Shown here one piece after another: positions 1-64,000 of a DNA stretch of 64,000 nucleotides (positions are counted from its first letter, which is position 1; each line of letters starts with the position of its first letter). Made by a program: the position numbers and the translations under genes. The stretch covers positions 15,328 to 79,327 of the forward strand of contig CAVXDC010000008.1 in assembly GCA_963760365.1 (NCBI GenBank), read 5' to 3'. The notes beneath the pieces were generated by a model. It was not told the origin of the DNA. It worked only from the letters and a program-made list of their open reading frames with translations, and did no database searches. The stretch is from an uncultured Phycisphaerae bacterium. GTDB taxonomy: Bacteria; Planctomycetota; Phycisphaerae; SM23-33.

Positions 1-618
1 GGTGCGGATGCCCTTGGCGGCCAGTTTCCCCAAAAGCGCCGCCGTGAAGTGCATCCCCGCCGTCGGGGCGGCCACGGCGCCGGGATGAGCGGCATAGACG
101 GTTTGATAGCGGCGGCGATCGGCCTGGTCCGCTTGGCGCCTGCGGCGGCGGATGTACGGGGGCAGCGGCGTGCGGCCGAACTGCCGCAACAAGTCCAGCG
201 CCGGCGCCGCCGGACTGACGGCCAGCTCGTACTGCCCGCCGCCGAGATTTTTTGACAGCTCCATCACCACGTCCGACGCACCCTCCACGGAGAGCTTCTC
301 ACTCCGGCGGCATCGGCCGGCGTTGCGGAAAAGCACCTCCCAGCGGCCGACGGATGGCTCGCGGCAGAACAGGCCGTCGATCCTGCCCCCGCCGGCCCGA
401 CGGCAGGTAAATCGCGCCGGAATCACCGCCGTGTCGTTCACCACCAGCAGGTCGCCGGCCCGAAGGAGCCGGGGAAGATCGGAAAACACATGGTCGCTCA
501 TCTGCCCATCGCGCCGGCGGAGCACCAGCAGACGCGACCGATCCCGCCGCAGGCAAGGATGCTGGGCGACCAGGGTTTTATCCAAAGGATAGTCGAAATC
601 GGACGTTCGCAAGGGCAC
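1..618 (-). CDS. queA: S-adenosylmethionine:tRNA ribosyltransferase-isomerase (5' part; runs off the window)
   Basis: Manual minus-strand translation from GTG at 618: LRTSDFDYPL..LVAQHP..RDRSRLLV..GDLLVVNDTAVIPAR..TPLPPYI..YQTVYA..GAVAAPTAGMHFT, all QueA hallmarks. Not in the ORF track because it is open at the window edge. Confidence 0.95.
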   Translation of the reverse strand, partial: MPLRTSDFDYPLDKTLVAQHPCLRRDRSRLLVLRRRDGQMSDHVFSDLPRLLRAGDLLVVNDTAVIPARFTCRRAGGGRIDGLFCREPSVGRWEVLFRNAGRCRRSEKLSVEGASDVVMELSKNLGGGQYELAVSPAAPALDLLRQFGRTPLPPYIRRRRRQADQADRRRYQTVYAAHPGAVAAPTAGMHFTAALLGKLAAKGIRT

Positions 619-783
619 GAAATGGCCTCATCATCGCTTGTTTCATCACCCATCGTTCAAACCGCATCCACGCTATCATACTCACAGACGATAATTAGGA
701 AAGGCGCGACATAACCCCTTTTTGGACAGGCCTCTAGGACGCCGATACAGAGGTTCTGCACAGATTTTCCACACCGGCAGCTA

Positions 784-799
784 AGCAATTTCCCTGCCA
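784..799 (-). promoter_or_regulatory. Putative sigma54 -24/-12 promoter facing queA
   Basis: Minus strand TGGCAGG-GAAA-TTGCT matches TGGCACG-N4-TTGCW with correct spacing, in an AT-rich intergenic region. Confidence 0.5.
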
Positions 800-987
800 A
801 AGCACTCGCTGTGAGAAAACTACTGGCAAATAAGATTGTTTTCAACAACGGGACTCTGTGCCCTAACCGGTTGCCGAAAGGATGATTAGTGCTGGCGAAC
901 TTGGAGTTCTTTGCGGCTCGTGCAAGTTGGCATTTGAGATTTGGTCCGTCGTTTGCCTGAGCCGCACGAACGGGGAGCAAGAATTCC

Positions 988-1605
988 TCAGTTCCCCCCT
1001 TGCGAAGGCTTTTTCTTGGGCTTGCCGCCGCCGATGGCGTCCTGGATGACGATGGAGATGATGGTGGGAACGGCAATCAGGAGCGGCAGCAGGTGCACGT
1101 TGTTGACCAGCGAGTCCTCCACGTCTTGGCGGAACTGCTCGTAGCGGAGCAGCAGCACCAGGACGCCCGAGACGGCCATGGCCGAGCCCTGAAGCGAGGT
1201 GAAGGTGATGATGGTCAACCGGAAGATCACGAACGCCAGCATCCCCAGCGTAATCAACCCCAGCAAGGCCCCCACCCAGTGATAGTCCACCAGTTGCACC
1301 TGACCGGCGGCCACGGCGAGGTAGCGCCACAGCAGCAGCCCCGTCGCCCCCCCCACCAGCGCCCCCATCAGGCCGACGGCGTATTTCATCAGCGGCCAGG
1401 CCAGCACGCCCAGCAGCAGCGCCCCGGCGATGCCGGTCACCAGGGGCAGGTTGTGGGGCGTCTGGCCCAGGTTGCCGATCATCTGCCCGATGGCAAAGCC
1501 CAGGAAGGCCGCGTTGGCCGTCACCAGGATCTTGAACATCTTGAACCCGCAGAGCATGTACGTCAGCCCCAGCGCCAGCAGCAGCACGGCCTGGAGCGGG
1601 TCCAC
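988..1605 (-). CDS. Multi-pass membrane protein (DUF4203/TMEM198-like)
   Basis: About 7 Gly-rich hydrophobic helices with GFKMFK and TSLQGS motifs. The true start may be ATG 1717, with a frameshift. Confidence 0.7.
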   Translation of the reverse strand: MDPLQAVLLLALGLTYMLCGFKMFKILVTANAAFLGFAIGQMIGNLGQTPHNLPLVTGIAGALLLGVLAWPLMKYAVGLMGALVGGATGLLLWRYLAVAAGQVQLVDYHWVGALLGLITLGMLAFVIFRLTIITFTSLQGSAMAVSGVLVLLLRYEQFRQDVEDSLVNNVHLLPLLIAVPTIISIVIQDAIGGGKPKKKPSQGGN

Positions 1606-1732
1606 GCTCAGCAGGTACTGGACGAACTCCTGTTGCGTGGGGACCCTTCCGGCCTGGAGGGATTCGATGAATCCACCGGGAGGAACCGAACCGGAGACTT
1701 CTTGCGTTGTCTGACATGGTCGATCCGAAAGG

Positions 1733-2584
1733 TTATCTCTTGGCCTTGTCCTTCTGGCCCGGCGAGGCTGACTTCTTGGCGGCGGCCTTTTCTTCGGCCT
1801 CGGCCTTGGCCTTCTTTTCCTTCTCGGCCTTTTGTGCGGCCACGTCCCCGCAATACTGAAAGACCAGCGAGAAGATCAGCAGCACCCCGCATCCGCCGGC
1901 CTGGAGCACGTAGCCGGACCACGTGGCCGGCCAAGCGGAACCGTCCAGGCGGCTGACGGCCAGCATCAGCCCCCCGACGATGCCCACCGCGCCGATCAGG
2001 GCCGTCATGAAGATCTTGCCCAGCCTGGGCAGCAGGAGCAGCACCACCAGCGGCACGCCCCCGCCCAGGCAGATCGTCCACAGGACCGTCGCGGAATTGT
2101 TCGCCCACAGCGTCCCGGCGCCGTCGCTGAAAAACTGCTTGCAGGCAAGGAGCCACCCCTGGATGTCGGCGGCGGCCTTCTCGTCAAAGGCGGGCTGGCT
2201 GGTGGCGGGCAGCGACTCCAGCGTGCGGGACATCAGCACCCCAAGGGCAAGCAGGCCGAAGAACGCCCCGCCCGCCAGGGCCCAGAGGATCCTGGCGGCG
2301 ACCGCCCCCAAGATGGCCAATCCCAGAATCGCCACGACGTCCGCGGCCACGACGGGCAGGCCGAACTGCCGCGCCAGCGCGCCAGCCAGCAACGTCCCCG
2401 CCGCCGCGCCCAGGGCGCTCAGGAAAGGCCTGGACAGGACGCGACCCCACAGCAGCAGCAGCGCACCCAGGATCACCAGCAGGCCGGCCAGTCCCCAGGC
2501 CGTGGTGGAGGGCAATTGCAGCGGTGGTGGCGGCGGGATGTTCAGCACGTCCGACGTCCTTATCGCACGGCCGGGGCCGGACAC
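1733..2584 (-). CDS. Multi-pass membrane protein (DUF4203-like)
   Basis: Gly/Leu-rich TM helices and a Lys-rich C-terminal tail; co-oriented with and abutting its neighbours. Confidence 0.7.
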   Translation of the reverse strand: MSGPGRAIRTSDVLNIPPPPPLQLPSTTAWGLAGLLVILGALLLLWGRVLSRPFLSALGAAAGTLLAGALARQFGLPVVAADVVAILGLAILGAVAARILWALAGGAFFGLLALGVLMSRTLESLPATSQPAFDEKAAADIQGWLLACKQFFSDGAGTLWANNSATVLWTICLGGGVPLVVLLLLPRLGKIFMTALIGAVGIVGGLMLAVSRLDGSAWPATWSGYVLQAGGCGVLLIFSLVFQYCGDVAAQKAEKEKKAKAEAEEKAAAKKSASPGQKDKAKR

Positions 2585-2585
2585 C

Positions 2586-3785
2586 CTAACGGCGCCGACG
2601 AAGCGCCTCTAAATCCGCCCGGGCCCATTGCAGCTTCCGCTCGTCCTTCAACGTTTCGATGGCTTTTTGGAGCATCTGCTCGGCCTGGTCGTACTGGTGG
2701 AGGTATCGGCCGTAGAGCAGGCCGAGCATCAGATAGATATCGGCGATGTGCTCGTAGTTGCCATAGTGTTTCAGGAACCGCTCATAGGCGTCGGCGGCGG
2801 CGGGGTGCTGCTCGACGGCCATCAAGTGATTGGCCACGTCCAGTTGCTGTTCCTGCGGCAGCACGGCCCCCTCGGCCACTTGGAGGAGCTGGAGGTATTT
2901 GGCGGCCGCCTCAGATAGGTCGTGGCGGCGCCAGGCCTCGTCGATCTGCCGGCGGAGCTGTGCCTCCAGCGCTCCGGGTGTTTCGGCCGGTGCGGGCGGA
3001 ATGGCCCCGGCGTCCACTTGGCGGGTGGGCGGATGGACGGGAGGCCGAGGGGTGAAGCTGAAAGGATCATAGCCCGCCCGGACCATCCGGCGGTAGTGGG
3101 CGCGGCGGCGGGCCGCCCGAATCAGGTTCAGCAGGTCCAGCGGGTCCCGCGGCAGCAGTCGCAAGGCCAGCAGTCCGGCCGTCACGGCAATGCCGAAAAC
3201 GTACCCGCTGCTGTGGGCGGCGTAGGCGACGCCCGACTCGGCCACGTGACTGAGGCTCGGGGTCAGGGACAGCCACAGGTTGAACAGGAACTGGAACAGC
3301 AGGAAGTACAGACTGGAAACCTCAAAGGTCGTTACGAGGAAATACCACATCAGCAGCATGACACGGGCCCGGGGCAGCAGCACCAGGTAGGCCCCGGTGA
3401 CGGCCGAGATCGCCCCCGAGGCGCCCAGCACGGGGCTCTGCCCCCCCATCAGGATGTACCCGACCCCGGCCAGCACGCCCCCGCCCAGGTAGAACGCCAG
3501 GTACCCCACGTGGCCCAGGCGGTCGTTGACGGCGTTGCCGAAGACCCACAGAAAAATCATGTTCCCCACCAGGTGCGCGACGCCGGCGTGGAGAAAGATG
3601 GCCGTGAAGAACTGGTACAGATGGAGATCGTTGGGGTCCAGGAACAGTCGTTCGATCGGCAGGGTGGACCGGCCCATCAACCAGCGAAAGCTCATCGCAA
3701 ACGCGGCGAGGTTGAGCCCGATCAGCAGGTAGTTGACCCACGGCTTGTGGGCCATGTGGTAGTCCGTACGTATCGGTATGAACAT
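2586..3785 (-). CDS. Rhomboid family intramembrane serine protease with C-terminal TPR region
   Basis: FLHAGVAHLVGNMIFLWVFG, catalytic GASGA and AYAAH motifs; TPR-like tail. Confidence 0.93.
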   Translation of the reverse strand: MFIPIRTDYHMAHKPWVNYLLIGLNLAAFAMSFRWLMGRSTLPIERLFLDPNDLHLYQFFTAIFLHAGVAHLVGNMIFLWVFGNAVNDRLGHVGYLAFYLGGGVLAGVGYILMGGQSPVLGASGAISAVTGAYLVLLPRARVMLLMWYFLVTTFEVSSLYFLLFQFLFNLWLSLTPSLSHVAESGVAYAAHSSGYVFGIAVTAGLLALRLLPRDPLDLLNLIRAARRRAHYRRMVRAGYDPFSFTPRPPVHPPTRQVDAGAIPPAPAETPGALEAQLRRQIDEAWRRHDLSEAAAKYLQLLQVAEGAVLPQEQQLDVANHLMAVEQHPAAADAYERFLKHYGNYEHIADIYLMLGLLYGRYLHQYDQAEQMLQKAIETLKDERKLQWARADLEALRRRR

Positions 3786-3867
3786 GTTCCCTCTGCCGCG
3801 GCCGCCGCGTCACCGGGGCGCAGGCTTTTAGTCCATAGTCAAAAAGTCAGCCAGGCCCCAAGGCCCA

Positions 3868-3941
3868 TGGGCGCGACAGGGCTTGAACCTATGACCTCTT
3901 CCTTGTAAGGGAAGCGCTCTAGCCAACTGAGCTACGCGCCC
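3868..3941 (-). tRNA. tRNA-Val(TAC)
   Basis: Minus strand GGGCGCGTAGCTCAGTTGGCTAGAGCG-CTTCC-CTTACAA-GGAAG-AGGTCATAGGTTCAAGCCCTGTCGCGCCCA folds as a cloverleaf with anticodon TAC. Confidence 0.97.
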
Positions 3942-4186
3942 AGACCGCACGTGCACTATACTTCGCTCCCGCGGCCCTGCCAAGGGAATCGCCGTCGGCA
4001 GGAGCGCCATGAGGTTTGAGGCGCTATCATTGACAAAGGCGCCCCAGGCGGCGAAAAAGGATTCTCGTACCCGGCGGCGATTGTGGGCCGCCGACCGAGG
4101 TGAAACTCAAGTTGACGTCACGAGACGAAGAACGATAACCGGAAAACCCAGGCGCCTACGCAGAAAGGAAAAAAGGTCAGCAAGCC

Positions 4187-4669
4187 ATGGCAGAACAATT
4201 TGAGATTACCGAACTAGTCAAAATCGCCGTGGAGGACGAGATCAGCGGCGTGGCTTTCTACACCGCGCTGGCGAAAAAGACCCAGGACCAGGAGCTCCAA
4301 AAAACCTTCGCCGAGCTGGCCGAGCAGGAAAAGTACCACCAGAAACGGTTCGAGGAAATGCTCGCCGGTCTGGGGGGTCACAAGCCCGCCGAGGAGTATC
4401 CGGGCCAGTACATGGCCTACCTCCGCGTGCTGACCGACCAGCGGGCCTTCCCCGACCCCAAGGCCGCCTACAAGGCCGCCCAACAGTGCCGCGACGAGGC
4501 CGCCGCCCTGACCCTGGCCATCCGCTTCGAGCGTGACACGCTGATGCTGATGAACGAGATGCGCAAGCTCGTCCCGGCCAAGGACGCACCCATCGTCGAG
4601 CAATTGGCCGGCGAGGAGCAGTCCCACCTGGTAGTCTTGACCCAGGCCCAGCAGCGCCTGGGCCGCTGA
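4187..4669 (+). CDS. Ferritin-like / rubrerythrin family protein
   Basis: Two E..ExxH di-iron repeats (AVEDE..FY..EQEKYH; AIRFE..EEQSH). Confidence 0.88.
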   Translation: MAEQFEITELVKIAVEDEISGVAFYTALAKKTQDQELQKTFAELAEQEKYHQKRFEEMLAGLGGHKPAEEYPGQYMAYLRVLTDQRAFPDPKAAYKAAQQCRDEAAALTLAIRFERDTLMLMNEMRKLVPAKDAPIVEQLAGEEQSHLVVLTQAQQRLGR

Positions 4670-4817
4670 AAGCCCAGGCCCTCAGAGAAAGGAGGCCCTG
4701 GCATTGCCCCCCGCCGAGGGCGTATAATGCCGCCCGGATCGGGCCGTGCTGTGATGTTCGCAATCAGAACGCTCGGATCGCTGACGAGCGAACCCTCAGG
4801 ATAGACAGGAGCCGACC

Positions 4818-5288
4818 ATGAAAGGAAACAAGAAGCTGTTGGACGCCCTCAACGCCCGCCTGTCGGAGGAACTGGGCGCCATCAACCAGTACATGGTGCA
4901 CACCGAGATGCTGGAAAACTGGGGCTACATCCGCCTGGCCAAGAAGGTCAGGGCCCGGGCTATCGTCGAGATGAAACACGCCGAAAAGCTCATCGAGCGC
5001 CTCCTCTTCCTGGAGGGCACGCCCGTCGTCAACCAGCTCAGCCCCATCCGCATCGGCGCCGACGTGCCCAAGCAGTTCGCCAACGACCTGGCGTCCGAGA
5101 ACGACGCGGTCAAGAAGTACAACGCCACCATCAAGCTGGCCGTGGAAGTCTCCGACAACGCCTCCAAGGAAATCCTCGACGCCATCCTCAACGACGAGGA
5201 CGGCCACGTGAATGAACTGGAGGAACAGCTCGACCAGATCAAGCAGATGGGCCTGGAAATCTATCTCAGCGCCCAGACCAAGGAGTAG
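4818..5288 (+). CDS. bfr: Bacterioferritin
   Basis: MKG start, ELGAINQYMVH, EMKHAEKLIERLLFLEG, DEDGH..LE. Confidence 0.96.
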   Translation: MKGNKKLLDALNARLSEELGAINQYMVHTEMLENWGYIRLAKKVRARAIVEMKHAEKLIERLLFLEGTPVVNQLSPIRIGADVPKQFANDLASENDAVKKYNATIKLAVEVSDNASKEILDAILNDEDGHVNELEEQLDQIKQMGLEIYLSAQTKE

Positions 5289-5306
5289 CGGCCCTCGCAG
5301 AGCAGA

Positions 5307-5385
5307 GCTTGGAAGACGCTTAGCAGATGCTTGGCAGATGCTTGGCAAAAAGTCTTTTAACCGACAACCGATAACTGTTAACCGT
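5307..5385. repeat. Short tandem repeats (11-mer x4, then degenerate 7-mer x4)
   Basis: gcttggaagac gcttagcagat gcttggcagat gcttggcaaaa; taaccga caaccga taactgt taaccgt. Confidence 0.7.
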
Positions 5386-6048
5386 CGTGGCTGAGCGCAG
5401 GACGCCCTTGTATTCGGGTAAATGACCCCCTCATCATCGGGTTTGCTACGAAAGCGGGCTTGGGGCCTTTGACAGCATTTTCACCCACAAACCAAAAAAC
5501 CTAAATCTTTCCAGAGAAAATCCAAAAAGACGGACCGTTCTATCCCTTTGTTATCCATGGTCTTAGACCAAAAGTGTCTAGTGATCTGAACGCCGAGTTG
5601 GGTTTTTGCTGGACAGAAGTGCCTAGTAAGTTATAATTGTTAATGCTTACGAGCAGCGGGATGCTCAAACATTCCACCCCGCTGTTTCAAAAATGTTGAA
5701 AAGCCATTAGGCTCCTGGCTCGGTTTGTTGCTCCCTTCCTTCCAAACCGGCCAGAAAATAGGCAGATCCGGTCTGCTCCACCGGGTCTGCCACTTTTTTT
5801 GGGGGTCCTCCCGCGTCGGCGAATTTCCAGCGAGCCGGTGCGCCTCCGCAAGACGATCCACAGCGTCAAGGTCTAGGTGCCGGGTGCCGACGGTAAGCCC
5901 GTGGCCGGGCGGATGGATTTGCCGGAGGGCTGGTGGTGCCTACCGGACCAGCAGGAGTAAGCGGCTTCACAGGTTCGTGTCATCCACACCGGCATCGCCA
6001 ACGAGATCGCCAAGGCAGAGAAATAGACTGGATCGCTGGCAAACACCG

Positions 6049-6453
6049 CTATGAATCACTTTGTCTGCTGAGTTCCTGAAGGGCCTTTTCAATGCCTGTC
6101 AGCGACGCCAGTATCTGCCGTTGGTTAAAGGATCGCCACCTGATGTACAGAGAGACAGTGCAGACTATTGCGGCAGCCAGAACAGACACAAAGACTAGTA
6201 CGCACCAGTCTATCGTGTCACGGATAGTCTTTTTGGAGAGATCCACGGTCTGCAGTTTCTGACCGACTAGTCCGGCGGTGAGGTAGCCGACTATGACCAT
6301 GCCCCACAGCACAATCGTTACCACTCGAATGCGCCGTAATCGGCCGCGATCCTTCTTGACTCTGTTAATTATTGCTGTGTATTCCGCGTTGAGTTCATCG
6401 GGACCGCCATCTTGCACAGAAGCCGGAATGCGATCAGGGAAGTCATTGCTCAT
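6049..6453 (-). CDS. Small two-TM membrane protein, possible anti-sigma factor
   Basis: Overlaps the ECF sigma stop codon; two hydrophobic segments. Confidence 0.65.
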   Translation of the reverse strand: MSNDFPDRIPASVQDGGPDELNAEYTAIINRVKKDRGRLRRIRVVTIVLWGMVIVGYLTAGLVGQKLQTVDLSKKTIRDTIDWCVLVFVSVLAAAIVCTVSLYIRWRSFNQRQILASLTGIEKALQELSRQSDS

Positions 6454-7000
6454 GGTAGCCCGTCCTTTCAAAATGTTCTCGGAGTCGCTTCTTGGCGATG
6501 TTCAGTCGAGACCTGACCGTTCCGATCGGGCAGCGAACCACCTTCGCGATGTCCGAGTAAGACATTTCCTCGAAGAACCTGAGAATCAGAACCTCTCTGT
6601 GCTCAGGCTGGAGAAGCCGCAAGGCCTCGTGAATCAGCATGGCGTCAAAACGCTCGATAGATCGGTCTTCGCCTTCATGCTCCAGAAGCTCGTCGTCCTC
6701 TGCCAGTTGAAGGTGGGACGGTCTTCGAATCGCGTGGTACACTTTGTGTCGCGCGATGGCGTACAACCAGGCGACAAAGGCCTCAGGCTGTCTGAGTGTT
6801 ACGATCTTGCGGTACACAGTTATCCATACCTCCTGGAGAACATCGTCCGCTGTATCCGTCGAGCCGACCAACTGGCGAACGAAATACCGCAGGCTGCGGT
6901 GGTAGGTGCGCACCAATCGCTCAAACGCACTCTCATCGCCAAGCTGACAACGGAGAATCAATGTGCGTTCAGCCAGTCGTTTCAGGTCGTGTTGCCGCAC
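6443..7000 (-). CDS. ECF RNA polymerase sigma-70 factor
   Basis: GDESAFERLV, DDVLQEVWI, FVAWLYAIARHK, region 4 SYSDIA..CPIGTVRSRL. Confidence 0.93.
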   Translation of the reverse strand: MRQHDLKRLAERTLILRCQLGDESAFERLVRTYHRSLRYFVRQLVGSTDTADDVLQEVWITVYRKIVTLRQPEAFVAWLYAIARHKVYHAIRRPSHLQLAEDDELLEHEGEDRSIERFDAMLIHEALRLLQPEHREVLILRFFEEMSYSDIAKVVRCPIGTVRSRLNIAKKRLREHFERTGYHEQ

Positions 7001-7075
7001 GCTATTAGTTTAGTCCCAGCAAGCCTTAGGAAGTTCAGTCAGACTTACCCTTTTTCAAGATAGTCGTCCAACATA

Positions 7076-7318
7076 ATGCCGCGAGATACAGGTTCAATCC
7101 GAGCAGGTCGCGCGTTCGTCGAGCTGCTCGCCAACGATAGCAAGCTCGTGCGCGGACTGAGGGCGGCGCAGACGAAGCTCAAGGCATTCGGTGCGGCTGT
7201 CACGGGAATGGGGATGAAGATGATGGAACTGGGTGCGACGACACTCACGCCACTGGCCGGGGTGGTCTTTGACCCTACGACCGACCTGGAGGCCTTCAAG
7301 AACTGCCCAGCCGGATAA
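7076..7318 (+). pseudogene. Truncated phage tail tape-measure protein N-terminus
   Basis: IRAGRAFVELLANDSKLVRGLRAAQTKLKAFG resembles, from recall, the N-terminus of planctomycete prophage tape-measure proteins; only 80 aa long. Confidence 0.6.
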
Positions 7319-7320
7319 GG

Positions 7321-8583
7321 TTACTTCTCTGTACCGGCCGACCGCGGAAGCTCCACGCGGACCTTGGTGATTCTCCGCTCGTCGGCGGCTAGGACGGTGA
7401 AGGTCGCGCCGTGGGCGTGCAGGGTCTCCCCGGTTGAGGGGATGTAGCCCAGTTCGGCGAAGAGCATCCCGGCCAGGGTATCGTAGTCCTGCCCTGGGGG
7501 GATGCGCAGGCCCATCGCCTCGTTCAGCTCGTTGATCCGCAGCCGGCCGTCCACCTCGGCGGTCCGCCGGTCGATCCGCTTCAGCAACGCCGGGGCCGCC
7601 AGATCGTACTCATCGGCAATCTCCCCTACGATCTCCTCCACCACGTCCTCGACGCTCACCAGCCCCGCCGTCCCGCCGTGCTCGTCCAGCACCACGGCGA
7701 TGTGGACCTTGTTAGCCTTCAGCTCCGCCAGCAGGTCGTCGAGGCGTTTGGTCTCCGGGACAAACAGCGGTTTCCGCATGGCGGCCCGCACGCTCGTCTG
7801 GCCTGACGATTCCATCAGCCCCAGCAGGTCCTTGGCGTAGAGGAAGCCCACGATGTTGTCCAGCCCGCCCTCGTAGACGGGCACGCGGCTGTGCCCGGCC
7901 TGGACGATCCGCCGGGCGGCCTCCTGGCAGGTCAAGTCCGCCGGCAGGGCGAACACGTCCGTCCGCGGCGTCATCACCTCCCGGGTCTCCCGCTCATCCA
8001 AAGACACCACCGAGGCGATCATGTCCGCCTCCTGCGGGCCAACGGCCCCTTCCGCCCGGCCTTCGGAAGCGGCCTGGAGGATCTCCTGCTTGACCGCCTC
8101 CACCTCACCGTCCTCCGGGCCCACCACGCCGGCCAGACGCCGCACCGGCACGTCCATCGCGGCCATGACGGCCACGAACGGGGCGAACAGGTAGCGGAAC
8201 ACCAGCAGCACCTCCAGCGTCCCGGCCAAGACCTTCTCACCCCCGTGCCGCGCCCAGGCGCTGGGGATCCCCACCCCCACGACCGCAATGATGCCGCCGG
8301 CAATCAGCGGCGCCAGGATCGCGCGGAAGACCTCCTGCTCCGGATCAAACAGATACAGGATGGCCACGACCAGGACCAGGTTGCTCAGCGCCCGGCCGAA
8401 CGAGGCCGTCAGTTGCAGCCCGCGCAGGTGCCTGTCGAACCGCTCCAGGCGACGCTTGCCGCGCGGGCCCCAGAACGCCTTCTCCAACCGGGTCCGGCTG
8501 AACGCGCGCAGCGAAAACCCCGCCAGGGCAAAGAACCCCGACAGCACCGTCGCCACCAACGCCAGGAACATCAAGGGTTGCAT
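7321..8583 (-). CDS. HlyC/CorC (CNNM + CBS + CorC) family transporter-associated protein
   Basis: N-terminal TMs, EVMTPRTD, HSRVPVY, AVVLDEHGGTAGLVSVEDVVEEIVGEI.DEYD, DTLAG. Confidence 0.95.
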   Translation of the reverse strand: MQPLMFLALVATVLSGFFALAGFSLRAFSRTRLEKAFWGPRGKRRLERFDRHLRGLQLTASFGRALSNLVLVVAILYLFDPEQEVFRAILAPLIAGGIIAVVGVGIPSAWARHGGEKVLAGTLEVLLVFRYLFAPFVAVMAAMDVPVRRLAGVVGPEDGEVEAVKQEILQAASEGRAEGAVGPQEADMIASVVSLDERETREVMTPRTDVFALPADLTCQEAARRIVQAGHSRVPVYEGGLDNIVGFLYAKDLLGLMESSGQTSVRAAMRKPLFVPETKRLDDLLAELKANKVHIAVVLDEHGGTAGLVSVEDVVEEIVGEIADEYDLAAPALLKRIDRRTAEVDGRLRINELNEAMGLRIPPGQDYDTLAGMLFAELGYIPSTGETLHAHGATFTVLAADERRITKVRVELPRSAGTEK

Positions 8584-8679
8584 CGTGTCCCTTTATTCGC
8601 TGGGCCTGCGGGGCCCCTGAAGCTGTGACGCCTTTTCTCCGCCTGCTCGGCGACCCTCGGCGGGCCGCGACAGGCATCG

Positions 8680-9729
8680 TCAGACCCGCACGCGGGCCAG
8701 CACCGCCAGCGCCCAGCGGACCTTGGAGGCCGGAAACGTCTGCGGGGCGAACTGCTCGTGGATCGGAATCAGGTGCACCCGCTCGCCCACGCGCCGATAC
8801 AGCTTGCAGATCACGCCGATCTGGCCAGTGAGTTGCACGACCGCAGGACGGCCCTCGACGGCCGGGACGGACGGGCTGAGGATCACGACGTCGCCGTGGC
8901 GGATGTCCGGGGCCATGGACTCCCCATCCACCCGCAGGGCGAAGGCATCGCCATAGCGGGCCTTGAAGGCCGGCGCGGCGACAAACTCCGCTGCCTGGAG
9001 CTTCGCCCCGGCCGGCAGGGTGATCACCTGCACCGTCGTCTCACCGACCGCCCCCTGCTCGGCCACCGCCGCCGGACGCACGGAAGAGCCGGGGGCGCGG
9101 CTGTACCGCTCGATCAGGTCCTCCAGCATCGTCACCCCGGCGGAATCATCCGTCTTCTCCCAGAAGTGCGCCACACCGGCGGCCGTCCTGCCCAAAATGG
9201 GAATCCAAGATTCTTTCACACTGCCGCTCACCTCCGCCCCATCAGGACCCACCGGACCTTTGACCCTGCTCGTGTCCGTCTTCCCTGCGACGGGTGCCTT
9301 GACGGCGGTGCTTGCCGACGGCCTATCGGCTGGTGTAACCGATTCCACCGGTGGACCCGGCTGGTCTGCCTGGGTTGAGGGGAACTTCCGGACTCCGCTG
9401 AGGATTTCCAAAAAGGCCGCCAAGGGCCCGGCTGCGTCGGGCCTGTCGGCCAGGAGCCTGGCCACACGCTGCACCAGGGGATGATCCGCGGCGACATCGA
9501 CGCCCGACCTGGTCTTGCCCGTCAACAGCCAGTAAAGGTCCACGCCGGTCCGCTCAGCAATCTTTACCAAGACCTCCGCCGGTGGCACGCGGGTGGTTTC
9601 ATAGTAGTCATAGGTGCTCGGCGAAAGACCTAACTGTTTTGCAAATGAGGCTTTACCTCTTTGCCCAGCCGTCTCAAGACGTAGTTGCGCAATGCGCCGA
9701 CAGATTCCTGAGTCGGTGTGGCTTGCCAT
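8680..9729 (-). CDS. XRE-HTH / peptidase S24 (CI/LexA-like) transcriptional repressor
   Basis: N-terminal HTH (FAKQLGLSPSTYDYYE..VDLYWLLTG), IPILGRTAAG autocleavage site, FALRVDGESMAP Ser and CKLY Lys. Confidence 0.9.
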   Translation of the reverse strand: MASHTDSGICRRIAQLRLETAGQRGKASFAKQLGLSPSTYDYYETTRVPPAEVLVKIAERTGVDLYWLLTGKTRSGVDVAADHPLVQRVARLLADRPDAAGPLAAFLEILSGVRKFPSTQADQPGPPVESVTPADRPSASTAVKAPVAGKTDTSRVKGPVGPDGAEVSGSVKESWIPILGRTAAGVAHFWEKTDDSAGVTMLEDLIERYSRAPGSSVRPAAVAEQGAVGETTVQVITLPAGAKLQAAEFVAAPAFKARYGDAFALRVDGESMAPDIRHGDVVILSPSVPAVEGRPAVVQLTGQIGVICKLYRRVGERVHLIPIHEQFAPQTFPASKVRWALAVLARVRV

Positions 9730-9735
9730 AAAAAT

Positions 9736-9805
9736 CTTCGTAAATGCGTATTTTTGTCTTTACTATATACGCAAATGCGTGTATAGGCTTCTGCAATGCG
9801 TTTAT
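9736..9805. promoter_or_regulatory. Putative operator cluster upstream of the XRE-S24 repressor
   Basis: Near-palindrome TATACGCA-AA-TGCGTGTA plus two more AATGCGT half-sites, overlapping a minus-strand TATAGT -10. Confidence 0.55.
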
Positions 9806-10061
9806 CGACGGCATTTTAGCCCCCAAGCGGCCTGTGGCAAGGAAAAACGGGGTGGCAACCCCTAAGTCAATCAAACGGCAAAACCAAGGGGAACTCCGCG
9901 AGATCCTCAACGGGCTGCTCGTTCTAATGGGCTGGCAACAGGAGCTCTTGAGCAGGGGGCTGAAACTAATGCCCCAGAAGAGACCTTTCTCCAAGAGCCT
10001 CAGAAAACCACCACGCCGGAACCCTTCCTCCCAAAAATCCCAAAAACCACCCAGCGGTAGC

Positions 10062-10114
10062 GATGCCCGTGCATTCCTGTGACCGGGGGGTCCCGGGCGA
10101 CTGGCACGGGCATC
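10062..10114. repeat. Intergenic inverted repeat (REP-like hairpin)
   Basis: gatgcccgtgc (10062-10072) and gcacgggcatc (10104-10114) are perfect complements. Confidence 0.55.
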
Positions 10115-10228
10115 CTGGCCCTTTAGGCGGCTAACACCTTGGCCGCCTGGGGGCTGCGCCCGTGGTGGGTGGGGAAACGTATCGTATGCTTCAAGCAAGC
10201 GACTGTCTTACCCCCAGAAGGGAACTCC

Positions 10229-10537
10229 ATGACGGTGCGCCTAGCCGAACGACGCCGAAGCATCCGCAGCATGGCCGCCTACGCCGCGCTGCTGGTTGAC
10301 CCGCGAGGGAGAGTCCTGGCGCGGGGCCGGACGGCCAACATCTCCGAACACGGCCTGTTCGTCATCGTCAACACCCCCGACCCGCCGAAGGAGGGAAAGG
10401 TCGCCATCGTCGAGATCACGATTCCCTCCCTCGCTGCCGGCACGCGAACCGTGGTTTACTCCTGCCGCATCGTCCGCCGGCAGGAATTGGGGCAACTGGT
10501 CGGCCTGGGCATGGAGTTCCGCGAAAAACTCGCCTGA
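10229..10537 (+). CDS. Stand-alone PilZ domain protein
   Basis: c-di-GMP switch motifs ERRRSIR (RxxxR) and NISEHG (NxSxxG). Confidence 0.88.
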   Translation: MTVRLAERRRSIRSMAAYAALLVDPRGRVLARGRTANISEHGLFVIVNTPDPPKEGKVAIVEITIPSLAAGTRTVVYSCRIVRRQELGQLVGLGMEFREKLA

Positions 10538-11247
10538 CCCTCGGCCTTGCAGCAACGAAGCTGGCCCCCATTCCCTAATCCTGCGCCGGTCTTGCGCCGG
10601 GCGATCTTGTTTTCCGTCCCGTTCAGCAGCCGGCGGATGTTGCTGCGGTGACGGAAGACGATCAGCACCGCCACCACCGCCGCGAAGCCTAGCAGCGGCC
10701 AAAGCTCCGCCAGCACCCGCCGATTGAACACCGCCAGCAGCGGCACGAACGCCAAGGCCGAGACGATGCTGCCCAGCGACACGTACCGGGTGGTCAGCGT
10801 CACGACGATCCACAGGCCCAGCGACACCAATCCCGCGGCCGTGAAGTACGGGTAGATGCCCAACACCACGCCCATCGCCGTCGCCACGCCCTTGCCGCCG
10901 CGAAAGCCCAGGTAGAAGCTGAACACGTGCCCCAACACCGCCGCCAGCCCCACCGCCAGCCAGGCCGCCTGGGCCTGGAGCGTCGGCACCTGGCCCGCCG
11001 GCTGGCGGACCATCGCCCCCGCGACCGCCACGGGCAGCAGCCCCTTGGCCACGTCCAGGACAAAGCACAGGTAGCCCCACGGACGCCCCAAGACCCTGCC
11101 GACGTTGGTCGCGCCCACGTTGCCGCTGCCGCACCGCCGCAGGTCCACCCCGTGCAGCCGCGCCAGGATCACGCCGAACGGCGTAGCCCCGACGACGTAG
11201 GCCGCCAGCGGAAGGACAAGAAACTGGATGAGGACATTTTTAATCAA
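10456..11247 (-). CDS. plsY: Glycerol-3-phosphate acyltransferase PlsY
   Basis: GSGNVGATNVGR, DVAKG, GH.FS..FRGGKGVAT, RHRSNIRRL..GTE. The 3' end overlaps the PilZ gene, so the stop is uncertain. Confidence 0.95.
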   Translation of the reverse strand: MIKNVLIQFLVLPLAAYVVGATPFGVILARLHGVDLRRCGSGNVGATNVGRVLGRPWGYLCFVLDVAKGLLPVAVAGAMVRQPAGQVPTLQAQAAWLAVGLAAVLGHVFSFYLGFRGGKGVATAMGVVLGIYPYFTAAGLVSLGLWIVVTLTTRYVSLGSIVSALAFVPLLAVFNRRVLAELWPLLGFAAVVAVLIVFRHRSNIRRLLNGTENKIARRKTGAGLGNGGQLRCCKAEGQASFSRNSMPRPTSCPNSCRRTMRQE

Positions 11248-11260
11248 GTTTAGTCAAGAG

Positions 11261-12412
11261 TCATGACCGGTTTGCAATCTGCGCGTACGCCCGCAGCAGC
11301 TCATCCACGTGGCGCGACATGCTCAACCCCCCCGCCGCCTGCCGGCATGCGGCGGCGAAAACCCCCCGTCGCGCCGGATCGGCCAGGGCTTCCATGGCCG
11401 CGACGATGGCCGAGCGGCTTCGGGGCGACGGCACAACCAGGCCCGCGCCACCCCGCAGCACCTCCGCCGCGCCGTTGAAGGCGGTGGTGATGGAGGGAAC
11501 GCCCCATCGCGTCGCCTCCAGCACGACGCGGCTGCATGGATCGTACCAGCTCAGCAGCAGGCACACGTCGGCGGCGGCGTACCATGGGAAGATATCCTCC
11601 GTCGGCGGGACGAAGAAGACCGCCGGCCCCACGTCGCGCAGGGCGGCGTGGCGATGGTAGCCTTCCACCAGCTCCCTGCCGACGATGACGAGCCTGCCGG
11701 CCCGGCGGCCTCGGCCGTGATACCAGCGGGTGAAATTCTCGATGGTTTCGGCGACGCCCTTGAGGGCGAAGTTCGTCGCGACGGTCAGGAAGACCACGTC
11801 CCCCTCACCGGCCCCAAGATGCGCCCGCAGCTCCTGCCGCCATTGGCGGACCCGCTCGGCCGGTGCTTCGGGCACCTGGACGGCGTTGTAGATCACCTGC
11901 ACGCCGTCCGTCCGGCCATAGTAGCGGGCGAACTCCTCGGCCACCATTTGGCTGACGGCCAGGCACAGGACGCCGGCGTCGGCGGCAATCTGCCGCTCCA
12001 ACCGGCCCAGCAGGCGCCGGCAGCGGTTGAACGGCCGGGCCAGGTGGACCAGGGGCCTGCCCAGGATCGTCCGTCGCCGTAGCGACGCGGCGAGCTGCGC
12101 GGGGATCGTGCCGCCCCGCGGCTGATAGACGTTCGCACCGGGCAGCGGCAGCATGGCGTGGACCACGTCGTAACCGCCGGTGCGGAGGGCCTCCTGGGCG
12201 GCGGCGATAAAGCTTTTCAGCCGCGCCGCCCGGCTCAGCCCGCCGGTCTTGAGCGGAAGGACTTTGACGCCCCGGCCGCTCCAGCCGCCCGACTGGCACA
12301 GGACAGTCACCTCGTGCCCGCGGCGGGCCAGCTCCGCGGCCATCTGGGCGGTGGAGGTCTCACGCCCGCCGCGGCGGACGTCCATCCTCTCGATGACCAG
12401 GGCGATCTTCAT
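11261..12412 (-). CDS. Glycosyltransferase family 4 (WaaG-like LPS core)
   Basis: GGRE, AVSQMV, VIYNAV, NFALKG, YAAADV..SWYDPCSRVVLEA. Confidence 0.9.
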   Translation of the reverse strand: MKIALVIERMDVRRGGRETSTAQMAAELARRGHEVTVLCQSGGWSGRGVKVLPLKTGGLSRAARLKSFIAAAQEALRTGGYDVVHAMLPLPGANVYQPRGGTIPAQLAASLRRRTILGRPLVHLARPFNRCRRLLGRLERQIAADAGVLCLAVSQMVAEEFARYYGRTDGVQVIYNAVQVPEAPAERVRQWRQELRAHLGAGEGDVVFLTVATNFALKGVAETIENFTRWYHGRGRRAGRLVIVGRELVEGYHRHAALRDVGPAVFFVPPTEDIFPWYAAADVCLLLSWYDPCSRVVLEATRWGVPSITTAFNGAAEVLRGGAGLVVPSPRSRSAIVAAMEALADPARRGVFAAACRQAAGGLSMSRHVDELLRAYAQIANRS

Positions 12413-13237
12413 TCGTCGCGTTTGTCGGCTGACGCAGCCTGCTTGCGGGCGTGGCGGCGGGCGATGGCGGCCGCCTTGCGATCGATGGAGCGATTATAGC
12501 GGGGTGCGTCCTTCTCACCACGTCCGGCCAGGTAGCGCGCAGGAACTCATTCCAGCGATTGGCCACCCACTGGGGCGGCATGGAGAACTTCAACTGCGCC
12601 AGATCCTTCACGAACCAGCGGAACTTCCGCCAGCGCGGGGCGAACACCCTCGCCAAGTCGATCAGGTACAGCTCAATCCCGCTCAGGCCCTTGATGCATG
12701 AAGATGTGGCTGGTGTACAGGTCGCGGTGCACGTAACCGGCCTTGTGCAGCTTGGCCACCAGCTCGGCCAGTGCCTCGGTGAGCCGTGCCGTCGCCTGCT
12801 CTCCCCCGGCCCGGAGGAACTGCTCGGCGCAGCGGGCAAGGGCCTCGCCCGGCACGGCCGTCACGATCAGGTAGCTTCTGCCGGCGACGAGCACACCAGG
12901 CTCCTCGCCCCAGCGGACGACCTGCATCGTGGCAATCCCCATCGAGCGGACCCGTGCGATGTTGGTCGCTTCCAGGCCGGCGGGTCCGATCCAGGCGCCA
13001 TACAGCAGCCAGCACCTCCGCGCCAGGGCGATCCATCCCTCCGGACCGTAGCGCTTCAGATACAGCACATGGCGGCGGCCGGTGCGGTCGGTCAGCTCGA
13101 TCCGCGTGCGGCGGCGGGCGCGGGCCAGGGAAGGTTTGGCCAGCTCCTGCCCGCCGCGATAGGCGAAGGCGCCCTCGACGGTGTCCAGCCCCGCGGCGGC
13201 CAGGGCCTGCATCCAGGGGCTCGTCGCGTCCGCTCAT
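12409..13237 (-). CDS. Lipopolysaccharide kinase (WaaP/InaA/Kdo family), frameshifted
   Basis: YLKRY, LHKAGYVHRDLYTSHI and LIDLAR..KDLAQL split across frames; ATGA overlaps at both ends. Confidence 0.85.
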
Positions 13238-14321
13238 GGCCGCCCCGCCTTTCGAGCGGCCTGGAGGTCCAGCAGCTCCTCGGCCGCCGGCAGCACCATC
13301 TCCACCGTGATGGCCTCCATGCACTGATGGTAGGCCGGACCGGGCGGTTGGAAGCACAGGGGCTTCTGGCACGGGGAGCAGGGCACGTCCACGCGGATGG
13401 TCCGCTCCAGCTCGTAGTCGATGGCCGACCAGCGCGGGTCGGTGCTGCCGAACAGCGTGACGACGGCCGAGCCGACGCGCCGCGGCGATGTGGCGGGCGC
13501 CGGTGTCGTTGGTGACCACCAGGTCGCACCGCGCCGCCAGGGCCTTGACCAGGCCGATGGAGTTGCGGCAGCGGGCCAGGTTCAGGTCCACCGGGCGGCG
13601 CATGGCGGCGGCGACCCGCTCGGCCACCGCGCGCTCGGCGGGCGCGGCGTTGAGGATGATGCCCGCCCCGCGCCGCTCGATGAGCGCGTCGGCCAGGGCG
13701 GCGAATCGCTGCGGGGCCCAGACCTTGCTGACGCCGAACGAGGCGCCCGGATTCAGCATCACCAGCGGCCGGCGGTGGGTCAAGATGCGCCTCCTCCAGC
13801 AGCGTCGCCGCGGCCTGGGCGTCGCTTGGCGGCACGGCCAGGGTCATTTTGCCGCGAGTCGCACCGCGCCCCCAGGTGCCGGCCAGCGCGAGGTAGTAGT
13901 CCACGGCCGAGACGGGCAGCCAGCCGGCCACGCTCGTCCCGCGGGGGGTCAAGGCGGACGTTCAGCAGCCAGCCCCGGCCGTCGCGGGCGTACCCGGCCA
14001 GTGCATCCACCCCGCCCAGCCGGGCCGCCAAGGCCGAGCGAAAACTGTTGGGCAGCAGCACGCCCAGCTCGTACTCGCCGCGGCGAATCTGCCCGGCCAG
14101 GCGCCACAGGCCGCGCAGGCTTGCGCCGTCGGGTGAGCAGTCCACCACCTGCTCGTCGGCCAGCTCCAGGCCCTCCAGCGTCTCCAGCGGCCCGGGGCGG
14201 CCCAGGTGGGCGATGCGGGCTCGGCGAAATGCTCCCGCAGCGCGCGGAGGGCGGGGGTGGCCATCACCGCGTCGCCGATCCAGTTGGGCAGGAAGACAAG
14301 GATTCGCTGGGGCTGGGACAT
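13234..14321 (-). CDS. waaF: Lipopolysaccharide heptosyltransferase II (GT9), frameshifted
   Basis: PNWIGDAVMATP, LLPNSFRSAL, LNPGASFG..KVW, VTNDTGARHIAAA, LFGST, in successive frames. Confidence 0.88.
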
Positions 14322-14405
14322 GGGGGCATTGTATCGGCCGACGGCAGCGATGAGTAGGCGGTGTCGTCGGTGGCGGGCGTGGCTGGCACGGCATGCAGGC
14401 CGATC

Positions 14406-15600
14406 CTACTTGGCCATCGGGCGGACGCGCAGCGGGGCGGGCGGTCGGCCTGGTAGGCGCCGCCCTCGGCGTCGCTCGGTCGGCGCTGGGCGCGTACTGG
14501 GCGATGAAGTCCTCGAGCATCTGGCGGGCCTGGGCGTCGGTGTACTGGACGGGCGGGTGCTTCATCGTGTAGGCGCAGACGGCGTTCAGCGGGCCGGCCA
14601 GGCGTGCGGTCGCGGGCGAGCTTGCAGCAGCGGATGGCGTCGATGGTCTCCCCGGCGGAGTTGGGCGAGTCCTCCACGCTCAGCCGCAGCTCCAGGTTCA
14701 GCGGCACGCCGCCGAAGCCCCGGCCCTCGATCCGCAGGAAGCAGACCTTGTTGTCCTTCTGCCAGGGCACGTAGTCGGCCGGGCCGATGTGGACCTGGTC
14801 GGGCGGCAGCGGGACGTCCAGTTGCGACTGCACGGCCTCGGTCTTGGAGATGCGCTTGGAGCGTCAGGCGGGCGCGGTTGAGCATGTTGAGGAAGTCGGT
14901 GTTGCCGCCGGTGTTGAGCTGGTAGGTGGCGTCGATCTTGGCGCCGCGGTCCTGCATCAGCCGCGCCAGCACGCGGTGGACGATGGTCGCGCCGACCTGG
15001 GCCTTGACGTCGTCGCCGACGCAGGGGATGCCCGCCTGGCGGAACCGCCTGGCCCAGGCGGGGTTGGAGACGATGAACACCGGGATGCAGTTGATCAGGC
15101 TCACGCCGGTGGCCAGGCAGCACTCGGCGTAGAACTCCGTGGCCTTCTGCGAGCCGACGGGCAGGTAGTTCATCAGGATTTCCGCCCCGCTGTCGCGCAG
15201 CAGCGCCTCGATGTCGGCCCGGCTGGCTGAGGGGCGGTCGGCCACGACGAACCGCTGGTGCTCGGGATAGTCGGCCATGTGCTCGCTGACACCGTCCAGC
15301 ACGTTGCCCATGGCCACGTTGACGTCGTCGTAGCGGAAATCGCTGTAGAAGACCTTGGTGTTGTTGGGGGGGGCGAAGATGGCCTCGTGCAGCGGCCGGC
15401 CGACCTTGCGGCGGTCGATGTCGATGGCGGCCACGATCTGGATGTCGCCGGGCCGGTACCCGCCCAGGACCGGATGCATCAGGCCGACGGTGGCGTCCCG
15501 GCCACCGCGTCGCCATCGTCCGGGCGTAGTAGTGAATCCCCTGGATCAGGGCGGAGGCACAGTTGCCGACACCGGCGATGGCGACTCGGATTTCACTCAT
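14406..15600 (-). CDS. ino1: myo-inositol-1-phosphate synthase, frameshifted
   Basis: IRVAIAGVGNCASALIQG, NYLPVGS, GDDVKAQVGATIVHR, YQLNTGGNTDFLNM, VEDSPNSAG, MKHPP. The 3' end is approximate. Confidence 0.92.
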
Positions 15601-15680
15601 ACCTGGCTTCCCATCCCAGTGAGTCTTGAACGCCAAGTACCTCCCGGGCGGACCGGTAGTCCCTTCGCATCACCGGCCGG

Positions 15681-16350
15681 CTATTCTAGTGACACCCAAC
15701 ACTTTGCCGTCAACAAGCGTGGAGGGCGATTCTTCGCAGGCCGGAGCCTTCCAAAAGCAACAGGAACTCCGCATTGCCCCCCTTGCCGAGTCAGGACCGA
15801 TTGCATCACGGCCGTCGGCGGACAGCCCCGCTCCACGAGGCGCTGGCAGACCTCCAGGCACACCTGCCGCGCCTGGGGGTGCGCTCAAGGCCGATTTCGG
15901 CTTGCGGCGACGCCGAGCTTGGCCAGCTCGTAGTGCGGCTTCAGCAGCGAGATGATCCTGCCCCCTGGACCGCCGGCCGGCAGAAGTGTCGCCCCTCAGC
16001 CACCGCATGGCGGCTGGGACGATCAGTTGCTGGACCGTCCAGCCCACGTCGATGGTCACCAGGTCCACCGGCTCGGGCGGGGGGGCGTAGAGGGCGTTGG
16101 TCCGCTCCAGGACGACCACGCGGCCGTCGCGCCGAAGCGTCCAGGCCAAGGCGCCGTAGCCGGTGTCCACGGCGTAGACCTTCCCCGCGCCGTGTTGCAG
16201 GAGGCAGTCGGTGAACCCCCCGACGTTGCACCCGAAGTCCGCACACACCGCCCCCCGGACGTCCAGACCGAAGGCTTCCATCGCGGCCTGGAGCTTTTCT
16301 CCGGCCCGGCTGACGTAGGTTCTCCCACGGTTGCGGCTACCGGCGGACAT
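15681..16350 (-). CDS. TlyA/FtsJ-like rRNA methyltransferase (no N-terminal S4 domain), frameshifted
   Basis: YVSRAGEKL..A, DFGCNVGGFTDCLLQHGAGKVYAVDTGYG, ERTNA. Confidence 0.85.
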
Positions 16351-16420
16351 GACTTGACCGTTTTTGACAAAGGCAACGACAATCGGCATCCCCCTCCCGA
16401 ACGCCTCACCGCGGAGGCGC

Positions 16421-16687
16421 CTACTTGGCCAGCTTGTTCAGCCGCTTGGCCAGGCGCGACTTCTTGCGGGAGGCGGTATTTTTGTGGATGGTGCCCTTGG
16501 CGGCGACCTGGTCGAGCTTTTTGTAAAGCAGCCGCAACTGTTGGGCCGCCAGATCGGGGTTGTTGGCCTGCCAGGCGACGTCGAACTGCTTGATGGCCTG
16601 TTTGACCTGGGCTTTGTGCCGGCGGTTCCGCGCCCGCCTTTTTATGTTCTGACGTATGCGCTTCTGGGCTGAAAGCGAGTGTGCCAC
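16421..16687 (-). CDS. rpsT: 30S ribosomal protein S20
   Basis: SAQKRIRQN..RN, LDQVAAKGTIHKNTASRKKSRL. Confidence 0.98.
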   Translation of the reverse strand: MAHSLSAQKRIRQNIKRRARNRRHKAQVKQAIKQFDVAWQANNPDLAAQQLRLLYKKLDQVAAKGTIHKNTASRKKSRLAKRLNKLAK

Positions 16688-16886
16688 ACTTTTTCTCCTA
16701 GACTCCTGGGCCGCTTGCCACCGGCCGATATCGCAAATCAGAGCGAGGAATTATACCGCCGCTGCACCATCTTACAAGCCCATTCGCCCGAAGGGAATCG
16801 GCCGGCGGGGGAATTCCTTTGGTGCCTGGACCGACGCCCTTATAATGGCGCTCACGTCAGGAAGCTAGAAAGCACCTTCGATGACC

Positions 16887-17734
16887 ATGAACGTGTTGTG
16901 CATCGGTGATGTCGTGGGGCGGCCGGGGAGAAAGGTCCTAGCCAGTTGCCTTCCTGATCTGCTCCGAGATCGGGCGGTGGATTTCGTCGTTTGCAACGCC
17001 GAGAACGCCGCCGGCGGCAGCGGGCTGACGCCGGCGATCTTCCAGAAGCTGCTGGCCTGCGGCGTGAACGCGGTAACCCTGGGCGACCATGCCTACCGCA
17101 AGAAAGAGATCGTCTCGCTGCTCCAAGGCAGTGAGCGGATCGTCCGCCCGGCCAACCTATCGCCCCTGGCGGCCGGGAGACGGTGGACGGTCTTGCCGGC
17201 CAAGTCCTCCTCCTGCCGCGTGGCCGTGGCCTGCCTGCTGGGACAGATGTACATGGGACAGAACGACTCGCCCTGGACGGCCATCGACCAGGTGCTCTCG
17301 GAGCTGCCGGCCGACGTCAAGGTGCGAATCGTGGACTTCCACGCCGAGGCCTCCAGCGAAAAGGTTGCCATCGGCTACCACCTGGACGGGCGGGCGAGCA
17401 TCGTCTTCGGCACGCACACGCACATTCCCACGGCCGACGCGAGGATCCTGCCCGGCGGCACGGCCTGCATCTCCGACGTGGGCATGACCGGTCCCTACGA
17501 CAGCATCCTGGGCCGGCGCAAGGACCGCGTGCTCGGCGCCTGGTTACGTCCATGCCGTCGCACTTCGAGATCGCCCTGGGCGACGTGCGGCTCTGCGGGG
17601 TGCTGGTGGCCGTGGACCCTTCCACCGGCAAGGCGACGTCCATCGAACGGATCGAAATCCCCGGCCCGGCCATCGAGGGCGGCCCCTACGACAGCGATGA
17701 CGGCCTGCCCCAACGCGGGGGGAACGTCCCGTAA
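16887..17734 (+). CDS. YmdB-like metallophosphoesterase (TIGR00282), frameshifted near 17540
   Basis: GDVVGRPGR, NAENAAGG, DFHAEASSEK, GTHTH, SDVGMTGPYDSILG. Confidence 0.92.
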
Positions 17735-17856
17735 GGCGAACGGATTGTTCGAAGTTCGGAGTGCGGAGGTCGCAGGGGTAAACACCCGGAGGGGGGATTC
17801 TCACCGTAAGCAACAGGCTCACTTCGCCGAAGCGAAACGCTTGCTTCCTTGCACAC

Positions 17857-17940
17857 AAAAACACGCCGAGACCTTTCACGTCCCGGCGTACTCGTCGGTA
17901 CAGTCAAACTACTGGTGTTCGCGAATCAAATGTCTTGCGC
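17857..17940 (-). terminator. Conserved 3' trailer + intrinsic terminator, copy 1
   Basis: Minus strand TAGTTTGACTGTACCGACGAG, then ACGCCGGGAC-loop-GTCTCGGCGT and a T-rich tail. Confidence 0.75.
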
Positions 17941-18834
17941 TCAGGAGCGCCTGCGGCGCAGGAGGCCCAAGGCACCCAGACCCAGGACCGTCAACGTCGC
18001 CGGCTCGGGCACGAACTGGATGACCAGCGTCGGCTGGTCTGCTTCGTCGGGGGCTTCCCTGCTCTGGAAATACATCGTGTATTGGGAACAGAGCAACAGC
18101 GAAATGGATTGATCCGTGTCCAGGGCAATAACGTCCAGGAAGTTCTTTGTGTTGGGATCCGGTGACCATCCGCCAGCGGTATAGACGTAGTTGGTGGAGC
18201 CCAGACCGGTGTTGGGGGTCGCGTTCAGCAGGTTCCACGTGACACTCCTGGCCGTGTCGAAGTGATTCGCATCAACCCAGGAACCCCTGATGACTGGCAT
18301 CCCAGGCCAGCCGTTGGCATCGGGATCGTAAGGATAGTTGGGGTCGATGTCGTTCCAGTCCTTGATGAAGTATTCACTGTTGGCCACGTTGCTGGAGCAG
18401 TTGCCGTAATATTCCAACGCGCTCCGGTAGGTGATGTTGTTTTCGCCCCACGTGTCGTAATATTCCGACAACGCCCACACCCGCAGCTCCCTGCCGGCGA
18501 AGTTATGGTAGGAACTGTTGGCGTCCGCCTGGGCCGTCAGCTTCAGCGAGTACGCCACGGCGTTGGCGGCGACCATATCCATATTGTTGGGCAGGTCAAA
18601 GCGGAGATACGACTTCTTGGCAAACACCTCCGCGTCTAAGTTGAGCGGTCTCGTCTCGATCCGGTTCACGTCGCCGTAGTTGGTGTTCATGTCGGCCAGA
18701 TCCACCAATGCGTCCGCACTCGCAATGGCCGTCCAGGTGTACGTACCCCCGTTCAACGTCAACATACCGCCAGCGCTGGCGACCGTTCCCATCACCAGCA
18801 TAAGACCGCACACCACAATCAATTTTGTCTCCAT
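17941..18834 (-). CDS. DNRLRE/CBM96-like domain PEP-CTERM protein, copy 1
   Basis: Signal peptide METKL.., DA.V..TNYG, SYLRFDL, W.E..ITY, S.E..P.LVI; C-terminal VPEPATLTVLGLGALGLLRRRRS. Confidence 0.92.
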   Translation of the reverse strand: METKLIVVCGLMLVMGTVASAGGMLTLNGGTYTWTAIASADALVDLADMNTNYGDVNRIETRPLNLDAEVFAKKSYLRFDLPNNMDMVAANAVAYSLKLTAQADANSSYHNFAGRELRVWALSEYYDTWGENNITYRSALEYYGNCSSNVANSEYFIKDWNDIDPNYPYDPDANGWPGMPVIRGSWVDANHFDTARSVTWNLLNATPNTGLGSTNYVYTAGGWSPDPNTKNFLDVIALDTDQSISLLLCSQYTMYFQSREAPDEADQPTLVIQFVPEPATLTVLGLGALGLLRRRRS

Positions 18835-19077
18835 TTTATTACCCTTCCTTTTGTGAAAAGAAACAGACGACCTTTGCCATGAGAAGAAAAGACGTGAAGC
18901 ACAGCGACAACCCCATGCCCACATTCCTTCCTTCTTGGCGTAAGGCAGGCCGCAACCTCCCCACCGGGGATTTCCTAGGAACCAGGCCCCGTTGGTCCCA
19001 ATCAACCCATCCATCTGCTCCATAGTTTTGACGGGTTGCCTACTTCGTCATTGTCCTCCATTCCCTTCAATTTTCAA
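18835..19077 (-). promoter_or_regulatory. sigma70 promoter + conserved structured 5' leader, copy 1 (most diverged)
   Basis: TTGAAA-N16-GACAAT (19077-19050); hairpin AACCCGTC/GATGGGTT with an ATGGAGCAGA loop; GCCTGCCTTAC; AAGAAGGAAGGA. Confidence 0.7.
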
Positions 19078-19148
19078 GTCGGTAAAGGCGAACCACGGAG
19101 GAAAAACTCAAAAAGCTTTCTGCGGAGACCGATCCCGACAATCCAATA

Positions 19149-19235
19149 GAAAAAAACACGCCGGGACCTTTCACGTCCCGGCGTACTCGTCGGTACAGTC
19201 AAACTACTCTTGTTCGCGAATCAAATGTCTTGCGC
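19149..19235 (-). terminator. Conserved 3' trailer + intrinsic terminator, copy 2
   Basis: Nearly identical to copy 1; ACGCCGGGAC/GTCCCGGCGT stem with a T run. Confidence 0.78.
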
Positions 19236-20183
19236 TCAGGAGCGCCTGCGGCGCAGAAGGCCCAAAGCACCCAGGCTCAGGACCGTCAACGTCGCCGGCT
19301 CGGGCACGAACTGGATGACCAGCGTCGGCTTGTCGCCCGCGCTAGCCGCTTCCCTGCTCTGGTAATACGTCATGTGATTGGCGCCGAGCATGAGGGAGAT
19401 GGAATCATTCGTGTCCAGGCCAACGAGGTCCAGGAAGTTGGCGATGCTGTCATTACCGTCCCACTCGTCCCCGGCCGTGATCACCGCGTTGGTGTAGGCG
19501 CCGTTGGCGTCGGCGGAGTTCGTGTGAAGCAGATCCCACGTGACACTTCGCACCGTGTTCATTTTGGCCTCATTGACCCAGTAACCCTGCATGATCTCCA
19601 TCGTGGGATAACCCTTCTTGGGACCATTGGGATCATTGGGATCAATAGGCTCGTTCACGGGATAAGGATAGTTTGGGTCGAGGTCCGCCGAGGTGTAGAT
19701 GAAATACTTCGCTTTGTCGCTGGGGGCGTGCCCGGAAACGCTGCCGTAAGACTGGAGTCCTTTCTTATAGGTGATGGTGTCTTCGGCCCACGTGTCGTAG
19801 TACTCCCTCAACGCCCACAGCCGAATCTGCTTGGTGTTCATGTCGTGGTAGCCGGTGTTGGCGTCCGCCTCGGCCGTCAGCTTCAGCGAGGCCGCCACAA
19901 CGTTCGCGGCCGTCAGAAACGAGCTGCTGGGCAGGTCAAAGCGGATGTACGACTTCTGGCCATGTTCATCCGGGTTGGCATCAGCCAGGCGGCTCGGTGG
20001 GACCGTCTCCAGCCGGTTCTCGGTCCCATAGTTGGTATCCGTGGCCGTCTGATCCACCCGCGCATCCGCCGTCGGCGTGGCCGTCCAGGTGTACGTGCCG
20101 CCGCTGAGGACCAGCGAGCCGGCGTTGGCCACCATCCCGAGTGCTCCTAAGGCAAATACGACAATGACGAATCGTTTCTCCAT
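19236..20183 (-). CDS. DNRLRE/CBM96-like domain PEP-CTERM protein, copy 2
   Basis: Same motifs as copy 1, a DPNDPNG segment and a VPEP-TM-RRRRS tail. Confidence 0.93.
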   Translation of the reverse strand: MEKRFVIVVFALGALGMVANAGSLVLSGGTYTWTATPTADARVDQTATDTNYGTENRLETVPPSRLADANPDEHGQKSYIRFDLPSSSFLTAANVVAASLKLTAEADANTGYHDMNTKQIRLWALREYYDTWAEDTITYKKGLQSYGSVSGHAPSDKAKYFIYTSADLDPNYPYPVNEPIDPNDPNGPKKGYPTMEIMQGYWVNEAKMNTVRSVTWDLLHTNSADANGAYTNAVITAGDEWDGNDSIANFLDLVGLDTNDSISLMLGANHMTYYQSREAASAGDKPTLVIQFVPEPATLTVLSLGALGLLRRRRS

Positions 20184-20436
20184 AGTCCCTTCCTTTCAAC
20201 CTTCCTTTCAAAAGACCAGATATCGTTGGTTCAACTGCGCAGAGGGAAAAATGTGAAGCATGGTTAGAACCCCATTCTCACATTCCTTCCTTCTTCGCGA
20301 AATGCGGCAACAACCTTTCCCGCCGCTGCTCCTAAGCGACGAGGCTCCGTTGGCTCCAAGCGTCCCGGATATCTGCTCTATTTTCTATCCGGGTGAATCG
20401 TCTCTGTCATTATCTCTCATTCGTCTTGTTTGTCAA
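20184..20436 (-). promoter_or_regulatory. sigma70 promoter + conserved structured 5' leader, copy 2
   Basis: TTGACA-N16-GATAAT (20436-20409); hairpin CCCGGATA/TATCCGGG; TTGGAGCCAACGGAGCC; second hairpin closing on GCGGCGGG. Confidence 0.78.
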
Positions 20437-20509
20437 GTCAGCAAGGGCAAGCGACGAGAAAAAAACACAAGATCGTCTTCTGCGGAGACTGTTCCAGTCA
20501 TCCAAAGTA

Positions 20510-20596
20510 GAAAGAAGCACGCCGAGACCTTCTCTGTCCCGGCGTGCTCGTCGGTATAGTCAAACTACGAGTGTTTGCGTATCAAATTACTAGCGC
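20510..20596 (-). terminator. Conserved 3' trailer + intrinsic terminator, copy 3
   Basis: TAGTTTGACTATACCGACGAG, then CACGCCGGGAC/GTCTCGGCGTG and a pyrimidine tail. Confidence 0.75.
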
Positions 20597-21515
20597 TTAG
20601 GAGCGTCTGCGGCGAAGCAGGCCCAAAGCACCCAGACCCAGGATCGTCAACGTCGCCGGCTCGGGCACGAACTGGATGACCAACGTCGGCCGGTCGCCTG
20701 CGGTGCCAGCTTCCAGGCTCTGATAATACGTCATGTGATTGGCGCCGAGCATGAACGTGAAGGAATCATCCGTGTCCGTGGCAATGATGTCCTTCATCTG
20801 GACCTGACTGGTATTGGGGTCCCAGCCGCCACCTGAAGTGTTGGCCCAGGTGGTTTGGGCGCCATTGCCGTCGGCGGAGGTCGTCTGCAGCAGGTTCCAC
20901 GTCACGCTCCGCACCGCGTTCATGTGGGCCTCATCCACCCACTTGCCTCGGATGACTTCCGTCCCGGGGTAACCGTTGACGTTGGGGTCATAAGGGAAGT
21001 TGGGGTCGATGTCGGTTGCGGACTTGATGAAGTACTTGGCGTTGTCGCTCGCCGCGTGCCCTGAAACACTGCCGTAATACTGAAGCGAGTTGTAATAGGT
21101 GATGGTGTCTTCATCCCAGGTGTCGTAATACTCCTTCAGCGCCCACAGCCGCAGCTCCTTGCTGTTCATGTCATGGTAGCCAGTGTTGGCGTCCGCCTGG
21201 GCCGTCAGCTTCAGCGAGGCCGCCACGACGTTGGCAGCCGTCAGGAACGAACTGGTCGGCAGGTCAAAGCGGATGTACGACTTCTGGCCATGATCATCCG
21301 GGTTGGCGTCGGCAAGGCGGCTTGGCGGGACCGTCTCCAGACGGTTCTCCGTCCCATAGTTGGTATTCGTGGCCGTCTGATCCACCCGCATCCGCCGTTG
21401 ACGTGGCTGTCCATATCCACGTGCCGCCGTCGGGGCTGAGGGTCAGCTCGCCGGCATTGGCCACCATGCCAAGCGCTCCTAAGACAAACACTGCAATTAC
21501 GAATCGTTTCACCAT
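20597..21515 (-). CDS. DNRLRE/CBM96-like domain PEP-CTERM protein, copy 3 (frameshift near 21390)
   Basis: Signal peptide in ORF 21294..21515 and mature part in 20597..21391; very close to copy 2. Confidence 0.9.
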
Positions 21516-21758
21516 ATTCCCTTCCTTTCAAGAAGACAAAATACAGATGCTCCGACAAACCGAGGGAGAGAGATGAAGCGCACCTACAGCTTCATCAAAC
21601 TCCTTCCTTCTTTGTGTAAGGCAGGCTTTTACAACCCATCCCGCCGCAACATCCTTGGCGACGGGGCTCCGTTAGCTCCAAACGCCCCGGTCCTTCGCTC
21701 CATACCTTGGACCGGGTCCATTACTCCCTTATTCTACCTCCTTCTGTCCTTCTGTCAA
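21516..21758 (-). promoter_or_regulatory. sigma70 promoter + conserved structured 5' leader, copy 3
   Basis: TTGACA-N16-TAGAAT (21758-21731); hairpin CCCGGTCC/GGACCGGG with a GTATGGAGCGAA loop; second hairpin loop CAAGGATGT. Confidence 0.8.
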
Positions 21759-21971
21759 GGGAACAAAGGCAATTGCAGCGAAAAACAACAAATAAAATGG
21801 GGCTTTCCGCCCCGCGGTTGGGGGTTCCCCAGGGGGGGTGGATGGGGCTTGTATGCCCCCTTTTCCTAAGGCTTGCGAAAGACCTTGGTCGTATGGTGGG
21901 CGTTTGGTGGGATGGAATCCAAAGCAATTCCCGCCCTCCCCTCCCAAGATCGCCGGCGGCAACCCTGTAAG

Positions 21972-22061
21972 AAAAACCAAGCACGCCAGACCTCAACCGG
22001 TCCGGCGTGCTTGCCGGTATAGTCAAAGCAACTAACTGCTTGCGAATAAACTTAGTTGTGC
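21972..22061 (-). terminator. Conserved 3' trailer + intrinsic terminator, copy 4
   Basis: TTTGACTATACCGGC, then AAGCACGCCGGACC/GGTCTGGCGTGCTT and a T run. Confidence 0.75.
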
Positions 22062-22997
22062 TCAGCTACGCTTGCGTCGGATCAAGCCCAAAGCACCCAG
22101 GGCAAGCACCGTCAGCGTCGCCGGCTCGGGGACGAACGTGATGGTCAGCGTCGGCTTGGAGGCCTCATCGGGGGCGCCTTCCTTGCTGTAGAGGGGCTGC
22201 CACGTATTGTTCGGGCCGAGCATGATCGTAATGGAGCTGTCCGTGTCGTAGTCAATGATATCCAGGAAGTTGTTGCGGCTGGAATCACCATTGCCATCCG
22301 AGGTCTGGACGGCGCTGGCACCATAATGGTACCCATTCGAATCTCCGGACGCGGTGTTCGTCACCAGACCGAACGTGTCCGAATCATACCAGGGTTGGAC
22401 GTTCTGCCACGTGGTCTCCGCCAGATACGTCGCCGGGATCCCGTTGGTGATGTAATAGTTGTACCACGAGTCGTTGGGGTCCAGACAGGCGGCTGCGTTG
22501 TTCTTGTTAAAGTACTTCGCGTCGCCTAGACCGGCCTTGACGTTTCCAAAACTCCCCAACGAGTTGGTCCAGTTGATGGTGTTTTCCGCCCAGGCGTCGT
22601 ATTGCTCATTCAACGCATACATCCGGATCTTCTTGCCCTTCTGGAGGGTGGTGGACCAATTGTTTGCATCCGTATCGACGGTGACCGTGACCAAGGCCTG
22701 GACGACGTTCGAAACAGGCATATTGGTAAAATCGTAACCATCCTCGGCGGTCGGCAGATCGAAGCGGATGTACGACTTCCTGAACGGTGAGGCGCCGGGG
22801 TCCACGTACAAGAAGTTTGCGTCCCCGTAGTTGTCGCCCTGATTCGAATCCAGGTCGCTCACCGTGGCATCTGCCCTTGACGTGACCGTCCAGGTGTACG
22901 TGCCGCCGGACAAAGTCAATACGCCGTTAGGGTCAGCACTGGCGATCGCTCCCATCGCAAGCACAAGTCCACATATAAGAACTACTCTCTTATCCAT
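22062..22997 (-). CDS. DNRLRE/CBM96-like domain PEP-CTERM protein, copy 4
   Basis: MDKRVV signal peptide, DNYG, KSYIRFDL, WAENTINW, YSKE..KPTLTITFVPEP tail. Confidence 0.93.
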   Translation of the reverse strand: MDKRVVLICGLVLAMGAIASADPNGVLTLSGGTYTWTVTSRADATVSDLDSNQGDNYGDANFLYVDPGASPFRKSYIRFDLPTAEDGYDFTNMPVSNVVQALVTVTVDTDANNWSTTLQKGKKIRMYALNEQYDAWAENTINWTNSLGSFGNVKAGLGDAKYFNKNNAAACLDPNDSWYNYYITNGIPATYLAETTWQNVQPWYDSDTFGLVTNTASGDSNGYHYGASAVQTSDGNGDSSRNNFLDIIDYDTDSSITIMLGPNNTWQPLYSKEGAPDEASKPTLTITFVPEPATLTVLALGALGLIRRKRS

Positions 22998-23238
22998 CGT
23001 GATCCTTCCTTTCGTGAAAAGACAAGGGCACTTCAACGACTTGAGGGAAAGAGGTGAATCAAGAATGCAACCCTATACTCACGCTCCTTCCTTTTGTAAG
23101 GCAGGCACGCAACCCGTCCCGCCGCTAAGTGATTGACGGCGGGGCTCCGTTAGCTTCCAAACGCCTCGGTCATTCGCTCCATACTACTGACCAAGACGCT
23201 CACACATACTATTGTACCTTGACTGTCCCGGATGTCAA
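22998..23238 (-). promoter_or_regulatory. sigma70 promoter + conserved structured 5' leader, copy 4
   Basis: TTGACA-N16-TACAAT (23238-23211); hairpin GCGTCTTGGTCA/TGACCGAGGCGT with a GTAGTATGGAGCGAA loop. Confidence 0.8.
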
Positions 23239-23454
23239 GAGAACAAAGGCGATTGCGGCCAAAAAACGGGGCGTTCCGACCCAGCGGTCAGGGGAATCCC
23301 CACAGGAGGGGGAAGGAGGCTTCCCGACCCTTTTCCCCCAAGATTCCCCTAAGATTCTCCTAAGATTTGCGATAACCCTTGCTCATGGGGTGGGATGGAG
23401 TCCAAAGCGATCCCCGTTGCCCCCTCTCAAAATCGCTTGAGGAAACCTTGTCAG

Positions 23455-23543
23455 TAAATCAAGCACGCCGAACCTTAACCGGTCCGGCGTGCTTGCCGGT
23501 ATAGTCAAAGCAACTAACTGCTTGCGAAAACTGCTTGTTACGT
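23455..23543 (-). terminator. Conserved 3' trailer + intrinsic terminator, copy 5
   Basis: Nearly identical to the copy 4 trailer. Confidence 0.72.
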
Positions 23544-24453
23544 TCAGCTACGCCTGCGACGGATGAGAGCCAGACCGCCCAGGCACAACATCGTCAGCGT
23601 TGCCGGTTCGGGGACGAACGTAATCGTCAGCGTCGGCTTGCTGGAGGCGGCCACATTAGCATCTGAGCTGTACAAAGCTTCCCAACCGTTGTTGGGGCCG
23701 ACCATGAGCGTCAGGGAATTGTCCGTGTCGTCATAGATCAGCTCCCGGAAGTTGATGGTGGTATCTCCACCCCCATGGCTAGAACCCGCACCATCGGTTT
23801 GTTGGGGAGTGGTCACCCCGTATCCGCTACCCGAGGTGGTAGCCGTGATCAAACCGAACGAGCACGTGTACGGCCATGGATTCGTGTTCTGCCAATAATC
23901 CTCTGCAACATACGTAGCCGGGACACCATTGGTGATGTAATAGTTGTAATACGTGTCAGTGGCGTTGCCATCCAGACAGGCGGTTCCGTTGCTCTTGTTA
24001 AAGTACTTCTGGTCTCCCAGGCCGGCCTTGACGTTTGCAAAAGTCCCTAACGCTTCGTTCCAGGTGATGGTGTTTTCCGCCCAGGTGTCGTAGACCTCGT
24101 ACAAGCCGTAGATCCGGGTCCTCTTGTTCGTCATTTTGGTATTGCTGTTCACCACGTTGCTGTCGACGGTGAGGGTCAGCAGGGCCTGGACTAGGTTCGT
24201 ACTGGTGAACTGGGCATTATCCGGCAGGTCGAACCTCATGTAGAACTTCTTGAACGGGGCGCTGGTCTGGTCGATCTTCATGAGGGTGTCGCTTCCGTAG
24301 TTCGTACCGGTGTTAGCCCCATCCACGAGGGCGTCATCAACCGCGGTGGCCGTCCAGGTGTACGTCCCGCCGCTCAACACCAACGAGCCAGCCGCTAGCA
24401 ACCGTTCCCATCGCAAGCACAAGGCCACATACAATAACTACTCTCCTATCCAT
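23544..24453 (-). CDS. DNRLRE/CBM96-like domain PEP-CTERM protein, copy 5 (frameshift near 24395)
   Basis: ATG 24453 gives MDRRVVIVCGLVLAMGTVAS, then shifts into AGSLVLSGGTY..; VPEP tail; closest to copy 4. Confidence 0.9.
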
Positions 24454-24456
24454 CAT

Positions 24457-24708
24457 GACCCTTCCTTTCAAAAAGACTACAGACAACTACTACAGATGCT
24501 CCAAGGGCCAGAGGGAAAGACGTGAGACGCAACAACAAGTTCGTCTCGTTCCTTCCTTCTTTGTGTAAGGCAGGCAGTTCAACCCATCCCGCCGCTACAT
24601 CCTTGGCGACGGGGCTCCGTTAGCTCCAAAACGCCCCGGCCATTCGCTCCGTACTACTGGCCGCGACGTTCACACATAACATTGTACCTTAACCATCCCG
24701 GCTGTCAA
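24457..24708 (-). promoter_or_regulatory. sigma70 promoter + conserved structured 5' leader, copy 5
   Basis: TTGACA-N16-TACAAT (24708-24681); hairpin AACGTCGCGGCCA/TGGCCGGGGCGTT with a GTAGTACGGAGCGAA loop; second loop CAAGGATGT. Confidence 0.8.
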
Positions 24709-24987
24709 GGATTGAAAGACGGCGGAGGACAAATTAAGAAAAACCAAATTTGGGTTATCCGAGCCGAGCGGGCAACAAGGCCTCTTTCATTCTGCCCGAA
24801 TTATCGTAAGATTATCAATAAAATGCACTTGCTGAATTCGGCCGGAGCCACATCACACCAAAGGAACCCGAAGGCCTAGAGGTGAAGTGGCTGCCAATTC
24901 ATTTCCTGAGGGCAACTTGTGAAAATCGTCCCCTTTCCCCCTTTGCTTTTTTGGTAGCTCATCCTGCCGGCTGGGTTGCGTGGGGGG

Positions 24988-26408
24988 TTAGCGTCCCAGA
25001 AGGCCCAGGCGGTGCATCTTCTTATAGAGCGTAGTGCGGTTGATGCCCAGTTGGCGAGCGGTGGCCTTGCGGCTGCCTCCGTTGGCGGCCAGGGCGGCCT
25101 GGATGATCTGCTTTTCGGGCTCATCCAGGGCCTGGTAGAGGGTTTTCCCAGCCGCGGAGGCCACCAGCTCGGCTGCGGCGGGTTGGCCCTGGGTCAGGGC
25201 GGGCGGCAGGTCGTCCACGTCGACCAGCGACTTGCGGCACAAGACCACCGCCCGCTCCACGGCGTTCTCCAATTCACGGATGTTGCCCGGCCAGAGATAG
25301 CGCTGCATCCGCTCCAGCGCCTCGCGGGTCACGCCCTCGATGGGCTTGGAGGTTTTTTCCACGTACTTGAGCAGGAAGTAATCGACCAGGAGGGGGAGGT
25401 CCCCGATCCGCTCCCGCAGCGGCGGCAGCTCGATGGTCACGACGTGGATGCGGTAGAACAGGTCTTTGCGGAACCGCCCGGCCTCCACCTCGGCCGCCAG
25501 GTCGCGGTGGGTGGCCAGGATCACCCGCACGTCCACGCGGCGGGTGTCGTTGCTGCCGACCGGCTCGAACGAGCGCTCCTGGAGCACGCGGAGGAGCTTG
25601 ACCTGGAGCTGCGGGCTGGCGGTGGCGACCTCGTCCAGGAAGATCGTCCCGCCATCGGCGGCGGCGAACTTGCCCTGCTTGTCGGACACCGCGCCGTGAA
25701 GGCCCCCCGGACGTGCCCGAACAGCTCGCTCTCCAGCAGCGTGTCGGGCAGGGCCCCGCAGGCGACCTCCACGAAGGGTTTGTCGCGGCGGCCGGAGCGG
25801 GCGTGGATCTCGCGGGCGATCAGGCTCTTGCCGGTGCCGCTCTCCCCGGTGATCAGCACGGTGGTGGGGGTGTCGGCCACGGTGTCGATCAGCTCGAAGA
25901 CCTTGGCCATGCGGTAGTGCTGCCCGATGATCTCACCGGAGCCCAAGCGGCTCGACATCGCCGCCCGCAGGCGGCGGTTCTCGTCCAGGAGCTGCTGCTG
26001 CTGGAGCGCCCGCCGGACGGCCAGGCGGACGTCGTCGTCGATGATCGGCTTGGTCAGGTAGTCGTAGGCCCCCAGCTTGATGGCCTCCACGGCCGACTCG
26101 ATCGTCCCGTAGCCGGTAATCATGATGACGGCCGCGTCGGGGGCGTGCCCCTTGGCCTGCCGCAGCAGCTCAAAGCCGTCGCGGTCCGGCATGGAGACGT
26201 CGGTGATGACCAGGTCGTATCGGCCGGCCTGGAGGCAATCGACGGCCTGGGCGACCGTCGCGACGGCGGTGACGTCGAAACCGTCCTGGCGGAGAAAGCT
26301 GCCCAGGCTGTCCAGGATGATCTGATCGTCATCCACCAGGAGGATGCGCGTCTTGGCCAGAGGGGCCAGAGGGGTCTGCGGGATGGCACTTTCGCTCTCG
26401 CCGGCCAT
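24988..26408 (-). CDS. NtrC-family sigma54-dependent response regulator (frameshift near 25695)
   Basis: REC (LLVDDD, ITDVSMP), [20 protein letters not shown] (shift inside GAFTGA), [15 protein letters not shown], Fis HTH. Confidence 0.93.
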
Positions 26409-26411
26409 GGC

Positions 26412-27500
26412 CTATCCTCCCGCGCCCCTGGCCTGGGCGACGGCCAAGCGGACCGGCACCGCGATCGTCACGATCGCCCCGCCTTCTGGGTTCGGCTCGG
26501 CTGAGATCGTCCCGCCCAGGGCGGTGACGATCTCGCGACAGATGGTCAGTCCCAGCCCCACCCCCTGGCCGGCGGGCTTGGTGGTATAGAACGGTTCAAA
26601 GGCCCTCCGAGCCTGCTCCTCCGTCAGCCCGCAACCGGTGTCGGTGAACATCAGGACGCACCGGCCATCGCCCAGGTGAGTGCGGATCGTCAGCGTCCCC
26701 CCCTCCGGCATGGCGTCCAGGGCGTTCTTGATGACGTTGCAGAAGACCTGGAACATCCGGACGTCCGTGGCCACGCCGCCGTCCTCCCCCAGGTCATAGA
26801 CGACGGCCACGCCCAAGGCCGACGCCCGCGGGGCAAAGGCAGTCACGGCCTCTTGCAACAACCTCTCCAACGATTCTCTTGCCCCCCCGCCGGATGGGCC
26901 GTGGTCCAGCATGTCGCGGATGATCGCCGCCATCCGCAGCAGACCGTCGCGGGCGGCGGCCAGGTGCTCTTGGGCCTGGCCTTCCACCAACCGCTGGGCC
27001 AGCCCAAGATAACGCAGCACACCGTCCAGCGGATTGTTCAACTCATGGGCCATCCGGGCCGCGGCCTTGGCCTGGGCCGCCAGACGCTCGCTGACGGCCA
27101 AGCGACGTTCCGCCGACGCCCGAAGCGAGACGTCCTCCACCACCACCAGCACGGCCTGGGTGCCGGCTTCCGGCGGCTGGATGGACTCCACCGGGCAGGG
27201 CAGGCGGCGCATGGAGACGTCCACCAGCAGCCGTCTGCTGCCGGCCTCGGCCAGCGACACGTTGCGGTGAACCAGACCCGCCGGCTCCTCCCAAAGTGCC
27301 GCCACGTCGGAGTCCCAGTTCAACCCCGTTCCTACCACGTCGCACAGCACTGCGGCCACGTGGTCGCCCGGGGGCAGGATTTTCTCCGCCTCCTGGTTGC
27401 GGTAGAGGATCGAGCCGCTCCGGCGGGCGATTAGCACCGCCTGCGGCAGCAGGTCCAACGCCAGCCACGCCATCTCCCCGTCGTCGTTCTTTTCGTTCAT
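26412..27500 (-). CDS. Cytoplasmic PAS-like sensor histidine kinase
   Basis: AHELNNPL H-box, NVIKNALDA, DTGCG, FEPFYTTK, GVGLGL. Confidence 0.92.
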   Translation of the reverse strand: MNEKNDDGEMAWLALDLLPQAVLIARRSGSILYRNQEAEKILPPGDHVAAVLCDVVGTGLNWDSDVAALWEEPAGLVHRNVSLAEAGSRRLLVDVSMRRLPCPVESIQPPEAGTQAVLVVVEDVSLRASAERRLAVSERLAAQAKAAARMAHELNNPLDGVLRYLGLAQRLVEGQAQEHLAAARDGLLRMAAIIRDMLDHGPSGGGARESLERLLQEAVTAFAPRASALGVAVVYDLGEDGGVATDVRMFQVFCNVIKNALDAMPEGGTLTIRTHLGDGRCVLMFTDTGCGLTEEQARRAFEPFYTTKPAGQGVGLGLTICREIVTALGGTISAEPNPEGGAIVTIAVPVRLAVAQARGAGG

Positions 27501-27868
27501 GAGATGTGGACTGCCAATCTACCGGCCAATGTTGCCAATAGTCAACATGTTTATTTCGGTAAACATTCGACTGGACTTGAGCCAAAACCAACCTCCAGGC
27601 CGACCGATTACCCACGCCCCTTCCAACCCGCTGCGTTTTTGAAAAGAGTTGACCGCCAAGCACGGCGGTGATAGCATGGCTTATGACAAAAGCTATGACG
27701 TTGACGAAAGCCATTTTGTTTCAGTATTCCCGCCACCACCGGGCCTAGCCCGGGACCTCGCCTTTATCTCAATCCATCCTCTTTATCCGTTCCGGTTTCC
27801 ATACTTCCTGGGCCGGGTGCGTTTGCGTTGCAAAGCCCCCACCAGGCCATTACAGTGAGGTCCAAGCC

Positions 27869-29326
27869 ATGAGCATTCGAATCATCAGCCACAAAGATAG
27901 CGATTACCAAGTGCAGGTAGAGCAGTTGCGCACTAAACTCCAAGGGCTAGACTTGCTTGCCGGTGGAGTGCATGGAAAGAACGAGGTAGCAAACAGTGTC
28001 AAGAAAACTATCTACGCCGTGCGTAATCGGGGGGACCAAGCCGTGGCCGAGTATACCAAGAGGATACATAGTGCCTCACTGACCCCGGCAGAGTTTAAAG
28101 TGCCTGAAAAGGAGATCGAGCAAACGTATTTAAAATGGAACCAAAAGAACCCTCGTTTCATACAGGTGATCCAGCACGCCATCGCCAACATACAGCGTTA
28201 CCAAAAAAGCATTCTGCTTACAGACCCTGAGCCAGTGATTGTGGAGGGCCGAGAACTCTCCCTGCACTACAGTCCCATAGACAGAGTAGCGGTCTATGTT
28301 CCTGGAGGGCAAGCGGCCTATCCCTCATCTCTCTTGATGACAGTTGTCCCCGCACAAGTAGCTGGCGTAAGGGAGATCGTGGCCGTTTCCCCCCCTAATG
28401 AAGAGGGTAAAGTCAAGGAAGACGTATTGGTGGCTGCGTGGATACTCAACGTGCATACCATCTACCGCGTTGCCGGTCCTGCCGGATTGGCGGCAGTTGC
28501 CTACGGTACAAAGAAAATCAGTAAGGTGGACAAGATCGTTGGCCCTGGAAGTGCCTTCATCGTCGAGGCAAAACGGCAATTGTTCGTCAAAGTAGGCATC
28601 GACGGAATCACCGGGCCCAGCGAGGTGCTGATCATCGCCGATGACACCGCCAAACCGGATTGGCTGGCCGCCGACATGATCGCCCAGGCCGAGCACAACC
28701 CCGGCTCGGGCATGTTGGTCACACCGTCGGAGAAGCTGGCGGGCGCCGTGGCCAGCACGATCGACGAGCAGCTGGCCGACCCGGCTTATACCCGCTCGGC
28801 AGAGGCAAAGGAGTGCATCGAAGCCTTCGGAGCGATTGTGGTGGTCAAGGACCTCCCGGCCGCCTGCGAGGTGGCCAACGACTTCGCCCCCGAGCACCTC
28901 CAGATCATCACCGCCGACGACGAGGCCGTGCTGGCCAAGATCCGTAACGCCGGCGCCATCTTCGTCGGCCCCTGGACGCCTGTGCCTCTGGGCGATTACG
29001 TCGCCGGGCCCAGTCACGTGCTGCCGACGGGCGGGACGGCCCGATTCTCTGGGCCGCTGAGCTGCAACGATTTTCTGAAGGCTTCCAGCGTGATCCGCTA
29101 CGATGCGGCCAGCCTGGCCGCCGACGCGGCCGACGTGATCGACTTCGCCACCCGCGAGGGCCTGACCGCACACGCTAAAGCTGTGAAAATCCGAATTCCG
29201 AAATCCTCTTTCGCGGGCAAACCCGCTTCGGAGGACAAGTCCGAAATCCGAAATCCTCCTTCGCCCCTAGCAAAGCCGAGGCTACGGAGGACAAGCCCAA
29301 AACCTAAATCCCCAAAGCGCAAATGA
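27869..29326 (+). CDS. hisD: Histidinol dehydrogenase
   Basis: YVPGG..YPSS, KIVGPG, GPSE, AQAEH, APEHL, GDYVAGPSHVLPTGG, EGLTAH. Confidence 0.97.
   Translation: MSIRIISHKDSDYQVQVEQLRTKLQGLDLLAGGVHGKNEVANSVKKTIYAVRNRGDQAVAEYTKRIHSASLTPAEFKVPEKEIEQTYLKWNQKNPRFIQVIQHAIANIQRYQKSILLTDPEPVIVEGRELSLHYSPIDRVAVYVPGGQAAYPSSLLMTVVPAQVAGVREIVAVSPPNEEGKVKEDVLVAAWILNVHTIYRVAGPAGLAAVAYGTKKISKVDKIVGPGSAFIVEAKRQLFVKVGIDGITGPSEVLIIADDTAKPDWLAADMIAQAEHNPGSGMLVTPSEKLAGAVASTIDEQLADPAYTRSAEAKECIEAFGAIVVVKDLPAACEVANDFAPEHLQIITADDEAVLAKIRNAGAIFVGPWTPVPLGDYVAGPSHVLPTGGTARFSGPLSCNDFLKASSVIRYDAASLAADAADVIDFATREGLTAHAKAVKIRIPKSSFAGKPASEDKSEIRNPPSPLAKPRLRRTSPKPKSPKRK
29188..29325. repeat. Two tandem REP-like palindromes with ccgaaat heptamers inside the hisD 3' end
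   Basis: tcctctttcg..cttcggaggacaag and tcctccttcg..ctacggaggacaag; similar to the palindromes at 49126-49208. Confidence 0.7.
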
Positions 29327-30378
29327 GCTTTTTCAAGGACAACATCGAGGCGATGGACGCCTACGTGCCCGGCGAGCAGCCGGTGGACATGGACGGCATC
29401 GTCAAGCTCAACCAGAACGAGAACCCCTATCCGCCGTCGCCGCGGGCGCTGGCGGTGCTGCGGGAGTTTGACGGCTCGTTGCTGCGCCTGTATCCCGACC
29501 CGATGGTGGCCCGTTTTCGCAAGGCCGCCGCGGAGCTTCTGGGCGTGGCGGAGGACTGGATCCTGCCCGGGGACGGCAGCGATGACTTGATTATCATGAT
29601 TGCCCGCGCCGCCGCCGGGCCGGGCCGGCCGGTGGCCTATCCGCATCCGACCTTCCCCTTCTTCCTCACGCAGGGGCAGGTCGAGAACGCCCCGTGCATC
29701 GAGGTGCCGTGCCCCCAGGACTTTTCGCTGCCCCTGGAGGGATTGGCCAAGGCCAATGCGGCCGTGACGTTCCTGGCCAGCCCCAACAGCCCCACCGGTG
29801 CGACGGCCACACCGGAGGAGCTGGACTGGCTGGCGGGGAAACTCGACGGGCTGCTGGTCATCGATGAGGCCTACGTGGACTTCGCCGACCGCGACGCCGC
29901 GCGCCTGGCCGTCCAGCGCCGCAACGTCGTCGTGCTGCGGACGCTGTCCAAAGGCTACTCGCTGGCCGGCCTGCGCCTGGGATTCGGCCTGGCCAATCCG
30001 CTGCTGATGGACGGGCTTTTGAAGACCAAGGCTATCTACAACGTCGGTCCGCTGCCGGCGGCTGTGGGGGCCGCGGCCCTGGCCGACCGGGAGTATCACG
30101 ACCGCTGCGTGGCGCTGATCCGCGCCGAGCGCGACCGATTGAAGAAGGAACTGACCGCCCGCGGATTTTTTGTCTATCCCAGCGGTGGGAATTTCCTGAT
30201 GGTGACTGTGCCCGGCGGCGACGGGCTGGCGGTCTTTGAAGCCCTCAAGGCCCGGAACGTGCTAGTCCGATACTTCAACGAGACAATCCTCCGCGACAAG
30301 CTGCGGATTACCGTCGGCACCGAGCAGGAGAACGACGCGTTGCTGGCGGCTTTGGATGATTGGAGGGGACAGCGATGA
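29323..30378 (+). CDS. hisC: Histidinol-phosphate aminotransferase
   Basis: YVPGEQP, KLNQNENPY, SPNSPTG, DEAY, RTLSKGYSLAGLRLG. Confidence 0.97.
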   Translation: MSFFKDNIEAMDAYVPGEQPVDMDGIVKLNQNENPYPPSPRALAVLREFDGSLLRLYPDPMVARFRKAAAELLGVAEDWILPGDGSDDLIIMIARAAAGPGRPVAYPHPTFPFFLTQGQVENAPCIEVPCPQDFSLPLEGLAKANAAVTFLASPNSPTGATATPEELDWLAGKLDGLLVIDEAYVDFADRDAARLAVQRRNVVVLRTLSKGYSLAGLRLGFGLANPLLMDGLLKTKAIYNVGPLPAAVGAAALADREYHDRCVALIRAERDRLKKELTARGFFVYPSGGNFLMVTVPGGDGLAVFEALKARNVLVRYFNETILRDKLRITVGTEQENDALLAALDDWRGQR

Positions 30379-30968
30379 GCACACGATCCGCCAACATCAC
30401 CCGCAAGACCAAGGAAACGCAGATCGAGGTCGCGCTGGACCTGGATGGCACCGGAAAAGTCAAGGCCCGAACCGGCGTGGGGTTCCTTGACCACATGCTG
30501 GACCACCTGGGCACGCACAGCGGCTGCGATTTGACCATCACGGCCAAGGGCGACGTGCGCGTGGACGACCACCACACCACCGAGGACGTGGCCTTGTGCC
30601 TGGGCGAGGCGCTGGCTAGGGCGATGGGCGACAAGGCGGGCATCCGCCGCTTCGGCTGGGCGTCGGTACCGATGGACGAGGCCTTGGCCAACGTCTCGGT
30701 GGACCTGTCGGGCCGGGCGGCGGTCGTGTTCAACGTCCGCTTCGCCGGGGACAAGATCGGTGAGTTCGACACGCAACTGGTCGAGGAGTTCTGCCGACGC
30801 CTGGCCGCCAAGGCCGGACTGAACCTGCACGTCAACGTCCCCTACGGCGGCAACGACCACCACGTGGCCGAGGCGATCTTCAAGGCCTTGGCCCAGGCCC
30901 TGCGGATGGCCAAGGAGATCGACCCGCTCCGGGCCGGGCAGGTCCCCTCCACCAAGGGCATGCTGTAA
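30375..30968 (+). CDS. hisB: Imidazoleglycerol-phosphate dehydratase
   Basis: RKTKETQI, GFLDHML, DDHHTTED, PMDEAL, NDHHVAEAIFKA, PSTKGML. Confidence 0.98.
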   Translation: MSTRSANITRKTKETQIEVALDLDGTGKVKARTGVGFLDHMLDHLGTHSGCDLTITAKGDVRVDDHHTTEDVALCLGEALARAMGDKAGIRRFGWASVPMDEALANVSVDLSGRAAVVFNVRFAGDKIGEFDTQLVEEFCRRLAAKAGLNLHVNVPYGGNDHHVAEAIFKALAQALRMAKEIDPLRAGQVPSTKGML

Positions 30969-31062
30969 GGCATCTGGTGGGCAGCGGGTGGTCAAAAACC
31001 TCGCTGCGCGAATGCGCCGCACCGTCCGCACCACCGCCCGCAGCAGTGTAGGAAACTTCCTC

Positions 31063-31536
31063 ATGGCCAAGCTGACCGTCCTGGGCATCGGCAATATCCT
31101 GATGCAGGACGACGGGGTGGGCGTCCGCCTGCTGGAGGCGGTGCGGCAGGCCAAAGTCTGGCCGGAGGAGGTGGAGTTCGTCGACGGCGGGGTGGGGGGC
31201 TTGAACCTGATGGGCGTTCTCGAATCGGCCCGGCGATTGATCGTCTTCGACGCCGCCGACATGCAGCTGCCGGTTGGCCAATACCGCATCGTCACCGCCT
31301 CGCAGCTTGCCGACCAGACCATCGGCCGAATCAGCCTTCACGAGATGCCCTTGGTCCAGACCCTTGCGCTGTGCCGCCAGTTCTCCACCGCCCCGGAGGA
31401 CGTGACTATCCTGGCCATCCAGCCGGCGCAGGTGGACTACGGAAAAGGTTTGAGCGCCGCCCTCGAGCGGGAATTTGATAGACTCATCCAGGCCGCCGTG
31501 GCGCTGGTGGAGGAAAAACTCTCCCAGCCGCCGTAG
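31063..31536 (+). CDS. Hydrogenase maturation protease (HyaD/HybD family)
   Basis: VLGIGNILMQDDGVGV, VDGG, LIVFDA, SLHE, IQP. Confidence 0.92.
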   Translation: MAKLTVLGIGNILMQDDGVGVRLLEAVRQAKVWPEEVEFVDGGVGGLNLMGVLESARRLIVFDAADMQLPVGQYRIVTASQLADQTIGRISLHEMPLVQTLALCRQFSTAPEDVTILAIQPAQVDYGKGLSAALEREFDRLIQAAVALVEEKLSQPP

Positions 31537-31592
31537 CAAATCCGCACGGCTGCATACAGCGCAGCCGTGGCACCCCGCAAAGTCTAATCATC

Positions 31593-31892
31593 ATGCACGA
31601 GCACGGACTGGCTAAAGACCTCTTTCCGCAATTGAAGCAGATCGCCGACGCGCGGGGGCTGACGCGCGTGAAGCGGCTGGAGATGATCGTCGGACTGCTG
31701 CACGGCGCCTCGGCCGAGACGCTGGTCCACAGCTTCACCCACGCCTTCCAGGGCACAAACTTCGAAGGGGCCCAGGTGATCGTCACCATCGTCGAGCCGG
31801 GCCAGGAGTACATGCCGCCCTACGCTTCGCAACCTACTACCGCCCACGGATGGGAGCTCCTGATCGTGCGGATGGAGGAGGGGGAAGAATAA
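31593..31892 (+). CDS. HypA/HybF-like nickel chaperone lacking the zinc-finger cysteines
   Basis: MHE N-terminus, V..L..G.L, F..T.FEGA, G.EL.I..ME; no Cys at all. Confidence 0.75.
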   Translation: MHEHGLAKDLFPQLKQIADARGLTRVKRLEMIVGLLHGASAETLVHSFTHAFQGTNFEGAQVIVTIVEPGQEYMPPYASQPTTAHGWELLIVRMEEGEE

Positions 31893-31925
31893 GTGCGAAG
31901 GTCGAAGTGCGAAGTGCGTCGTGCG
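31891..31925. repeat. Degenerate heptamer tandem repeat
   Basis: aagtgcg aaggtcg aagtgcg aagtgcg tcgtgcg. Confidence 0.7.
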
Positions 31926-31971
31926 AAACGGGGCACTCATGCGGCCTAAAACACGGCTGTGAGGGGGAACT

Positions 31972-33012
31972 TCAGGCGGTGGTGGTTTGGGCGTCGTCGG
32001 AGAGGTGGCTGAAGGCGATGATGGGCGTGTCGGGACGCTCTTTGGCCACGTAGAGCGCACGGTCGGCCATGGACAGCAGCGCGTCGGCATTGGCGGGCTG
32101 ATCGGCCTCCAGCGAGGCCACGCCCGCCGACAAGGTGACGCTCCGCCCCAGTCCGTCCTTTCGTCCGCTTTCCAAGGCCAGTTGCTGGCGGATTCGCTCC
32201 CCCACCGCCAGGCCCCGCTCCACGGAGGTGTGCGGCAGCAGCAGCACAAACTCATCCCCGCCGTAACGGGCGGCCACATCGCTGCTGCGGAGCGAGGAGC
32301 GGATGATGTCGGCGGCGATGACCAGCACCTCGTCGCCCACCTGGTGGCCCAAGGTATCGTTGATCTGCTTGTAGTCGTCCAGGTCGGTCATGCAGCAGGT
32401 CAGGTCGAACCCGTAGCGGCAGGCCTCGGAGAAGTGCCGCTCCAGCAGCTCGGCGAAGTGCCGCCGGTTGGCCAGGCCCGTGAGGTGGTCGGTGATGGCC
32501 ATCGTCTTGACCTGCGCGAGCATCTCCTCCAACTGCGTGTTCTTGACCCGCAGCTCCCCCAGCATGGCCTGGTGCTCCCGCTGGAGCCGCTCGTTCTCCT
32601 TCTTGATGTGGTGCAGGCGGAGGTTCTTGTCCACCAGCACCGGGATGCCGAACAGGTAGTCCCCCAGCTTCACCACGTAGTCCATCGCGCCGCGCTGGAT
32701 CGCCTCGGCCGCGGCGGCGCAACTGTTCTCGCCCGTCACGAAGATGACCGGCAGGTCGACCCGCGCGAGGATCTTCTCCAGCAGCGCCAGCCCCGGCATG
32801 TCCCGCAGGCGGAAGTCCAGCAGGACGACGTCGAAGGACTCCAGCTTCGCGGCCATGCACTCGCTGGCCGATCCGACGGCCACGATGTGGCGGAACTGCG
32901 GATCGTCGTAATAAACGCTCAGGGCCTCGCACAACAGCTGCCGCTGATCGTTGTCGTCTTCGACGATCAGGATTCGTGGCTTGCGGGGGTTTTCAGTCGC
33001 TTCGGCGTTCAT
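31972..33012 (-). CDS. Response regulator diguanylate cyclase (REC-GGDEF)
   Basis: REC domain, DHLTGLANRR, intact ARYGGDEF with an RSSD I-site. Confidence 0.95.
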   Translation of the reverse strand: MNAEATENPRKPRILIVEDDNDQRQLLCEALSVYYDDPQFRHIVAVGSASECMAAKLESFDVVLLDFRLRDMPGLALLEKILARVDLPVIFVTGENSCAAAAEAIQRGAMDYVVKLGDYLFGIPVLVDKNLRLHHIKKENERLQREHQAMLGELRVKNTQLEEMLAQVKTMAITDHLTGLANRRHFAELLERHFSEACRYGFDLTCCMTDLDDYKQINDTLGHQVGDEVLVIAADIIRSSLRSSDVAARYGGDEFVLLLPHTSVERGLAVGERIRQQLALESGRKDGLGRSVTLSAGVASLEADQPANADALLSMADRALYVAKERPDTPIIAFSHLSDDAQTTTA

Positions 33013-34175
33013 GGGTTTTTGCCAGGGTTCAGTCGCCTGCGGGGGCCTGGCGGCTTTCGCCTTCGGTGCAGGTTATGTTGCGCTCTGGTTCTTCCGGCGT
33101 GCGGAACGTCCCGCTGGCTGGGGCCGCGGCGCCGAGTAGATAAGTCGTCCTCGGCCGGCGGGGCAGTCTGCTGGAGGGACAACGTTAAGCAGAAGCTTGA
33201 GCCCCGTCCTTCCTGCGACTCCACCCACACCCTGCCGCCGTAGGCGGAGGCAATCGCGCTGACCACCGCCAGGCCGATGCCCTTGCCGGGAACCTTGGCC
33301 GCCTGGGCCGTGGGGGTCCGTCGGAAGGGGAAAAAAATCTCCCGCTGCTGGTCGGCCGGGACGCCCGGCCCATTGTCCGTGACGCGGAACTCGTGGTACG
33401 GGCCGTCAATCCGGTGGCGGACGACAATCCTCCCGCCGGCGGGCTTGTCCATGTACTTGATGGCATTGTCGATGAGGTTCTGGAAGGCCTGGGCGATGCG
33501 GGTCTTCTCGGCGTGCAGGTGGGGCATCGTGCCGGCGACGTCCAGGCGGATGCCGCGGTCTTGAAGCTCAAACTCAAAGTGGCGGGCCTGCTCGGCGAGC
33601 ACCTCCGCGACGTCCACCCTCCGGCACCGCGCCGGTCCGGAGCGGATGCGCGACAGCTCCAGCAGCTCGGCGATCATGGCCGCTTGGGCGTCGGCGTTGG
33701 CGCGGATGCGCTCCAGGCGATGGCGGACGTCTTGGGGCAGGTCCTGGCCGTTCTTCAGCAACAGCATCGTGGCCATGCCGGCGATGTTCCGCAGCGGCGC
33801 GCCCAGGTCGTGGCTGACGGCCCGCAGGAATTCCTCTTTGTCGGCCAGCTCCGCCGTCATGCGACGGTTGGCCTCGGTCAGTTCCGCCGTGCGCCGGGCC
33901 ACTCTGGGCTTCAAGAGCATCCACCACACCAGCAGGGACCCCAAAGGAATCGCACAGGCGACAAGGCCCACGGCCATCACGAGCACCCGCTCCGGCGGCG
34001 ACGGCGCGGCGGCAAAGTAAAACCACCACCCGCCGCCCACCACGAAGAAGACCACCGCTGCAAGGAGCAGCATGGCCCTAGGCCCAGGCCTTGGGAGCTT
34101 GATGCGCAAATGAAGATGTCGCCTCTGGTCGGGCATGGGCATATCCGCTGGCCAAAGAGAGTGCCGCAAATGCAT
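33009..34175 (-). CDS. Membrane sensor histidine kinase (start uncertain)
   Basis: Two TMs, SHDLGAPL, NLIDNAIKY, DNGPG, GKGIGL; ATGA overlap with the cyclase. Confidence 0.92.
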   Translation of the reverse strand: MHLRHSLWPADMPMPDQRRHLHLRIKLPRPGPRAMLLLAAVVFFVVGGGWWFYFAAAPSPPERVLVMAVGLVACAIPLGSLLVWWMLLKPRVARRTAELTEANRRMTAELADKEEFLRAVSHDLGAPLRNIAGMATMLLLKNGQDLPQDVRHRLERIRANADAQAAMIAELLELSRIRSGPARCRRVDVAEVLAEQARHFEFELQDRGIRLDVAGTMPHLHAEKTRIAQAFQNLIDNAIKYMDKPAGGRIVVRHRIDGPYHEFRVTDNGPGVPADQQREIFFPFRRTPTAQAAKVPGKGIGLAVVSAIASAYGGRVWVESQEGRGSSFCLTLSLQQTAPPAEDDLSTRRRGPSQRDVPHAGRTRAQHNLHRRRKPPGPRRRLNPGKNP

Positions 34176-34357
34176 TTATCGGCAAGACCGGTCAGCGACT
34201 TCGGTTACGACAATAAGCAGGTTAAGGCCCAAGCGGCAGGCAAAAGAGGACGGATCGGCACCGGCCCTTCTGAGCGTTTTTTGTCAAAAAAGCCTAGAAA
34301 GCTCAGGAAGCCAGGAAAGATTTATGGCGAACAGGTCGAACGTTTGGGTTTTTGGGC

Positions 34358-34386
34358 TTGCATGATACACACCCGTAAGCTATACT
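34358..34386 (+). promoter_or_regulatory. Putative sigma70 promoter for the enhancer-binding protein
   Basis: TTGCAT-N17-TATACT. Confidence 0.55.
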
Positions 34387-34480
34387 GGTGTACCGTAGAG
34401 GCGCTTATCTCCACGGAGGTACCTCTTTAGTTTCGCACGGAGGCTTGCTTTATCAGTATCCATTTCGCAGGCATGGTCGG

Positions 34481-35560
34481 ATGAAGGAAGTAGGAGGAGA
34501 CACACATCCGTGCCTTGCTAGTCGCTCACTGCAAGGCGATTTCGCAGTCGGTGCGGTACTGGTCGGAGCCAGTGTTCCCTTCCGGAACGTTCTGAGGCTC
34601 GCTGACGCGGTGGCCGCCAACGACTGCGTGGTGCTGCTGGAAGGAGAGTCCGGCACCGGCAAAGAACTCCTGGCCAGGCGGATCCACGCCTATTCCAAGC
34701 GGGCCGGCGGACCGTTCATTCCCATCAGTTGCCCCTCCGTAACCTCAAGTCTTTTTGAGAGCCAGTTTTACGGCCACGTGCGCGGGGCGTTCACCGGCGC
34801 TTCCACCAACACGCTGGGCATCGTCCGGGCCGCCGAGGGCGGCACGCTGCTGCTGGATGAGATCGGGGAGCTGCCGCTGCACCTTCAGCCCAAGCTGCTG
34901 AGGCTGATCCAGCAGCGCGAGGTGACCCCCGTGGGGGCGTCCAAGCCCATCGCGGTGGACGTCCGCTTCATCGCGGCCACCAACTGCAACCTCGCCCGCC
35001 GGGCCGCCGAAGGTAAGTTCCGATCGGACCTGTACCACCGCCTGAACGTCGTCCGCATCGTCATCCCGCCGCTGCGGGACCGGCGGGAAGACATCGCGCT
35101 GCTGCTGGACTTCTACCTGGACTACTACGCCCAGCTCTACGAGATGCCCCCCCGCCAGCTCGTTCCGAACCTGCGGGAAGCGCTGCTGAAGTACCCCTGG
35201 CCGGGGAACGTCCGCGAGTTGTGCGGGTACCTGGAGCGGCAGTACGCGGCCAAGATGCCGCTAGTCATGCCCGATGCCATCGATTGGGACGATGGCAGCC
35301 TCCTAAGGGCAACCGAGGCGGAAGAGGATGCGGATGAGAATGAGGATGAGAAAAAGGTTTCGTCGGAACCCACCCGGCCCGGCAACCGCCGCAGGAAGTC
35401 GGACCGCCCCGAGCCGCTCACGCTGGCCCAGGCCGAGGCGGACATGATCCGCCGGGCGCTGGAGCTGACCCAGTACAACCGCTCCGCCGCCGCCAAGCTG
35501 CTCCAAATCCACCGCTCGACCCTCCAGCGCAAGATCCGCCTGCTGGGCCTGGACCGCTGA
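34481..35560 (+). CDS. sigma54 enhancer-binding protein without an N-terminal regulatory domain
   Basis: GESGTGKE, GAFTGA, LLLDEIG, FRSDLYHRL, WPGNVREL, Fis HTH; the AAA+ domain starts about 25 aa from the N-terminus. Confidence 0.92.
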   Translation: MKEVGGDTHPCLASRSLQGDFAVGAVLVGASVPFRNVLRLADAVAANDCVVLLEGESGTGKELLARRIHAYSKRAGGPFIPISCPSVTSSLFESQFYGHVRGAFTGASTNTLGIVRAAEGGTLLLDEIGELPLHLQPKLLRLIQQREVTPVGASKPIAVDVRFIAATNCNLARRAAEGKFRSDLYHRLNVVRIVIPPLRDRREDIALLLDFYLDYYAQLYEMPPRQLVPNLREALLKYPWPGNVRELCGYLERQYAAKMPLVMPDAIDWDDGSLLRATEAEEDADENEDEKKVSSEPTRPGNRRRKSDRPEPLTLAQAEADMIRRALELTQYNRSAAAKLLQIHRSTLQRKIRLLGLDR

Positions 35561-35688
35561 CTCTTCCCGCCCTAGGCGCCCCAATCCGGCTAGGCCAAGG
35601 TAGTCCTCGCCCCCCTTCCGCCTCCTTCGTCAGTGCACCAACCGTCCCTGTCCCAGCCATCGCGGCAGCGCCCCAGATTGAAGCAATG

Positions 35689-35842
35689 TGTAGCATACGG
35701 CGGCGGGCGCTGTCGCATCTCGCGACAACGGCCTGGGCAGCGAGCGAAGGGGGCAGAATAAGTTTTGCATTTTTATCTCGTTGTCTTCACACGAGTTTCA
35801 AGTTTCTCATCTGAAATAATTCTGCCCGGCATCGTCCTTGCT
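35689..35842 (+). promoter_or_regulatory. sigma54 promoter with upstream activator palindrome
   Basis: TGTCGC-N5-GCGACA (35711-35727), a degenerate copy at 35689, an AT-rich tract, then CGGCATC-GTCC-TTGCT (35827-35842). Confidence 0.75.
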
Positions 35843-35877
35843 TAGGTATGGAGTGGAGCGAGGTGGAAGGAAGGGAG

Positions 35878-36483
35878 ATGTGTCGAGACGTTGGAGGCCG
35901 GTCTTCGGCGATGAGGCCGGGCCGATCTGAGAAGTGTATCGTCATGGCCTGCGACGACTGTGACGAGGCCGATCAGATTGACCAGGAAATCTCAAAAGTC
36001 AATAACGGTCGTCTTCGGACGTACTACGGTTTATTTGACTTGATGGAGAACCCTCCGCAGGAGCGCATCGTGGCGGCCATTTTGGCCACCCGTGCCGATC
36101 CGGAGACGATAGGACAAACCTTACAGTGGATGCGACACCGTTGGCCCCGTTGTCCCATGACGGTGGTGGGCGACGTGGGGGGCCAGGAGCATGAACTCGC
36201 CGCCCGAGAGAATGGAGCGAACTTCCTGACCAGGCCGGTGACGTCCTCCCAATGGAGAGCGATTGTGGATCACGCGACCGGCCAAGCGCAGTTTGTGGAA
36301 GAGTTTGTGGAAGGAGGGAGCAGCCCAGCACGGGCCGGGTCACCAAACAGTGGCCTGAAAGGCGGCAGGTCACCAGCGAGTCTGGAGCCTGCGACGGCTC
36401 GATCTAGACTAAGGCCGTCTGCAAACGTGAGGTTGTCTAAACTTGAGGAACCTCTGGAGCGACGACCCAGCAAGCGGAGATAA
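35878..36483 (+). CDS. Atypical (pseudo)receiver domain protein
   Basis: CheY-like C-terminal half (WPRCPMTVVG..ELAARENGANFLTRPV) without the canonical Asp/Lys; low-complexity tail. Confidence 0.65.
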   Translation: MCRDVGGRSSAMRPGRSEKCIVMACDDCDEADQIDQEISKVNNGRLRTYYGLFDLMENPPQERIVAAILATRADPETIGQTLQWMRHRWPRCPMTVVGDVGGQEHELAARENGANFLTRPVTSSQWRAIVDHATGQAQFVEEFVEGGSSPARAGSPNSGLKGGRSPASLEPATARSRLRPSANVRLSKLEEPLERRPSKRR

Positions 36484-36489
36484 GCGCCC

Positions 36490-36718
36490 TCTTGCAGTTG
36501 CCTTCCTCCTCCTCCTGAGGCAACTTGGTCGTTAGAGGTTTCTCATGGTGGAAGTCCGTAGTCGAGCGAGCAGTGGAGATGAGCGCCCGCTGGAAAAACC
36601 TCGGTCTCTCCTCCTCCGAGGTATTCGCACGACAATGTCTCACTTGAGACGACGGATTCCTACCAAGGCGAAGGGCGATGGAGTGCCTCAAAAGAGGCAC
36701 GAAGTCGCCCCCTTTTTG
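36490..36718 (+). ncRNA. Candidate sRNA / 3'UTR RNA with two CCUCCU-loop hairpins and a terminator
   Basis: AGTTGCCT-tcctcctcctcctg-AGGCAACT, ACCTCGG-tctctcctcct-CCGAGGT, then GGGCGA..GTGCCTC-aaaa-GAGGCAC..TCGCCC-cc-TTTTT. Confidence 0.5.
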
Positions 36719-36847
36719 CACTCAGGGTGGTGTTCGCCTTCTGTTTGCCTCTTTCGCACCGGTCCGGCGGTCGGCATTTTGTTGGCGTCGTTGGGGGACA
36801 GGCGTAGAATAGCCAAAACAAAAAGGAAAGACGCCGGAGCGTTCCTT

Positions 36848-37576
36848 ATGGCCGGACTGGGAGTCAACATCGACCACGTGGCCACGCTCCGCCAGGCCCG
36901 GCGGACGGTGGAGCCCGACCCGGTCTGGGCGGCCGTGGAGGCCGAGCTGGGCGGGGCCGACGGCATCACCTTCCACCTGCGCACCGACCGCCGCCACATC
37001 AGCGACCGCGACGCCCGCCTGCTGCGGCAGACCGTCCGGTGCAAGCTGAACATGGAGATGTCGCTGGAGGAGGAGATCGTCGCGCATCGCGCTGGAGCTG
37101 AAGCCCGACCAGGCCACGCTGGTCCCGGAGAACCGCCAGGAGATCACCACCGAGGGCGGGCTGGACGTGGTCGGCCCAGCGCCGCCCGCGTGGCGGAGGT
37201 GACGCGGGCGCTTGCAGTCGGCCGGGATCGTCGTCAGCGCGTTCATCGATCCGCTGCCGCGAAGCAGGTGCAGGCCGCCCGCGACGCCGGCTGCGACGCC
37301 ATCGAGATCCACACCGGCACCTACGCCAACGCCACCGGCCCGGCCGTCGCCGAGGCGCTGGAGGCCATCCGCACCGCCCTGGAGGCCGGCCTGGCGGCCG
37401 GCCTGATCGTCCACGGCGGGCACGGGCTGACCTACAACAACATCCGCCCCGTCGCGGCCATGGCGGGCTTCGCCGAGTTCAACATCGGCCACTCCATCGT
37501 GTCCCGCGCGGTCTTCGTCGGCCTGCGCCAGGCCGTGGCCGAGATGAAACGCCTGCTGGACAAGGCGTCCAGGTAG
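36848..37576 (+). CDS. pdxJ: Pyridoxine 5'-phosphate synthase, frameshifted
   Basis: [55 protein letters not shown]. Confidence 0.96.
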
Positions 37577-37626
37577 AACCGTTTCGTCACGTCACCGGTG
37601 CGGTTCGGGAGATTGGGAGAGGACCC

Positions 37627-38106
37627 ATGAAGACACTGGTGGTCTACTACTCTCGAACGGGCGTGACGGGCACGGTCGCCCAGGCCCTGGCGGGGCAGCT
37701 CCGGGCGGACATCGAGGAGCTTCGCGACCGCAAGTCCCGCCGCGGCCCGCTGGGCTGGCTGGCCGCGGGCAAGGACGCCACCCTCAAGCGGCTGACCGAC
37801 ATCGACCCGCCGCAGCCAAGGACCCCGCCGCCTACGACCTGGTGCTGGTGGGCACGCCGGTGTGGGCCTTCACGATGGCCCCGGCCGTCCGGACGTACCT
37901 GACGCAGCACGCGGCCGGCGATGAAGAAGGCGGCCTTTTTCTGCACGATGGGCGGCAGCGGCGACCAGAAGACCTTCCGCCACATGGCCGAGCTGCTCGG
38001 CAAGGAGCCGGCAGGCACGCTGGCGCTGCTGGAGAAGGACGTCCGCAGCGGCGCCTTCGCCACCGCCGTCAAGGAATTCGCCGCCGGGCTCGCGGCAGGT
38101 GGTTGA
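37627..38106 (+). CDS. Flavodoxin family protein, frameshifted
   Basis: LVVYYSRTG.T, GTPVW, AFFCTMGG across three frames. Confidence 0.88.
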
Positions 38107-38188
38107 GGTCGCCGGCGCGGGGATATAATCCCTCTTCCCTGGCATCGCCGCGGGCAGGACCCAGGGTGCAGCCCTGGGAGAGCGCACT

Positions 38189-39081
38189 ATGTCAGAACGA
38201 CCGACATTGGAAGGTTCGATGGTGGCCATGGTCACGCCGTTCGCCGGCGGCAAGGTGGACTACGACGCCCTGGGCCGGCTGATCGACTTCCAGATCGCCG
38301 GCGGCACGCAGGGCCTGGTCCCCTGCGGCACGACGGGCGAAAGCCCCACGCTGGACTACGACGAGCACGACAAGGTCATCGAGTTCATCGTCCAGCGGAC
38401 CGCCGGCAGCGTGCCCGTCATCGCCGGCACCGGCAGCAACTCCACGGCCGAGGCGCTGGACCTGACGCGCCACGCCAAGAGCTGCGGCGCCGACGCCTGC
38501 CTGATCGTCAACCCCTACTACAACAAGCCCACCCAGCACGGGCATGTCGAGCACGTCGCGCGGATCGCCGAGATCGGCCTGCCGATCGTGCTGTACAACA
38601 TCCCGTCCCGCTGCGGCGTGGCCATGACGGTCGGAGACCATCGTCCGGATGTACGAACGAGATCGAGCGGGTCGTCGCGGTCAAGGAGGCCACCGGCAGG
38701 CTGGACGTCGCCAGCCAGATCGCCGCCCGTTGCGACATCACGATCCTGTCCGGCGACGATTCGCTGACGCTGCCGATCTGCGCGGTGGGCGGCCGCGGCG
38801 TCATCAGCGTGCTGGCCAACATCCTGCCGGCAGAGGTCCGCAAGCTGTGCGACGACATCGCCGCCGGCGACATGGCCGAGGCCTGCACGCAGCACCTGAA
38901 GCTCTTCCCGCTGTTCCGCGGGATGTTCGTGGAGACCAACCCCATCCCCATCAAGGCCGCCCTGGCCATGGCGGGGATGATCCGCGAGGAGCTGCGCCTG
39001 CCGCTGACGCCGCTGAGTCCACCGCACCGTCCGGCGCTGGCGGCAATGCTCAAGGAGTTTGGAGTGCCGGTGAAGGCGTAG
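38189..39081 (+). CDS. dapA: 4-hydroxy-tetrahydrodipicolinate synthase, frameshifted
   Basis: VTPF, GTTGESPTL, GTGSNST, PYYNKP, LYNIPSR, KEATG, LSGDD, ETNPIPIKAAL. Confidence 0.96.
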
Positions 39082-40240
39082 GTATCGCCGCGACCTGCCG
39101 GTAAATCCGCGTCACGGCCGCCACCGCCCCGGCGGGGCTGTGGTCGCGCCGCAGGTGCGCGAGCGCCTTTGCCGCCAGGGCCGACGCCCGGGGGTGGTCG
39201 TCCAGCAGCACCGTGCAACTTGGCCGTCAGGTCGGCGGCGCTGCCGGGTGTGAAGAGCAGCGCCGTCTGCCCGTCGATCAGGAAGTCGCTCGCCCCCTGC
39301 CCGGCCGCCAGGACCGGCACGCCCGCCGCCATGGCCAGCAGGCACGGCATGTCGATGGCGCGGTCGGGGATGGGCGCGACGTACAGGTCGGCCGCCTTGA
39401 AAATCTCCGGCAGCAGCCGCGGCGGCTGGCGGTCCACGAACGTCAGATCCGCCCGCACGCCCAGCATCTCCGCCAGGCGCGGAGGCGCTTCTCGGCCCGG
39501 CCGTTGCCCATCAGGAAAAACACGGCGTCGCGCCCGCCGCGCCGCAATTCCGCAAAGCAGCGGACCACCGCCTCGAAGGAGGCAAAATCGTCCATCGGCC
39601 CGCCGGCCACGATGGAAACGCACAGCCGCGGATCGAGAAAACAGGTGGGCTTGCGGACTTGATAGACCCCCGGGTGAACCCGCTCGATCCGCGATGCGTC
39701 CGTCACCCGGCGATTCAACAGCGCCTGGCGGACACACTCCGAGGCCGCCAGGACGTTTCCCACCGAATCGCCCAGGCGGCCTAAGGTCTTCCAGTCGTCC
39801 AGGTGGTAGCTGCTGACAAGACAGTTCAGGCCCGCCAGGTCCCCCAGCCGCGACGCCAGTGGCCAAGCGTCGGCGTCCAGGGCGTGCAGAAGCCGAACCT
39901 TGCGGTGGCGAAGCTCCCCGGCCAGCGCCTCGAGCGCGGCGGTGTTGGGGAACAAGCCCCACCGGTGAGTCCGGACACAGGAAACCGTCTCCACCGGCGG
40001 GCTGGGCAGCTCCTGGACGTCGGCCCCCTCGGGGCACAAGGCCAGGATTTCCACCAGCTCGTCCATCAGCCCGATGGCCAGCGGCTGCAAGGCCCTTCCG
40101 AACCGCTCGGTCGTCGTGCGTCCCACCACCCAGCCGACGCGGAGGCGCTGCGCCGGCGCCTGCAACGGGGCGGGCGTAAGCAGAGGCTGCTCCTCTTTCC
40201 CGGGTGGCGGGGCAGGAGCGACGTCGGTGTGTTCGTCCAT
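39050..40240 (-). CDS. Glycosyltransferase family 4-like protein, frameshifted
   Basis: VHPGV, ADLYV.P, AMAAGVPVLA, DFLIDGQTALLF; ends approximate. Confidence 0.75.
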
Positions 40241-40354
40241 CCGGCTCACGAGAGTCCTTGCGGCACTGGGCGGCCCTGGATTATCTACCCGCAGACATGC
40301 TGAAATGAAAGACCGACTCTCCGCCTCCGTCGCCTCCAGGGGAACCCCAACTCC

Positions 40355-42675
40355 TTACGCGCGGGCCGCGTCGTCGTCCTCGGCGGCGGAGTCCTGCCGG
40401 TCGGCGGCGAAGGAGGCCTTCATCTCCTGCCAGTCCTCCAGCGTGACCAGGCACTCGCGGGCCTGGCTGCCCTTGTAGTCGCCCAGCAACCCCGCCTCGG
40501 CCATCTGGTCGATGATGCGGCTGGCGCGGCTGTAGCCGATCTGCAACCGCCGCTGGAGCAGCGAGACGCTGCCCCGCTGGGTCGCCAGGACGATCTCGAC
40601 GGCCTGGTCGAACAGCTCGTCCCTTTCCCCGTCAGCCCCGTCCAGCGACGCGGCGCTGAGGCGCGTCAGCTCGGTGCTGTAGTGCGGCTCGCCGCCCTTG
40701 TGCAAGGCGGAGACGACGGTGCGGATCTCCGCCTCGTCCACGTACGTGCCCTGGGCGCGGATCAGGCTGCTGGTGCCCGGCTGGAGGAACAGCATGTCGC
40801 CCTGGCCCAGCAGCACCTCGGCGCCGTTCTGGTCCAGGACGATGCGGCTTTCCAGCCGGCTGGCCACGCGGAAGCTGATGCGGCAGGGCATGTTAGCCTT
40901 GATCAGGCCGGTGACGACGTTGGCGCTGGGCCGCTGGGTGGCCAGGAGCAGGTGGATGCCCACCGCGCGGGCCTTCTGGGCGATGCGGATGATGTACGTC
41001 TCGACCTCCTTGGTGGAGGTCATGATCAGGTCGGCCAGCTCGTCGATGACGATCACGATGTACGGCAGGTGCACGGGGATCTGGGCGCCTTCTCCTCCTC
41101 GCTGGCCGCGCCGAGACGCTGATAGATTTCCTCGCGGCCCAGGCGGTTGTAGCCGGTGACGTTCTTGACGCCCGCCTCCTTGAACAGCTCGTACCGTTCG
41201 TCCATCTTGATCGTGGCCCATTCCAGGATGTCCTCGGCCCGCCGCATGTCGTTGACGATCGGGCATAGCAGGTGCGGCACGTTCTCGAAGGCAGCCATCT
41301 CGACCATCTTGGGGTCGATCAGGATCAGCCGGACCTGCTCGGGCGTCCGCGTCATCAGCAGCTCCACGAGAATGGCGTTGATGCACACGCTCTTGCCCGA
41401 GCCGGTGGTGCCGGCGATCAGCATGTGCGGCATGGAGGCCAGGTCGGCGACGATGGCCGAGCCGCTGGCGTCCTTGCCCAGGTACAGCGGCAGGTGCATC
41501 GTCTTTTCGGCATCGGGGGCGGCCTTCATCAGCTCGCGGATGCGGACGATCTCCTTCTGAAGGTTGGGCACCTCGATGCCGATGGTGTCCTTGCCCGGCA
41601 GGGGCGAGACCACGCGCACGCCCGGCACGGCCAGCGCCCGGGCGATGTCGTTGGCCAGGTTGCTGACCTGGGTGACCTTCACGCCCGGGGCCAGCGTCAG
41701 CTCGAACATCGTGATCACCGGGCCGGTCATGTGCCCCACCACCTCGGCCCCGACGGTAAAGTCGCCCAGGGTCTGCTGGAGCACGGTCCGCTTCTCGGCG
41801 GCCTGGGACTCCTGCATCTCAAGATAGTTCGTCGTCGGCTCGGCCAGGAGGTCCGGGGAAGGCAGCACGTATTCCTTGCCGTCCTGGCCACGGGCGATCT
41901 TGCCGGGCGTGGGCCTGGCCGGTGTGACCGGCGGCTTGGACGCGGGCCTGACGGCCGGTGCAAAGGGCACAGGCGCAGGCCTTACGGGCGCGACCGCTTT
42001 GAGGGGCGGGACGGGGGGCCTATCCTTGGCGGACGGGGCTTGGGCCTTGACTTCAGGCAGGTGAGTCCGGATGGCCTCCACCACCGCCGGTAGCCGGTTG
42101 CGCTCGAGCCAAACCTTTCGGCCCAGGCGCGGAATCTGGAGGACCAGGTTCTCTGCCGCCAGCAGCAGCCCGACGCACAGGGAAATGATGACGATGACCC
42201 ACGCCCCGGCCTGGGCAAACCGCGACAGCAGGTAATTCCCCACGGCCGTGCCGAGAATCCCCGCCGGCCCGACGGCCGCCCCATCGGCGGGCAAGGGCTT
42301 GATCAGGAAAACGGCGGCGCTGGCGGCGGCCATCAGGATGGCCACGCCGATGATGCGCCAGGGCATGGCGGTGATCCGGCCCCCCAGCACCAGGATAAAG
42401 GCCGCCACGGAGGCGAACGTCAACCCCATGTACACGCCCCCGCCCAGCCAATAGCGCAGCAAGTGGGCGAGGTAGGCCCCAACGATCCCGGCGGCGTTGG
42501 TGGGCTTTTGCGGCGGGTACACCGCCGGGGAGGGTGGGTCCTGCGGCGAATACGTCAGCAGGCTCAGCCAGCTCAGAACCACCAACCCCGTCAGCAGCAG
42601 CACGCCGCAGTACCGCACGGCCCTCCAACCGCCGTGGCCTTGCGGACCGGACTTGTCCTGCTGCTTGCCTGACAT
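40355..42675 (-). CDS. ftsK: DNA translocase FtsK (frameshift near 41085)
   Basis: 4TM N-domain, GPVIT, IGIEVPN, PHMLIAGTTGSGKS, IDELADL, ATQRPS, LLGQGDML, gamma domain SLLQRRLQIGYSRA. Confidence 0.97.
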
Positions 42676-42970
42676 ACCTGCGATGGTCCTATCCGCCATC
42701 CCGGTGCGTCTGACGCGCGGAGATAGCGTCGCCGCCTTGCCGAGCGCGCGGACAATTTTCTCACCTCACCCCTGCCCTCCCAGGCGAGGGTGGGTTGCGT
42801 CCCTGCGCCACGGTTCGCAAGCGCAGACTTCCTTATCTACTTATCGGACGGTCCGCCATCCGGTCTGCAAGGTATATCCCCGTTCATCCCCTGATTACCG
42901 TAACGACTGTATTCCGCATCAAAAAAGTCGCCCTAAGGGGAACACTTCTTGCCAGCAGACAGGACCGGCC

Positions 42971-44688
42971 CTAGGAAACCGCCGTCCCCTGGGAGGCGCT
43001 GCGGGTCAAATCCGCTTGGTATTGCCGGCTTTCGAAAGGCTGACCCTGCTCGGCCGCGACGCCCGCTTCGACTAGCGCCTGCCAGTGCTTGTCGTTGAAG
43101 AGGCAGCCTGGGTCGCCGGCGTGGAGCTGGCCGTAGTAGGCGTCGGCCCGGGCGCGGCACCCGCCGCAATAGTTGCGAAACGCGCAGACCTCGCAGTGGT
43201 GCAGGCGGCGCGAGCGGTCGTTGAGAATCTCGGCGAAGGCGTTGCGGCGGAAGATGTCCAGCAGCCTGGCGGAGCGGACGTTGCCCATCACACGGTGGGG
43301 CAGGTACACGCAGGGGGTCACGTCGCCGGACGGTTCCAGGCACAGGTAGGTTCGCCCGGCCCCGCAGCCGCCCAGGTACTTGGCCACCACGCGGGCCTTC
43401 ACGCCGCTGCCCGAACCGGCGTGCGAGCAGGTCACCCGCCCGCCGACCCCTGCTGACCCGGCCAGGCACACGCGGCCAAGCTGCGGGGCGGTGGAGATCA
43501 CGCCCATCCCGCCGGCCTGCATCTTTTCGTTCAACAGCGCCAGCAACCGCTCGCGCTGGGCGGGACTGATGTCGCCGCGGACCATCTTCAGCCCCCGGCC
43601 CACGGGGATGAAGTTGAAGTGCGCGAAACAGCTCGCCCCCAGGTCCTGGGCCAAAGCGATCATGTCGGCCACCTCGTGGAAATTGTCCTGATGGACGCAC
43701 ATGGCGATGCCCAGGCGCAGCCCCGGCGTCGCGGTCACGGCCTTGGCCCCGGCGACTGCGCGGCGCCACATGCCCTCCTGGCCGCGGAAGGCGTCGTGAC
43801 GAGCCTCGTCCACGCTGTCTAAGGAAATCTCCACGTAGCGCAAGCCCGCTTCGGCCAATCGGGCTGCCAATTCGGCCGTCATCGTCGTGCCGTTGGTGGC
43901 GATGGTCGTGTGCATGCCGTACCGCTTGCGCGCTCGAGCACGGGAATCAGGTGCGGGCTGACGGTCGGCTCCCCGCCGGAGATGGCCAGCATCGGCACGT
44001 AACCCCGGCCCATCTGGTCCACGACGGAAAGCTTCTCCTCCAGGCTCAGCTCCCCATCCAGAGCCGCCCGGGAGCTATCCTGGTAGCAGTGGCGGCAGGT
44101 CAAATTACAGCGGTTGGTGAAGTTCCACACAATAAACAATGGGGCGACGAACCGCTGCGGCACCTGCAAGCCGAACTCGGCCAGCGAGCGGGCCACGATG
44201 ACCAGGCCGCGGAGTGTCGGGGCGTGCTCGGCCAGGCGGCGGCGGAAGGTGGCCGCGTCCACCCCGCCGCGCATGCGGTCGATGAAACGGTGCACCGGCC
44301 AATACTTCGCCCGCAAGGACGCCGGGGCCTTGGGATTGCGATAGCTGGCGATGATCCGCTCCAAGGCCGTCACCCCGTCGCGGCCGGGGGCTGACAGTCG
44401 CCGCAGAACCCACCGGCCCAGGCGATTGCCCAACCAGCGTTCCAGCGGATGATGAAAATCGAGCTGGAGCGCCCGCGGCGTCAGGCGGTCGGAAAGACCG
44501 CCGGCCTGCACGTAGGCGCCGCTGCTGATCTGGCCGTCGTCGGTCCGCTCGGTGCGCTTGTCGGGATTGGCCGAGGGGGCAAAGTCGTCGGCGTACCGCT
44601 TGCCGATGGCCGCGGCCGTGGTGTGGTCGGCGGCGGCGGTGTAGGAGCGGACGGACTCCCCGCACCGGCTGTGCGTCAGGCCCATCAC
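42971..44688 (-). CDS. Radical SAM / SPASM domain protein with a long N-terminal extension (frameshift near 43925)
   Basis: WNFTNRCNLTCRHCY, GGEP, TNGT, SPASM CGAG..GDVTPC..C..C..CGGCRARA..DPGC; ATGA-coupled to the upstream gene. Confidence 0.9.
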
Positions 44689-46553
44689 GTCCTACCCCCT
44701 GTCGCCGCGCTCCCGGCGGCGGCGTAGCATCGCTCCACCACCGGGCGGTACTCCGGCCCGCAGTTGTACGTGCAGAACGGGAACACCCCGGCCGGCGTAG
44801 AGTAAAGGATCACGCAGTGCCGGGCCCGCTGGATGTCGAAATTGTAGCGGTCCATGAAGTGCATGCCCGCGCACAGCAGGGTCCTGTAGGTGACTTGCTC
44901 GCTCTCCCCGCGCCCCTGGTGCTTGTCCACCAGGCCCTGGAGCGAGCGGATGAACCGGTCCACGGTCAACCCCGGCGGCGCGGCGGCGGCGTTGAAGTGC
45001 CGTTTGAACATGCGGACCGTCCGCCAGCGGTCCAGCCAGGTTGCCCGGCCCCGGCGGCGGACGGCGACGGCGATGCGGTTCATGTCGCTGAACATCCCCT
45101 CCACGTCGATCACCTGCGGGAAGGGATACGCCTTGCCCTCGGGCGAGACCAGAAAGTAAGTGCCGAACGCACAGTCCGGATGGCAGCTTGGCCGGACTTT
45201 GGGCTGGCCCGTCAGGGCCTCCAGGATCTGCGACAGCGGCACGACGATGGTCAGGGGAAACATGTCCCGCAGCGCGCTGGCGCCGGAGGCGGCGGCGATG
45301 GCGTGGGCCAGGTCGCCCAGCGTGTAGCGGATGGCGTGGCGCTGCTGGGCGTCGATCCGCCCGGAGATCGAGACCGGCTGGAAGCTGATGGCGCTGACCA
45401 CGTCGATGTGGGCGACGGCGAAGCGGAAGATCTCCCCCACCTGCTCGTCGTTGACGCCTCGCAGGATCGTCGGCACCAGGCAGACCTTCATGCCGGTGGC
45501 GCGGCAGTTGGCCAGCACGGCCAGCTTCTTATCCCATAGGCCCGGGAAGTTCCGCGTGCGGCGGTAGGCCTCCTCGCCCACGCCGTCGAACTGCAAGTAA
45601 AGCGTGTGCAGTCCGGCCCGGGCGGCCTGCTCGGCGAAGCGAGGGTCGGCCAGGCGGAGGCCGTTGGTGGCAATCTGGATGTGCGAAAAGCCCATGTCTC
45701 GGGCGGCAGACAGGATTTTTAAAAAATCCGGATGCAGCGTGGGCTCCCCGCCGGTGAACTGGATGGCGGTGCAGGGGGTGGGCCGCAGATTGCGAAGCAC
45801 GCGGAGCTGGCGGTGGATTTCCTCGTAGGGCGGCTGATAGACGGCCCCGGCGGCGTTGGCATTGGCGAAGCAGACCGGGCATCGCATGTCGCAGCGGTTG
45901 GTCAGATCAATCTGCGCCAGGCACGCACACGACAGGTGCCGGCCGCACAGGCCGCAATCGGATGGACAGGGACCGGCGGCGGAGACGTGGGGATTTTTCA
46001 GCCCCGCAAGTTCCTCGAAGGTCCACCAGGCGGCCTTGGAGTACAGCAGCACGTCGCTGCTGACGCAGTCGCGGAAGTAGCCGTGGGCGGGGCAGGTTTT
46101 TTCGAGGAACACCGCCCCGTCCTGGACGAAGGAGCGCCCCAGCACCGTCGCGCCGCAGTCGGGGCAGAGGGTCTCCACGGTCCGCGGCAGGCGGCGGAGC
46201 ACCGGCTGGATGCGGTGGCCGCTGGCGGTTTGTTCGGCGCTGCCGGGAAAATCGCTGGCCAGGTCGGTCCAGATCGCGTCCTGGTGCACCTGGCGCAGGG
46301 GCGGGCAGGTGCGGCAGCGAAAGCTCAGCACGACCTGCCGGCCGATCCGCTCGAACCGGGCTGGGACCACCTGGCGGCAGGCGGGGCAGGTGGCCTGGGT
46401 CTCGACGGGCAAGGCAGCGTAGGTGTGGGCGAAGTAGCCCATGCCCCGCCGCAGCTCGGCAAGCTCCCTCCAGGGACCGGCCTGGCCGAGGACATGCTCC
46501 GCGGCTCGGCGGCGGAGGGCAGCTTCGGCATCGACGTTACGCGTCATACGCAA
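44685..46553 (-). CDS. Tetraether lipid synthase (Tes / GDGT-MAS, MJ0619 family)-like radical SAM protein
   Basis: CPDC..KTCPAHG rubredoxin-like site, CPSDCGLCGRH, DLTNRCDMRCPVCFANA, QFTGGEPT, YLQFDG, FQPVS.SGR, CHPDC, MHFMD.YNFD..R..C, PFCTYN. Confidence 0.85.
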   Translation of the reverse strand: MRMTRNVDAEAALRRRAAEHVLGQAGPWRELAELRRGMGYFAHTYAALPVETQATCPACRQVVPARFERIGRQVVLSFRCRTCPPLRQVHQDAIWTDLASDFPGSAEQTASGHRIQPVLRRLPRTVETLCPDCGATVLGRSFVQDGAVFLEKTCPAHGYFRDCVSSDVLLYSKAAWWTFEELAGLKNPHVSAAGPCPSDCGLCGRHLSCACLAQIDLTNRCDMRCPVCFANANAAGAVYQPPYEEIHRQLRVLRNLRPTPCTAIQFTGGEPTLHPDFLKILSAARDMGFSHIQIATNGLRLADPRFAEQAARAGLHTLYLQFDGVGEEAYRRTRNFPGLWDKKLAVLANCRATGMKVCLVPTILRGVNDEQVGEIFRFAVAHIDVVSAISFQPVSISGRIDAQQRHAIRYTLGDLAHAIAAASGASALRDMFPLTIVVPLSQILEALTGQPKVRPSCHPDCAFGTYFLVSPEGKAYPFPQVIDVEGMFSDMNRIAVAVRRRGRATWLDRWRTVRMFKRHFNAAAAPPGLTVDRFIRSLQGLVDKHQGRGESEQVTYRTLLCAGMHFMDRYNFDIQRARHCVILYSTPAGVFPFCTYNCGPEYRPVVERCYAAAGSAATGGRT

Positions 46554-46632
46554 TGATCCGCGGCCTGGCCTGTCCCACCGGCCCCTACCATTAAAAAGGT
46601 CCAGGCACTTATCAATTTTTTACTAAAAAGTT

Positions 46633-47928
46633 TTAGTCCCGAAAGAACGCCGGCCAGCGGCGGACCTTCTTCTTGCGCTTGCGGTAGTTGACGGCCAGTT
46701 CCATGAAGATGTCCAGGTCGCGGTCCATGTTGGAGCTGGTGGCGTCGAAGTAGAAGTTGCGGATCGGGATGTCGTCGTGTTCGGCGGCCAGGGCGTGATA
46801 GATGGCCTCGGAGATGATGCCGTTCATGCAGGAGAACGGGCTGATGTCGATGATGCCGTCGGTGCCCTTGCCGTACAGGTACACGCTCTTGCCGATCGAC
46901 AGCGCCATCTCGCCCAGCGCCCCGTCGGCGGGCAGATAGGGCCAGCCGGGCTTGAGCACCTCCTCGTACAGGTCGTGCGGCTCTTCGTAGCCGACGAAGT
47001 CCTCATCGAAGATCGCCAGGAGCTTCTTTTCGTCGCGGCGCTGCACGGCGTTCTTGACCATCGCCCCCAGCATGTCCAGGGAGATCGTCTTGCCGTCCCG
47101 CCGGAGCAGGTACTTCTGCGACCAGTTGGTGTACCACACCCACTCGCTCACGTCGCTCAGCCAGGCCTCGCCGCCGTGGGCCTCGATCTTGCGGACGGCA
47201 TCGGAGTTGCTGAAGGTGTTGAGGCGGCAGAAGATCTCCCCCACCACGCCGATCAGGGGTTTGTCCCTGGTGTAGCGGGCGGGGACGGCGTGGAACAGGC
47301 CCCGCGCGGCCTTCAGCGCCTCGGTAATCAATTCCAGGCGGTCGCGGGCGGTCAGGTCAGATCGCTCGACGACGGCCTCCACCAGGTCCAGGCTCTTTTG
47401 GTAGGCCGCGTCGGCGGTGCCGGGGGCCGTCTCGTAGGGGCGGGTCTTCAGTAGCATCTTGCGGAGGATGTCGGAGGAGACCAGCCCCCACCACAAATGA
47501 CGGATCATGGTGGTGGAATGGTTGGCCAGGCCGTCGTAGCTGTTCTTGCTGGTGGGAGAAAGGATGGGGATATCCTGCAATCCCAGCTCCTGGAGGACCA
47601 GCTTCAGGTAGGGCCCGTACTGGCCGAAGCGGCAAGGACCCTCGGCCGTGGGCATGAAGAAGGCCGTGCGGGCGGGATCAAACTCCTTGGAATGGATGAT
47701 CCGCAGGAAGTCGCCCAGGGTCACCTTCTGGGGGTAGCATTCCTCACCGCTGCTGTACAGGCCGCCGAGTTCCAGCGTGCGGTCGTCGCTGGGGGGTGTG
47801 ACGGCGGCATCGATGCCGATGGAGCGGAACGCGGCCGCCATCATCTTGGCACCCGCGTACGTCATGCGAGGGACCCACAGCGTCCTGCCCCGCAGCCGCT
47901 CTGTCGCCGTCGAACTGGCCATGCCCAA
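46633..47928 (-). CDS. PlsR-like protein (C-terminal modules of plasmalogen synthase PlsA / glycerol ester reductase; COG3581-type)
   Basis: AAAFR..G, SGEECYP..TLGD, FMPTA.GPCRFGQY, IGVVGEIF.R.N.FSN, IEAHGGEAW, GE..LSIGK, PFSCMNG. Confidence 0.8.
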   Translation of the reverse strand: MGMASSTATERLRGRTLWVPRMTYAGAKMMAAAFRSIGIDAAVTPPSDDRTLELGGLYSSGEECYPQKVTLGDFLRIIHSKEFDPARTAFFMPTAEGPCRFGQYGPYLKLVLQELGLQDIPILSPTSKNSYDGLANHSTTMIRHLWWGLVSSDILRKMLLKTRPYETAPGTADAAYQKSLDLVEAVVERSDLTARDRLELITEALKAARGLFHAVPARYTRDKPLIGVVGEIFCRLNTFSNSDAVRKIEAHGGEAWLSDVSEWVWYTNWSQKYLLRRDGKTISLDMLGAMVKNAVQRRDEKKLLAIFDEDFVGYEEPHDLYEEVLKPGWPYLPADGALGEMALSIGKSVYLYGKGTDGIIDISPFSCMNGIISEAIYHALAAEHDDIPIRNFYFDATSSNMDRDLDIFMELAVNYRKRKKKVRRWPAFFRD

Positions 47929-47929
47929 T

Positions 47930-47964
47930 CCTATTAGCCTATTAACCCTTTAACCTATTAACCT
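47930..47964. repeat. AT-rich short tandem repeat (cctattaa-like x4)
   Basis: cctattag cctattaa ccctttaa cctattaa cct, immediately upstream of the PlsR-like gene. Confidence 0.7.
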
Positions 47965-48205
47965 AAAGCCCATACCATATCGTCAAGCTCGCAGCGTTTC
48001 ACGACCTTTGTCGCGTCCGACAGGCACCAGGGAACAGGCACGCAGAGCCGACGACGGCCGTCCCCATGGAAGGACACGGTAAGTGAGGAACGCCCCCAGT
48101 CCGCCGTCTGCTTGACGCGCTCTCGGCCAGGAGTAGGATGGGGACGAGGATCGGAGGTAGATCCTCGAAATGGTAGTCCGGGAAGGAGCCCTGGGGAGGC
48201 ACGGC

Positions 48206-49093
48206 ATGTCGGGAATCCGCTTCAGCATGGCCGGCAGCGGCAACTGGCGACGGTGGTTCCCCGATGACGCGGCCTGTGCGCTGTACGAGCGCATCTACCC
48301 ACGTGGCGCGCGCCTGGACGAACTCCCGGCCGACGAGCGGCGCCGGGTTGAAGGATGGCAAGCACCGGGCTTCATCGCCGTTCGGGATGGGGTGGCGGTT
48401 CCACTTGTGCCGGTGTTTACAGACTCAGACCGCGCCGAGCTGGCTACCTGGTTCACCGTGGCGACCGAGCAGGCCGTGGCAGTTCTCCGGGACCGCATCG
48501 GGGACTATCGCCGCCTGGCCGACGCCCTGTCTGTCGGCGGACGTGTCCCGCGCGACCCTCTGCTGACCCTCCTCCTGTGCGCGCACACGCTGGATATGGG
48601 CACGCTGGAGGAACTGGAGAAGGGCGCCCTGGGCCGCCCTCCCTCCCGCGCCGACAGTGGGGAGTACTTCCTGTGGGGTACGAGCGTTCAAGGCGATCCG
48701 ACTTGCGCCTTCGGGGTCAATAGCATGCATATCGGGGATGGGTGGCTGGTCTCGGCGATCCACTCGGGAAGCGTGCGGCGGGCCGCGCCCCGTGCGGGAG
48801 TCCTGGCGATCCCCGTCCTGGACGCCGCGGCGATGCAGCGCGTCAATGACCTGTGCGTGCCCACGTCGCGACGCCTCGCGGAGGTCTTCCTGGCGAACGT
48901 CGAGCGGCTCGAGGGGCAGGTCGAGCGGTGCAGCTTCGCGGCATGCTCGCGACCCGACTGCCTGTGCATGTTGTTCCACCTGGGGTACCCCCGTGTGGCG
49001 GGCGCCCTGGTGGAAGCGGGCTTGCTTCCTGCGTTTCCCGCCCGGGTGGATGACTCGTGGGGACTCTGGATCAGCGCCCCGCTGCCGGAGTGA
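48206..49093 (+). CDS. Hypothetical protein
   Basis: 295-aa ORF preceded by GGAGG, with protein-like composition; no recognised motif. Confidence 0.6.
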   Translation: MSGIRFSMAGSGNWRRWFPDDAACALYERIYPRGARLDELPADERRRVEGWQAPGFIAVRDGVAVPLVPVFTDSDRAELATWFTVATEQAVAVLRDRIGDYRRLADALSVGGRVPRDPLLTLLLCAHTLDMGTLEELEKGALGRPPSRADSGEYFLWGTSVQGDPTCAFGVNSMHIGDGWLVSAIHSGSVRRAAPRAGVLAIPVLDAAAMQRVNDLCVPTSRRLAEVFLANVERLEGQVERCSFAACSRPDCLCMLFHLGYPRVAGALVEAGLLPAFPARVDDSWGLWISAPLPE

Positions 49094-49104
49094 GCTTGTC
49101 TTGA

Positions 49105-49128
49105 AAGCCAGCGGAGGGAATCGAACCC
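49105..49128 (-). repeat. Direct repeat of the tRNA-Thr 3' end (att-like)
   Basis: aagccagcggagggaatcgaaccc at 49105-49128 is identical to 49208-49231. Confidence 0.9.
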
Positions 49129-49208
49129 TCCTTCGCCAAGGCTTCGGAGGGTTTGGGCCGGAGTCTCTTCAAGCCAAACCGATCCGCCGAAGCTTTAGCG
49201 AAGGCGGA
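49126..49208. mobile_element. REPIN/MITE-like doublet of inverted REP palindromes
   Basis: ccttcgccaaggcttcgg (49130-49147) and ccgaagctttagcgaagg (49187-49204) are inverted copies (16/18), with inner ggtttgg/ccaaacc arms. Confidence 0.6.
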
Positions 49209-49280
49209 AGCCAGCGGAGGGAATCGAACCCACAACCCCCGCTTTACAAAAGCGGTGCTCTACCGTTGAGCTACGCTGGC
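49209..49280 (-). tRNA. tRNA-Thr(TGT)
   Basis: Minus strand GCCAGCGTAGCTCAACGGTAGAGCA-CCGCT-TTTGTAA-AGCGG-GGGTTGTGGGTTCGATTCCCTCCGCTGGCT; anticodon TGT; CCA not encoded. Confidence 0.96.
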
Positions 49281-49365
49281 CTTTCCTGCGGACTTTTCTT
49301 ATACGTCGGAGGACGAAGGTTGAAAAGTTCCAAAAAAATGGCGGCTCGAGGACACCCTCAGGCGG

Positions 49366-51570
49366 CTACTTGGCCGCCGGGGCGGGAAGCTGCTGCTCTT
49401 TGGGGCGATACTCGTAGAAGGCCTCGTAGCTCTTCTTGAGGTACCCGCCCGGCGTGGCCATGACGCCGTTGAGCACCATGCCCAGGACGTGGGCCCCGAC
49501 CCGCAGGAGCATGTCGCGCGTGCGATGGACGATGCCGTGGGTGTTGACCCCGGCCCGGACGACCATGACCACCCCGTCGACCATCGTGCTCAGGCCGATG
49601 GCGTCGGTAACAACCAGGCAGGGGGCGGTGTCCAGCAGGACCTGGTCGTACTCCCCGGCCATCTCGGCAATCAGGGCCCGCATCTGGTCGCTGGACAGCA
49701 GCTCCGCGGGGTTGGGCGGCAGCGGACCGGCCGGCAGGACAAAGAAGTTGCTTTCCATCTCGGCGACCATGTCGCGCCAGTGGGCCTGACCGACCAAGGC
49801 GCTGCTGAGCCCTCCCGGGTCGGCGTGGGCGAACAACTGGCCGATCGTCGGCTGGCGGAAATTGGTGTTGACCAACAGCACCCGGCGTCCCGTCCTGGCG
49901 GCCGCGGCAGCCAGGTTCATGGCGACGGTCGTCCGCCCGTCCAGCGGGCTGGCACTGACGATCAGGACCGTGCGGTGCTGGTTGGCCGGACCGCTGAACA
50001 GCAGGCAGGTGTGAATCTGCCGGAAGGCCTCGCCGAACAAAGACCCCGGGTGGGTTTGGAAGGCCAGGCGAAGATCGTCGATCTCATCGTCCATGTCCTC
50101 CGCGTGGGGCACCATGCCCAACAGGGGCAAGTCCATGCGGCGGGAGACGTCCGAGGGACTCTTGATGGAGGTGTCCATGAGTTCCAGCAGAAAGGCCAGA
50201 CCTACGCCGACTAACAGACCCAGGAAGATGCCCGAGGCGATGATGACCTTCAGCTTCGGGAAGGCCATCTCTTTGGGGATGGTCGCCGAGGCGGCAATCC
50301 AGACCGCCCGCTCTCCGCCCCTGGACAGCAAACTGAGGTCCAGCAGGCGGCGGTCGATCTGCTTGATATTCTCGGTCAGCGCATCCTCCTTGCCGGCCAA
50401 GGCCTGCACGGTCGTCAGGTTGGCCTGGAGGTCGCGCAGGGTGCTGAGGGCCTCGTTGTATTTCCCGCGGACATCCATCACCTGGTTGGTGATGTTCTCC
50501 AGGCCGGCCATGGCCCCGCTCTTGAGGCCCAGGACGGCCGTGCGGATCAGTTCGTTCTTCTTGGTTTCCAGTTCCTTGCCGACGATCTCGATGGAGGCGT
50601 CGACGTCCATCACCTGCTTGTGCTGGGGGCCGAACTTTTCCGCCAAGCGGTTCTTTTGCGTCGTCAGTTGGGAGACGGTGAACTCCAACTGGCGGATGTT
50701 GCCGTCCATTTCCAGCGCCCGTTGCACGTCGCGGGTGGTGGAGAGGGTTCCGGCCCTTTCCTGGGCCTCGATGACGGCCAGGTCGGCCCGGGCCTGGGCC
50801 TGGAGCAGTTCCAGGTTCATCAGTTGGCGAGTCAGGTCCTGGAGCCGGATGTCTTGAATGTTGTAATGGCTCTGAAGGGTGGGAAATTCGCGTTTGGCGA
50901 CGGCGGACTGGGTGCGCGTATCGTTCAGCTCGGCCTCCATCCTGCGCTTTTCCGCCTCCAGGCGGGTGGCGTCCTGGCTGTGGCCGCTCTGCATGTTCTG
51001 GATGTTGTACTCCACATAGGCATCGGCCACCGCGTTGACGATCTCGGGCAGGTCGTTTTTGTCCGGTCCGGTCATCGCCAGACGGATGAAATTGGTCTCC
51101 GGCACGGGACCGACGCTCATTTCCTGGGCCAGATCCGCCACGGGATCCTTCTGCCGTCCGAACCAAGCCGTGCGCCTCACGGCGGGGGTGTTGACGGCCC
51201 CTTGGAGCACCGGGTTGATCAGCACCAGCTTGGCGTGGGAACTCTTCTCGCGGTCCATCACGTCCTTGGGCACCTGCTGGGGGGCGGCCGCCAGGGCCAC
51301 GGCCTTGGGGATCTCCACGCCCAACAGGGCCCAGGCGGTGTAGCGAGGCCAAAACATCTGCCACACCTGTGACACCGACACCACGACGACCAGGCCAATG
51401 ACGGTCGAGATGAGAATCATCCACTTCCGCTTGCGGAGGATCTTCAGGATATCGGCGGGCGTCAGCCCTATCCCGGTCGGTGGACCCATGGGCATCGGCA
51501 TCGGCCTGCCCATCGGTCCCCCGCCCGGAGCAATCTGAGGCATCCGGTCTCGCGTGGATATGACACTCAT
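49366..51570 (-). CDS. Polysaccharide co-polymerase / tyrosine autokinase (Wzc/GumC family)
   Basis: Two TMs flanking a coiled coil, EAFRQI, SASPLDGRTT, PPNPAELL, LLDTAP, Tyr-rich tail GGYLKKSYEAFYEY. Confidence 0.93.
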   Translation of the reverse strand: MSVISTRDRMPQIAPGGGPMGRPMPMPMGPPTGIGLTPADILKILRKRKWMILISTVIGLVVVVSVSQVWQMFWPRYTAWALLGVEIPKAVALAAAPQQVPKDVMDREKSSHAKLVLINPVLQGAVNTPAVRRTAWFGRQKDPVADLAQEMSVGPVPETNFIRLAMTGPDKNDLPEIVNAVADAYVEYNIQNMQSGHSQDATRLEAEKRRMEAELNDTRTQSAVAKREFPTLQSHYNIQDIRLQDLTRQLMNLELLQAQARADLAVIEAQERAGTLSTTRDVQRALEMDGNIRQLEFTVSQLTTQKNRLAEKFGPQHKQVMDVDASIEIVGKELETKKNELIRTAVLGLKSGAMAGLENITNQVMDVRGKYNEALSTLRDLQANLTTVQALAGKEDALTENIKQIDRRLLDLSLLSRGGERAVWIAASATIPKEMAFPKLKVIIASGIFLGLLVGVGLAFLLELMDTSIKSPSDVSRRMDLPLLGMVPHAEDMDDEIDDLRLAFQTHPGSLFGEAFRQIHTCLLFSGPANQHRTVLIVSASPLDGRTTVAMNLAAAAARTGRRVLLVNTNFRQPTIGQLFAHADPGGLSSALVGQAHWRDMVAEMESNFFVLPAGPLPPNPAELLSSDQMRALIAEMAGEYDQVLLDTAPCLVVTDAIGLSTMVDGVVMVVRAGVNTHGIVHRTRDMLLRVGAHVLGMVLNGVMATPGGYLKKSYEAFYEYRPKEQQLPAPAAK

Positions 51571-51585
51571 AGGCCTATGTCCATT

Positions 51586-54500
51586 TTACGGCGCATTGGA
51601 AGGCTTTTGCTCAACGCGTTGCAGGGCCTCGGTCACGGCCTTCTGGAGAGGATCGTTGGGGTCGGTCAGGTTCTCGCGCACCTGCCGGTAGTGCCTGGCG
51701 GCATCTTCCGGACGTTTGGTCTGCTCACAGACCCACCCCAGATGGTAGCGGGCCACGGCGGCGGAGGACGGGGCGGCGCTCAATTGCACAGCACGGGTCA
51801 GTTGCTTCTCGGCCTCGGCGTAGGCTCCGGTCTTGGCCAAGGCCCAGCCGTACGTGTCCAGGACATCGCCGTTGTTGGGGGCTTTTTGGGCCGCCTTGGC
51901 TGCGATCGGAACCGCCCTGTCGGGCTGGTCCATGTCGTTGATGTACATAAAGGCCAGGTTGTTCATGGTGATGGGGTTGTCGCCCCCTGCCTGGAGGGAG
52001 GCCAGGTAGGCTTTTTCAGCCTCGGGGAACTTGCGCATTTGATAGTAGGCCAATCCCAGATCACGTTCCACCGCGGCTTTGTCGGACGGCCTGGTCGACA
52101 GGGTGCTGGCCTTGGTGAGGTTCTCGACGACCTTGGGAAGGTCCCGCATCTCGCCGTAAATCCCGCTGAGCAGGATGTAATACAGGGGGTCTTCCTGGCG
52201 CGTCTTGCCCCACTCCATCATCTTGGACAGGGTGACTTTCTGCCCGTAGGCCTGTTTGATCTGCTCCACCACCATGACCAGTTCCGAGGACGATGCGGTC
52301 CGGATCGCCTCAAGGAACAAGGGGTCGGCCTGTTCGGGCCGATTCAGCTTGACCAGCGCCCGCGCGGACAGACATCTCCGGCATCCCGCAGCTCGGCTTG
52401 TCCTTATAGCTATCGGTCACGGCCAAGACTTTGTTGTAATCTCCGGCCTCCACTAACGTCAGGAGGTATTCCCTCAGAACCTCGCGGGACTCCGGGGCCA
52501 GCTTCAAGGCCGCTTCCAGGGAGGCGATGGCCTTGGCGGAGTTGCCGTTGAAGTGATACATGCGACCCTCAATGAGCAGGAAGTACGGGTCGGTGGGAAA
52601 CTTGGTTTTCGCTTCGGCCAGAAGCTCGGCGACTTTCGTCCAGCGTTGCTGCCGCTCGTAGATCCGCACCATTTCCCTCATGGCGGGGGCATAGTCGGCG
52701 GTCTCGGGTCGGTTGAGCACCTCGCGGAGGACCATCACAGCCATCTCGGTGTCGCCCAACTGCGTGTGCAGTTTTTCCAAGGCCATCGCAAGCTCAGGAT
52801 CATTGGAAATATCCTTGGCCTTAATCATCGCCATCTTGGCCTCGCTGGTCCTGCCCAGGGTGAGGAGGGCGTGGGCCTGGCCCAGGAGAGCCCCGACGTG
52901 ATTGGGGGCGATCTGGACCGCCCGTTCGAAGAGCTCTAAGCCCTGGTCTACTTTCCCCTGTTTGATGGCCAGGTTGCCCTTCATGGTCAGCAGGTCGGGA
53001 TCGGAAGGACTGGCCGCCAGCAGGGTGTTGAGCTGCTGCTCCGCCTGGGGCAATTGATCGGCTTCCAGGCGGCAGCGGATGAGTTCTTTCGCGGCCGAGG
53101 CGTTGTCCGGCTGAAGCTCCAGGTACTTGGCCAGGGCGTCGGCGGCACCGGCCCAGTCTTCGCGGCGAGACAGCAGCGAGGCCAGCGCCCGATATCCGCG
53201 AGGATCCTGGGGGGCGATTTCGATGGCCTTGGCCACAGCGGCCCGCGCCTGGTTCGGATTGACCTCCACCAGGTAATCGGCATACACCAGATACGCAACG
53301 ACTTTGTCCGGCGAGCTTTGAAGCAGCTCATTCATGACCTTCTCTGCCTCATCGAGCCGGTGGTTGCGGGAAAGGAAACCGGCCAGGACGCGCCCGGCGG
53401 CCAGTTTGTCCGAACTATCGGCATACAGGCCGCGGTACACCTCCTCGGCCTTGGCTTCCTGATGCGTCTTCTCATACAGCCTGCCTAGCTGGTAACGGTT
53501 GTACATGTCTGAGGGATTCTGCTTCTGTAATCGCTCCCGCTGGGTGATGAGCTCCTCGCTGCTGGCCTTGCCCTCCAGAATCATCAGATACCTCTGCTGG
53601 ACATAGGGGTTGTTGGGGGCCAGCCGATAGGCCCGCTCAATCCACCCGGCGTGCTCCGCCGTTTTACCCTCACGCTCGGTGACCATGGCCATGGCCACCA
53701 GGGCCGGAATGTAGCCTGGATCAACCTTGACCAACGTCAGGAAGGTCTTCTCGGCCTTCTCGAAATCGCCAATTTGGTTGTAGCAATCCCCCAGCATGAG
53801 CCAGGGCAGCTTGGCATCGGGTTCTTTCGTGACCACTTGGGTGAGATCATCGATGGCCTTGAAGAATTCTCCCTTGGCTATCGCCAAGCGCGAGGCGAAG
53901 ATTTTTCCCTCGAACCGGTCCAGGTTTGACTTCGTCGCTGCCTGGAGGCATTCCTCGGCCAGATTCCAGTCTTGCCGGAGGATGGCGTAGTTCATCAGAC
54001 GGTCGACGACGACGGGATTGTCGGGCTTGAGCTGGTAGGCTTCCCGAAGATAGTTGCCCTGGCCTTCGACGTCCCCATACCGGGCGCAAAACGCGGCCTT
54101 TTCTACCGCCCGGCGCACCGGGTCGGGGATCTGATCGGCCAACTGCATGGCCAACTGCTGGCGCTTGTCGCGATCCTTCTCCTCAATAAACTTTTCCTGA
54201 AGCTCCAGCGTGGGCGTTCTCTCGGGATGGGCGGTCTTGATCTCGGCCAGGATGGTCTTGGCCTTGGGCAGATCCTCCACGCCGACATAACAGACCAGCA
54301 GGTTCTGCCGGATCGCTTCGTTGTCGGGAAACTTGGCGTGCAGACGTTCCAGAATCCCGATGGACTCGGCGCGTTCGTCGTTGAACCACAGGGACTGGCG
54401 CGATCAATCAACGCCGCCAGGACTCCGGGGGGGATTTCCTTGGCCGCCAGGACGTCTTCGACCGGCACCTCGCCCTGCATCACCACCACCAACTGGCGAA

Positions 54501-56049
54501 GGTTCCTGGCCTCCGGATCGTTGGGATCGGCTCGAAGGACTTGGTCCAGGAGCGCCTGGGCCTCGGTGAAGTTACGGTACTGCATCTCCAGTTGCGCCTT
54601 GGCCAACAAAATCCGCCGATCGTTGGCAAAGGCAGGATAGTGCCGCATGACATCCAGGATCTGCTCGGCTTTGCCGGGCAGATTCTTTCGGACGTAGATC
54701 TTGATCAGGGCGTCGGCTATCGGGGGATCGGGACCCAAGATTTCATAGGCATGCTCCAGCAGCGGTTGGGCCTTAGCGAGGTCACCCTCCATGAAGGCCA
54801 GTCGGCCCGCGAGCTTCTCGCGCTGGCCTGCGATGTTCACGTCCGCCTCCATCTGGTTCAGAACCTCCTTGACCTGTCCGAGGAGACGGGTTTTCTCCGG
54901 GTCTTCGGCGCGGCGGGCCTCGTCCAGCAAGGTGTCGCCCAGCAGGGCCAGCAACTGGACTCGGTTGGTCGTCAGAAGCGATCGCATCGGGGAGGAGACG
55001 GGAGAGGTCGTCGAGGTTTCCGCCAACCTCTTGTCAATGATCGCCAACCCGTCCCGCAAGGCCGATAGAGATTTGTCGATCTGCTTCTGCGAACGATAGG
55101 CAACGGACAACATATTGTAGATGCGATAATCGCTGTCGTCGATCTGCTTGGCCTTCTCCAAGGCGGCCAGAGCTCCGTCGATCTTGCCCTCCCTCACCAA
55201 CCGATCCGCCAACGCCAGGTTGCCGATGGGGTTGTTGGGGTCGCGGACGATGGCCTCCTGGATTTGCGCCTTGGCTTCCTCGATCCGGTCCTTACCCGCC
55301 AGGAGCGTGGCGTACTGAACGCGCAGGTTGCCGTCATTGGGAAGCGTGCGGATGGCGTCTTCGTAGGCGGCGACGGCTTCGTCCAGGCGTCCCTCCTGTT
55401 GCAGAAAGCGCGTGTACTCCTGGCGATAGCCGGTCTCATCGCTCTTGAGTTCGATCGCCCGCCGAAAGTCGCGGATGGCGTTCTCGCTGTTGATCCCGGG
55501 CACTCCCCGGGCCAGGGCGGCCCAGGCCAGCGCCCTCAGGAACGTGGTTTTATGGTCATTGGGGTCCAGCTTCAGCAGGGCGTCGGCCTCCTTGATGAAG
55601 ATCAGCCACTCTCCCCGTTGGGCGGTGCCCCACATCAGGTCGGTGAGCAGGCGCTGGGCCTCCAGATGCGTGTTGTCCTGAACGAGGGCCTGATTCAAGG
55701 CCGACCGGGCCTGGGTGTAATGCATGGCCCGCTGCGAATCGGTGAGCTCGTCGTGGCGCTTGGTCAGCCAATCCAGTTGCAGTTTGGCAAACTGAAAATA
55801 ATAGTCCGCCTTGGCGGTGGGGTTGGGGGCGGCACTGATGGCCCGCAGCATCTGCCGTTCGGCGACCGGGTAATCGCCTTTCTCCTGGGCGACCTCGGCC
55901 CGGCGGGCGGCCTCGACGGGATCGATCCGGATAATCTTGCGGTGCCAGCCTCGTTTGTATCCGGCGTAGCCGCCCAAGATCCCTAACACCACGACGGCCA
56001 CCAACAGGATGAGAATCAGACGCAGGTTCAGCTTCTTCCGCTTGGCCAT
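51586..56049 (-). CDS. Large membrane-anchored TPR protein (PrsT-like), split by frameshifts near 54395 and 52365
   Basis: N-terminal TM after MAKRKK, continuous TPR repeats across three ORFs, C-terminal NNLA..DTYGW typical of exosortase-system TPR proteins. Confidence 0.85.
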
Positions 56050-56077
56050 GAATCCATACTCCCTCTCTAAGGAGCCT

Positions 56078-57007
56078 TCAAAATGTTGACGGGGACGAAG
56101 CGTCCAGTTTACCAACATCCGACGGCAAAGGCCACAGGGCCACCACCGCCGGCAGGAACATATTAACGAATTCCACCGTCGCCCGGTCCGCCTGGGCAAG
56201 ATCGGTGATCGGACCGGTCGGGGCCAGTTGGACCTTCGCAAAATAACAGTAGCGCACCCACGGCTTGGTCAGCTCCAGGCGCACCTTTTCCCACGACCCT
56301 TCCGGCCGACCGTTGAGGCTAAAGACGTAATACTGGACGTACCGCTTGACGTCCAGCCCGAGGCGGTCGGTCATCTCATAGCCGACGCGGTTGAAGGTCA
56401 GGCGATCCCACGGGGGGCTGACTCCGCGCAGGGTGACCGCCAGGCGCTCCGCGGCGGTGGGAATCATCGTCGCCCCCCCGGCCACCAGACAGCGGTCCGG
56501 CACGTGCGGGACTTTGTCCAGCCCGCCGGTGTAGTAGTACACCTCCAGCCGCCAGTAGCGGAAGGGATCAACCGGCGACGTCACGCGCGTGTCGCGATAG
56601 ACGCGGGTCAGGTACCAGTTGCTGCGTCGGGAGCTCAAGCGCCGCTGGTCCAAGACGGTGTTGATCTTCAGCGCCTCCAGCACGTCGTCCTGGAGGATGA
56701 GGTCTCCGTCGGCCCGGCCATCGGTGGTTTTATCAAACTCTCCGTCGCCGACCAGGACGTAGGGTCCCAACCGCTGGGGAAAAGAAAAGACCCGGCACTT
56801 GCCGTTGACCTGGACGGCCGAGGTCCAGGGGACCGCCTCCTTGCGCGTCGCCCAGCGGAGTTGGGCGATCGCCCAGTCCCAGCCGATCCACACCGCCGCC
56901 AGGATCACGGCCGCCAGGAGGAAATGGCGCTCGCCCCACACCCAGCTCCGCCGGGAGCTCCCGCGGCCAGTTTCCGTTGGCTTGTCCGATTTGTCCAAAA
57001 GGTTCAC
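56078..57007 (-). CDS. Exosortase-associated EpsI-like protein
   Basis: GTG overlapping the exosortase stop; TM, FP..LG, L.R.Y.D, YYTG..VPHVPDRCLVAGG, YF.KVQ. Confidence 0.8.
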   Translation of the reverse strand: MNLLDKSDKPTETGRGSSRRSWVWGERHFLLAAVILAAVWIGWDWAIAQLRWATRKEAVPWTSAVQVNGKCRVFSFPQRLGPYVLVGDGEFDKTTDGRADGDLILQDDVLEALKINTVLDQRRLSSRRSNWYLTRVYRDTRVTSPVDPFRYWRLEVYYYTGGLDKVPHVPDRCLVAGGATMIPTAAERLAVTLRGVSPPWDRLTFNRVGYEMTDRLGLDVKRYVQYYVFSLNGRPEGSWEKVRLELTKPWVRYCYFAKVQLAPTGPITDLAQADRATVEFVNMFLPAVVALWPLPSDVGKLDASSPSTF

Positions 57008-57999
57008 GACGCCGTCGTCTCCCCGCCGGCGGCCTGGGGGGGCGTTCCCTCCTCCACCTCCACCACCAGGCGGTGCAGCAGCCAGCTCAAGAGCCAAAAT
57101 AATCCCAAGGCCGGGACCAGCATGACCATCCCTGCCACTTCGTGCATAAAATCCTGTCCCAGTTCCGGACGATCGATCACGTACATCACGCAGGTGATGG
57201 CCACGCGGGCCACATTCAACACGATCGCGATCGGCACCGCCGCGAGCACCAGCACCCCCCGCTGCCAGATCGGCCGATATTCCAAATACGCCCAGGCGAC
57301 GCCCAGGGCCACGTAGGCGATCAGCGAACGGATCCCGCTGCACGCCTCCGCCACCGTCAGCCCGTGCTCCACGCCGCTGCGGCTGAGGACGCTCAGCCGG
57401 CTGGCCGTCACACTGATTTCTACGCCGAAAAGCTGAAGAAGGGTCGTCGCTCCCTGGGCGGCAAAGTTCTGCAACGGCAGGGCAATCCGGACATAGAGCA
57501 TTTCCGGAATCGGCATGGCCAGCATCAGGTACACAATCGGCAGCCAGGCCACGCGGAAGACCTGCGGCCCGACCAGGTAGAGCACCAACCCCAGCAGCAC
57601 GATAGGCATGCTGAGCTGACTGATCCAATACGTGCCGATGGGGTAAAACCCCGCGACCGTCAGGGCGATCCCCCCCATCAGGACCGGCAGGCCCCAAAGA
57701 CACGTCCTTCGCGGGGCTGAAAGCAGCTCCGTCCGGCGGGCGTACAACAGGTAAAGGCTGAATAGCGGAATCAGAAACCCGTGCGACCAGTTGGGATCCA
57801 CGATCCAGGAATCCACCAGCGGGGTGAACTGCCAGCGGTTCAGGAGGGCAAACAGCACCCCCAGGACCCCGATCTTCACCAGCGCCCACCGCGACAGACC
57901 CGGAATCTTTTCCGGCGGCTCGACGGCCACGACCATGTCCGCCAGCGAACGCAACGGCGTCTTGGGGCCAAGGTCGGGTTGACCAGGAGTCTGTGTCAT
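57004..57999 (-). CDS. Exosortase (EpsH/Xrt family)
   Basis: W..DPNWSHGFLIP, LAMPIP, VAEACSGIRSL (Cys), NVARV (Arg), MHEVAG (His). Confidence 0.96.
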   Translation of the reverse strand: MTQTPGQPDLGPKTPLRSLADMVVAVEPPEKIPGLSRWALVKIGVLGVLFALLNRWQFTPLVDSWIVDPNWSHGFLIPLFSLYLLYARRTELLSAPRRTCLWGLPVLMGGIALTVAGFYPIGTYWISQLSMPIVLLGLVLYLVGPQVFRVAWLPIVYLMLAMPIPEMLYVRIALPLQNFAAQGATTLLQLFGVEISVTASRLSVLSRSGVEHGLTVAEACSGIRSLIAYVALGVAWAYLEYRPIWQRGVLVLAAVPIAIVLNVARVAITCVMYVIDRPELGQDFMHEVAGMVMLVPALGLFWLLSWLLHRLVVEVEEGTPPQAAGGETTAS

Positions 58000-58021
58000 C
58001 GGGCCACAACCATGGACGCGG

Positions 58022-59849
58022 TCACCAGCGGGTGAACCGGTTGCTCTTGGGTGTGACGAACAGCGGGTCGGCGAAGTTGCGGTCGTAGATGAAGCCGAAC
58101 CCGTACGTCATGCGGAAGGCATTGCGCAGCACCGCAAAGAAGGGAGCCCGCACGTCGGTGCCCACGGCGAGGATGTCGTTGGGCTTCAGAAACAGGTCCG
58201 GCTCCAGGCCCTTGAAGATGGACTCGATGTTGATGGGGATCATCTGTTCCTGGCTGGCGCCGATCCGGCGGATGAGCACGGAGTTCTCCGGCCAGGACAG
58301 CGGGCTGACGTTCCCCGCTGCCGACAGCGCCTGCTTGATGGTGACCGGCGTGCTCGGGAGGGCATATACGCCCGGCCGCATCACCTCCCCGGTCACGTAG
58401 AACTCCCCCACCGGCAGGTAGGGAATGTGGATGATGTCGTTGTCGCGGATCACGATGTTCTGCCGGGGGTCGCCGTCGTTGAGTTTCGGGAGGTTGATGG
58501 CGATGATCCTGGCCATGTCCGACTTGCTGGCCTTGCGCCAACCGAAGGGGTCCTCGCCCTTGAGCGGCTGGGCGATGCCCTCCAGCGGCCTGAGCGGCTG
58601 GGTGGCCGGTGCGGTGGCCGGGCCCGGCCAAGGGGCTTCCACCCCCGGTGGAGTCGGGGCTGGCGCCACAGGCTGAGGCGGAACTTCCTTCGGCGCGGAA
58701 CCCACTGGCCGTTCCGATAGGCCCACCGAACCTGCTCGGAAGCAAGGGAACCGACCGGCGCCCCCGTTCCGCTGACCAGCTCGGTCATGTGGGGCAGCAC
58801 GGAAGGAGAGGGCCTGTTCCCATTGCCCTCCTTGGGCTGAGGTGGGGGGGCGGTTGTTCCAGACGGCACGGACCGGCCCAGTTCGCGCAAAGCCGCCTCG
58901 ATGTCGTTGGACTGCACCGCCTCCGTGGCCCGCTGGATGGCCTGGGACGAAGGCGGCTGGAATGGTGGGGTGAGCCGCGGCTGAATGGGTTGTTCGGCGG
59001 GAGCGGCAGGAGCGCCGGGCGCGGCAGGAGCCATGCGAGACGTTGGGACCGCCGGGGATGGGGCCGAAGAAGGCTTGGGGGCGCTTCCTTTTCTTCCGGC
59101 AGCACCTCCGGCAGCGCCGGGCAGCGCCTCCGGCGTGAGACCGGGCTTGAGGCCCACCTCGGCCTCGGCGAGTTTGCGAATGGCCGGGGCGGGACGGATC
59201 ACGTAGAGGTACTGAATATTGTTCTGCACCACACCCCCCGCGATGGCGACGGCCTCCAGCAACCGCATGTCGCGCCGGCCGATCATGTACTGCGACGGGT
59301 GGGCAATGGCGCCCAGGATGTAATAGGTGCTCTGGCGGCGGGCGGCGATGGAGACCGAGACGGTGGGGTTGCGGATGATGTTGCGGGCTGTAGGCCTGGA
59401 TGATGGCTGGCGGCAAGTTCTTCCTTGGTCAGCCCCTCGGCCTTGATGCGATCCGTCAGCAGCGGCAGGTCGATGAACCCGCTGTCGGACACCTCGCGGC
59501 GCAGCAGCGTCTCCAGACCCTCCTGGAACAAATCCATGATGGAGATGTCCACTACGTCCGTCGGGCCGATGACGTAGTCCTTCTCCACGTATTCCCAGTC
59601 CCCTTCGACGGGGAAGGTCGCGTTGGGCACGAGTTCCTGGGTCTGGTCCACCAGGCTGATGCTGTTGAGGATCGGGTTGATCGGCGTGCGTTCCGGCGGC
59701 TCGACGAGCTGGTCGGGAGACAACAGGCGATGCGGGTCGGTCTTGGTCCAGTTGGCCACCGCGTTGCAACCACCCACCCCTGCCGTGGCTGCCGCCGCAC
59801 CGATCACCACGCCCGCCAAGCGGGAAAACCATTTTCCCATGAGACTCAT
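58022..59849 (-). CDS. Polysaccharide export protein (Wza/SLBB family), frameshifted
   Basis: Lipobox-like VGGC, DYVIGPTDVV, GFIDLPL, IRNPTVSV, FYVTGEVMRPGVY, LKPNDILAVG; long Pro-rich linker. Confidence 0.88.
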
Positions 59850-60188
59850 CCTGCCAGCGGTCCTTTGGCGTCCCATCCTGAAACGCCCCACCGATGCCGA
59901 CACTCAGCCGTACCGCGCTTGCGGGAAGACCACCTTTTGTTATCGGCCATCCGTTGTCCCATCTTGATGGAACATAAGGGGTTCACGCCTTCAAGGCCGT
60001 CCGTGCCGCCCTCCTCCCCTGCCATCCTGGCGGAGTCTGATAACGAATATTACGGGAAAAATAAGGGAAAGGTCGCCGAGGACGAAAAAAACTTCGCGGG
60101 CTTCCCTGCGTCGGGTGGGCTTCCGTCAGGCCCCGAGGCAGCGGTACCTTCTCCCCGTAAACCGGGGGGTTGACGGCCTGGGGGTTCG

Positions 60189-63100
60189 TCAGACGGGTGG
60201 GCTCTCCGGCGGTGGCGTTGCGGCGCGGGCGTCGGGATGATCGGTCGCGGCGGGGACGAGGCCGCAACGACCCTTGATACCATGGCCTTCTTGAAGCCCA
60301 TCAGCAAGCGGCGCGGCCACCGCGATCGACGAGTAGGTCCCGAACGACATGCCCACCAGCAGCACGAAGTTGAACGCGTGGATGCCCGGCCCGCCCCAGA
60401 CGTACATGATGACCACGCACGAACAGCGTCGTCGATGCCGGTCAGCAGCGTCCGGCTGAGGGTCTGGTTGATGGAGTCGTTGATGACGTGCCAGGTCACG
60501 ACGGTCAGCTTGCCGCGGTTCTCGCGGATGCGGTCGAAGACCACGATCGTGTCGTTGACCGAGTAGCCGATGATCGTCAGCAGCGCCGCCACCATCGTCA
60601 GGTCGATCTTGAACGACTCGATGCCCAGCAGCCTGCCCGACGACGTGTCGCGCTCAGCCAGCCGGAGGCGGCCACCAGGCCCACGGCGATCGTCACGTCG
60701 TGGACCAGGCAGATCACGGCCGCCAGACCCCACCGGGCCGAGCCGAACCGCACCCACAGGTACACGATGATCGCCAGCCCAGCTCAGCACCAGCGCCACG
60801 ATCGCCCGCTGGGCCGTCTCGCCGGCGATGGCCGGGTCGAAGTTCGTGGCCACCATGGCCTCTTCGCGCTGCATGGCCGCGTCCAGCAGCGTCAGCTCCT
60901 TGTCGGCAAAGGTCTGCCCAGGTAGCCGGGTCTTGGCCACGGCGCTGGCTCGGCCGGGCTGACCAGCACCGCGAGCGCCGAGTACCCCTCCCCGGCGGGC
61001 TGTCAGGCCGATGACCTCGGTGCGGTTGAACTGCTGGGCGCCGAAGTCCGGCTGGAAGCGCATCTGCCGGATGCGCTGCAGCAGGTCCTGCCGCGTGATG
61101 GCCGGGCGTGACGTCGGTCCAGGACGAACAGCGACGCCGCCCTCGTTGTCGGCCAGCTCGTCGCGGACGCTGGGGTTGGCGGCGCGGACCAGCTGGGTCG
61201 TCGATGGGCGTCTTGCCGTCCTCGGCGACGGCGACGTGCAGCGCCGGCACCTCCTGGCCGCCCTTGACCAGGTGGAACGCGTGCGGCAGGTTCTGCTGCA
61301 GCGCCGCCCCGAAGGCCTCGGCCGCCACCTGCCGGATGACCTTGACGTTCGTCTCGGTGGTGGCCACCTGGTAGGCGTCTCGGGCAGGCGGCTCTGGATC
61401 TCCTGGCGCGTCAGGCGCGCCGTCCTTGTTGGCGTCGATCTTGTCAAAGAACTCCTGATTCGCCGCCGGTCGCCTGCCACTCGGCCTGGCGACGCTGCCG
61501 TCGTGGTCGGTGTCGTAGGCCTTCAGGAAGTCCTCGACGCGGTTGGGGTTGATGACCGTCTCCACGCGGGCGGTGTCCATCAGCTTCGTCTGTCCGTCCG
61601 TGCGGGCCTGAGTGATGAACTTCTCGCGGACCAGCCCGTCGTTGGGCAGTTGCCCGTCCGATCAGCGCGTCTTCCTTGAACGTGAGGATCGCCTGCGTGC
61701 CGGCGGAGAACTCGATGCCCCAGATGTTCGTCCCCTGCCAGACCAGCGAGGCGATGCCCATGGCCGGCGGTGGCCAGCGAGAAGGTCCAGAAGATGTACC
61801 GCATGCCCATCCAGTTGATCTTCGGCACGCCGATGAGCTTCAGCATCCGCACCCGGCCCCTCAGCAGCCTGCCGTCCAGCATGGCCTGGAAGACCCAGCG
61901 CGTGACGCAGCACGGCCGTGAAGAGGTTGAACACCACGCCCAGCCCCAGCGTGATGGCGAAGCCGCGGACCTCCTCGGTGCCCACCCAGCCCAGGATCAC
62001 GCCGGTGATCAGCGTGGTGACGTTGGAGTCGAAGATCGCGCTGAAGGCCCGCTCGTAGGCGTTCTTCAGGGCCATCCGGATCGACAGGCCCTTGGCCTGT
62101 TCCTCGCGCAGGCGCTCGTAGATCAGCACGTTGGCGTCCACGGCCATGCCGATGACCAGGATCACGCCCGCGATGCCGGGCAGCGTGAACACCGCGTTCA
62201 CCAGGCTCATGGCGCCCAGGACCAGCAGGACGTTGAGCACCATGGCCACGTTGGCGACCATCCCGGCCAGCAGGTAGTAGATCGGCCATGAAGGCCACGA
62301 CGACGATCAGGCTGTAGTAGCCCGCTCGCAGGGCCTGCCTGAGGTTCTCCGCGCCGATGCCCGGCCCGAAGGTGTTCTCCGCCACCGGATCGGGGTTGAG
62401 CCGGGCCGGCAGCGACCCGGCCCGCAGCGTGCGGACCAGGTCGTGCACCTCCTCGATCTTGAAGTTGCCCCGGATGATGCCCCGCTCGGAGATGGTCTCA
62501 TCGATCCTCGGCGTGGAGTACACCTCGTCGTCCAGCAGGACCGTCAGGATCTCGCCGATATGATTGGCCGTCAGGTCGCTGAACCGCTTGGCGCCCCGGG
62601 GGTCAAAGAGGAACCCCACGGATGGACGGTTGTTCCTGTCCACGTCGGGAAAGGCGTCCTTCAGGCTCCAGCCGCCCGGACCGGTCTCGTGAAGCTGCAC
62701 GTCGCCGGGCTGGTTGCTCAGCAGGATGTAGCTCTTGCCGGCATAGTCGGCCACGATGACCCCGCCGGTCTTCTCCCGCGCTTCACGCAGGGGGAACCAC
62801 AGGTACGGCTCGTTCCGCCGGCGCGGCGTCCGGACCTTCCTTGGCGAGCATCTCCACGTAGCGGTCGCGCTCCGCCTTGGCCATGGCCAGGCGGTGCGCC
62901 TCGCCCGGGGCATAGGGGGCGATGCGGAACTCCAGCACGCCGGCCTTGGCGATCAGGCGTTTCAGGTCCGCCGGATCGTCCAGCCTGGCCCGGCCTTGGG
63001 CCCAGGCCTTGTACTTCTCGACGACCGCGTTGATCTCACCCGCCCGGGACGGGTGTTGCGCCAACAGGGCCTTGAGCTCCGTCTCGTGCTGCTGCATCCG

Positions 63101-63931
63101 GGTGGCGACCTCGGCCTTGTTGCCAATGGCCTCGGCCTCGGAGGGCGACGCGTAGTAGCCCAGCACCGTCTGGAGCTGATGGGGGTTGACGTTCGTCTCC
63201 TCCAGCCCCCGCAACTTGGTCTCGTAGTCGATGATGGCGGCGTCCAACGTCTCGTTGGCCTTGGCGCGGTCGGCCTCCTTGGCCGACCCGGCAGCCGCCT
63301 GGGCCTGCTGCATGGCATCGTAAGCGGCCGCCAGATCGTCCAGCAGGCGCCCCAGTCCCTCATCCCCTCGCGCCAACGCCTTCAGCTCCGCCGTTCGCGC
63401 GTCGCCCGAGGATTGAAACGCCCGTCTGAGCTCAGGACGGGAGATGTTGTTCTGCTCCAGTTGTTCCAGGGCGGCGATGTAGGCGTTCTTGGCCTGCTGG
63501 GTCTCGGAGCCGCCGGCCGGCATGCGGACCTCGAAGCGGTTGTTGCCCAGCGGACGCCACTCCAGCGACCGCAACCCCTGGGGGTCCACGCGCTCCTTGA
63601 GGATCGAGATCACCTGCTCGGACAGGCCGCGCGGATCGGCCCCGGAGGCCTTGGCGCGGCTCAGATCGCGCTGGATGCGCCCCAACTGGTCCTGGAGCGG
63701 CTTTTTCTGTTCCTCGGTCGTGGCCTGGGCGAGCTTGGTCTCCAGATTCTTTTGGTCGGCCTCGAGGCGCTTGACCTCGGCCTCGCTGGTGCGAATCTCA
63801 AAGATCAGGCTGTGGCCGCCGCGAAGATCGATGCCCAGCCGCAGCTTGTTGCCCATGAAGATCGACCACAGGCACACGGCCACCAGCACGGCCAGGAAGG
63901 CGAACTTCAGCGGAAGGTTCTTGGCATTCAT
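60189..63931 (-). CDS. secDF: Fused protein translocase subunit SecDF, multiply frameshifted (3' end approximate)
   Basis: [79 protein letters not shown]. Confidence 0.95.
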
Positions 63932-64000
63932 GTTCGGTCCACATGCCGGCCAACCGAGGCAGCCGGGCTTCGTTCCTTGGCGACAAGGCCGCCCCCCTGC

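Follow-up and report, generated by a model that had tools for sequence, protein, structure and literature searches.

Five PEP-CTERM genes lie in tandem on the minus strand of the 64-kb window (the whole stretch of DNA that was analysed), each preceded by its own promoter and a leader of 213-227 nt and followed by a terminator (Table 1). Each gene forms an operon by itself, and the non-coding DNA ahead of it exceeds 200 nt. The products of all five carry a DNRLRE/CBM96 domain and a PEP-CTERM tail; the coding regions following leader copies 3 and 5 are frameshifted. The genes for a histidine kinase and a response regulator are found upstream of the first leader, and this synteny is repeated in the sister species.

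Table 1. Positions in the window of the leaders, their elements and the neighbouring genes
Feature	Position	Strand	Remarks
Copy 5 promoter (TTGACA, 16-nt spacer, TACAAT)	24681..24708	minus	11/12 matches in scan
Copy 5 leader (after the -10 hexamer, up to the start codon)	24454..24680	minus	ATG 24453, aligned with copy 4
Copy 5 transcription start	near 24674	minus	prediction
Copy 5 hairpin P1	24632..24668	minus	11-pair stem, 15-nt loop holding GGAGC
Copy 5 conserved linker, single-stranded	24614..24629	minus	two GGAGC motifs 10 nt apart
Copy 5 hairpin P2	24588..24613	minus	8 pairs, closes on GCGGCGGG
Copy 5 block iv, GCCTGCCTTAC	24565..24575	minus	pyrimidine-rich, complementary to blocks v and vii; paired with the SD block by RNAalifold
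Copy 5 hairpin P3	24508..24561	minus	block v (24550-24558) with block vi (24511-24520), variable inner helix
Copy 5 Shine-Dalgarno (SD) block vii, AAAGGAAGG	24460..24468	minus	U-rich tract just before
Copy 4 promoter and leader	22998..23238	minus	promoter 23211-23238, R1 match 23076-23202, P3 23040-23094, SD 23004-23012, ATG 22997
Copy 3 promoter and leader	21516..21758	minus	promoter 21731-21758, R1 match 21596-21723, P3 21560-21612, SD 21520-21528, ATG 21515
Copy 2 promoter and leader	20184..20436	minus	promoter 20409-20436, R1 match 20279-20400, P3 20239-20295, ATG 20183
Copy 2 doubled SD block	20200-20208 and 20188-20196	minus	
Copy 1 promoter and leader	18835..19077	minus	promoter 19050-19077, R1 match 18920-19043, P3 18880-18936, SD 18843-18851, ATG 18834
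Sigma-70-type promoters, start of first hexamer/end of second	24708/24681, 23238/23211, 21758/21731, 20436/20409, 19077/19050	minus	scan
Downstream genes (span 17941..24453)	23544-24453, 22062-22997, 20597-21515, 19236-20183, 17941-18834	minus	first and third frameshifted
Hairpin terminators after copies 4, 3 and 2	22013-21978, 20549-20515, 19188-19154	minus	
Histidine kinase	26412-27500	minus	directly upstream of copy 5, beside the response regulator (joint span 24988..27500)
NtrC-type sigma-54 response regulator	25521-26408 and 24988-25689	minus	two overlapping frames

Positions 17800-25000 were scanned for promoters. Nine sigma-70-like sites were obtained, compared with 2.9 ± 1.6 in shuffled sequences, and five of the nine are the leader promoters. 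The initial annotation had assigned a promoter of the form TTGA(C/A)A-N16-(T/G)ANAAT to each paralogue, and all five sites were recovered. Their hexamers match at 11 of 12 positions in four copies and at 9 of 12 in copy 1. The spacer between the -35 and -10 hexamers measures 16 nt throughout and is variable in sequence, a combination that is the signature of a sigma-70 promoter. Similar hexamers were recognized by eye in two of the three sister-species copies; those of the third (G2b) appeared weaker, also by eye.

The order of elements is common to the leaders: hairpin P1, a near-invariant 17-nt linker, hairpin P2, purine and pyrimidine blocks (those of hairpin P3 among them) and the SD block. 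All seven elements (i-vii) named in the initial annotation were located on the minus strand, at the positions given there. The five P1 stems that it quoted are present, with sequences that differ between copies, and enclose the conserved loop described there. The linker and blocks v and vi also agreed with their description, as did the degenerate P2 closing sequence of copy 1 and the diverged block iv of copy 2; the SD block occurs in five of five copies and is doubled in copy 2. An additional, third pyrimidine tract lies just before the SD, and most minimum-energy folds predict that the SD pairs with this tract. P1 starts 12 nt past the -10 hexamer, giving a predicted 5′ tail of ∼6 nt. Mean column identity was 70% and 72% in two alignments of the five leaders. 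Near-invariant nucleotides are located at helix bases and in linkers, while stems vary. The single-stranded joining segments are the 17-nt linker with its two GGAGC motifs, a GGGUUG segment and the CCUGCCUUAC block; the first two of these, and block iv, hardly vary between the two species or with the unrelated genes downstream.

Compensatory stem changes had been taken to suggest selection on RNA structure, and P1/P2 pairing is indeed kept beyond controls in eight related sequences. The set comprised eight leaders from two species, five of them paralogues, in an alignment (A5) that was fitted to the model structure and so favours pairing. In it, 86.8% of 152 P1 and P2 cells are paired on the sense strand; as 21 cells are G-U and only one is A-C, the antisense strand would pair in 73.7% of cells only. 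Slid controls gave 34-45% paired cells. Changes on both sides were found in 6 of the 19 P1/P2 pairs (4 of 500 shuffles had as many); the covariation score was 0.327 versus 0.244 (2 of 500 shuffles). The leaders are a real conserved family whose stems stay paired as the sequence changes; the covariation evidence is thin, the number of independent events being small because there are only eight confident members from two species, five of them paralogues.

Block v always forms the 5′ arm of the long hairpin P3, and block vi its 3′ arm. P3 was predicted in all eight leaders, with inner helices that differ in sequence and an invariant G-U pair at the base; z-scores ranged from -2.5 to -6.2 in six of the eight (copy 5: -21.9 kcal/mol, z = -3.43). 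Whole-leader folding energy was modestly below that of shuffled sequences (z = -1.97 and -1.76). Of the two pairings earlier proposed for block vi, the one with block v stood, in the form of the predicted P3, and the one with the SD block has base complementarity and no covariation. Indeed, none of the pairings iv:vii, iv:v and vi:vii has covariation support among the eight leaders, because both sides are nearly invariant. Predicted SD accessibility was 0.05 to 0.76 in the leaders, slightly below a control median of 0.39 (150 control genes), a difference that was not significant (p = 0.076) in a test that treats related leaders as independent.

Rfam membership was defined by a covariance-model score at or above the gathering threshold of the family. 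In the whole window, two tRNAs were the only Rfam 15 matches. Searching positions 17900-25000 at E up to 10 yielded four unrelated matches (CC1840, mir-9447, a snoRNA and an IRES), all far below thresholds, and none to the c-di-GMP-I and c-di-GMP-II riboswitch models or to the ROSE and fourU thermometer models. The earlier remark that the leader could not be matched to a known riboswitch thus holds for Rfam 15 at this cut-off. A covariance-model search retrieved these five leaders, three more in one sister species and nothing further. Across 99 genomes of the order and in pattern scans of the whole collection, the distribution is two species of one genus. The three sister-species copies lie at three loci, before PEP-CTERM genes that are non-homologous and encode unrelated passenger domains; no member of the DNRLRE family turned up in that species. 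Most likely, the leader represents a new lineage-restricted family, present in two uncultured species and outside the catalogued RNA families.

We favour, with a probability of roughly 0.55, the reading that these structured 5′ mRNA leaders form a lineage-restricted family and act in cis on translation initiation. The cis action is inferred and may proceed as follows. Each PEP-CTERM gene would be its own transcription unit, the transcript of which would start at the sigma-70-type promoter a few bases before P1 and fold into P1, P2 and P3. Three pyrimidine blocks farther upstream (iv, vi and the proximal U-tract) are complementary to the SD block, and block v, an exact SD-like copy, would compete for these partners. 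As the SD and block v share partners, fixing one pairing would open or close the ribosome-binding site.

Alternatively, though rather improbably, the leaders may be constitutive 5′ UTRs that set the mRNA stability and translation level of abundant surface proteins and sense nothing. The hairpins would then guard against 5′-end-dependent decay, with ribosome standby or S1 sites provided by the SD-like and U-rich tracts, much as in the ompA 5′ UTR. The leaders share with ompA-type 5′ UTRs and SD-occluding thermometers a predicted 5′-proximal hairpin, single-stranded segments, a strong SD and a U-rich tract able to pair with it. Their length, the stable hairpin ∼6 nt past the predicted start and the ordinary SD accessibility agree with such a role, and long upstream regions and strong SDs are found at other PEP-CTERM genes of the genome too. 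According to excerpts of Haft et al. (2006; PMC1569441), more than 65% of PEP-CTERM genes form an operon by themselves and have over 200 nt upstream. A stabilizer, however, needs structure and not sequence, yet three segments (the linker, GGGUUG and block iv) hardly vary, and the single-stranded blocks are strongly conserved across species, which would not be expected of ompA-type UTRs or thermometers; the ROSE and fourU models gave no match. Duplicated SD and anti-SD blocks are moreover unnecessary for stability.

A riboswitch for a metabolite or second messenger is doubtful. P1-linker-P2 would be its aptamer, and the ligand would set whether block iv pairs with block v; this pairing would free vi to close the SD, and otherwise P3 (v:vi) would stay formed. 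Near-invariant linkers and helix bases combined with varying stems are in line with this, and the four-block SD/anti-SD layout is that of a translational expression platform. The genes downstream belong to one functional class, the PEP-CTERM surface proteins, and a response-regulator diguanylate cyclase is encoded ∼7 kb away. Riboswitches for c-di-GMP (classes I and II) control surface and biofilm genes, and the likeness to them comprises a structured leader before surface-protein genes, possible SD occlusion and the nearby diguanylate cyclase. Unlike these, the leaders consist of tandem hairpins without an enclosing P1 helix, a possible YAAC/GUUG helix being lost in two of the eight, and no riboswitch model, the c-di-GMP classes included, matched at E up to 10. 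The restriction to two congeneric species, with 99 genomes of the order examined and the whole collection covered by pattern scans, is unusually narrow for a metabolite sensor. In the conserved single-stranded motif GGAGC recurs three times, and such repetition is more usual at protein sites. The tandem hairpins, the single-stranded GGA/GGAGC repeats and the one-genus range fit a protein-bound leader better than a metabolite aptamer.

It is very improbable that the blocks are DNA signals, with the 17-nt linker as a sigma-54 promoter (GG-N10-GC) and the TTGACA-containing block as an NtrC-type enhancer, mirroring PrsK/PrsR of Proteobacteria. In both species a histidine kinase and a sigma-54 response regulator are encoded directly upstream of the first leader, rpoN is present, and the GG and GC of the linker are correctly spaced. 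Excerpts of Haft et al. (2006; PMC1569441) describe, for PEP-CTERM genes of Proteobacteria, a 17-nt motif with TTTACA at its end, ∼63 nt of spacer and a 17-nt -24/-12 motif, at single-gene operons with more than 200 nt upstream and with the kinase and sigma-54 regulator adjacent. The layout here resembles this, a conserved 17-nt GG-N10-GC motif following a TTGACA-type block by ∼70 nt (spacer ∼73 nt). Unlike at those sites, the linker matches the sigma-54 consensus at 6 of 12 positions, which is the genome mode of GG-N10-GC sites. Nine sites elsewhere in the genome score 11 or more, whereas ahead of the eight genes no gene-strand site reaches a score of 9. The experimentally mapped pepA promoter of Aquincola is, by contrast, canonical (TGGCAC / CTGCTT; excerpt of PMC9850573). 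A start 12 nt past the linker GC would fall in the P2 loop and leave P2 pairing unexplained, yet this pairing is kept with sense-strand-specific G-U pairs, and the -35/-10 hexamers show a sigma-70 signature. The regulator and kinase also fall far below the NCBIfam cut-offs. The two halves of the regulator scored 176.7 and 200.8 bits with the PrsR model (TIGR02915, cut-off 502.6), and AtoC and ZraR models scored higher; the kinase scored 69.7 bits with the PrsK model (TIGR02916, cut-off 300).

Leaders are 61-75% identical between copies, not always more than the coding regions (copies 3 and 2: 64% versus 79%), and the 3′ UTRs and terminators of the five paralogues are similar too. Upstream of the -35 hexamer, identity is ∼50%, the level of unrelated sequence, in 8 of the 10 copy pairs, the exceptions being 2/1 (75%) and 4/3 (63%). 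A lack of function, with the similarity left over from whole cassettes that were recently duplicated in tandem or underwent gene conversion, would account for the tandem paralogues and their similar 3′ ends, and the disagreement of leader and coding similarity between pairs suggests recombination, but this explanation can be dismissed almost entirely, as the pre-promoter DNA has decayed and the leaders have not, stems changed with compensation around fixed loops and linkers, and the leader was kept in a second species before unrelated genes at three loci.

For the favoured cis-acting leaders, the effector may tentatively be sought in an RNA-binding protein with the repeated GGA/GGAGC motifs as its sites, a stand-alone CsrA being the candidate. 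Leaders contain 8-12 GGA and 1-4 GGAGC each, against 5.2 ± 2.1 and 0.42 ± 0.66, respectively, in 185 control upstream regions. The motifs are distributed over the P1 loop, the linker and the SD, and the P2 loop often has one as well; GGA is present in the P1 loop of seven of the eight leaders (absent from that of copy 2) and inside the SD block of all eight. The source genome (G000) encodes csrA (PF02599, 89.3 bits) in an open frame of 94 aa, the 3-kb locus of which showed no flagellar genes, and csrA is also present in G001 and G002. From the motif enrichment and the presence of csrA we infer that a CsrA-type protein effector is favoured over a metabolite. G001 has csrA and lacks the leader, so the presence of the gene does not discriminate. 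Excerpts of PMC13443453 and PMC6546359 state that translation is repressed by CsrA, which recognizes GGA both in hairpin loops and near the SD. CsrA bound across the SD would hold down production of these surface proteins, a kind of repression that it exerts on other envelope and biofilm genes as well.

The E. coli pgaA gene has a long leader with several CsrA sites. Like such CsrA/RsmA leaders, those described here are long, precede envelope/biofilm-type genes and carry several GGA motifs, in a hairpin loop and at the SD, in a genome that encodes csrA. Unlike them, they have a longer conserved motif (GGAGC and AACGG), as well as covarying P2/P3 hairpins and paired anti-SD blocks, neither of which CsrA control needs, and they form a discrete homologous family instead of a loose set of sites. 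Several observations speak against CsrA: the GGA excess is partly due to SD-like purine blocks, P3 engages block v in pairing, the P1 loop of copy 2 has no GGA, the conserved GGAGC together with the invariant AACGG exceeds what CsrA needs, and G001 combines csrA with absence of the leader.

A more speculative and rather unlikely extension is that P1-linker-P2 acts as the sensing domain in a new class of regulatory RNA dedicated to the exosortase/PEP-CTERM surface proteome of Planctomycetota. If so, a small signal (e.g., a second messenger) or a dedicated protein would toggle the four-block switch (iv, v, vi and SD), and sets of surface proteins would be translated on cue. The leader would then replace, in Planctomycetota, the sigma-54/PrsR transcriptional control of Proteobacteria.

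The five leaders belong to a family that is real, previously uncatalogued, structured and of narrow distribution. Each precedes one gene of the tandem PEP-CTERM array (copies 1 to 5). Domain scans of copies 1, 2 and 4 recognised in each a signal peptide, a domain of DNRLRE/CBM96 type and a PEP-CTERM tail. Copies 3 and 5 are homologues that bear this tail as well, but have broken reading frames and may represent either pseudogenes or errors of assembly. Promoter scanning of positions 17800-25000 returned nine sigma-70-like sites, against 2.9 +/- 1.6 in shuffles, and five of the nine lie at the equivalent position before each gene, all with a spacer of 16 nt. Between the last base of the -10 hexamer and the start codon lie 213-227 nt of leader. 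Strong hairpin terminators were located downstream of copies 4, 3 and 2, and copy 5 has a comparable hairpin behind it. Conservation among the five cassettes extends to the 3′ UTR and terminator hairpin, where the first 100 nt beyond the stop codons are 64-86% identical, above the leader identity in several pairs. A conserved upstream open reading frame or leader peptide was dropped: by eye, a 7-codon frame at the extreme 5′ end is common to copies 5 and 4 and absent in 3, 2 and 1.

Features of the window and of related loci in the source genome (G000; contigs C7, C8 and C31) and its sister species (G002; stretch L043). Positions without prefix are those of the window.
Feature	Position	Strand	Remark
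Five tandem genes	17941-24708	minus	each its own unit
Copy 3 frameshift	about 21390-21400	minus	near the coding 5′ end; apparently two bases short relative to copy 2
Copy 5 frameshift	about 24400-24434	minus	in the signal peptide
3′ UTR stretches compared (examples)	23444-23543, 21962-22061
Terminator downstream of copy 4	21924-22013		13.8 bits with the leader model; not counted
NtrC-type sigma-54 response regulator, split	24988-26408	minus	upstream of copy 5; overlapping frames 25521-26408 and 24988-25689
Homologue of the split regulator	L043:1985-3445		one intact 486-aa frame
Degenerate leader candidate	L043:103-210	minus	20.5 bits with the leader model; before the next secreted-protein gene
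Response-regulator diguanylate cyclase (GGDEF), histidine kinase, second sigma-54 activator	31972-35560		about 7 kb from the leader cluster
Group-1 glycosyltransferase	11261-12412
Exosortase (EpsH family)	about 57079-57855	minus
Sigma-54-like site, 11/12	about 799 (G000:C8:16126)	minus	near the left end of the window
Two leaders of a second type	G000:C31 about 19870-20072 and about 21215-21430	plus	before paralogous PEP-CTERM genes
Cluster of at least nine PEP-CTERM genes	G000:C7 about 42000-53300	minus	several with AAAGGAGC-type SD
C7 leader with four GGAGC motifs	before C7:43282
Near-canonical sigma-54 site, 11/12	C7:49445

Alignment of the five copies recovered all blocks listed in the initial annotation in unchanged order (P1 hairpin, 17-nt linker, P2 hairpin, pyrimidine block iv, purine block v, pyrimidine block vi, SD block vii), together with the exceptions it had noted, a degenerate P2 in copy 1 and a diverged block iv in copy 2. 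Its proposal of compensated stems held in that P1 and P2 keep their pairing with two-sided changes, seen in sequences that are few and related. Using an alignment of eight members (five from G000 and three from G002) guided by R1, a covariance model of the leader from P1 through block v, 86.8% of 152 P1 and P2 cells pair, against 34-45% with partners slid. Two-sided changes occur in 6 of the 19 pairs (a count matched in 4 of 500 shuffles) and the covariation score was 0.327 against 0.244, reached in 2 of 500 shuffles; these statistics come from eight related sequences in an alignment fitted to R1 itself. G-U cells number 21 and A-C cells one, and the opposite strand pairs in 73.7% of cells only. 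This asymmetry points to an RNA read in the gene direction and would not be produced by a protein-bound DNA palindrome. Folding energies of whole leaders were only about 2 sd below those of shuffles.

The 3′ half contains a long hairpin, P3, of which the 5′ arm is always block v and the 3′ arm block vi. P3 folds in all eight members; six have z-scores between -2.5 and -6.2, the other two -1.3 and -1.0. Its upper helix differs in sequence in each copy, and sequence alignment yielded a consensus for the base only, consisting of 7 pairs including an invariant G-U pair; the upper helix was unalignable. The SD block AAAGGAAGG is invariant, and block v is an SD-like copy ~90 nt upstream of it. An additional U-rich tract lies immediately 5′ of the SD and is its predicted partner in most minimum-energy folds of single sequences, while RNAalifold closed the 3′ half by pairing block iv with the SD and block v with block vi. 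Blocks iv and vi and the proximal U-tract can each pair with the SD or block v. The two partners proposed earlier for block vi, block v and the SD, are thus both possible; covariation cannot test the SD/anti-SD pairings because both sides are nearly invariant.

Shared ancestry of the five cassettes could in principle account for similar leaders. Identity among the leaders is 61-75%. Immediately before the -35 hexamer it falls to about 50%, the level of unrelated sequence, for 8 of the 10 copy pairs. Leader and coding identities are uncoupled, at 75% versus 58% for copies 5 and 3 and 64% versus 79% for copies 3 and 2. R1 detected three more copies in G002, each before a PEP-CTERM gene that has nothing but the signal peptide and sorting tail in common with the window genes; with the query used, the DNRLRE family was not found in G002 or in G001, the third genome of the genus. 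Occurrence in G002 before otherwise different genes is the strongest point against mere shared ancestry. One G002 copy is positioned as copy 5 is: genes for a histidine kinase and a sigma-54 response regulator lie immediately upstream of it.

Within G000, BLAST with one leader gave the five copies and short chance words, and nhmmer gave the five copies only. A BLAST search of 41 relatives contributed two partial matches, both in G002; a 30-nt match in G028 had none of the leader's features. R1 was run at E up to 5 against 92 genomes of the family, 99 of the order and G000 to G002, resulting in five matches in G000 and three in G002, with nothing convincing in the other 90 family genomes or 7 further order genomes and no match in G001 (91% complete). 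A 21-bit match in G062 was not counted as it was without P1. A weak match on L043, in which a P1-like hairpin precedes a leader of reduced length, was likewise left out and may be a degenerate family member. Pattern scans returned 11 stretches in species-representative genomes and 21 in metagenome contigs. Seven of the 32 loci were confirmed by R1, at scores identical to those of the three G002 copies, and the three confirmed loci from species-representative genomes represent one MAG. As the pattern was strict and Infernal was run with its stricter filters, diverged members may be missed. The confident family therefore comprises eight members in two species: the wider search suggested by the initial annotation did find further members, the family as a whole being confined to these two species across 99 order genomes and the pattern scans.

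Most PEP-CTERM genes in G000 lack this leader. Among 47 open frames with PEP-CTERM-like tails, counted by a regular expression that passes some false positives, only five carry it, and in the upstream regions of 32 other PEP-CTERM genes the only enriched k-mers were SD-type words. Scanning for the closing word of P2 gave 195 genome-wide matches and was uninformative except for two leaders on contig C31. These show a sigma-70-like promoter, an early P2-like hairpin closing on the same word with GGGAGC in its loop, and a AAAGGAAGG-type SD, and may be a related module.

For the regulatory mechanism, which we infer, the SD block, block v and the three pyrimidine blocks are, on the predicted pairings, the layout of a translational control region. 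The leader would act on translation via alternative pairings of these elements, and its state would be set by a protein reading the repeated GGA/GGAGC motifs. A protein effector is favoured from sequence because GGA is enriched about twofold and GGAGC about sevenfold over 185 control upstream regions, GGA occurs in the P1 loop of 7 of the 8 leaders and also in the linker and SD, and G000 has a stand-alone csrA (94 aa, contig C38). The leader may instead be a metabolite riboswitch; as regards described families, cmscan against Rfam 15 identified no relevant family, whether the whole window was scanned at gathering thresholds or the leader region at E up to 10, in agreement with the novelty suggested initially. 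It may also be a constitutive stabilising UTR. Occlusion of the SD did not significantly exceed background, its predicted accessibility being slightly, and not significantly, below that of 150 control genes (p = 0.076).

The closest published counterpart to the leader is a DNA signal. According to Haft et al. (2006, PMC1569441), most PEP-CTERM genes are single-gene operons with >200 nt upstream, and in Proteobacteria the upstream regions carry a 17-nt motif ending TTTACA, a ~63-nt spacer and a 17-nt sigma-54 motif, with PrsK and PrsR as the corresponding regulators. The leader region has a TTGACA block, a spacer of about 73 nt and a 17-nt motif with GG-N10-GC; a kinase and a sigma-54 regulator adjoin the cluster, and G000 has rpoN. 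Because this resemblance is real, a sigma-54 reading of the linker was tested, and it fails on five counts. The linker site matches 6 of 12 positions of the sigma-54 consensus, which is the genome mode of GG-N10-GC sites, nine sites elsewhere reaching 11 or more; none of the 8 genes is preceded on its own strand by a site of at least 9; the Aquincola pepA promoter, which has been mapped, has a canonical sequence (PMC9850573), which counts against the reading; the scores of regulator and kinase fall well short of the PrsR and PrsK cut-offs; and the start would lie inside P2. The regulator next to copy 5 is split through either a frameshift or a faulty assembly.

Literature searches brought up no account of an RNA leader that serves PEP-CTERM or exosortase genes; motif lists in supplementary files could hold one. 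The long non-coding regions before PEP-CTERM genes outside Proteobacteria were left unexplained in the conclusion of Haft et al. (2006, PMC1569441). One of these regions can now be read as an RNA leader that folds and has a promoter to itself; two species reuse it before unrelated PEP-CTERM genes.

PEP-CTERM proteins form a large class of surface proteins in environmental bacteria, one that is poorly understood. The immediate reach of the finding is limited by the narrow distribution of the leader and by a host without culture. If the leader is regulated, it would enter the catalogues as a new RNA family and would give first access to how the exosortase-dependent surface proteome of Planctomycetota is controlled after transcription.

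Follow-up and report, generated by a model that had tools for sequence, protein, structure and literature searches.

A conserved plsR-like, tes and gms-like gene cluster in Phycisphaerae as a candidate gene set for bacterial membrane-spanning ether lipids

Branched GDGTs and GMGTs are in wide use as temperature and pH proxies. Their producers and their biosynthetic genes are still unsettled, and a three-gene cluster from an uncultured Phycisphaerae bacterium bears on both. The cluster lies in a stretch of 64,000 nucleotides, here called the window. A sequence-only reading of this DNA had proposed that an ether-forming module stands beside a tail-coupling enzyme and that together they make membrane-spanning ether lipids. 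Two questions are raised by the locus: do bacterial Tes homologues make spanning lipids, and are the ether bonds supplied by an enzyme of the PlsA/Ger type?

The three co-oriented genes that had been described are present on the minus strand (Table 1). For the plsR-like gene, an ATG at 47922 (429 aa) is the likely start in preference to a TTG at 47928 (431 aa). The gap between this gene and tes varies from 18 to 421 nt across relatives (53 loci). A consensus scan found no promoter in the spacer, and on the minus strand across 42600-48300 the promoter and terminator scans returned nothing beyond chance, with 1 promoter-like site against 0.5 expected and 5 terminator-like sites against 3.0 expected. 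Repeats of the TTAATAGG type in the plsR-like leader were considered and rejected because conservation is absent across 22 relatives. A 936-aa ORF that joins the C-terminal half of a plsR-like protein to Tes (P0139) was likewise not accepted as a fusion, as it occurs on a single contig and resembles read-through of the spacer. Coupling of the last two genes through a stop/start overlap, as had been read, is present, but the sequence of the overlap is GTGATG and not ATGA, so that the tes stop TGA shares four bases with a GTG start of the gms-like gene or one base with an ATG start. Similarly, the third gene does encode a SPASM radical SAM protein, but it does so in two overlapping ORFs in different frames and not in one.

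Table 1. Coordinates of the cluster and its features in the window.
Feature	Position	Strand	Description
plsR-like gene	46633..47922	-	Red2-type stand-alone subunit of a split PlsA/Ger (BCR/HAD-family) ester reductase
AT-rich spacer between plsR-like gene and tes	46554..46632	-	79 nt to TTG start, 85 nt to ATG at 46547
tes homologue	44685..46553	-	tetraether synthase / GDGT-MAS family radical SAM protein, 622 aa, with an additional N-terminal zinc ribbon
Overlap of tes stop and gms-like start	44683..44688	-	GTGATG
gms-like gene	42971..44688	-	AhbD-like radical SAM/SPASM protein with N-terminal helical extension, in two frames here
gms-like gene, N-terminal part	43879-44688	-	269 aa
gms-like gene, C-terminal part	42971-43915	-	314 aa, in a different frame from the N-terminal part
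gms-like frameshift site	43925..43930	-	one base short relative to relatives

The middle gene, which is single-copy in the metagenome-assembled genome (MAG), encodes a protein that scores 471.8 bits against the NCBIfam equivalog for Tes (NF045702), above the cut-off of 450 by a margin of only 22 bits; the next NCBIfam family, TrsS, reaches 307 bits against a cut-off of 490. Pfam places a Radical_SAM domain and two Zn_ribbon_HMPTM stretches in the protein, and residues 123-598 (about 475 residues) align with the GDGT-MAS structure 7TOL at an E value of 1e-105. The metal-site patterns of the archaeal enzyme are all there, namely CxxC-x20-CxxH, CxxxCxxCxxH and the radical SAM motif CxxxCxxC. In 20 of 20 aligned Phycisphaerae sequences C130/C133/C154/H157, C196/C200/C203/H206 and C221/C225/C228 are invariant, as are H458, C461, M564, C580 and C594. 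When the 7TOL alignment is compared with the site list excerpted from PMC9433317, the protein keeps each of the four metal sites, namely the rubredoxin site (CX2C-X20-CX2H), [Fe4S4]N (CX3CX2C plus His), the radical SAM site (CX3CX2C) and the C-terminal cluster, together with a counterpart of the labile Met439. With the equivalog cut-off passed and every ligand motif aligned to GDGT-MAS, the assignment of this protein to the Tes-like family stands.

The first protein had been matched to the C-terminal module of PlsA/PlsR, and it does align with the C-terminal third of proteins of about 1400 aa that carry two PF01869 domains and PF09989 (35-52% identity over about 90-99% of its own length). Among the 120 matches listed, which range from 756 to 2155 aa, nearly all carry PF01869 and PF09989, these being unnamed or generically named proteins and not verified PlsR or Ger enzymes. 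The sole Pfam match of the protein itself is a weak one to DUF2229, under the cut-off. Its AlphaFold2 model (pLDDT 81.6) has as Foldseek neighbors the double-cubane cluster protein 6ENO, 2-hydroxyisocaproyl-CoA dehydratase (3O3M) and the benzoyl-CoA reductases BzdNO/MbdON (8S02, 9GAI), each with probability 1.00 and a modest TM score of 0.38-0.50, and the modeled fold is of the BCR/HAD/DCCP type. All 19 sequences compared keep the same three cysteines (C64, C99 and C367), and we infer that these serve as Fe-S ligands. A predicted complex of this subunit with Tes residues 123-622 scored 0.00 against a mark of 0.32, which speaks neither for nor against contact between the two proteins.

The ATPase/Red1 (activase) half, which had been expected elsewhere in the genome, was found on a contig separate from the cluster (G000:C50:6123-9535), where a plsA-like gene encodes two PF01869 (BcrAD_BadFG ATPase) domains and PF09989 (DUF2229, 'Red1'). 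The two halves are thus neither adjacent nor fused in this genome, and the plsA-like gene is also unlinked in most relatives. The halves are adjacent in three loci (L016, L022 and L032) and in 6 of the 45 gms-anchored loci with at least 7.4 kb upstream, where this BBD gene stands in line with the others, and they are fused in most other Phycisphaerae families. Locus L016 carries all four genes intact in one string (BBD, plsR-like, tes and gms-like).

The third protein carries Radical_SAM and C-terminal SPASM domains in Pfam, and its best NCBIfam names are NirJ/AhbD (NirJ2/AhbD), far under the cut-off (150 vs 500 bits). It had been regarded as an uncharacterised tailoring enzyme, a description that we replace with that of a GMGT synthase (Gms) homologue, because it appears to belong to the AhbD-like proteins that carry an extension at the N terminus, a family represented in archaea by Gms. 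According to excerpts of PMC11214058, Gms is set apart from AhbD by an N-terminal helical extension of about 100 aa (COG4001). An intact orthologue from a related locus (L014) matches a Methermicoccus shengliensis protein (38% identity, 467 aa, N-terminal extension included) and an Ignicoccus hospitalis protein (41% identity, 388 aa), and archaeal proteins of the family, about 470-500 aa long, begin their matches to the gms-like profile at profile positions 41-52. The AlphaFold2 model of an intact orthologue has about 7 helices at residues 81-172 (pLDDT 71-90), in a model with a mean pLDDT of 63.2 and a SPASM part below 50. Profile searches and cluster look-ups placed archaeal relatives in Aigarchaeota, Thermoprotei/Desulfurococcales, Bathyarchaeota, Methermicoccus, Ignicoccus, Pyrodictium and Conexivisphaera; neither experimentally verified Gms (WP_062369926.1, AAL80771.1) is among the archaeal clusters listed in the profile searches.

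These assignments allow two other views of what the cluster might do. The NirJ/AhbD names of the third protein, together with the acyl-CoA dehydratases and reductases among the fold neighbors of the first, are what would be seen if the cluster had a non-lipid function in cofactor, haem or peptide modification, with an AhbD/NirJ-type enzyme and a CoA-ester dehydratase subunit. However, the NirJ/AhbD scores fall far short of their cut-off, the N-terminal helical extension is common to the archaeal family and marks Gms off from AhbD in the part of PMC11214058 cited above, and the nearest longer relatives of the first protein are all of PlsA/Ger architecture. Consistent clustering with haem or RiPP genes was also absent in the 120 loci examined, and we consider a non-lipid function extremely improbable. 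Tes and Gms are archaeal enzyme families, and the Tes score exceeds an archaeal equivalog cut-off, as would be expected if the cluster acted on archaeal-type isoprenoid ether lipids and carried out true GDGT/GMGT synthesis in a bacterium. Yet a search of the MAG, which is only 71% complete, found no GGGP-synthase (PF01884) match over the cut-off, and an ester reductase within the operon is sensible only with acyl-ester lipids, which makes an isoprenoid substrate very unlikely. For GrsA-like ring synthases, the MAG holds at least seven B12-binding radical SAM genes, none above any NCBIfam cut-off and hence none assignable to this group.

The gms-like reading frame is broken in the window by a one-base frameshift near 43927, where ...LERAS/GTAC... 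in the window aligns with ...LERAKSYGVHTT... in the orthologues. Contigs of relatives from runs X1 and X3, about 88-91% alike, have one additional G behind 43927 on the plus strand; the site is covered by relatives' contigs only, as near-identical pieces in X2, X3 and X4 miss it. The plsA-like gene on the separate contig has about 10 frame changes across 1.8 kb. If these breaks are real, the pathway is broken in this MAG, and the organism would be losing it, with the gms-like and plsA-like genes as true pseudogenes and only tes and the plsR-like gene intact. Such decay would account for the breaks in both genes, and 43927 is spanned by no near-identical read or contig. However, ftsK is also frame-broken in the window and occupies a single frame in the closest relative (L101). 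This gene is normally indispensable. The shifted segments of the plsA-like gene retain 65-97% amino-acid identity to an orthologue, which fits indel errors better than decay, and in two locus sets the gms-like orthologues run through without interruption (16 of 16 and 78 of 80 loci). We find decay rather improbable. Because ftsK and the unlinked plsA-like gene are frame-broken as well and the orthologues are uninterrupted, the break in the gms-like gene, like those in the plsA-like gene, is very probably an assembly indel.

Conservation of the neighborhood had been named as a check on the cluster, and the trio is held together in many Phycisphaerae, both in same-family genomes and in loci anchored on gms. 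Of the 25 same-family genomes with tes, 23 have the plsR-like gene immediately upstream of it; in one of the remaining two the plsR-like gene is within 1.9 kb of tes and in the other it is on another contig. Eight same-family loci were fetched, all with the plsR-tes pair and seven with a gms-like gene downstream. The gms-anchored search returned 80 loci, all from Planctomycetota, and of the 55 species loci whose upstream flank spans 4.2 kb or more, 44 contain tes and 42 contain tes with a plsR-like gene. Reductase and tes genes are also linked in other families, at 3.5 kb (L032 and G091) or 10 kb (G098) from each other or, in L041, as a fused reductase gene that is divergent from tes. In a sample of the class, 69 genomes gave a strong Tes match (E <= 1e-100), and a PlsA/PlsR-type match (E <= 1e-40) was found in 61 of these compared with 13 of 131 others, a contrast drawn among related genomes that are not independent of one another. 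Eight of the 69 strong-Tes genomes are without a PlsA/PlsR-type match at this threshold, and families f3 and f12 mostly have tes alone, so that Tes has no strict need for the reductase.

It could be argued from such genomes that the spanning lipids made by Tes and the Gms-like enzyme are tetraesters of the iso-diabolic-acid type and contain no ether bonds, that PlsA/PlsR separately makes plasmalogens or monoethers from bilayer lipids, and that the operon reflects co-regulated membrane remodelling and not one pathway. Excerpts of PMC13023045, citing Chen 2025, report that Koribacter versatilis combines Tes alone with tetraesters, and ester lipids are bound by GDGT-MAS according to parts of PMC13274423 and PMC9433317. 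In addition, families f3, f6, f11 and f12 contain tes with no reductase next to it, and most genomes have the BBD half at an unlinked site. Two separate activities would nevertheless leave unaccounted for the placement of a reductase subunit immediately before tes in nearly all same-family genomes, the independent linkage in other families and the strength of the co-occurrence, and we consider this arrangement unlikely.

We favor, as the somewhat more probable account, that the plsR-like, tes and gms-like genes form, in this order, a lipid-remodelling operon of Phycisphaerae that would act with the unlinked plsA-like gene to convert diacyl glycerolipids into membrane-spanning lipids of the brGDGT type that are at least partly ether-linked. 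As part of the same proposal, chain-bridged lipids of the brGMGT type would most likely be a further product, provided that the gms-like gene is intact. What is observed directly is the family to which each protein is assigned, the conservation of the ligands and a gene order kept across many genomes. From these sequences we infer the substrates, the order of the steps and the products of the cluster, whether brGDGT, brGMGT or of the diabolic-acid type. The PlsA-like protein would drive low-potential electrons, at the expense of ATP, into a Red1/Red2 pair, in which Red2 would be the 429-aa plsR-like protein with a three-cysteine Fe-S site (C64, C99 and C367), and glycerol-bound acyl esters may thereby be reduced to alkyl or alk-1-enyl ethers in the manner of PlsA-PlsR and Ger. 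[quoted passage not shown]

More tentatively, a PlsR-type subunit may have been recruited as a dedicated partner of Tes and Gms, such that the split reductase acts on spanning lipids already made by Tes and converts tetraester to tetraether. The plsA-like, plsR-like, tes and gms-like genes would then be the brGDGT/brGMGT determinant in anaerobic Phycisphaerae of peat, wetland and sediment, a possibility that we hold with much less confidence than the operon itself. If true, a major source of these palaeoclimate biomarkers outside the Acidobacteria would be identified.

The host had been called planctomycete-like, in agreement with the Phycisphaerae names borne by the closest proteins and loci of the cluster. 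The host is a planctomycete (Phycisphaerae) of peat or wetland type, and sequence pieces that match the window exactly turn up in two runs, one from freshwater sediment (X2) and one from peat (X3). What the cluster contributes is a physical tie, conserved in Phycisphaerae, between an ester-to-ether reductase subunit and homologues of Tes and Gms, and this linkage offers a small, anaerobically expressible gene set for testing the two questions raised at the outset. [quoted passage not shown] 2025), the acidobacterial evidence as correlative and none of the bacterial Tes or Gms homologues as biochemically tested.

Among known systems, the gms-tes clusters of Planctomycetes and Acidobacteria (Garcia et al. 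2024, PNAS, PMC11214058) are alike, in the sections excerpted, in having a Tes homologue followed by an AhbD-like SPASM radical SAM protein with an N-terminal extension in Planctomycetes, and in the bridged spanning lipids (brGMGTs) proposed as their product. The string in the window differs in that it opens with a PlsR-type reductase subunit. In the main text of that paper 'PlsA' and 'glycerol ester reductase' have 0 occurrences, and PlsR and Ger are likewise unmentioned; an operon link of plsR to tes was not found in the main texts of the literature searched. In 50 of 80 relatives a small lipoprotein gene stands between tes and gms; the window has none there.

Archaeal Tes/GDGT-MAS (MJ0619, 7TOL/7TOM, NF045702) and the Tes of the window share the alignment, the four metallocofactor motifs and the Met439 equivalent, whereas the window's protein comes from a bacterial host, has an extra N-terminal part of about 120 aa with a second zinc ribbon and presumably acts on fatty-acyl or alkyl chains instead of phytanyl chains. 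The arrangement ATPase-ATPase-Red1 plus Red2 is that of PlsA-PlsR from Clostridium perfringens and of Ger from Thermotoga maritima and Desulfatibacillum alkenivorans, and the split into two polypeptides is that of C. perfringens PlsA-PlsR (excerpts of PMC12838417 and PMC13159169). The BCR/HAD-type fold and the putative cysteine ligands are shared as well, the likeness being one of architecture and fold. Ger is described in part of PMC13159169 as a BBD plus C-terminal architecture that forms alkyl ethers anaerobically, and PlsA (vinyl ether) and Ger (alkyl ether) are indistinguishable by sequence according to an excerpt of PMC13274423. Unlike in these systems, the two halves are unlinked here, and Red2 shares its operon with tes and the gms-like gene instead of with plsA. 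Finally, the Mss and Ger route to membrane-spanning ether lipids (Sahonero-Canavesi et al. 2022; PMC13274423, in part) resembles the proposed pathway in pairing a radical SAM tail coupler with an ester reductase of the PlsA family; the coupler here is of the Tes and not the Mss type, and the genes are clustered, whereas Mss and Ger are reported to co-occur in genomes (PMC13274423).

The sequence-only reading described three co-oriented genes, the last two joined by an ATGA overlap. The three genes are real and co-oriented on the minus strand: a plsR-like gene (gene 1), a homologue of tes (tetraether synthase, GDGT-MAS; gene 2) and a radical SAM/SPASM gene resembling gms (GMGT synthase; gene 3). 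The third, however, consists of two ORFs in different frames, with no single ORF in the window, and its start sits within the tes stop with overlap letters GTGATG, not ATGA. For the plsR-like gene, the ATG at 47922 agrees with homologue N-termini. The source MAG (G000) comprises 2.43 Mb in 55 contigs and is 71% complete, the window spanning 15328-79327 of its contig C8, and the names on the window's closest proteins and loci, among the matches listed, are Phycisphaerae or Planctomycetota.

Coordinates of the trio, the PlsA-like gene and other features (window positions unless a contig is named)
Feature	Position	Strand	Remarks
PlsA-like (BBD) gene	contig C50 of the same MAG, ~6123-9535 (locus L054)		sole BBD gene of the MAG; unrelated neighbours
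plsR-like gene (gene 1)	46633-47928 from first possible start TTG, or from ATG 47922	-
tes homologue (gene 2)	44685-46553	-	after a 79-nt AT-rich spacer
gms-like gene (gene 3), N part	43879-44688	-	269 aa; radical SAM CxxxCxxC motif
gms-like gene (gene 3), C part	42971-43915	-	314 aa; remaining core and SPASM domain
ftsK	40355-42699	-	downstream of the trio
plsR-like leader repeats	47930-47975	-
Polysaccharide locus	49366-59416		exosortase/PEP-CTERM type
Wzc-like tyrosine kinase	49366-51570
PrsT-like TPR proteins, two	52310-54280, 54103-56241
Exosortase EpsH/XrtA	57004-57999
SLBB export protein	58022-59416
GC dip	18000-24000		0.555-0.569 vs 0.62-0.72 around
Signalling gene group	26412-35560		includes two histidine kinases
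Response-regulator diguanylate cyclase	31972-33012
Sigma-54 activator	34388-35560

The tes product scored 471.8 bits on NCBIfam NF045702 (tetraether lipid synthase Tes, an equivalog with a cut-off of 450) and 307 bits on TrsS (cut-off 490), and GDGT-MAS (7TOL) aligned to it over residues 123-598 with an E-value of 1e-105. A second zinc ribbon, seen as two PF23545 stretches, occupies its first ~120 residues. We conclude that gene 2 is, as judged from its sequence, a Tes homologue.

The plsR-like protein matched Pfam DUF2229 below threshold (21 bits vs 29.4) and has more than 4,000 relatives at similar length, the best 120 of which are stand-alone proteins of ~402-494 aa with 66-91% identity, named, where an organism name is present, as Phycisphaerae or Planctomycetota. 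Among the matches listed are longer proteins (~1,400 aa, two BcrAD_BadFG domains plus DUF2229) whose C-terminal third matches the plsR-like protein at 35-52% identity over ~90-99% of its length. This arrangement of a PlsA-like half (BBD) and a C-terminal part is the architecture of glycerol ester reductase (Ger) and single-gene PlsA, which Clostridium perfringens splits into plsA and plsR (PMC13159169, PMC12838417, preprint 10.64898/2026.06.23.733905). An AF2 model of the plsR-like protein (pLDDT 81.6, pTM 0.85) had as Foldseek neighbours a double-cubane cluster protein, 2-hydroxyisocaproyl-CoA dehydratase and the benzoyl-CoA reductases BzdNO and MbdON, at a probability of 1.00 throughout and modest TM scores of 0.38-0.50; C64, C99 and C367 are invariant in 19/19 sequences. 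Gene 1 is a PlsR-type subunit; in a two-part reductase it would be Red2, with the partner half encoded outside the trio.

Across a class sample of 200 other genomes, 92 had a Tes match at E ≤ 1e-30 and 74 a PlsA/PlsR-type match at E ≤ 1e-40; the latter occurred in 61/69 strong-Tes genomes (E ≤ 1e-100) vs 13/131 others, counts in which related genomes are not independent. Within the window's own family, Tes was present in 25/26 genomes and the plsR-like gene in all 26, lying by coordinates immediately upstream of tes in 23 of 25, at most 1.9 kb away in G174 and on a different contig in G104. Stand-alone plsR-like genes (at least 53% identity) were found in this family and in G046, G003, G183, G085 and G064; outside those genomes the match lay mostly inside open frames of ~1,390-1,890 aa, the fused form.

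Gene order was compared in 40 fetched loci. All eight same-family loci kept plsR-tes, with gms-like next in seven, and two loci (L016 and L022) had BBD-plsR-tes-gms in line. Elsewhere, families f6, f11, f4 and f18 had tes-gms without plsR, L032 had BBD-plsR 3.5 kb away from tes, and L041 had a fused gene adjoining tes in divergent orientation; the shorter Tes proteins found in f3 and f12 stood alone, as did more distant paralogues. We also anchored on gms in species representatives, using the best 80 of 189 relatives, those 80 all Planctomycetota. With at least 2.6 kb upstream, tes was present in 57/68 of these loci; with at least 4.2 kb, tes in 44/55 and tes plus plsR-like in 42/55; and with at least 7.4 kb, tes plus plsR-like in 34/45, six of the 45 also having BBD in line. 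One metagenome protein, P0139 (936 aa, one contig), joins a plsR-like C-terminal half, a ~110-residue spacer and a full Tes, and looks like read-through rather than a real fusion.

In 50 of the 80 gms-anchored loci (e.g. L055:7520-8008), tes and gms-like have between them a ~160-aa gene whose product carries a lipoprotein-type signal (…LVSGC…). The window, with its tes/gms-like overlap, lacks this gene, and a search of the 71%-complete MAG with it as query did not find it. On a relative's contig (record 3 of sequencing run X1), 2,165 other letters separate tes and gms-like where the window has its overlap (44685-44737), so spacer content varies among close relatives.

The best named matches of the gms-like gene (NirJ2, AhbD and TIGR04053) fell far under cut-off. 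An intact orthologue from a relative's locus, L014, has ~180 residues ahead of the radical SAM motif, and its AF2 model, of moderate confidence (mean pLDDT 63.2), places about seven helices at residues 81-172. A profile built from ten intact orthologues retrieved ~470-510-aa proteins (E 1e-100 to 1e-188) aligned from profile position ~41-52, that is, with the extension; among the clusters looked up, the named ones were archaeal (Aigarchaeota, Thermoprotei/Desulfurococcales, Methermicoccus shengliensis and Bathyarchaeota). The L014 orthologue was 38% identical to the M. shengliensis protein over 467 aa, starting at residue 2, and 41% identical to an Ignicoccus hospitalis protein over 388 aa. 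The published definition of Gms (PMC11214058, PMC11186832) is an AhbD homologue that combines a radical SAM core and a SPASM domain with ~100 extra N-terminal residues (COG4001); bacterial homologues, 71 of them from Planctomycetes, occur in gene clusters with tes (PMC11214058). On this architecture, the archaeal relatives and that published statement, we provisionally assign gene 3 to the Gms family.

At the break in gene 3, orthologues read ...LERAKSYGVHTTIATNG...; in the window, ...LERAS falls in one frame and (K)RYGMHTTIATNG in the following one. Orthologues are unbroken in 16/16 loci and in 78/80 loci (best 80 of 189 relatives). Two relatives' contigs (X1 record 3, X3 record 14), ~88-91% alike, have a single additional G after 43927 on the + strand, and none of the near-identical pieces in runs X2, X3 and X4 spans that site. 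Downstream, ftsK is likewise broken into two overlapping ORFs (548 aa and 343 aa) that differ in frame, the break lying near 41070-41120, and in the closest relative, L101, it runs in one frame, the starts of the two matches lying 1641 = 3 x 547 bases apart; this break is probably an assembly indel. The BBD gene on C50 showed ~10 frame changes from ~7540 to ~9310 in window-by-window tblastn with an orthologue, most shifted segments being 65-97% identical to it, and its translation has Arg/Pro-rich stretches. Taken together, these breaks are likely to be indel errors in the assembly; a true gms-like pseudogene is kept as a less probable rival.

The polysaccharide locus lies directly upstream of the trio, and Wzc and TPR genes occupy the same position upstream of plsR-like in several relatives (e.g. 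L015, L018, L019, L062, L088 and L105). The plsR-like leader has three to four TAATAGG-type direct repeats (…GGTTAATAGGTTAAAGGGTTAATAGGCTAATAGG…) in surroundings of 65-70% GC, not conserved among the 22 relatives examined. Elsewhere the window holds a GC dip and a signalling gene group. At least seven B12-binding radical SAM genes (~480-630 aa) lie on contigs C45, C35, C4 and C29 of the MAG (loci L137-L143); none reached an NCBIfam cut-off, and candidates for a lipid methylase or ring synthase could be among them.

[quoted passage not shown] The sequence-only interpretation was largely right, except that it took the third enzyme as uncharacterised; that enzyme probably belongs to a characterised family. 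Bacterial homologues of Tes were put forward in 2022 as brGDGT enzymes (PMC8941075), work on the Black Sea described Phycisphaerae homologues of Tes and GrsA as well as Ger in Planctomycetota (PMC11868695), and Planctomycetes gms-tes clusters were reported in 2024 (PMC11214058). A PlsAR-then-Tes pathway, and Tes and Ger coincident with brGDGTs in Solibacter usitatus, have also been reported (Halamka et al. 2023, Chen et al. 2025, cited in PMC13023045). The main texts of the literature searched held no statement of an operonic plsR-type gene with tes, which SI Fig. S15 of PMC11214058 may show. What is new here is the operon link of a reductase subunit with tes-gms, together with the split, unlinked reductase layout. 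GDGT-MAS itself has a rubredoxin-type metal site (C9X2C12X20C33X2H36), an [Fe4S4]N cluster on three Cys and a His, a CX3CX2C radical SAM cluster and a C-terminal cluster with a labile Met439 (PMC9433317). In 20/20 aligned Phycisphaerae Tes sequences, C130, C133, C154, H157, C196, C200, C203, H206, C221, C225, C228, H458, C461, M564, C580 and C594 are invariant, and each published metal site of GDGT-MAS has a counterpart in the window's Tes homologue.
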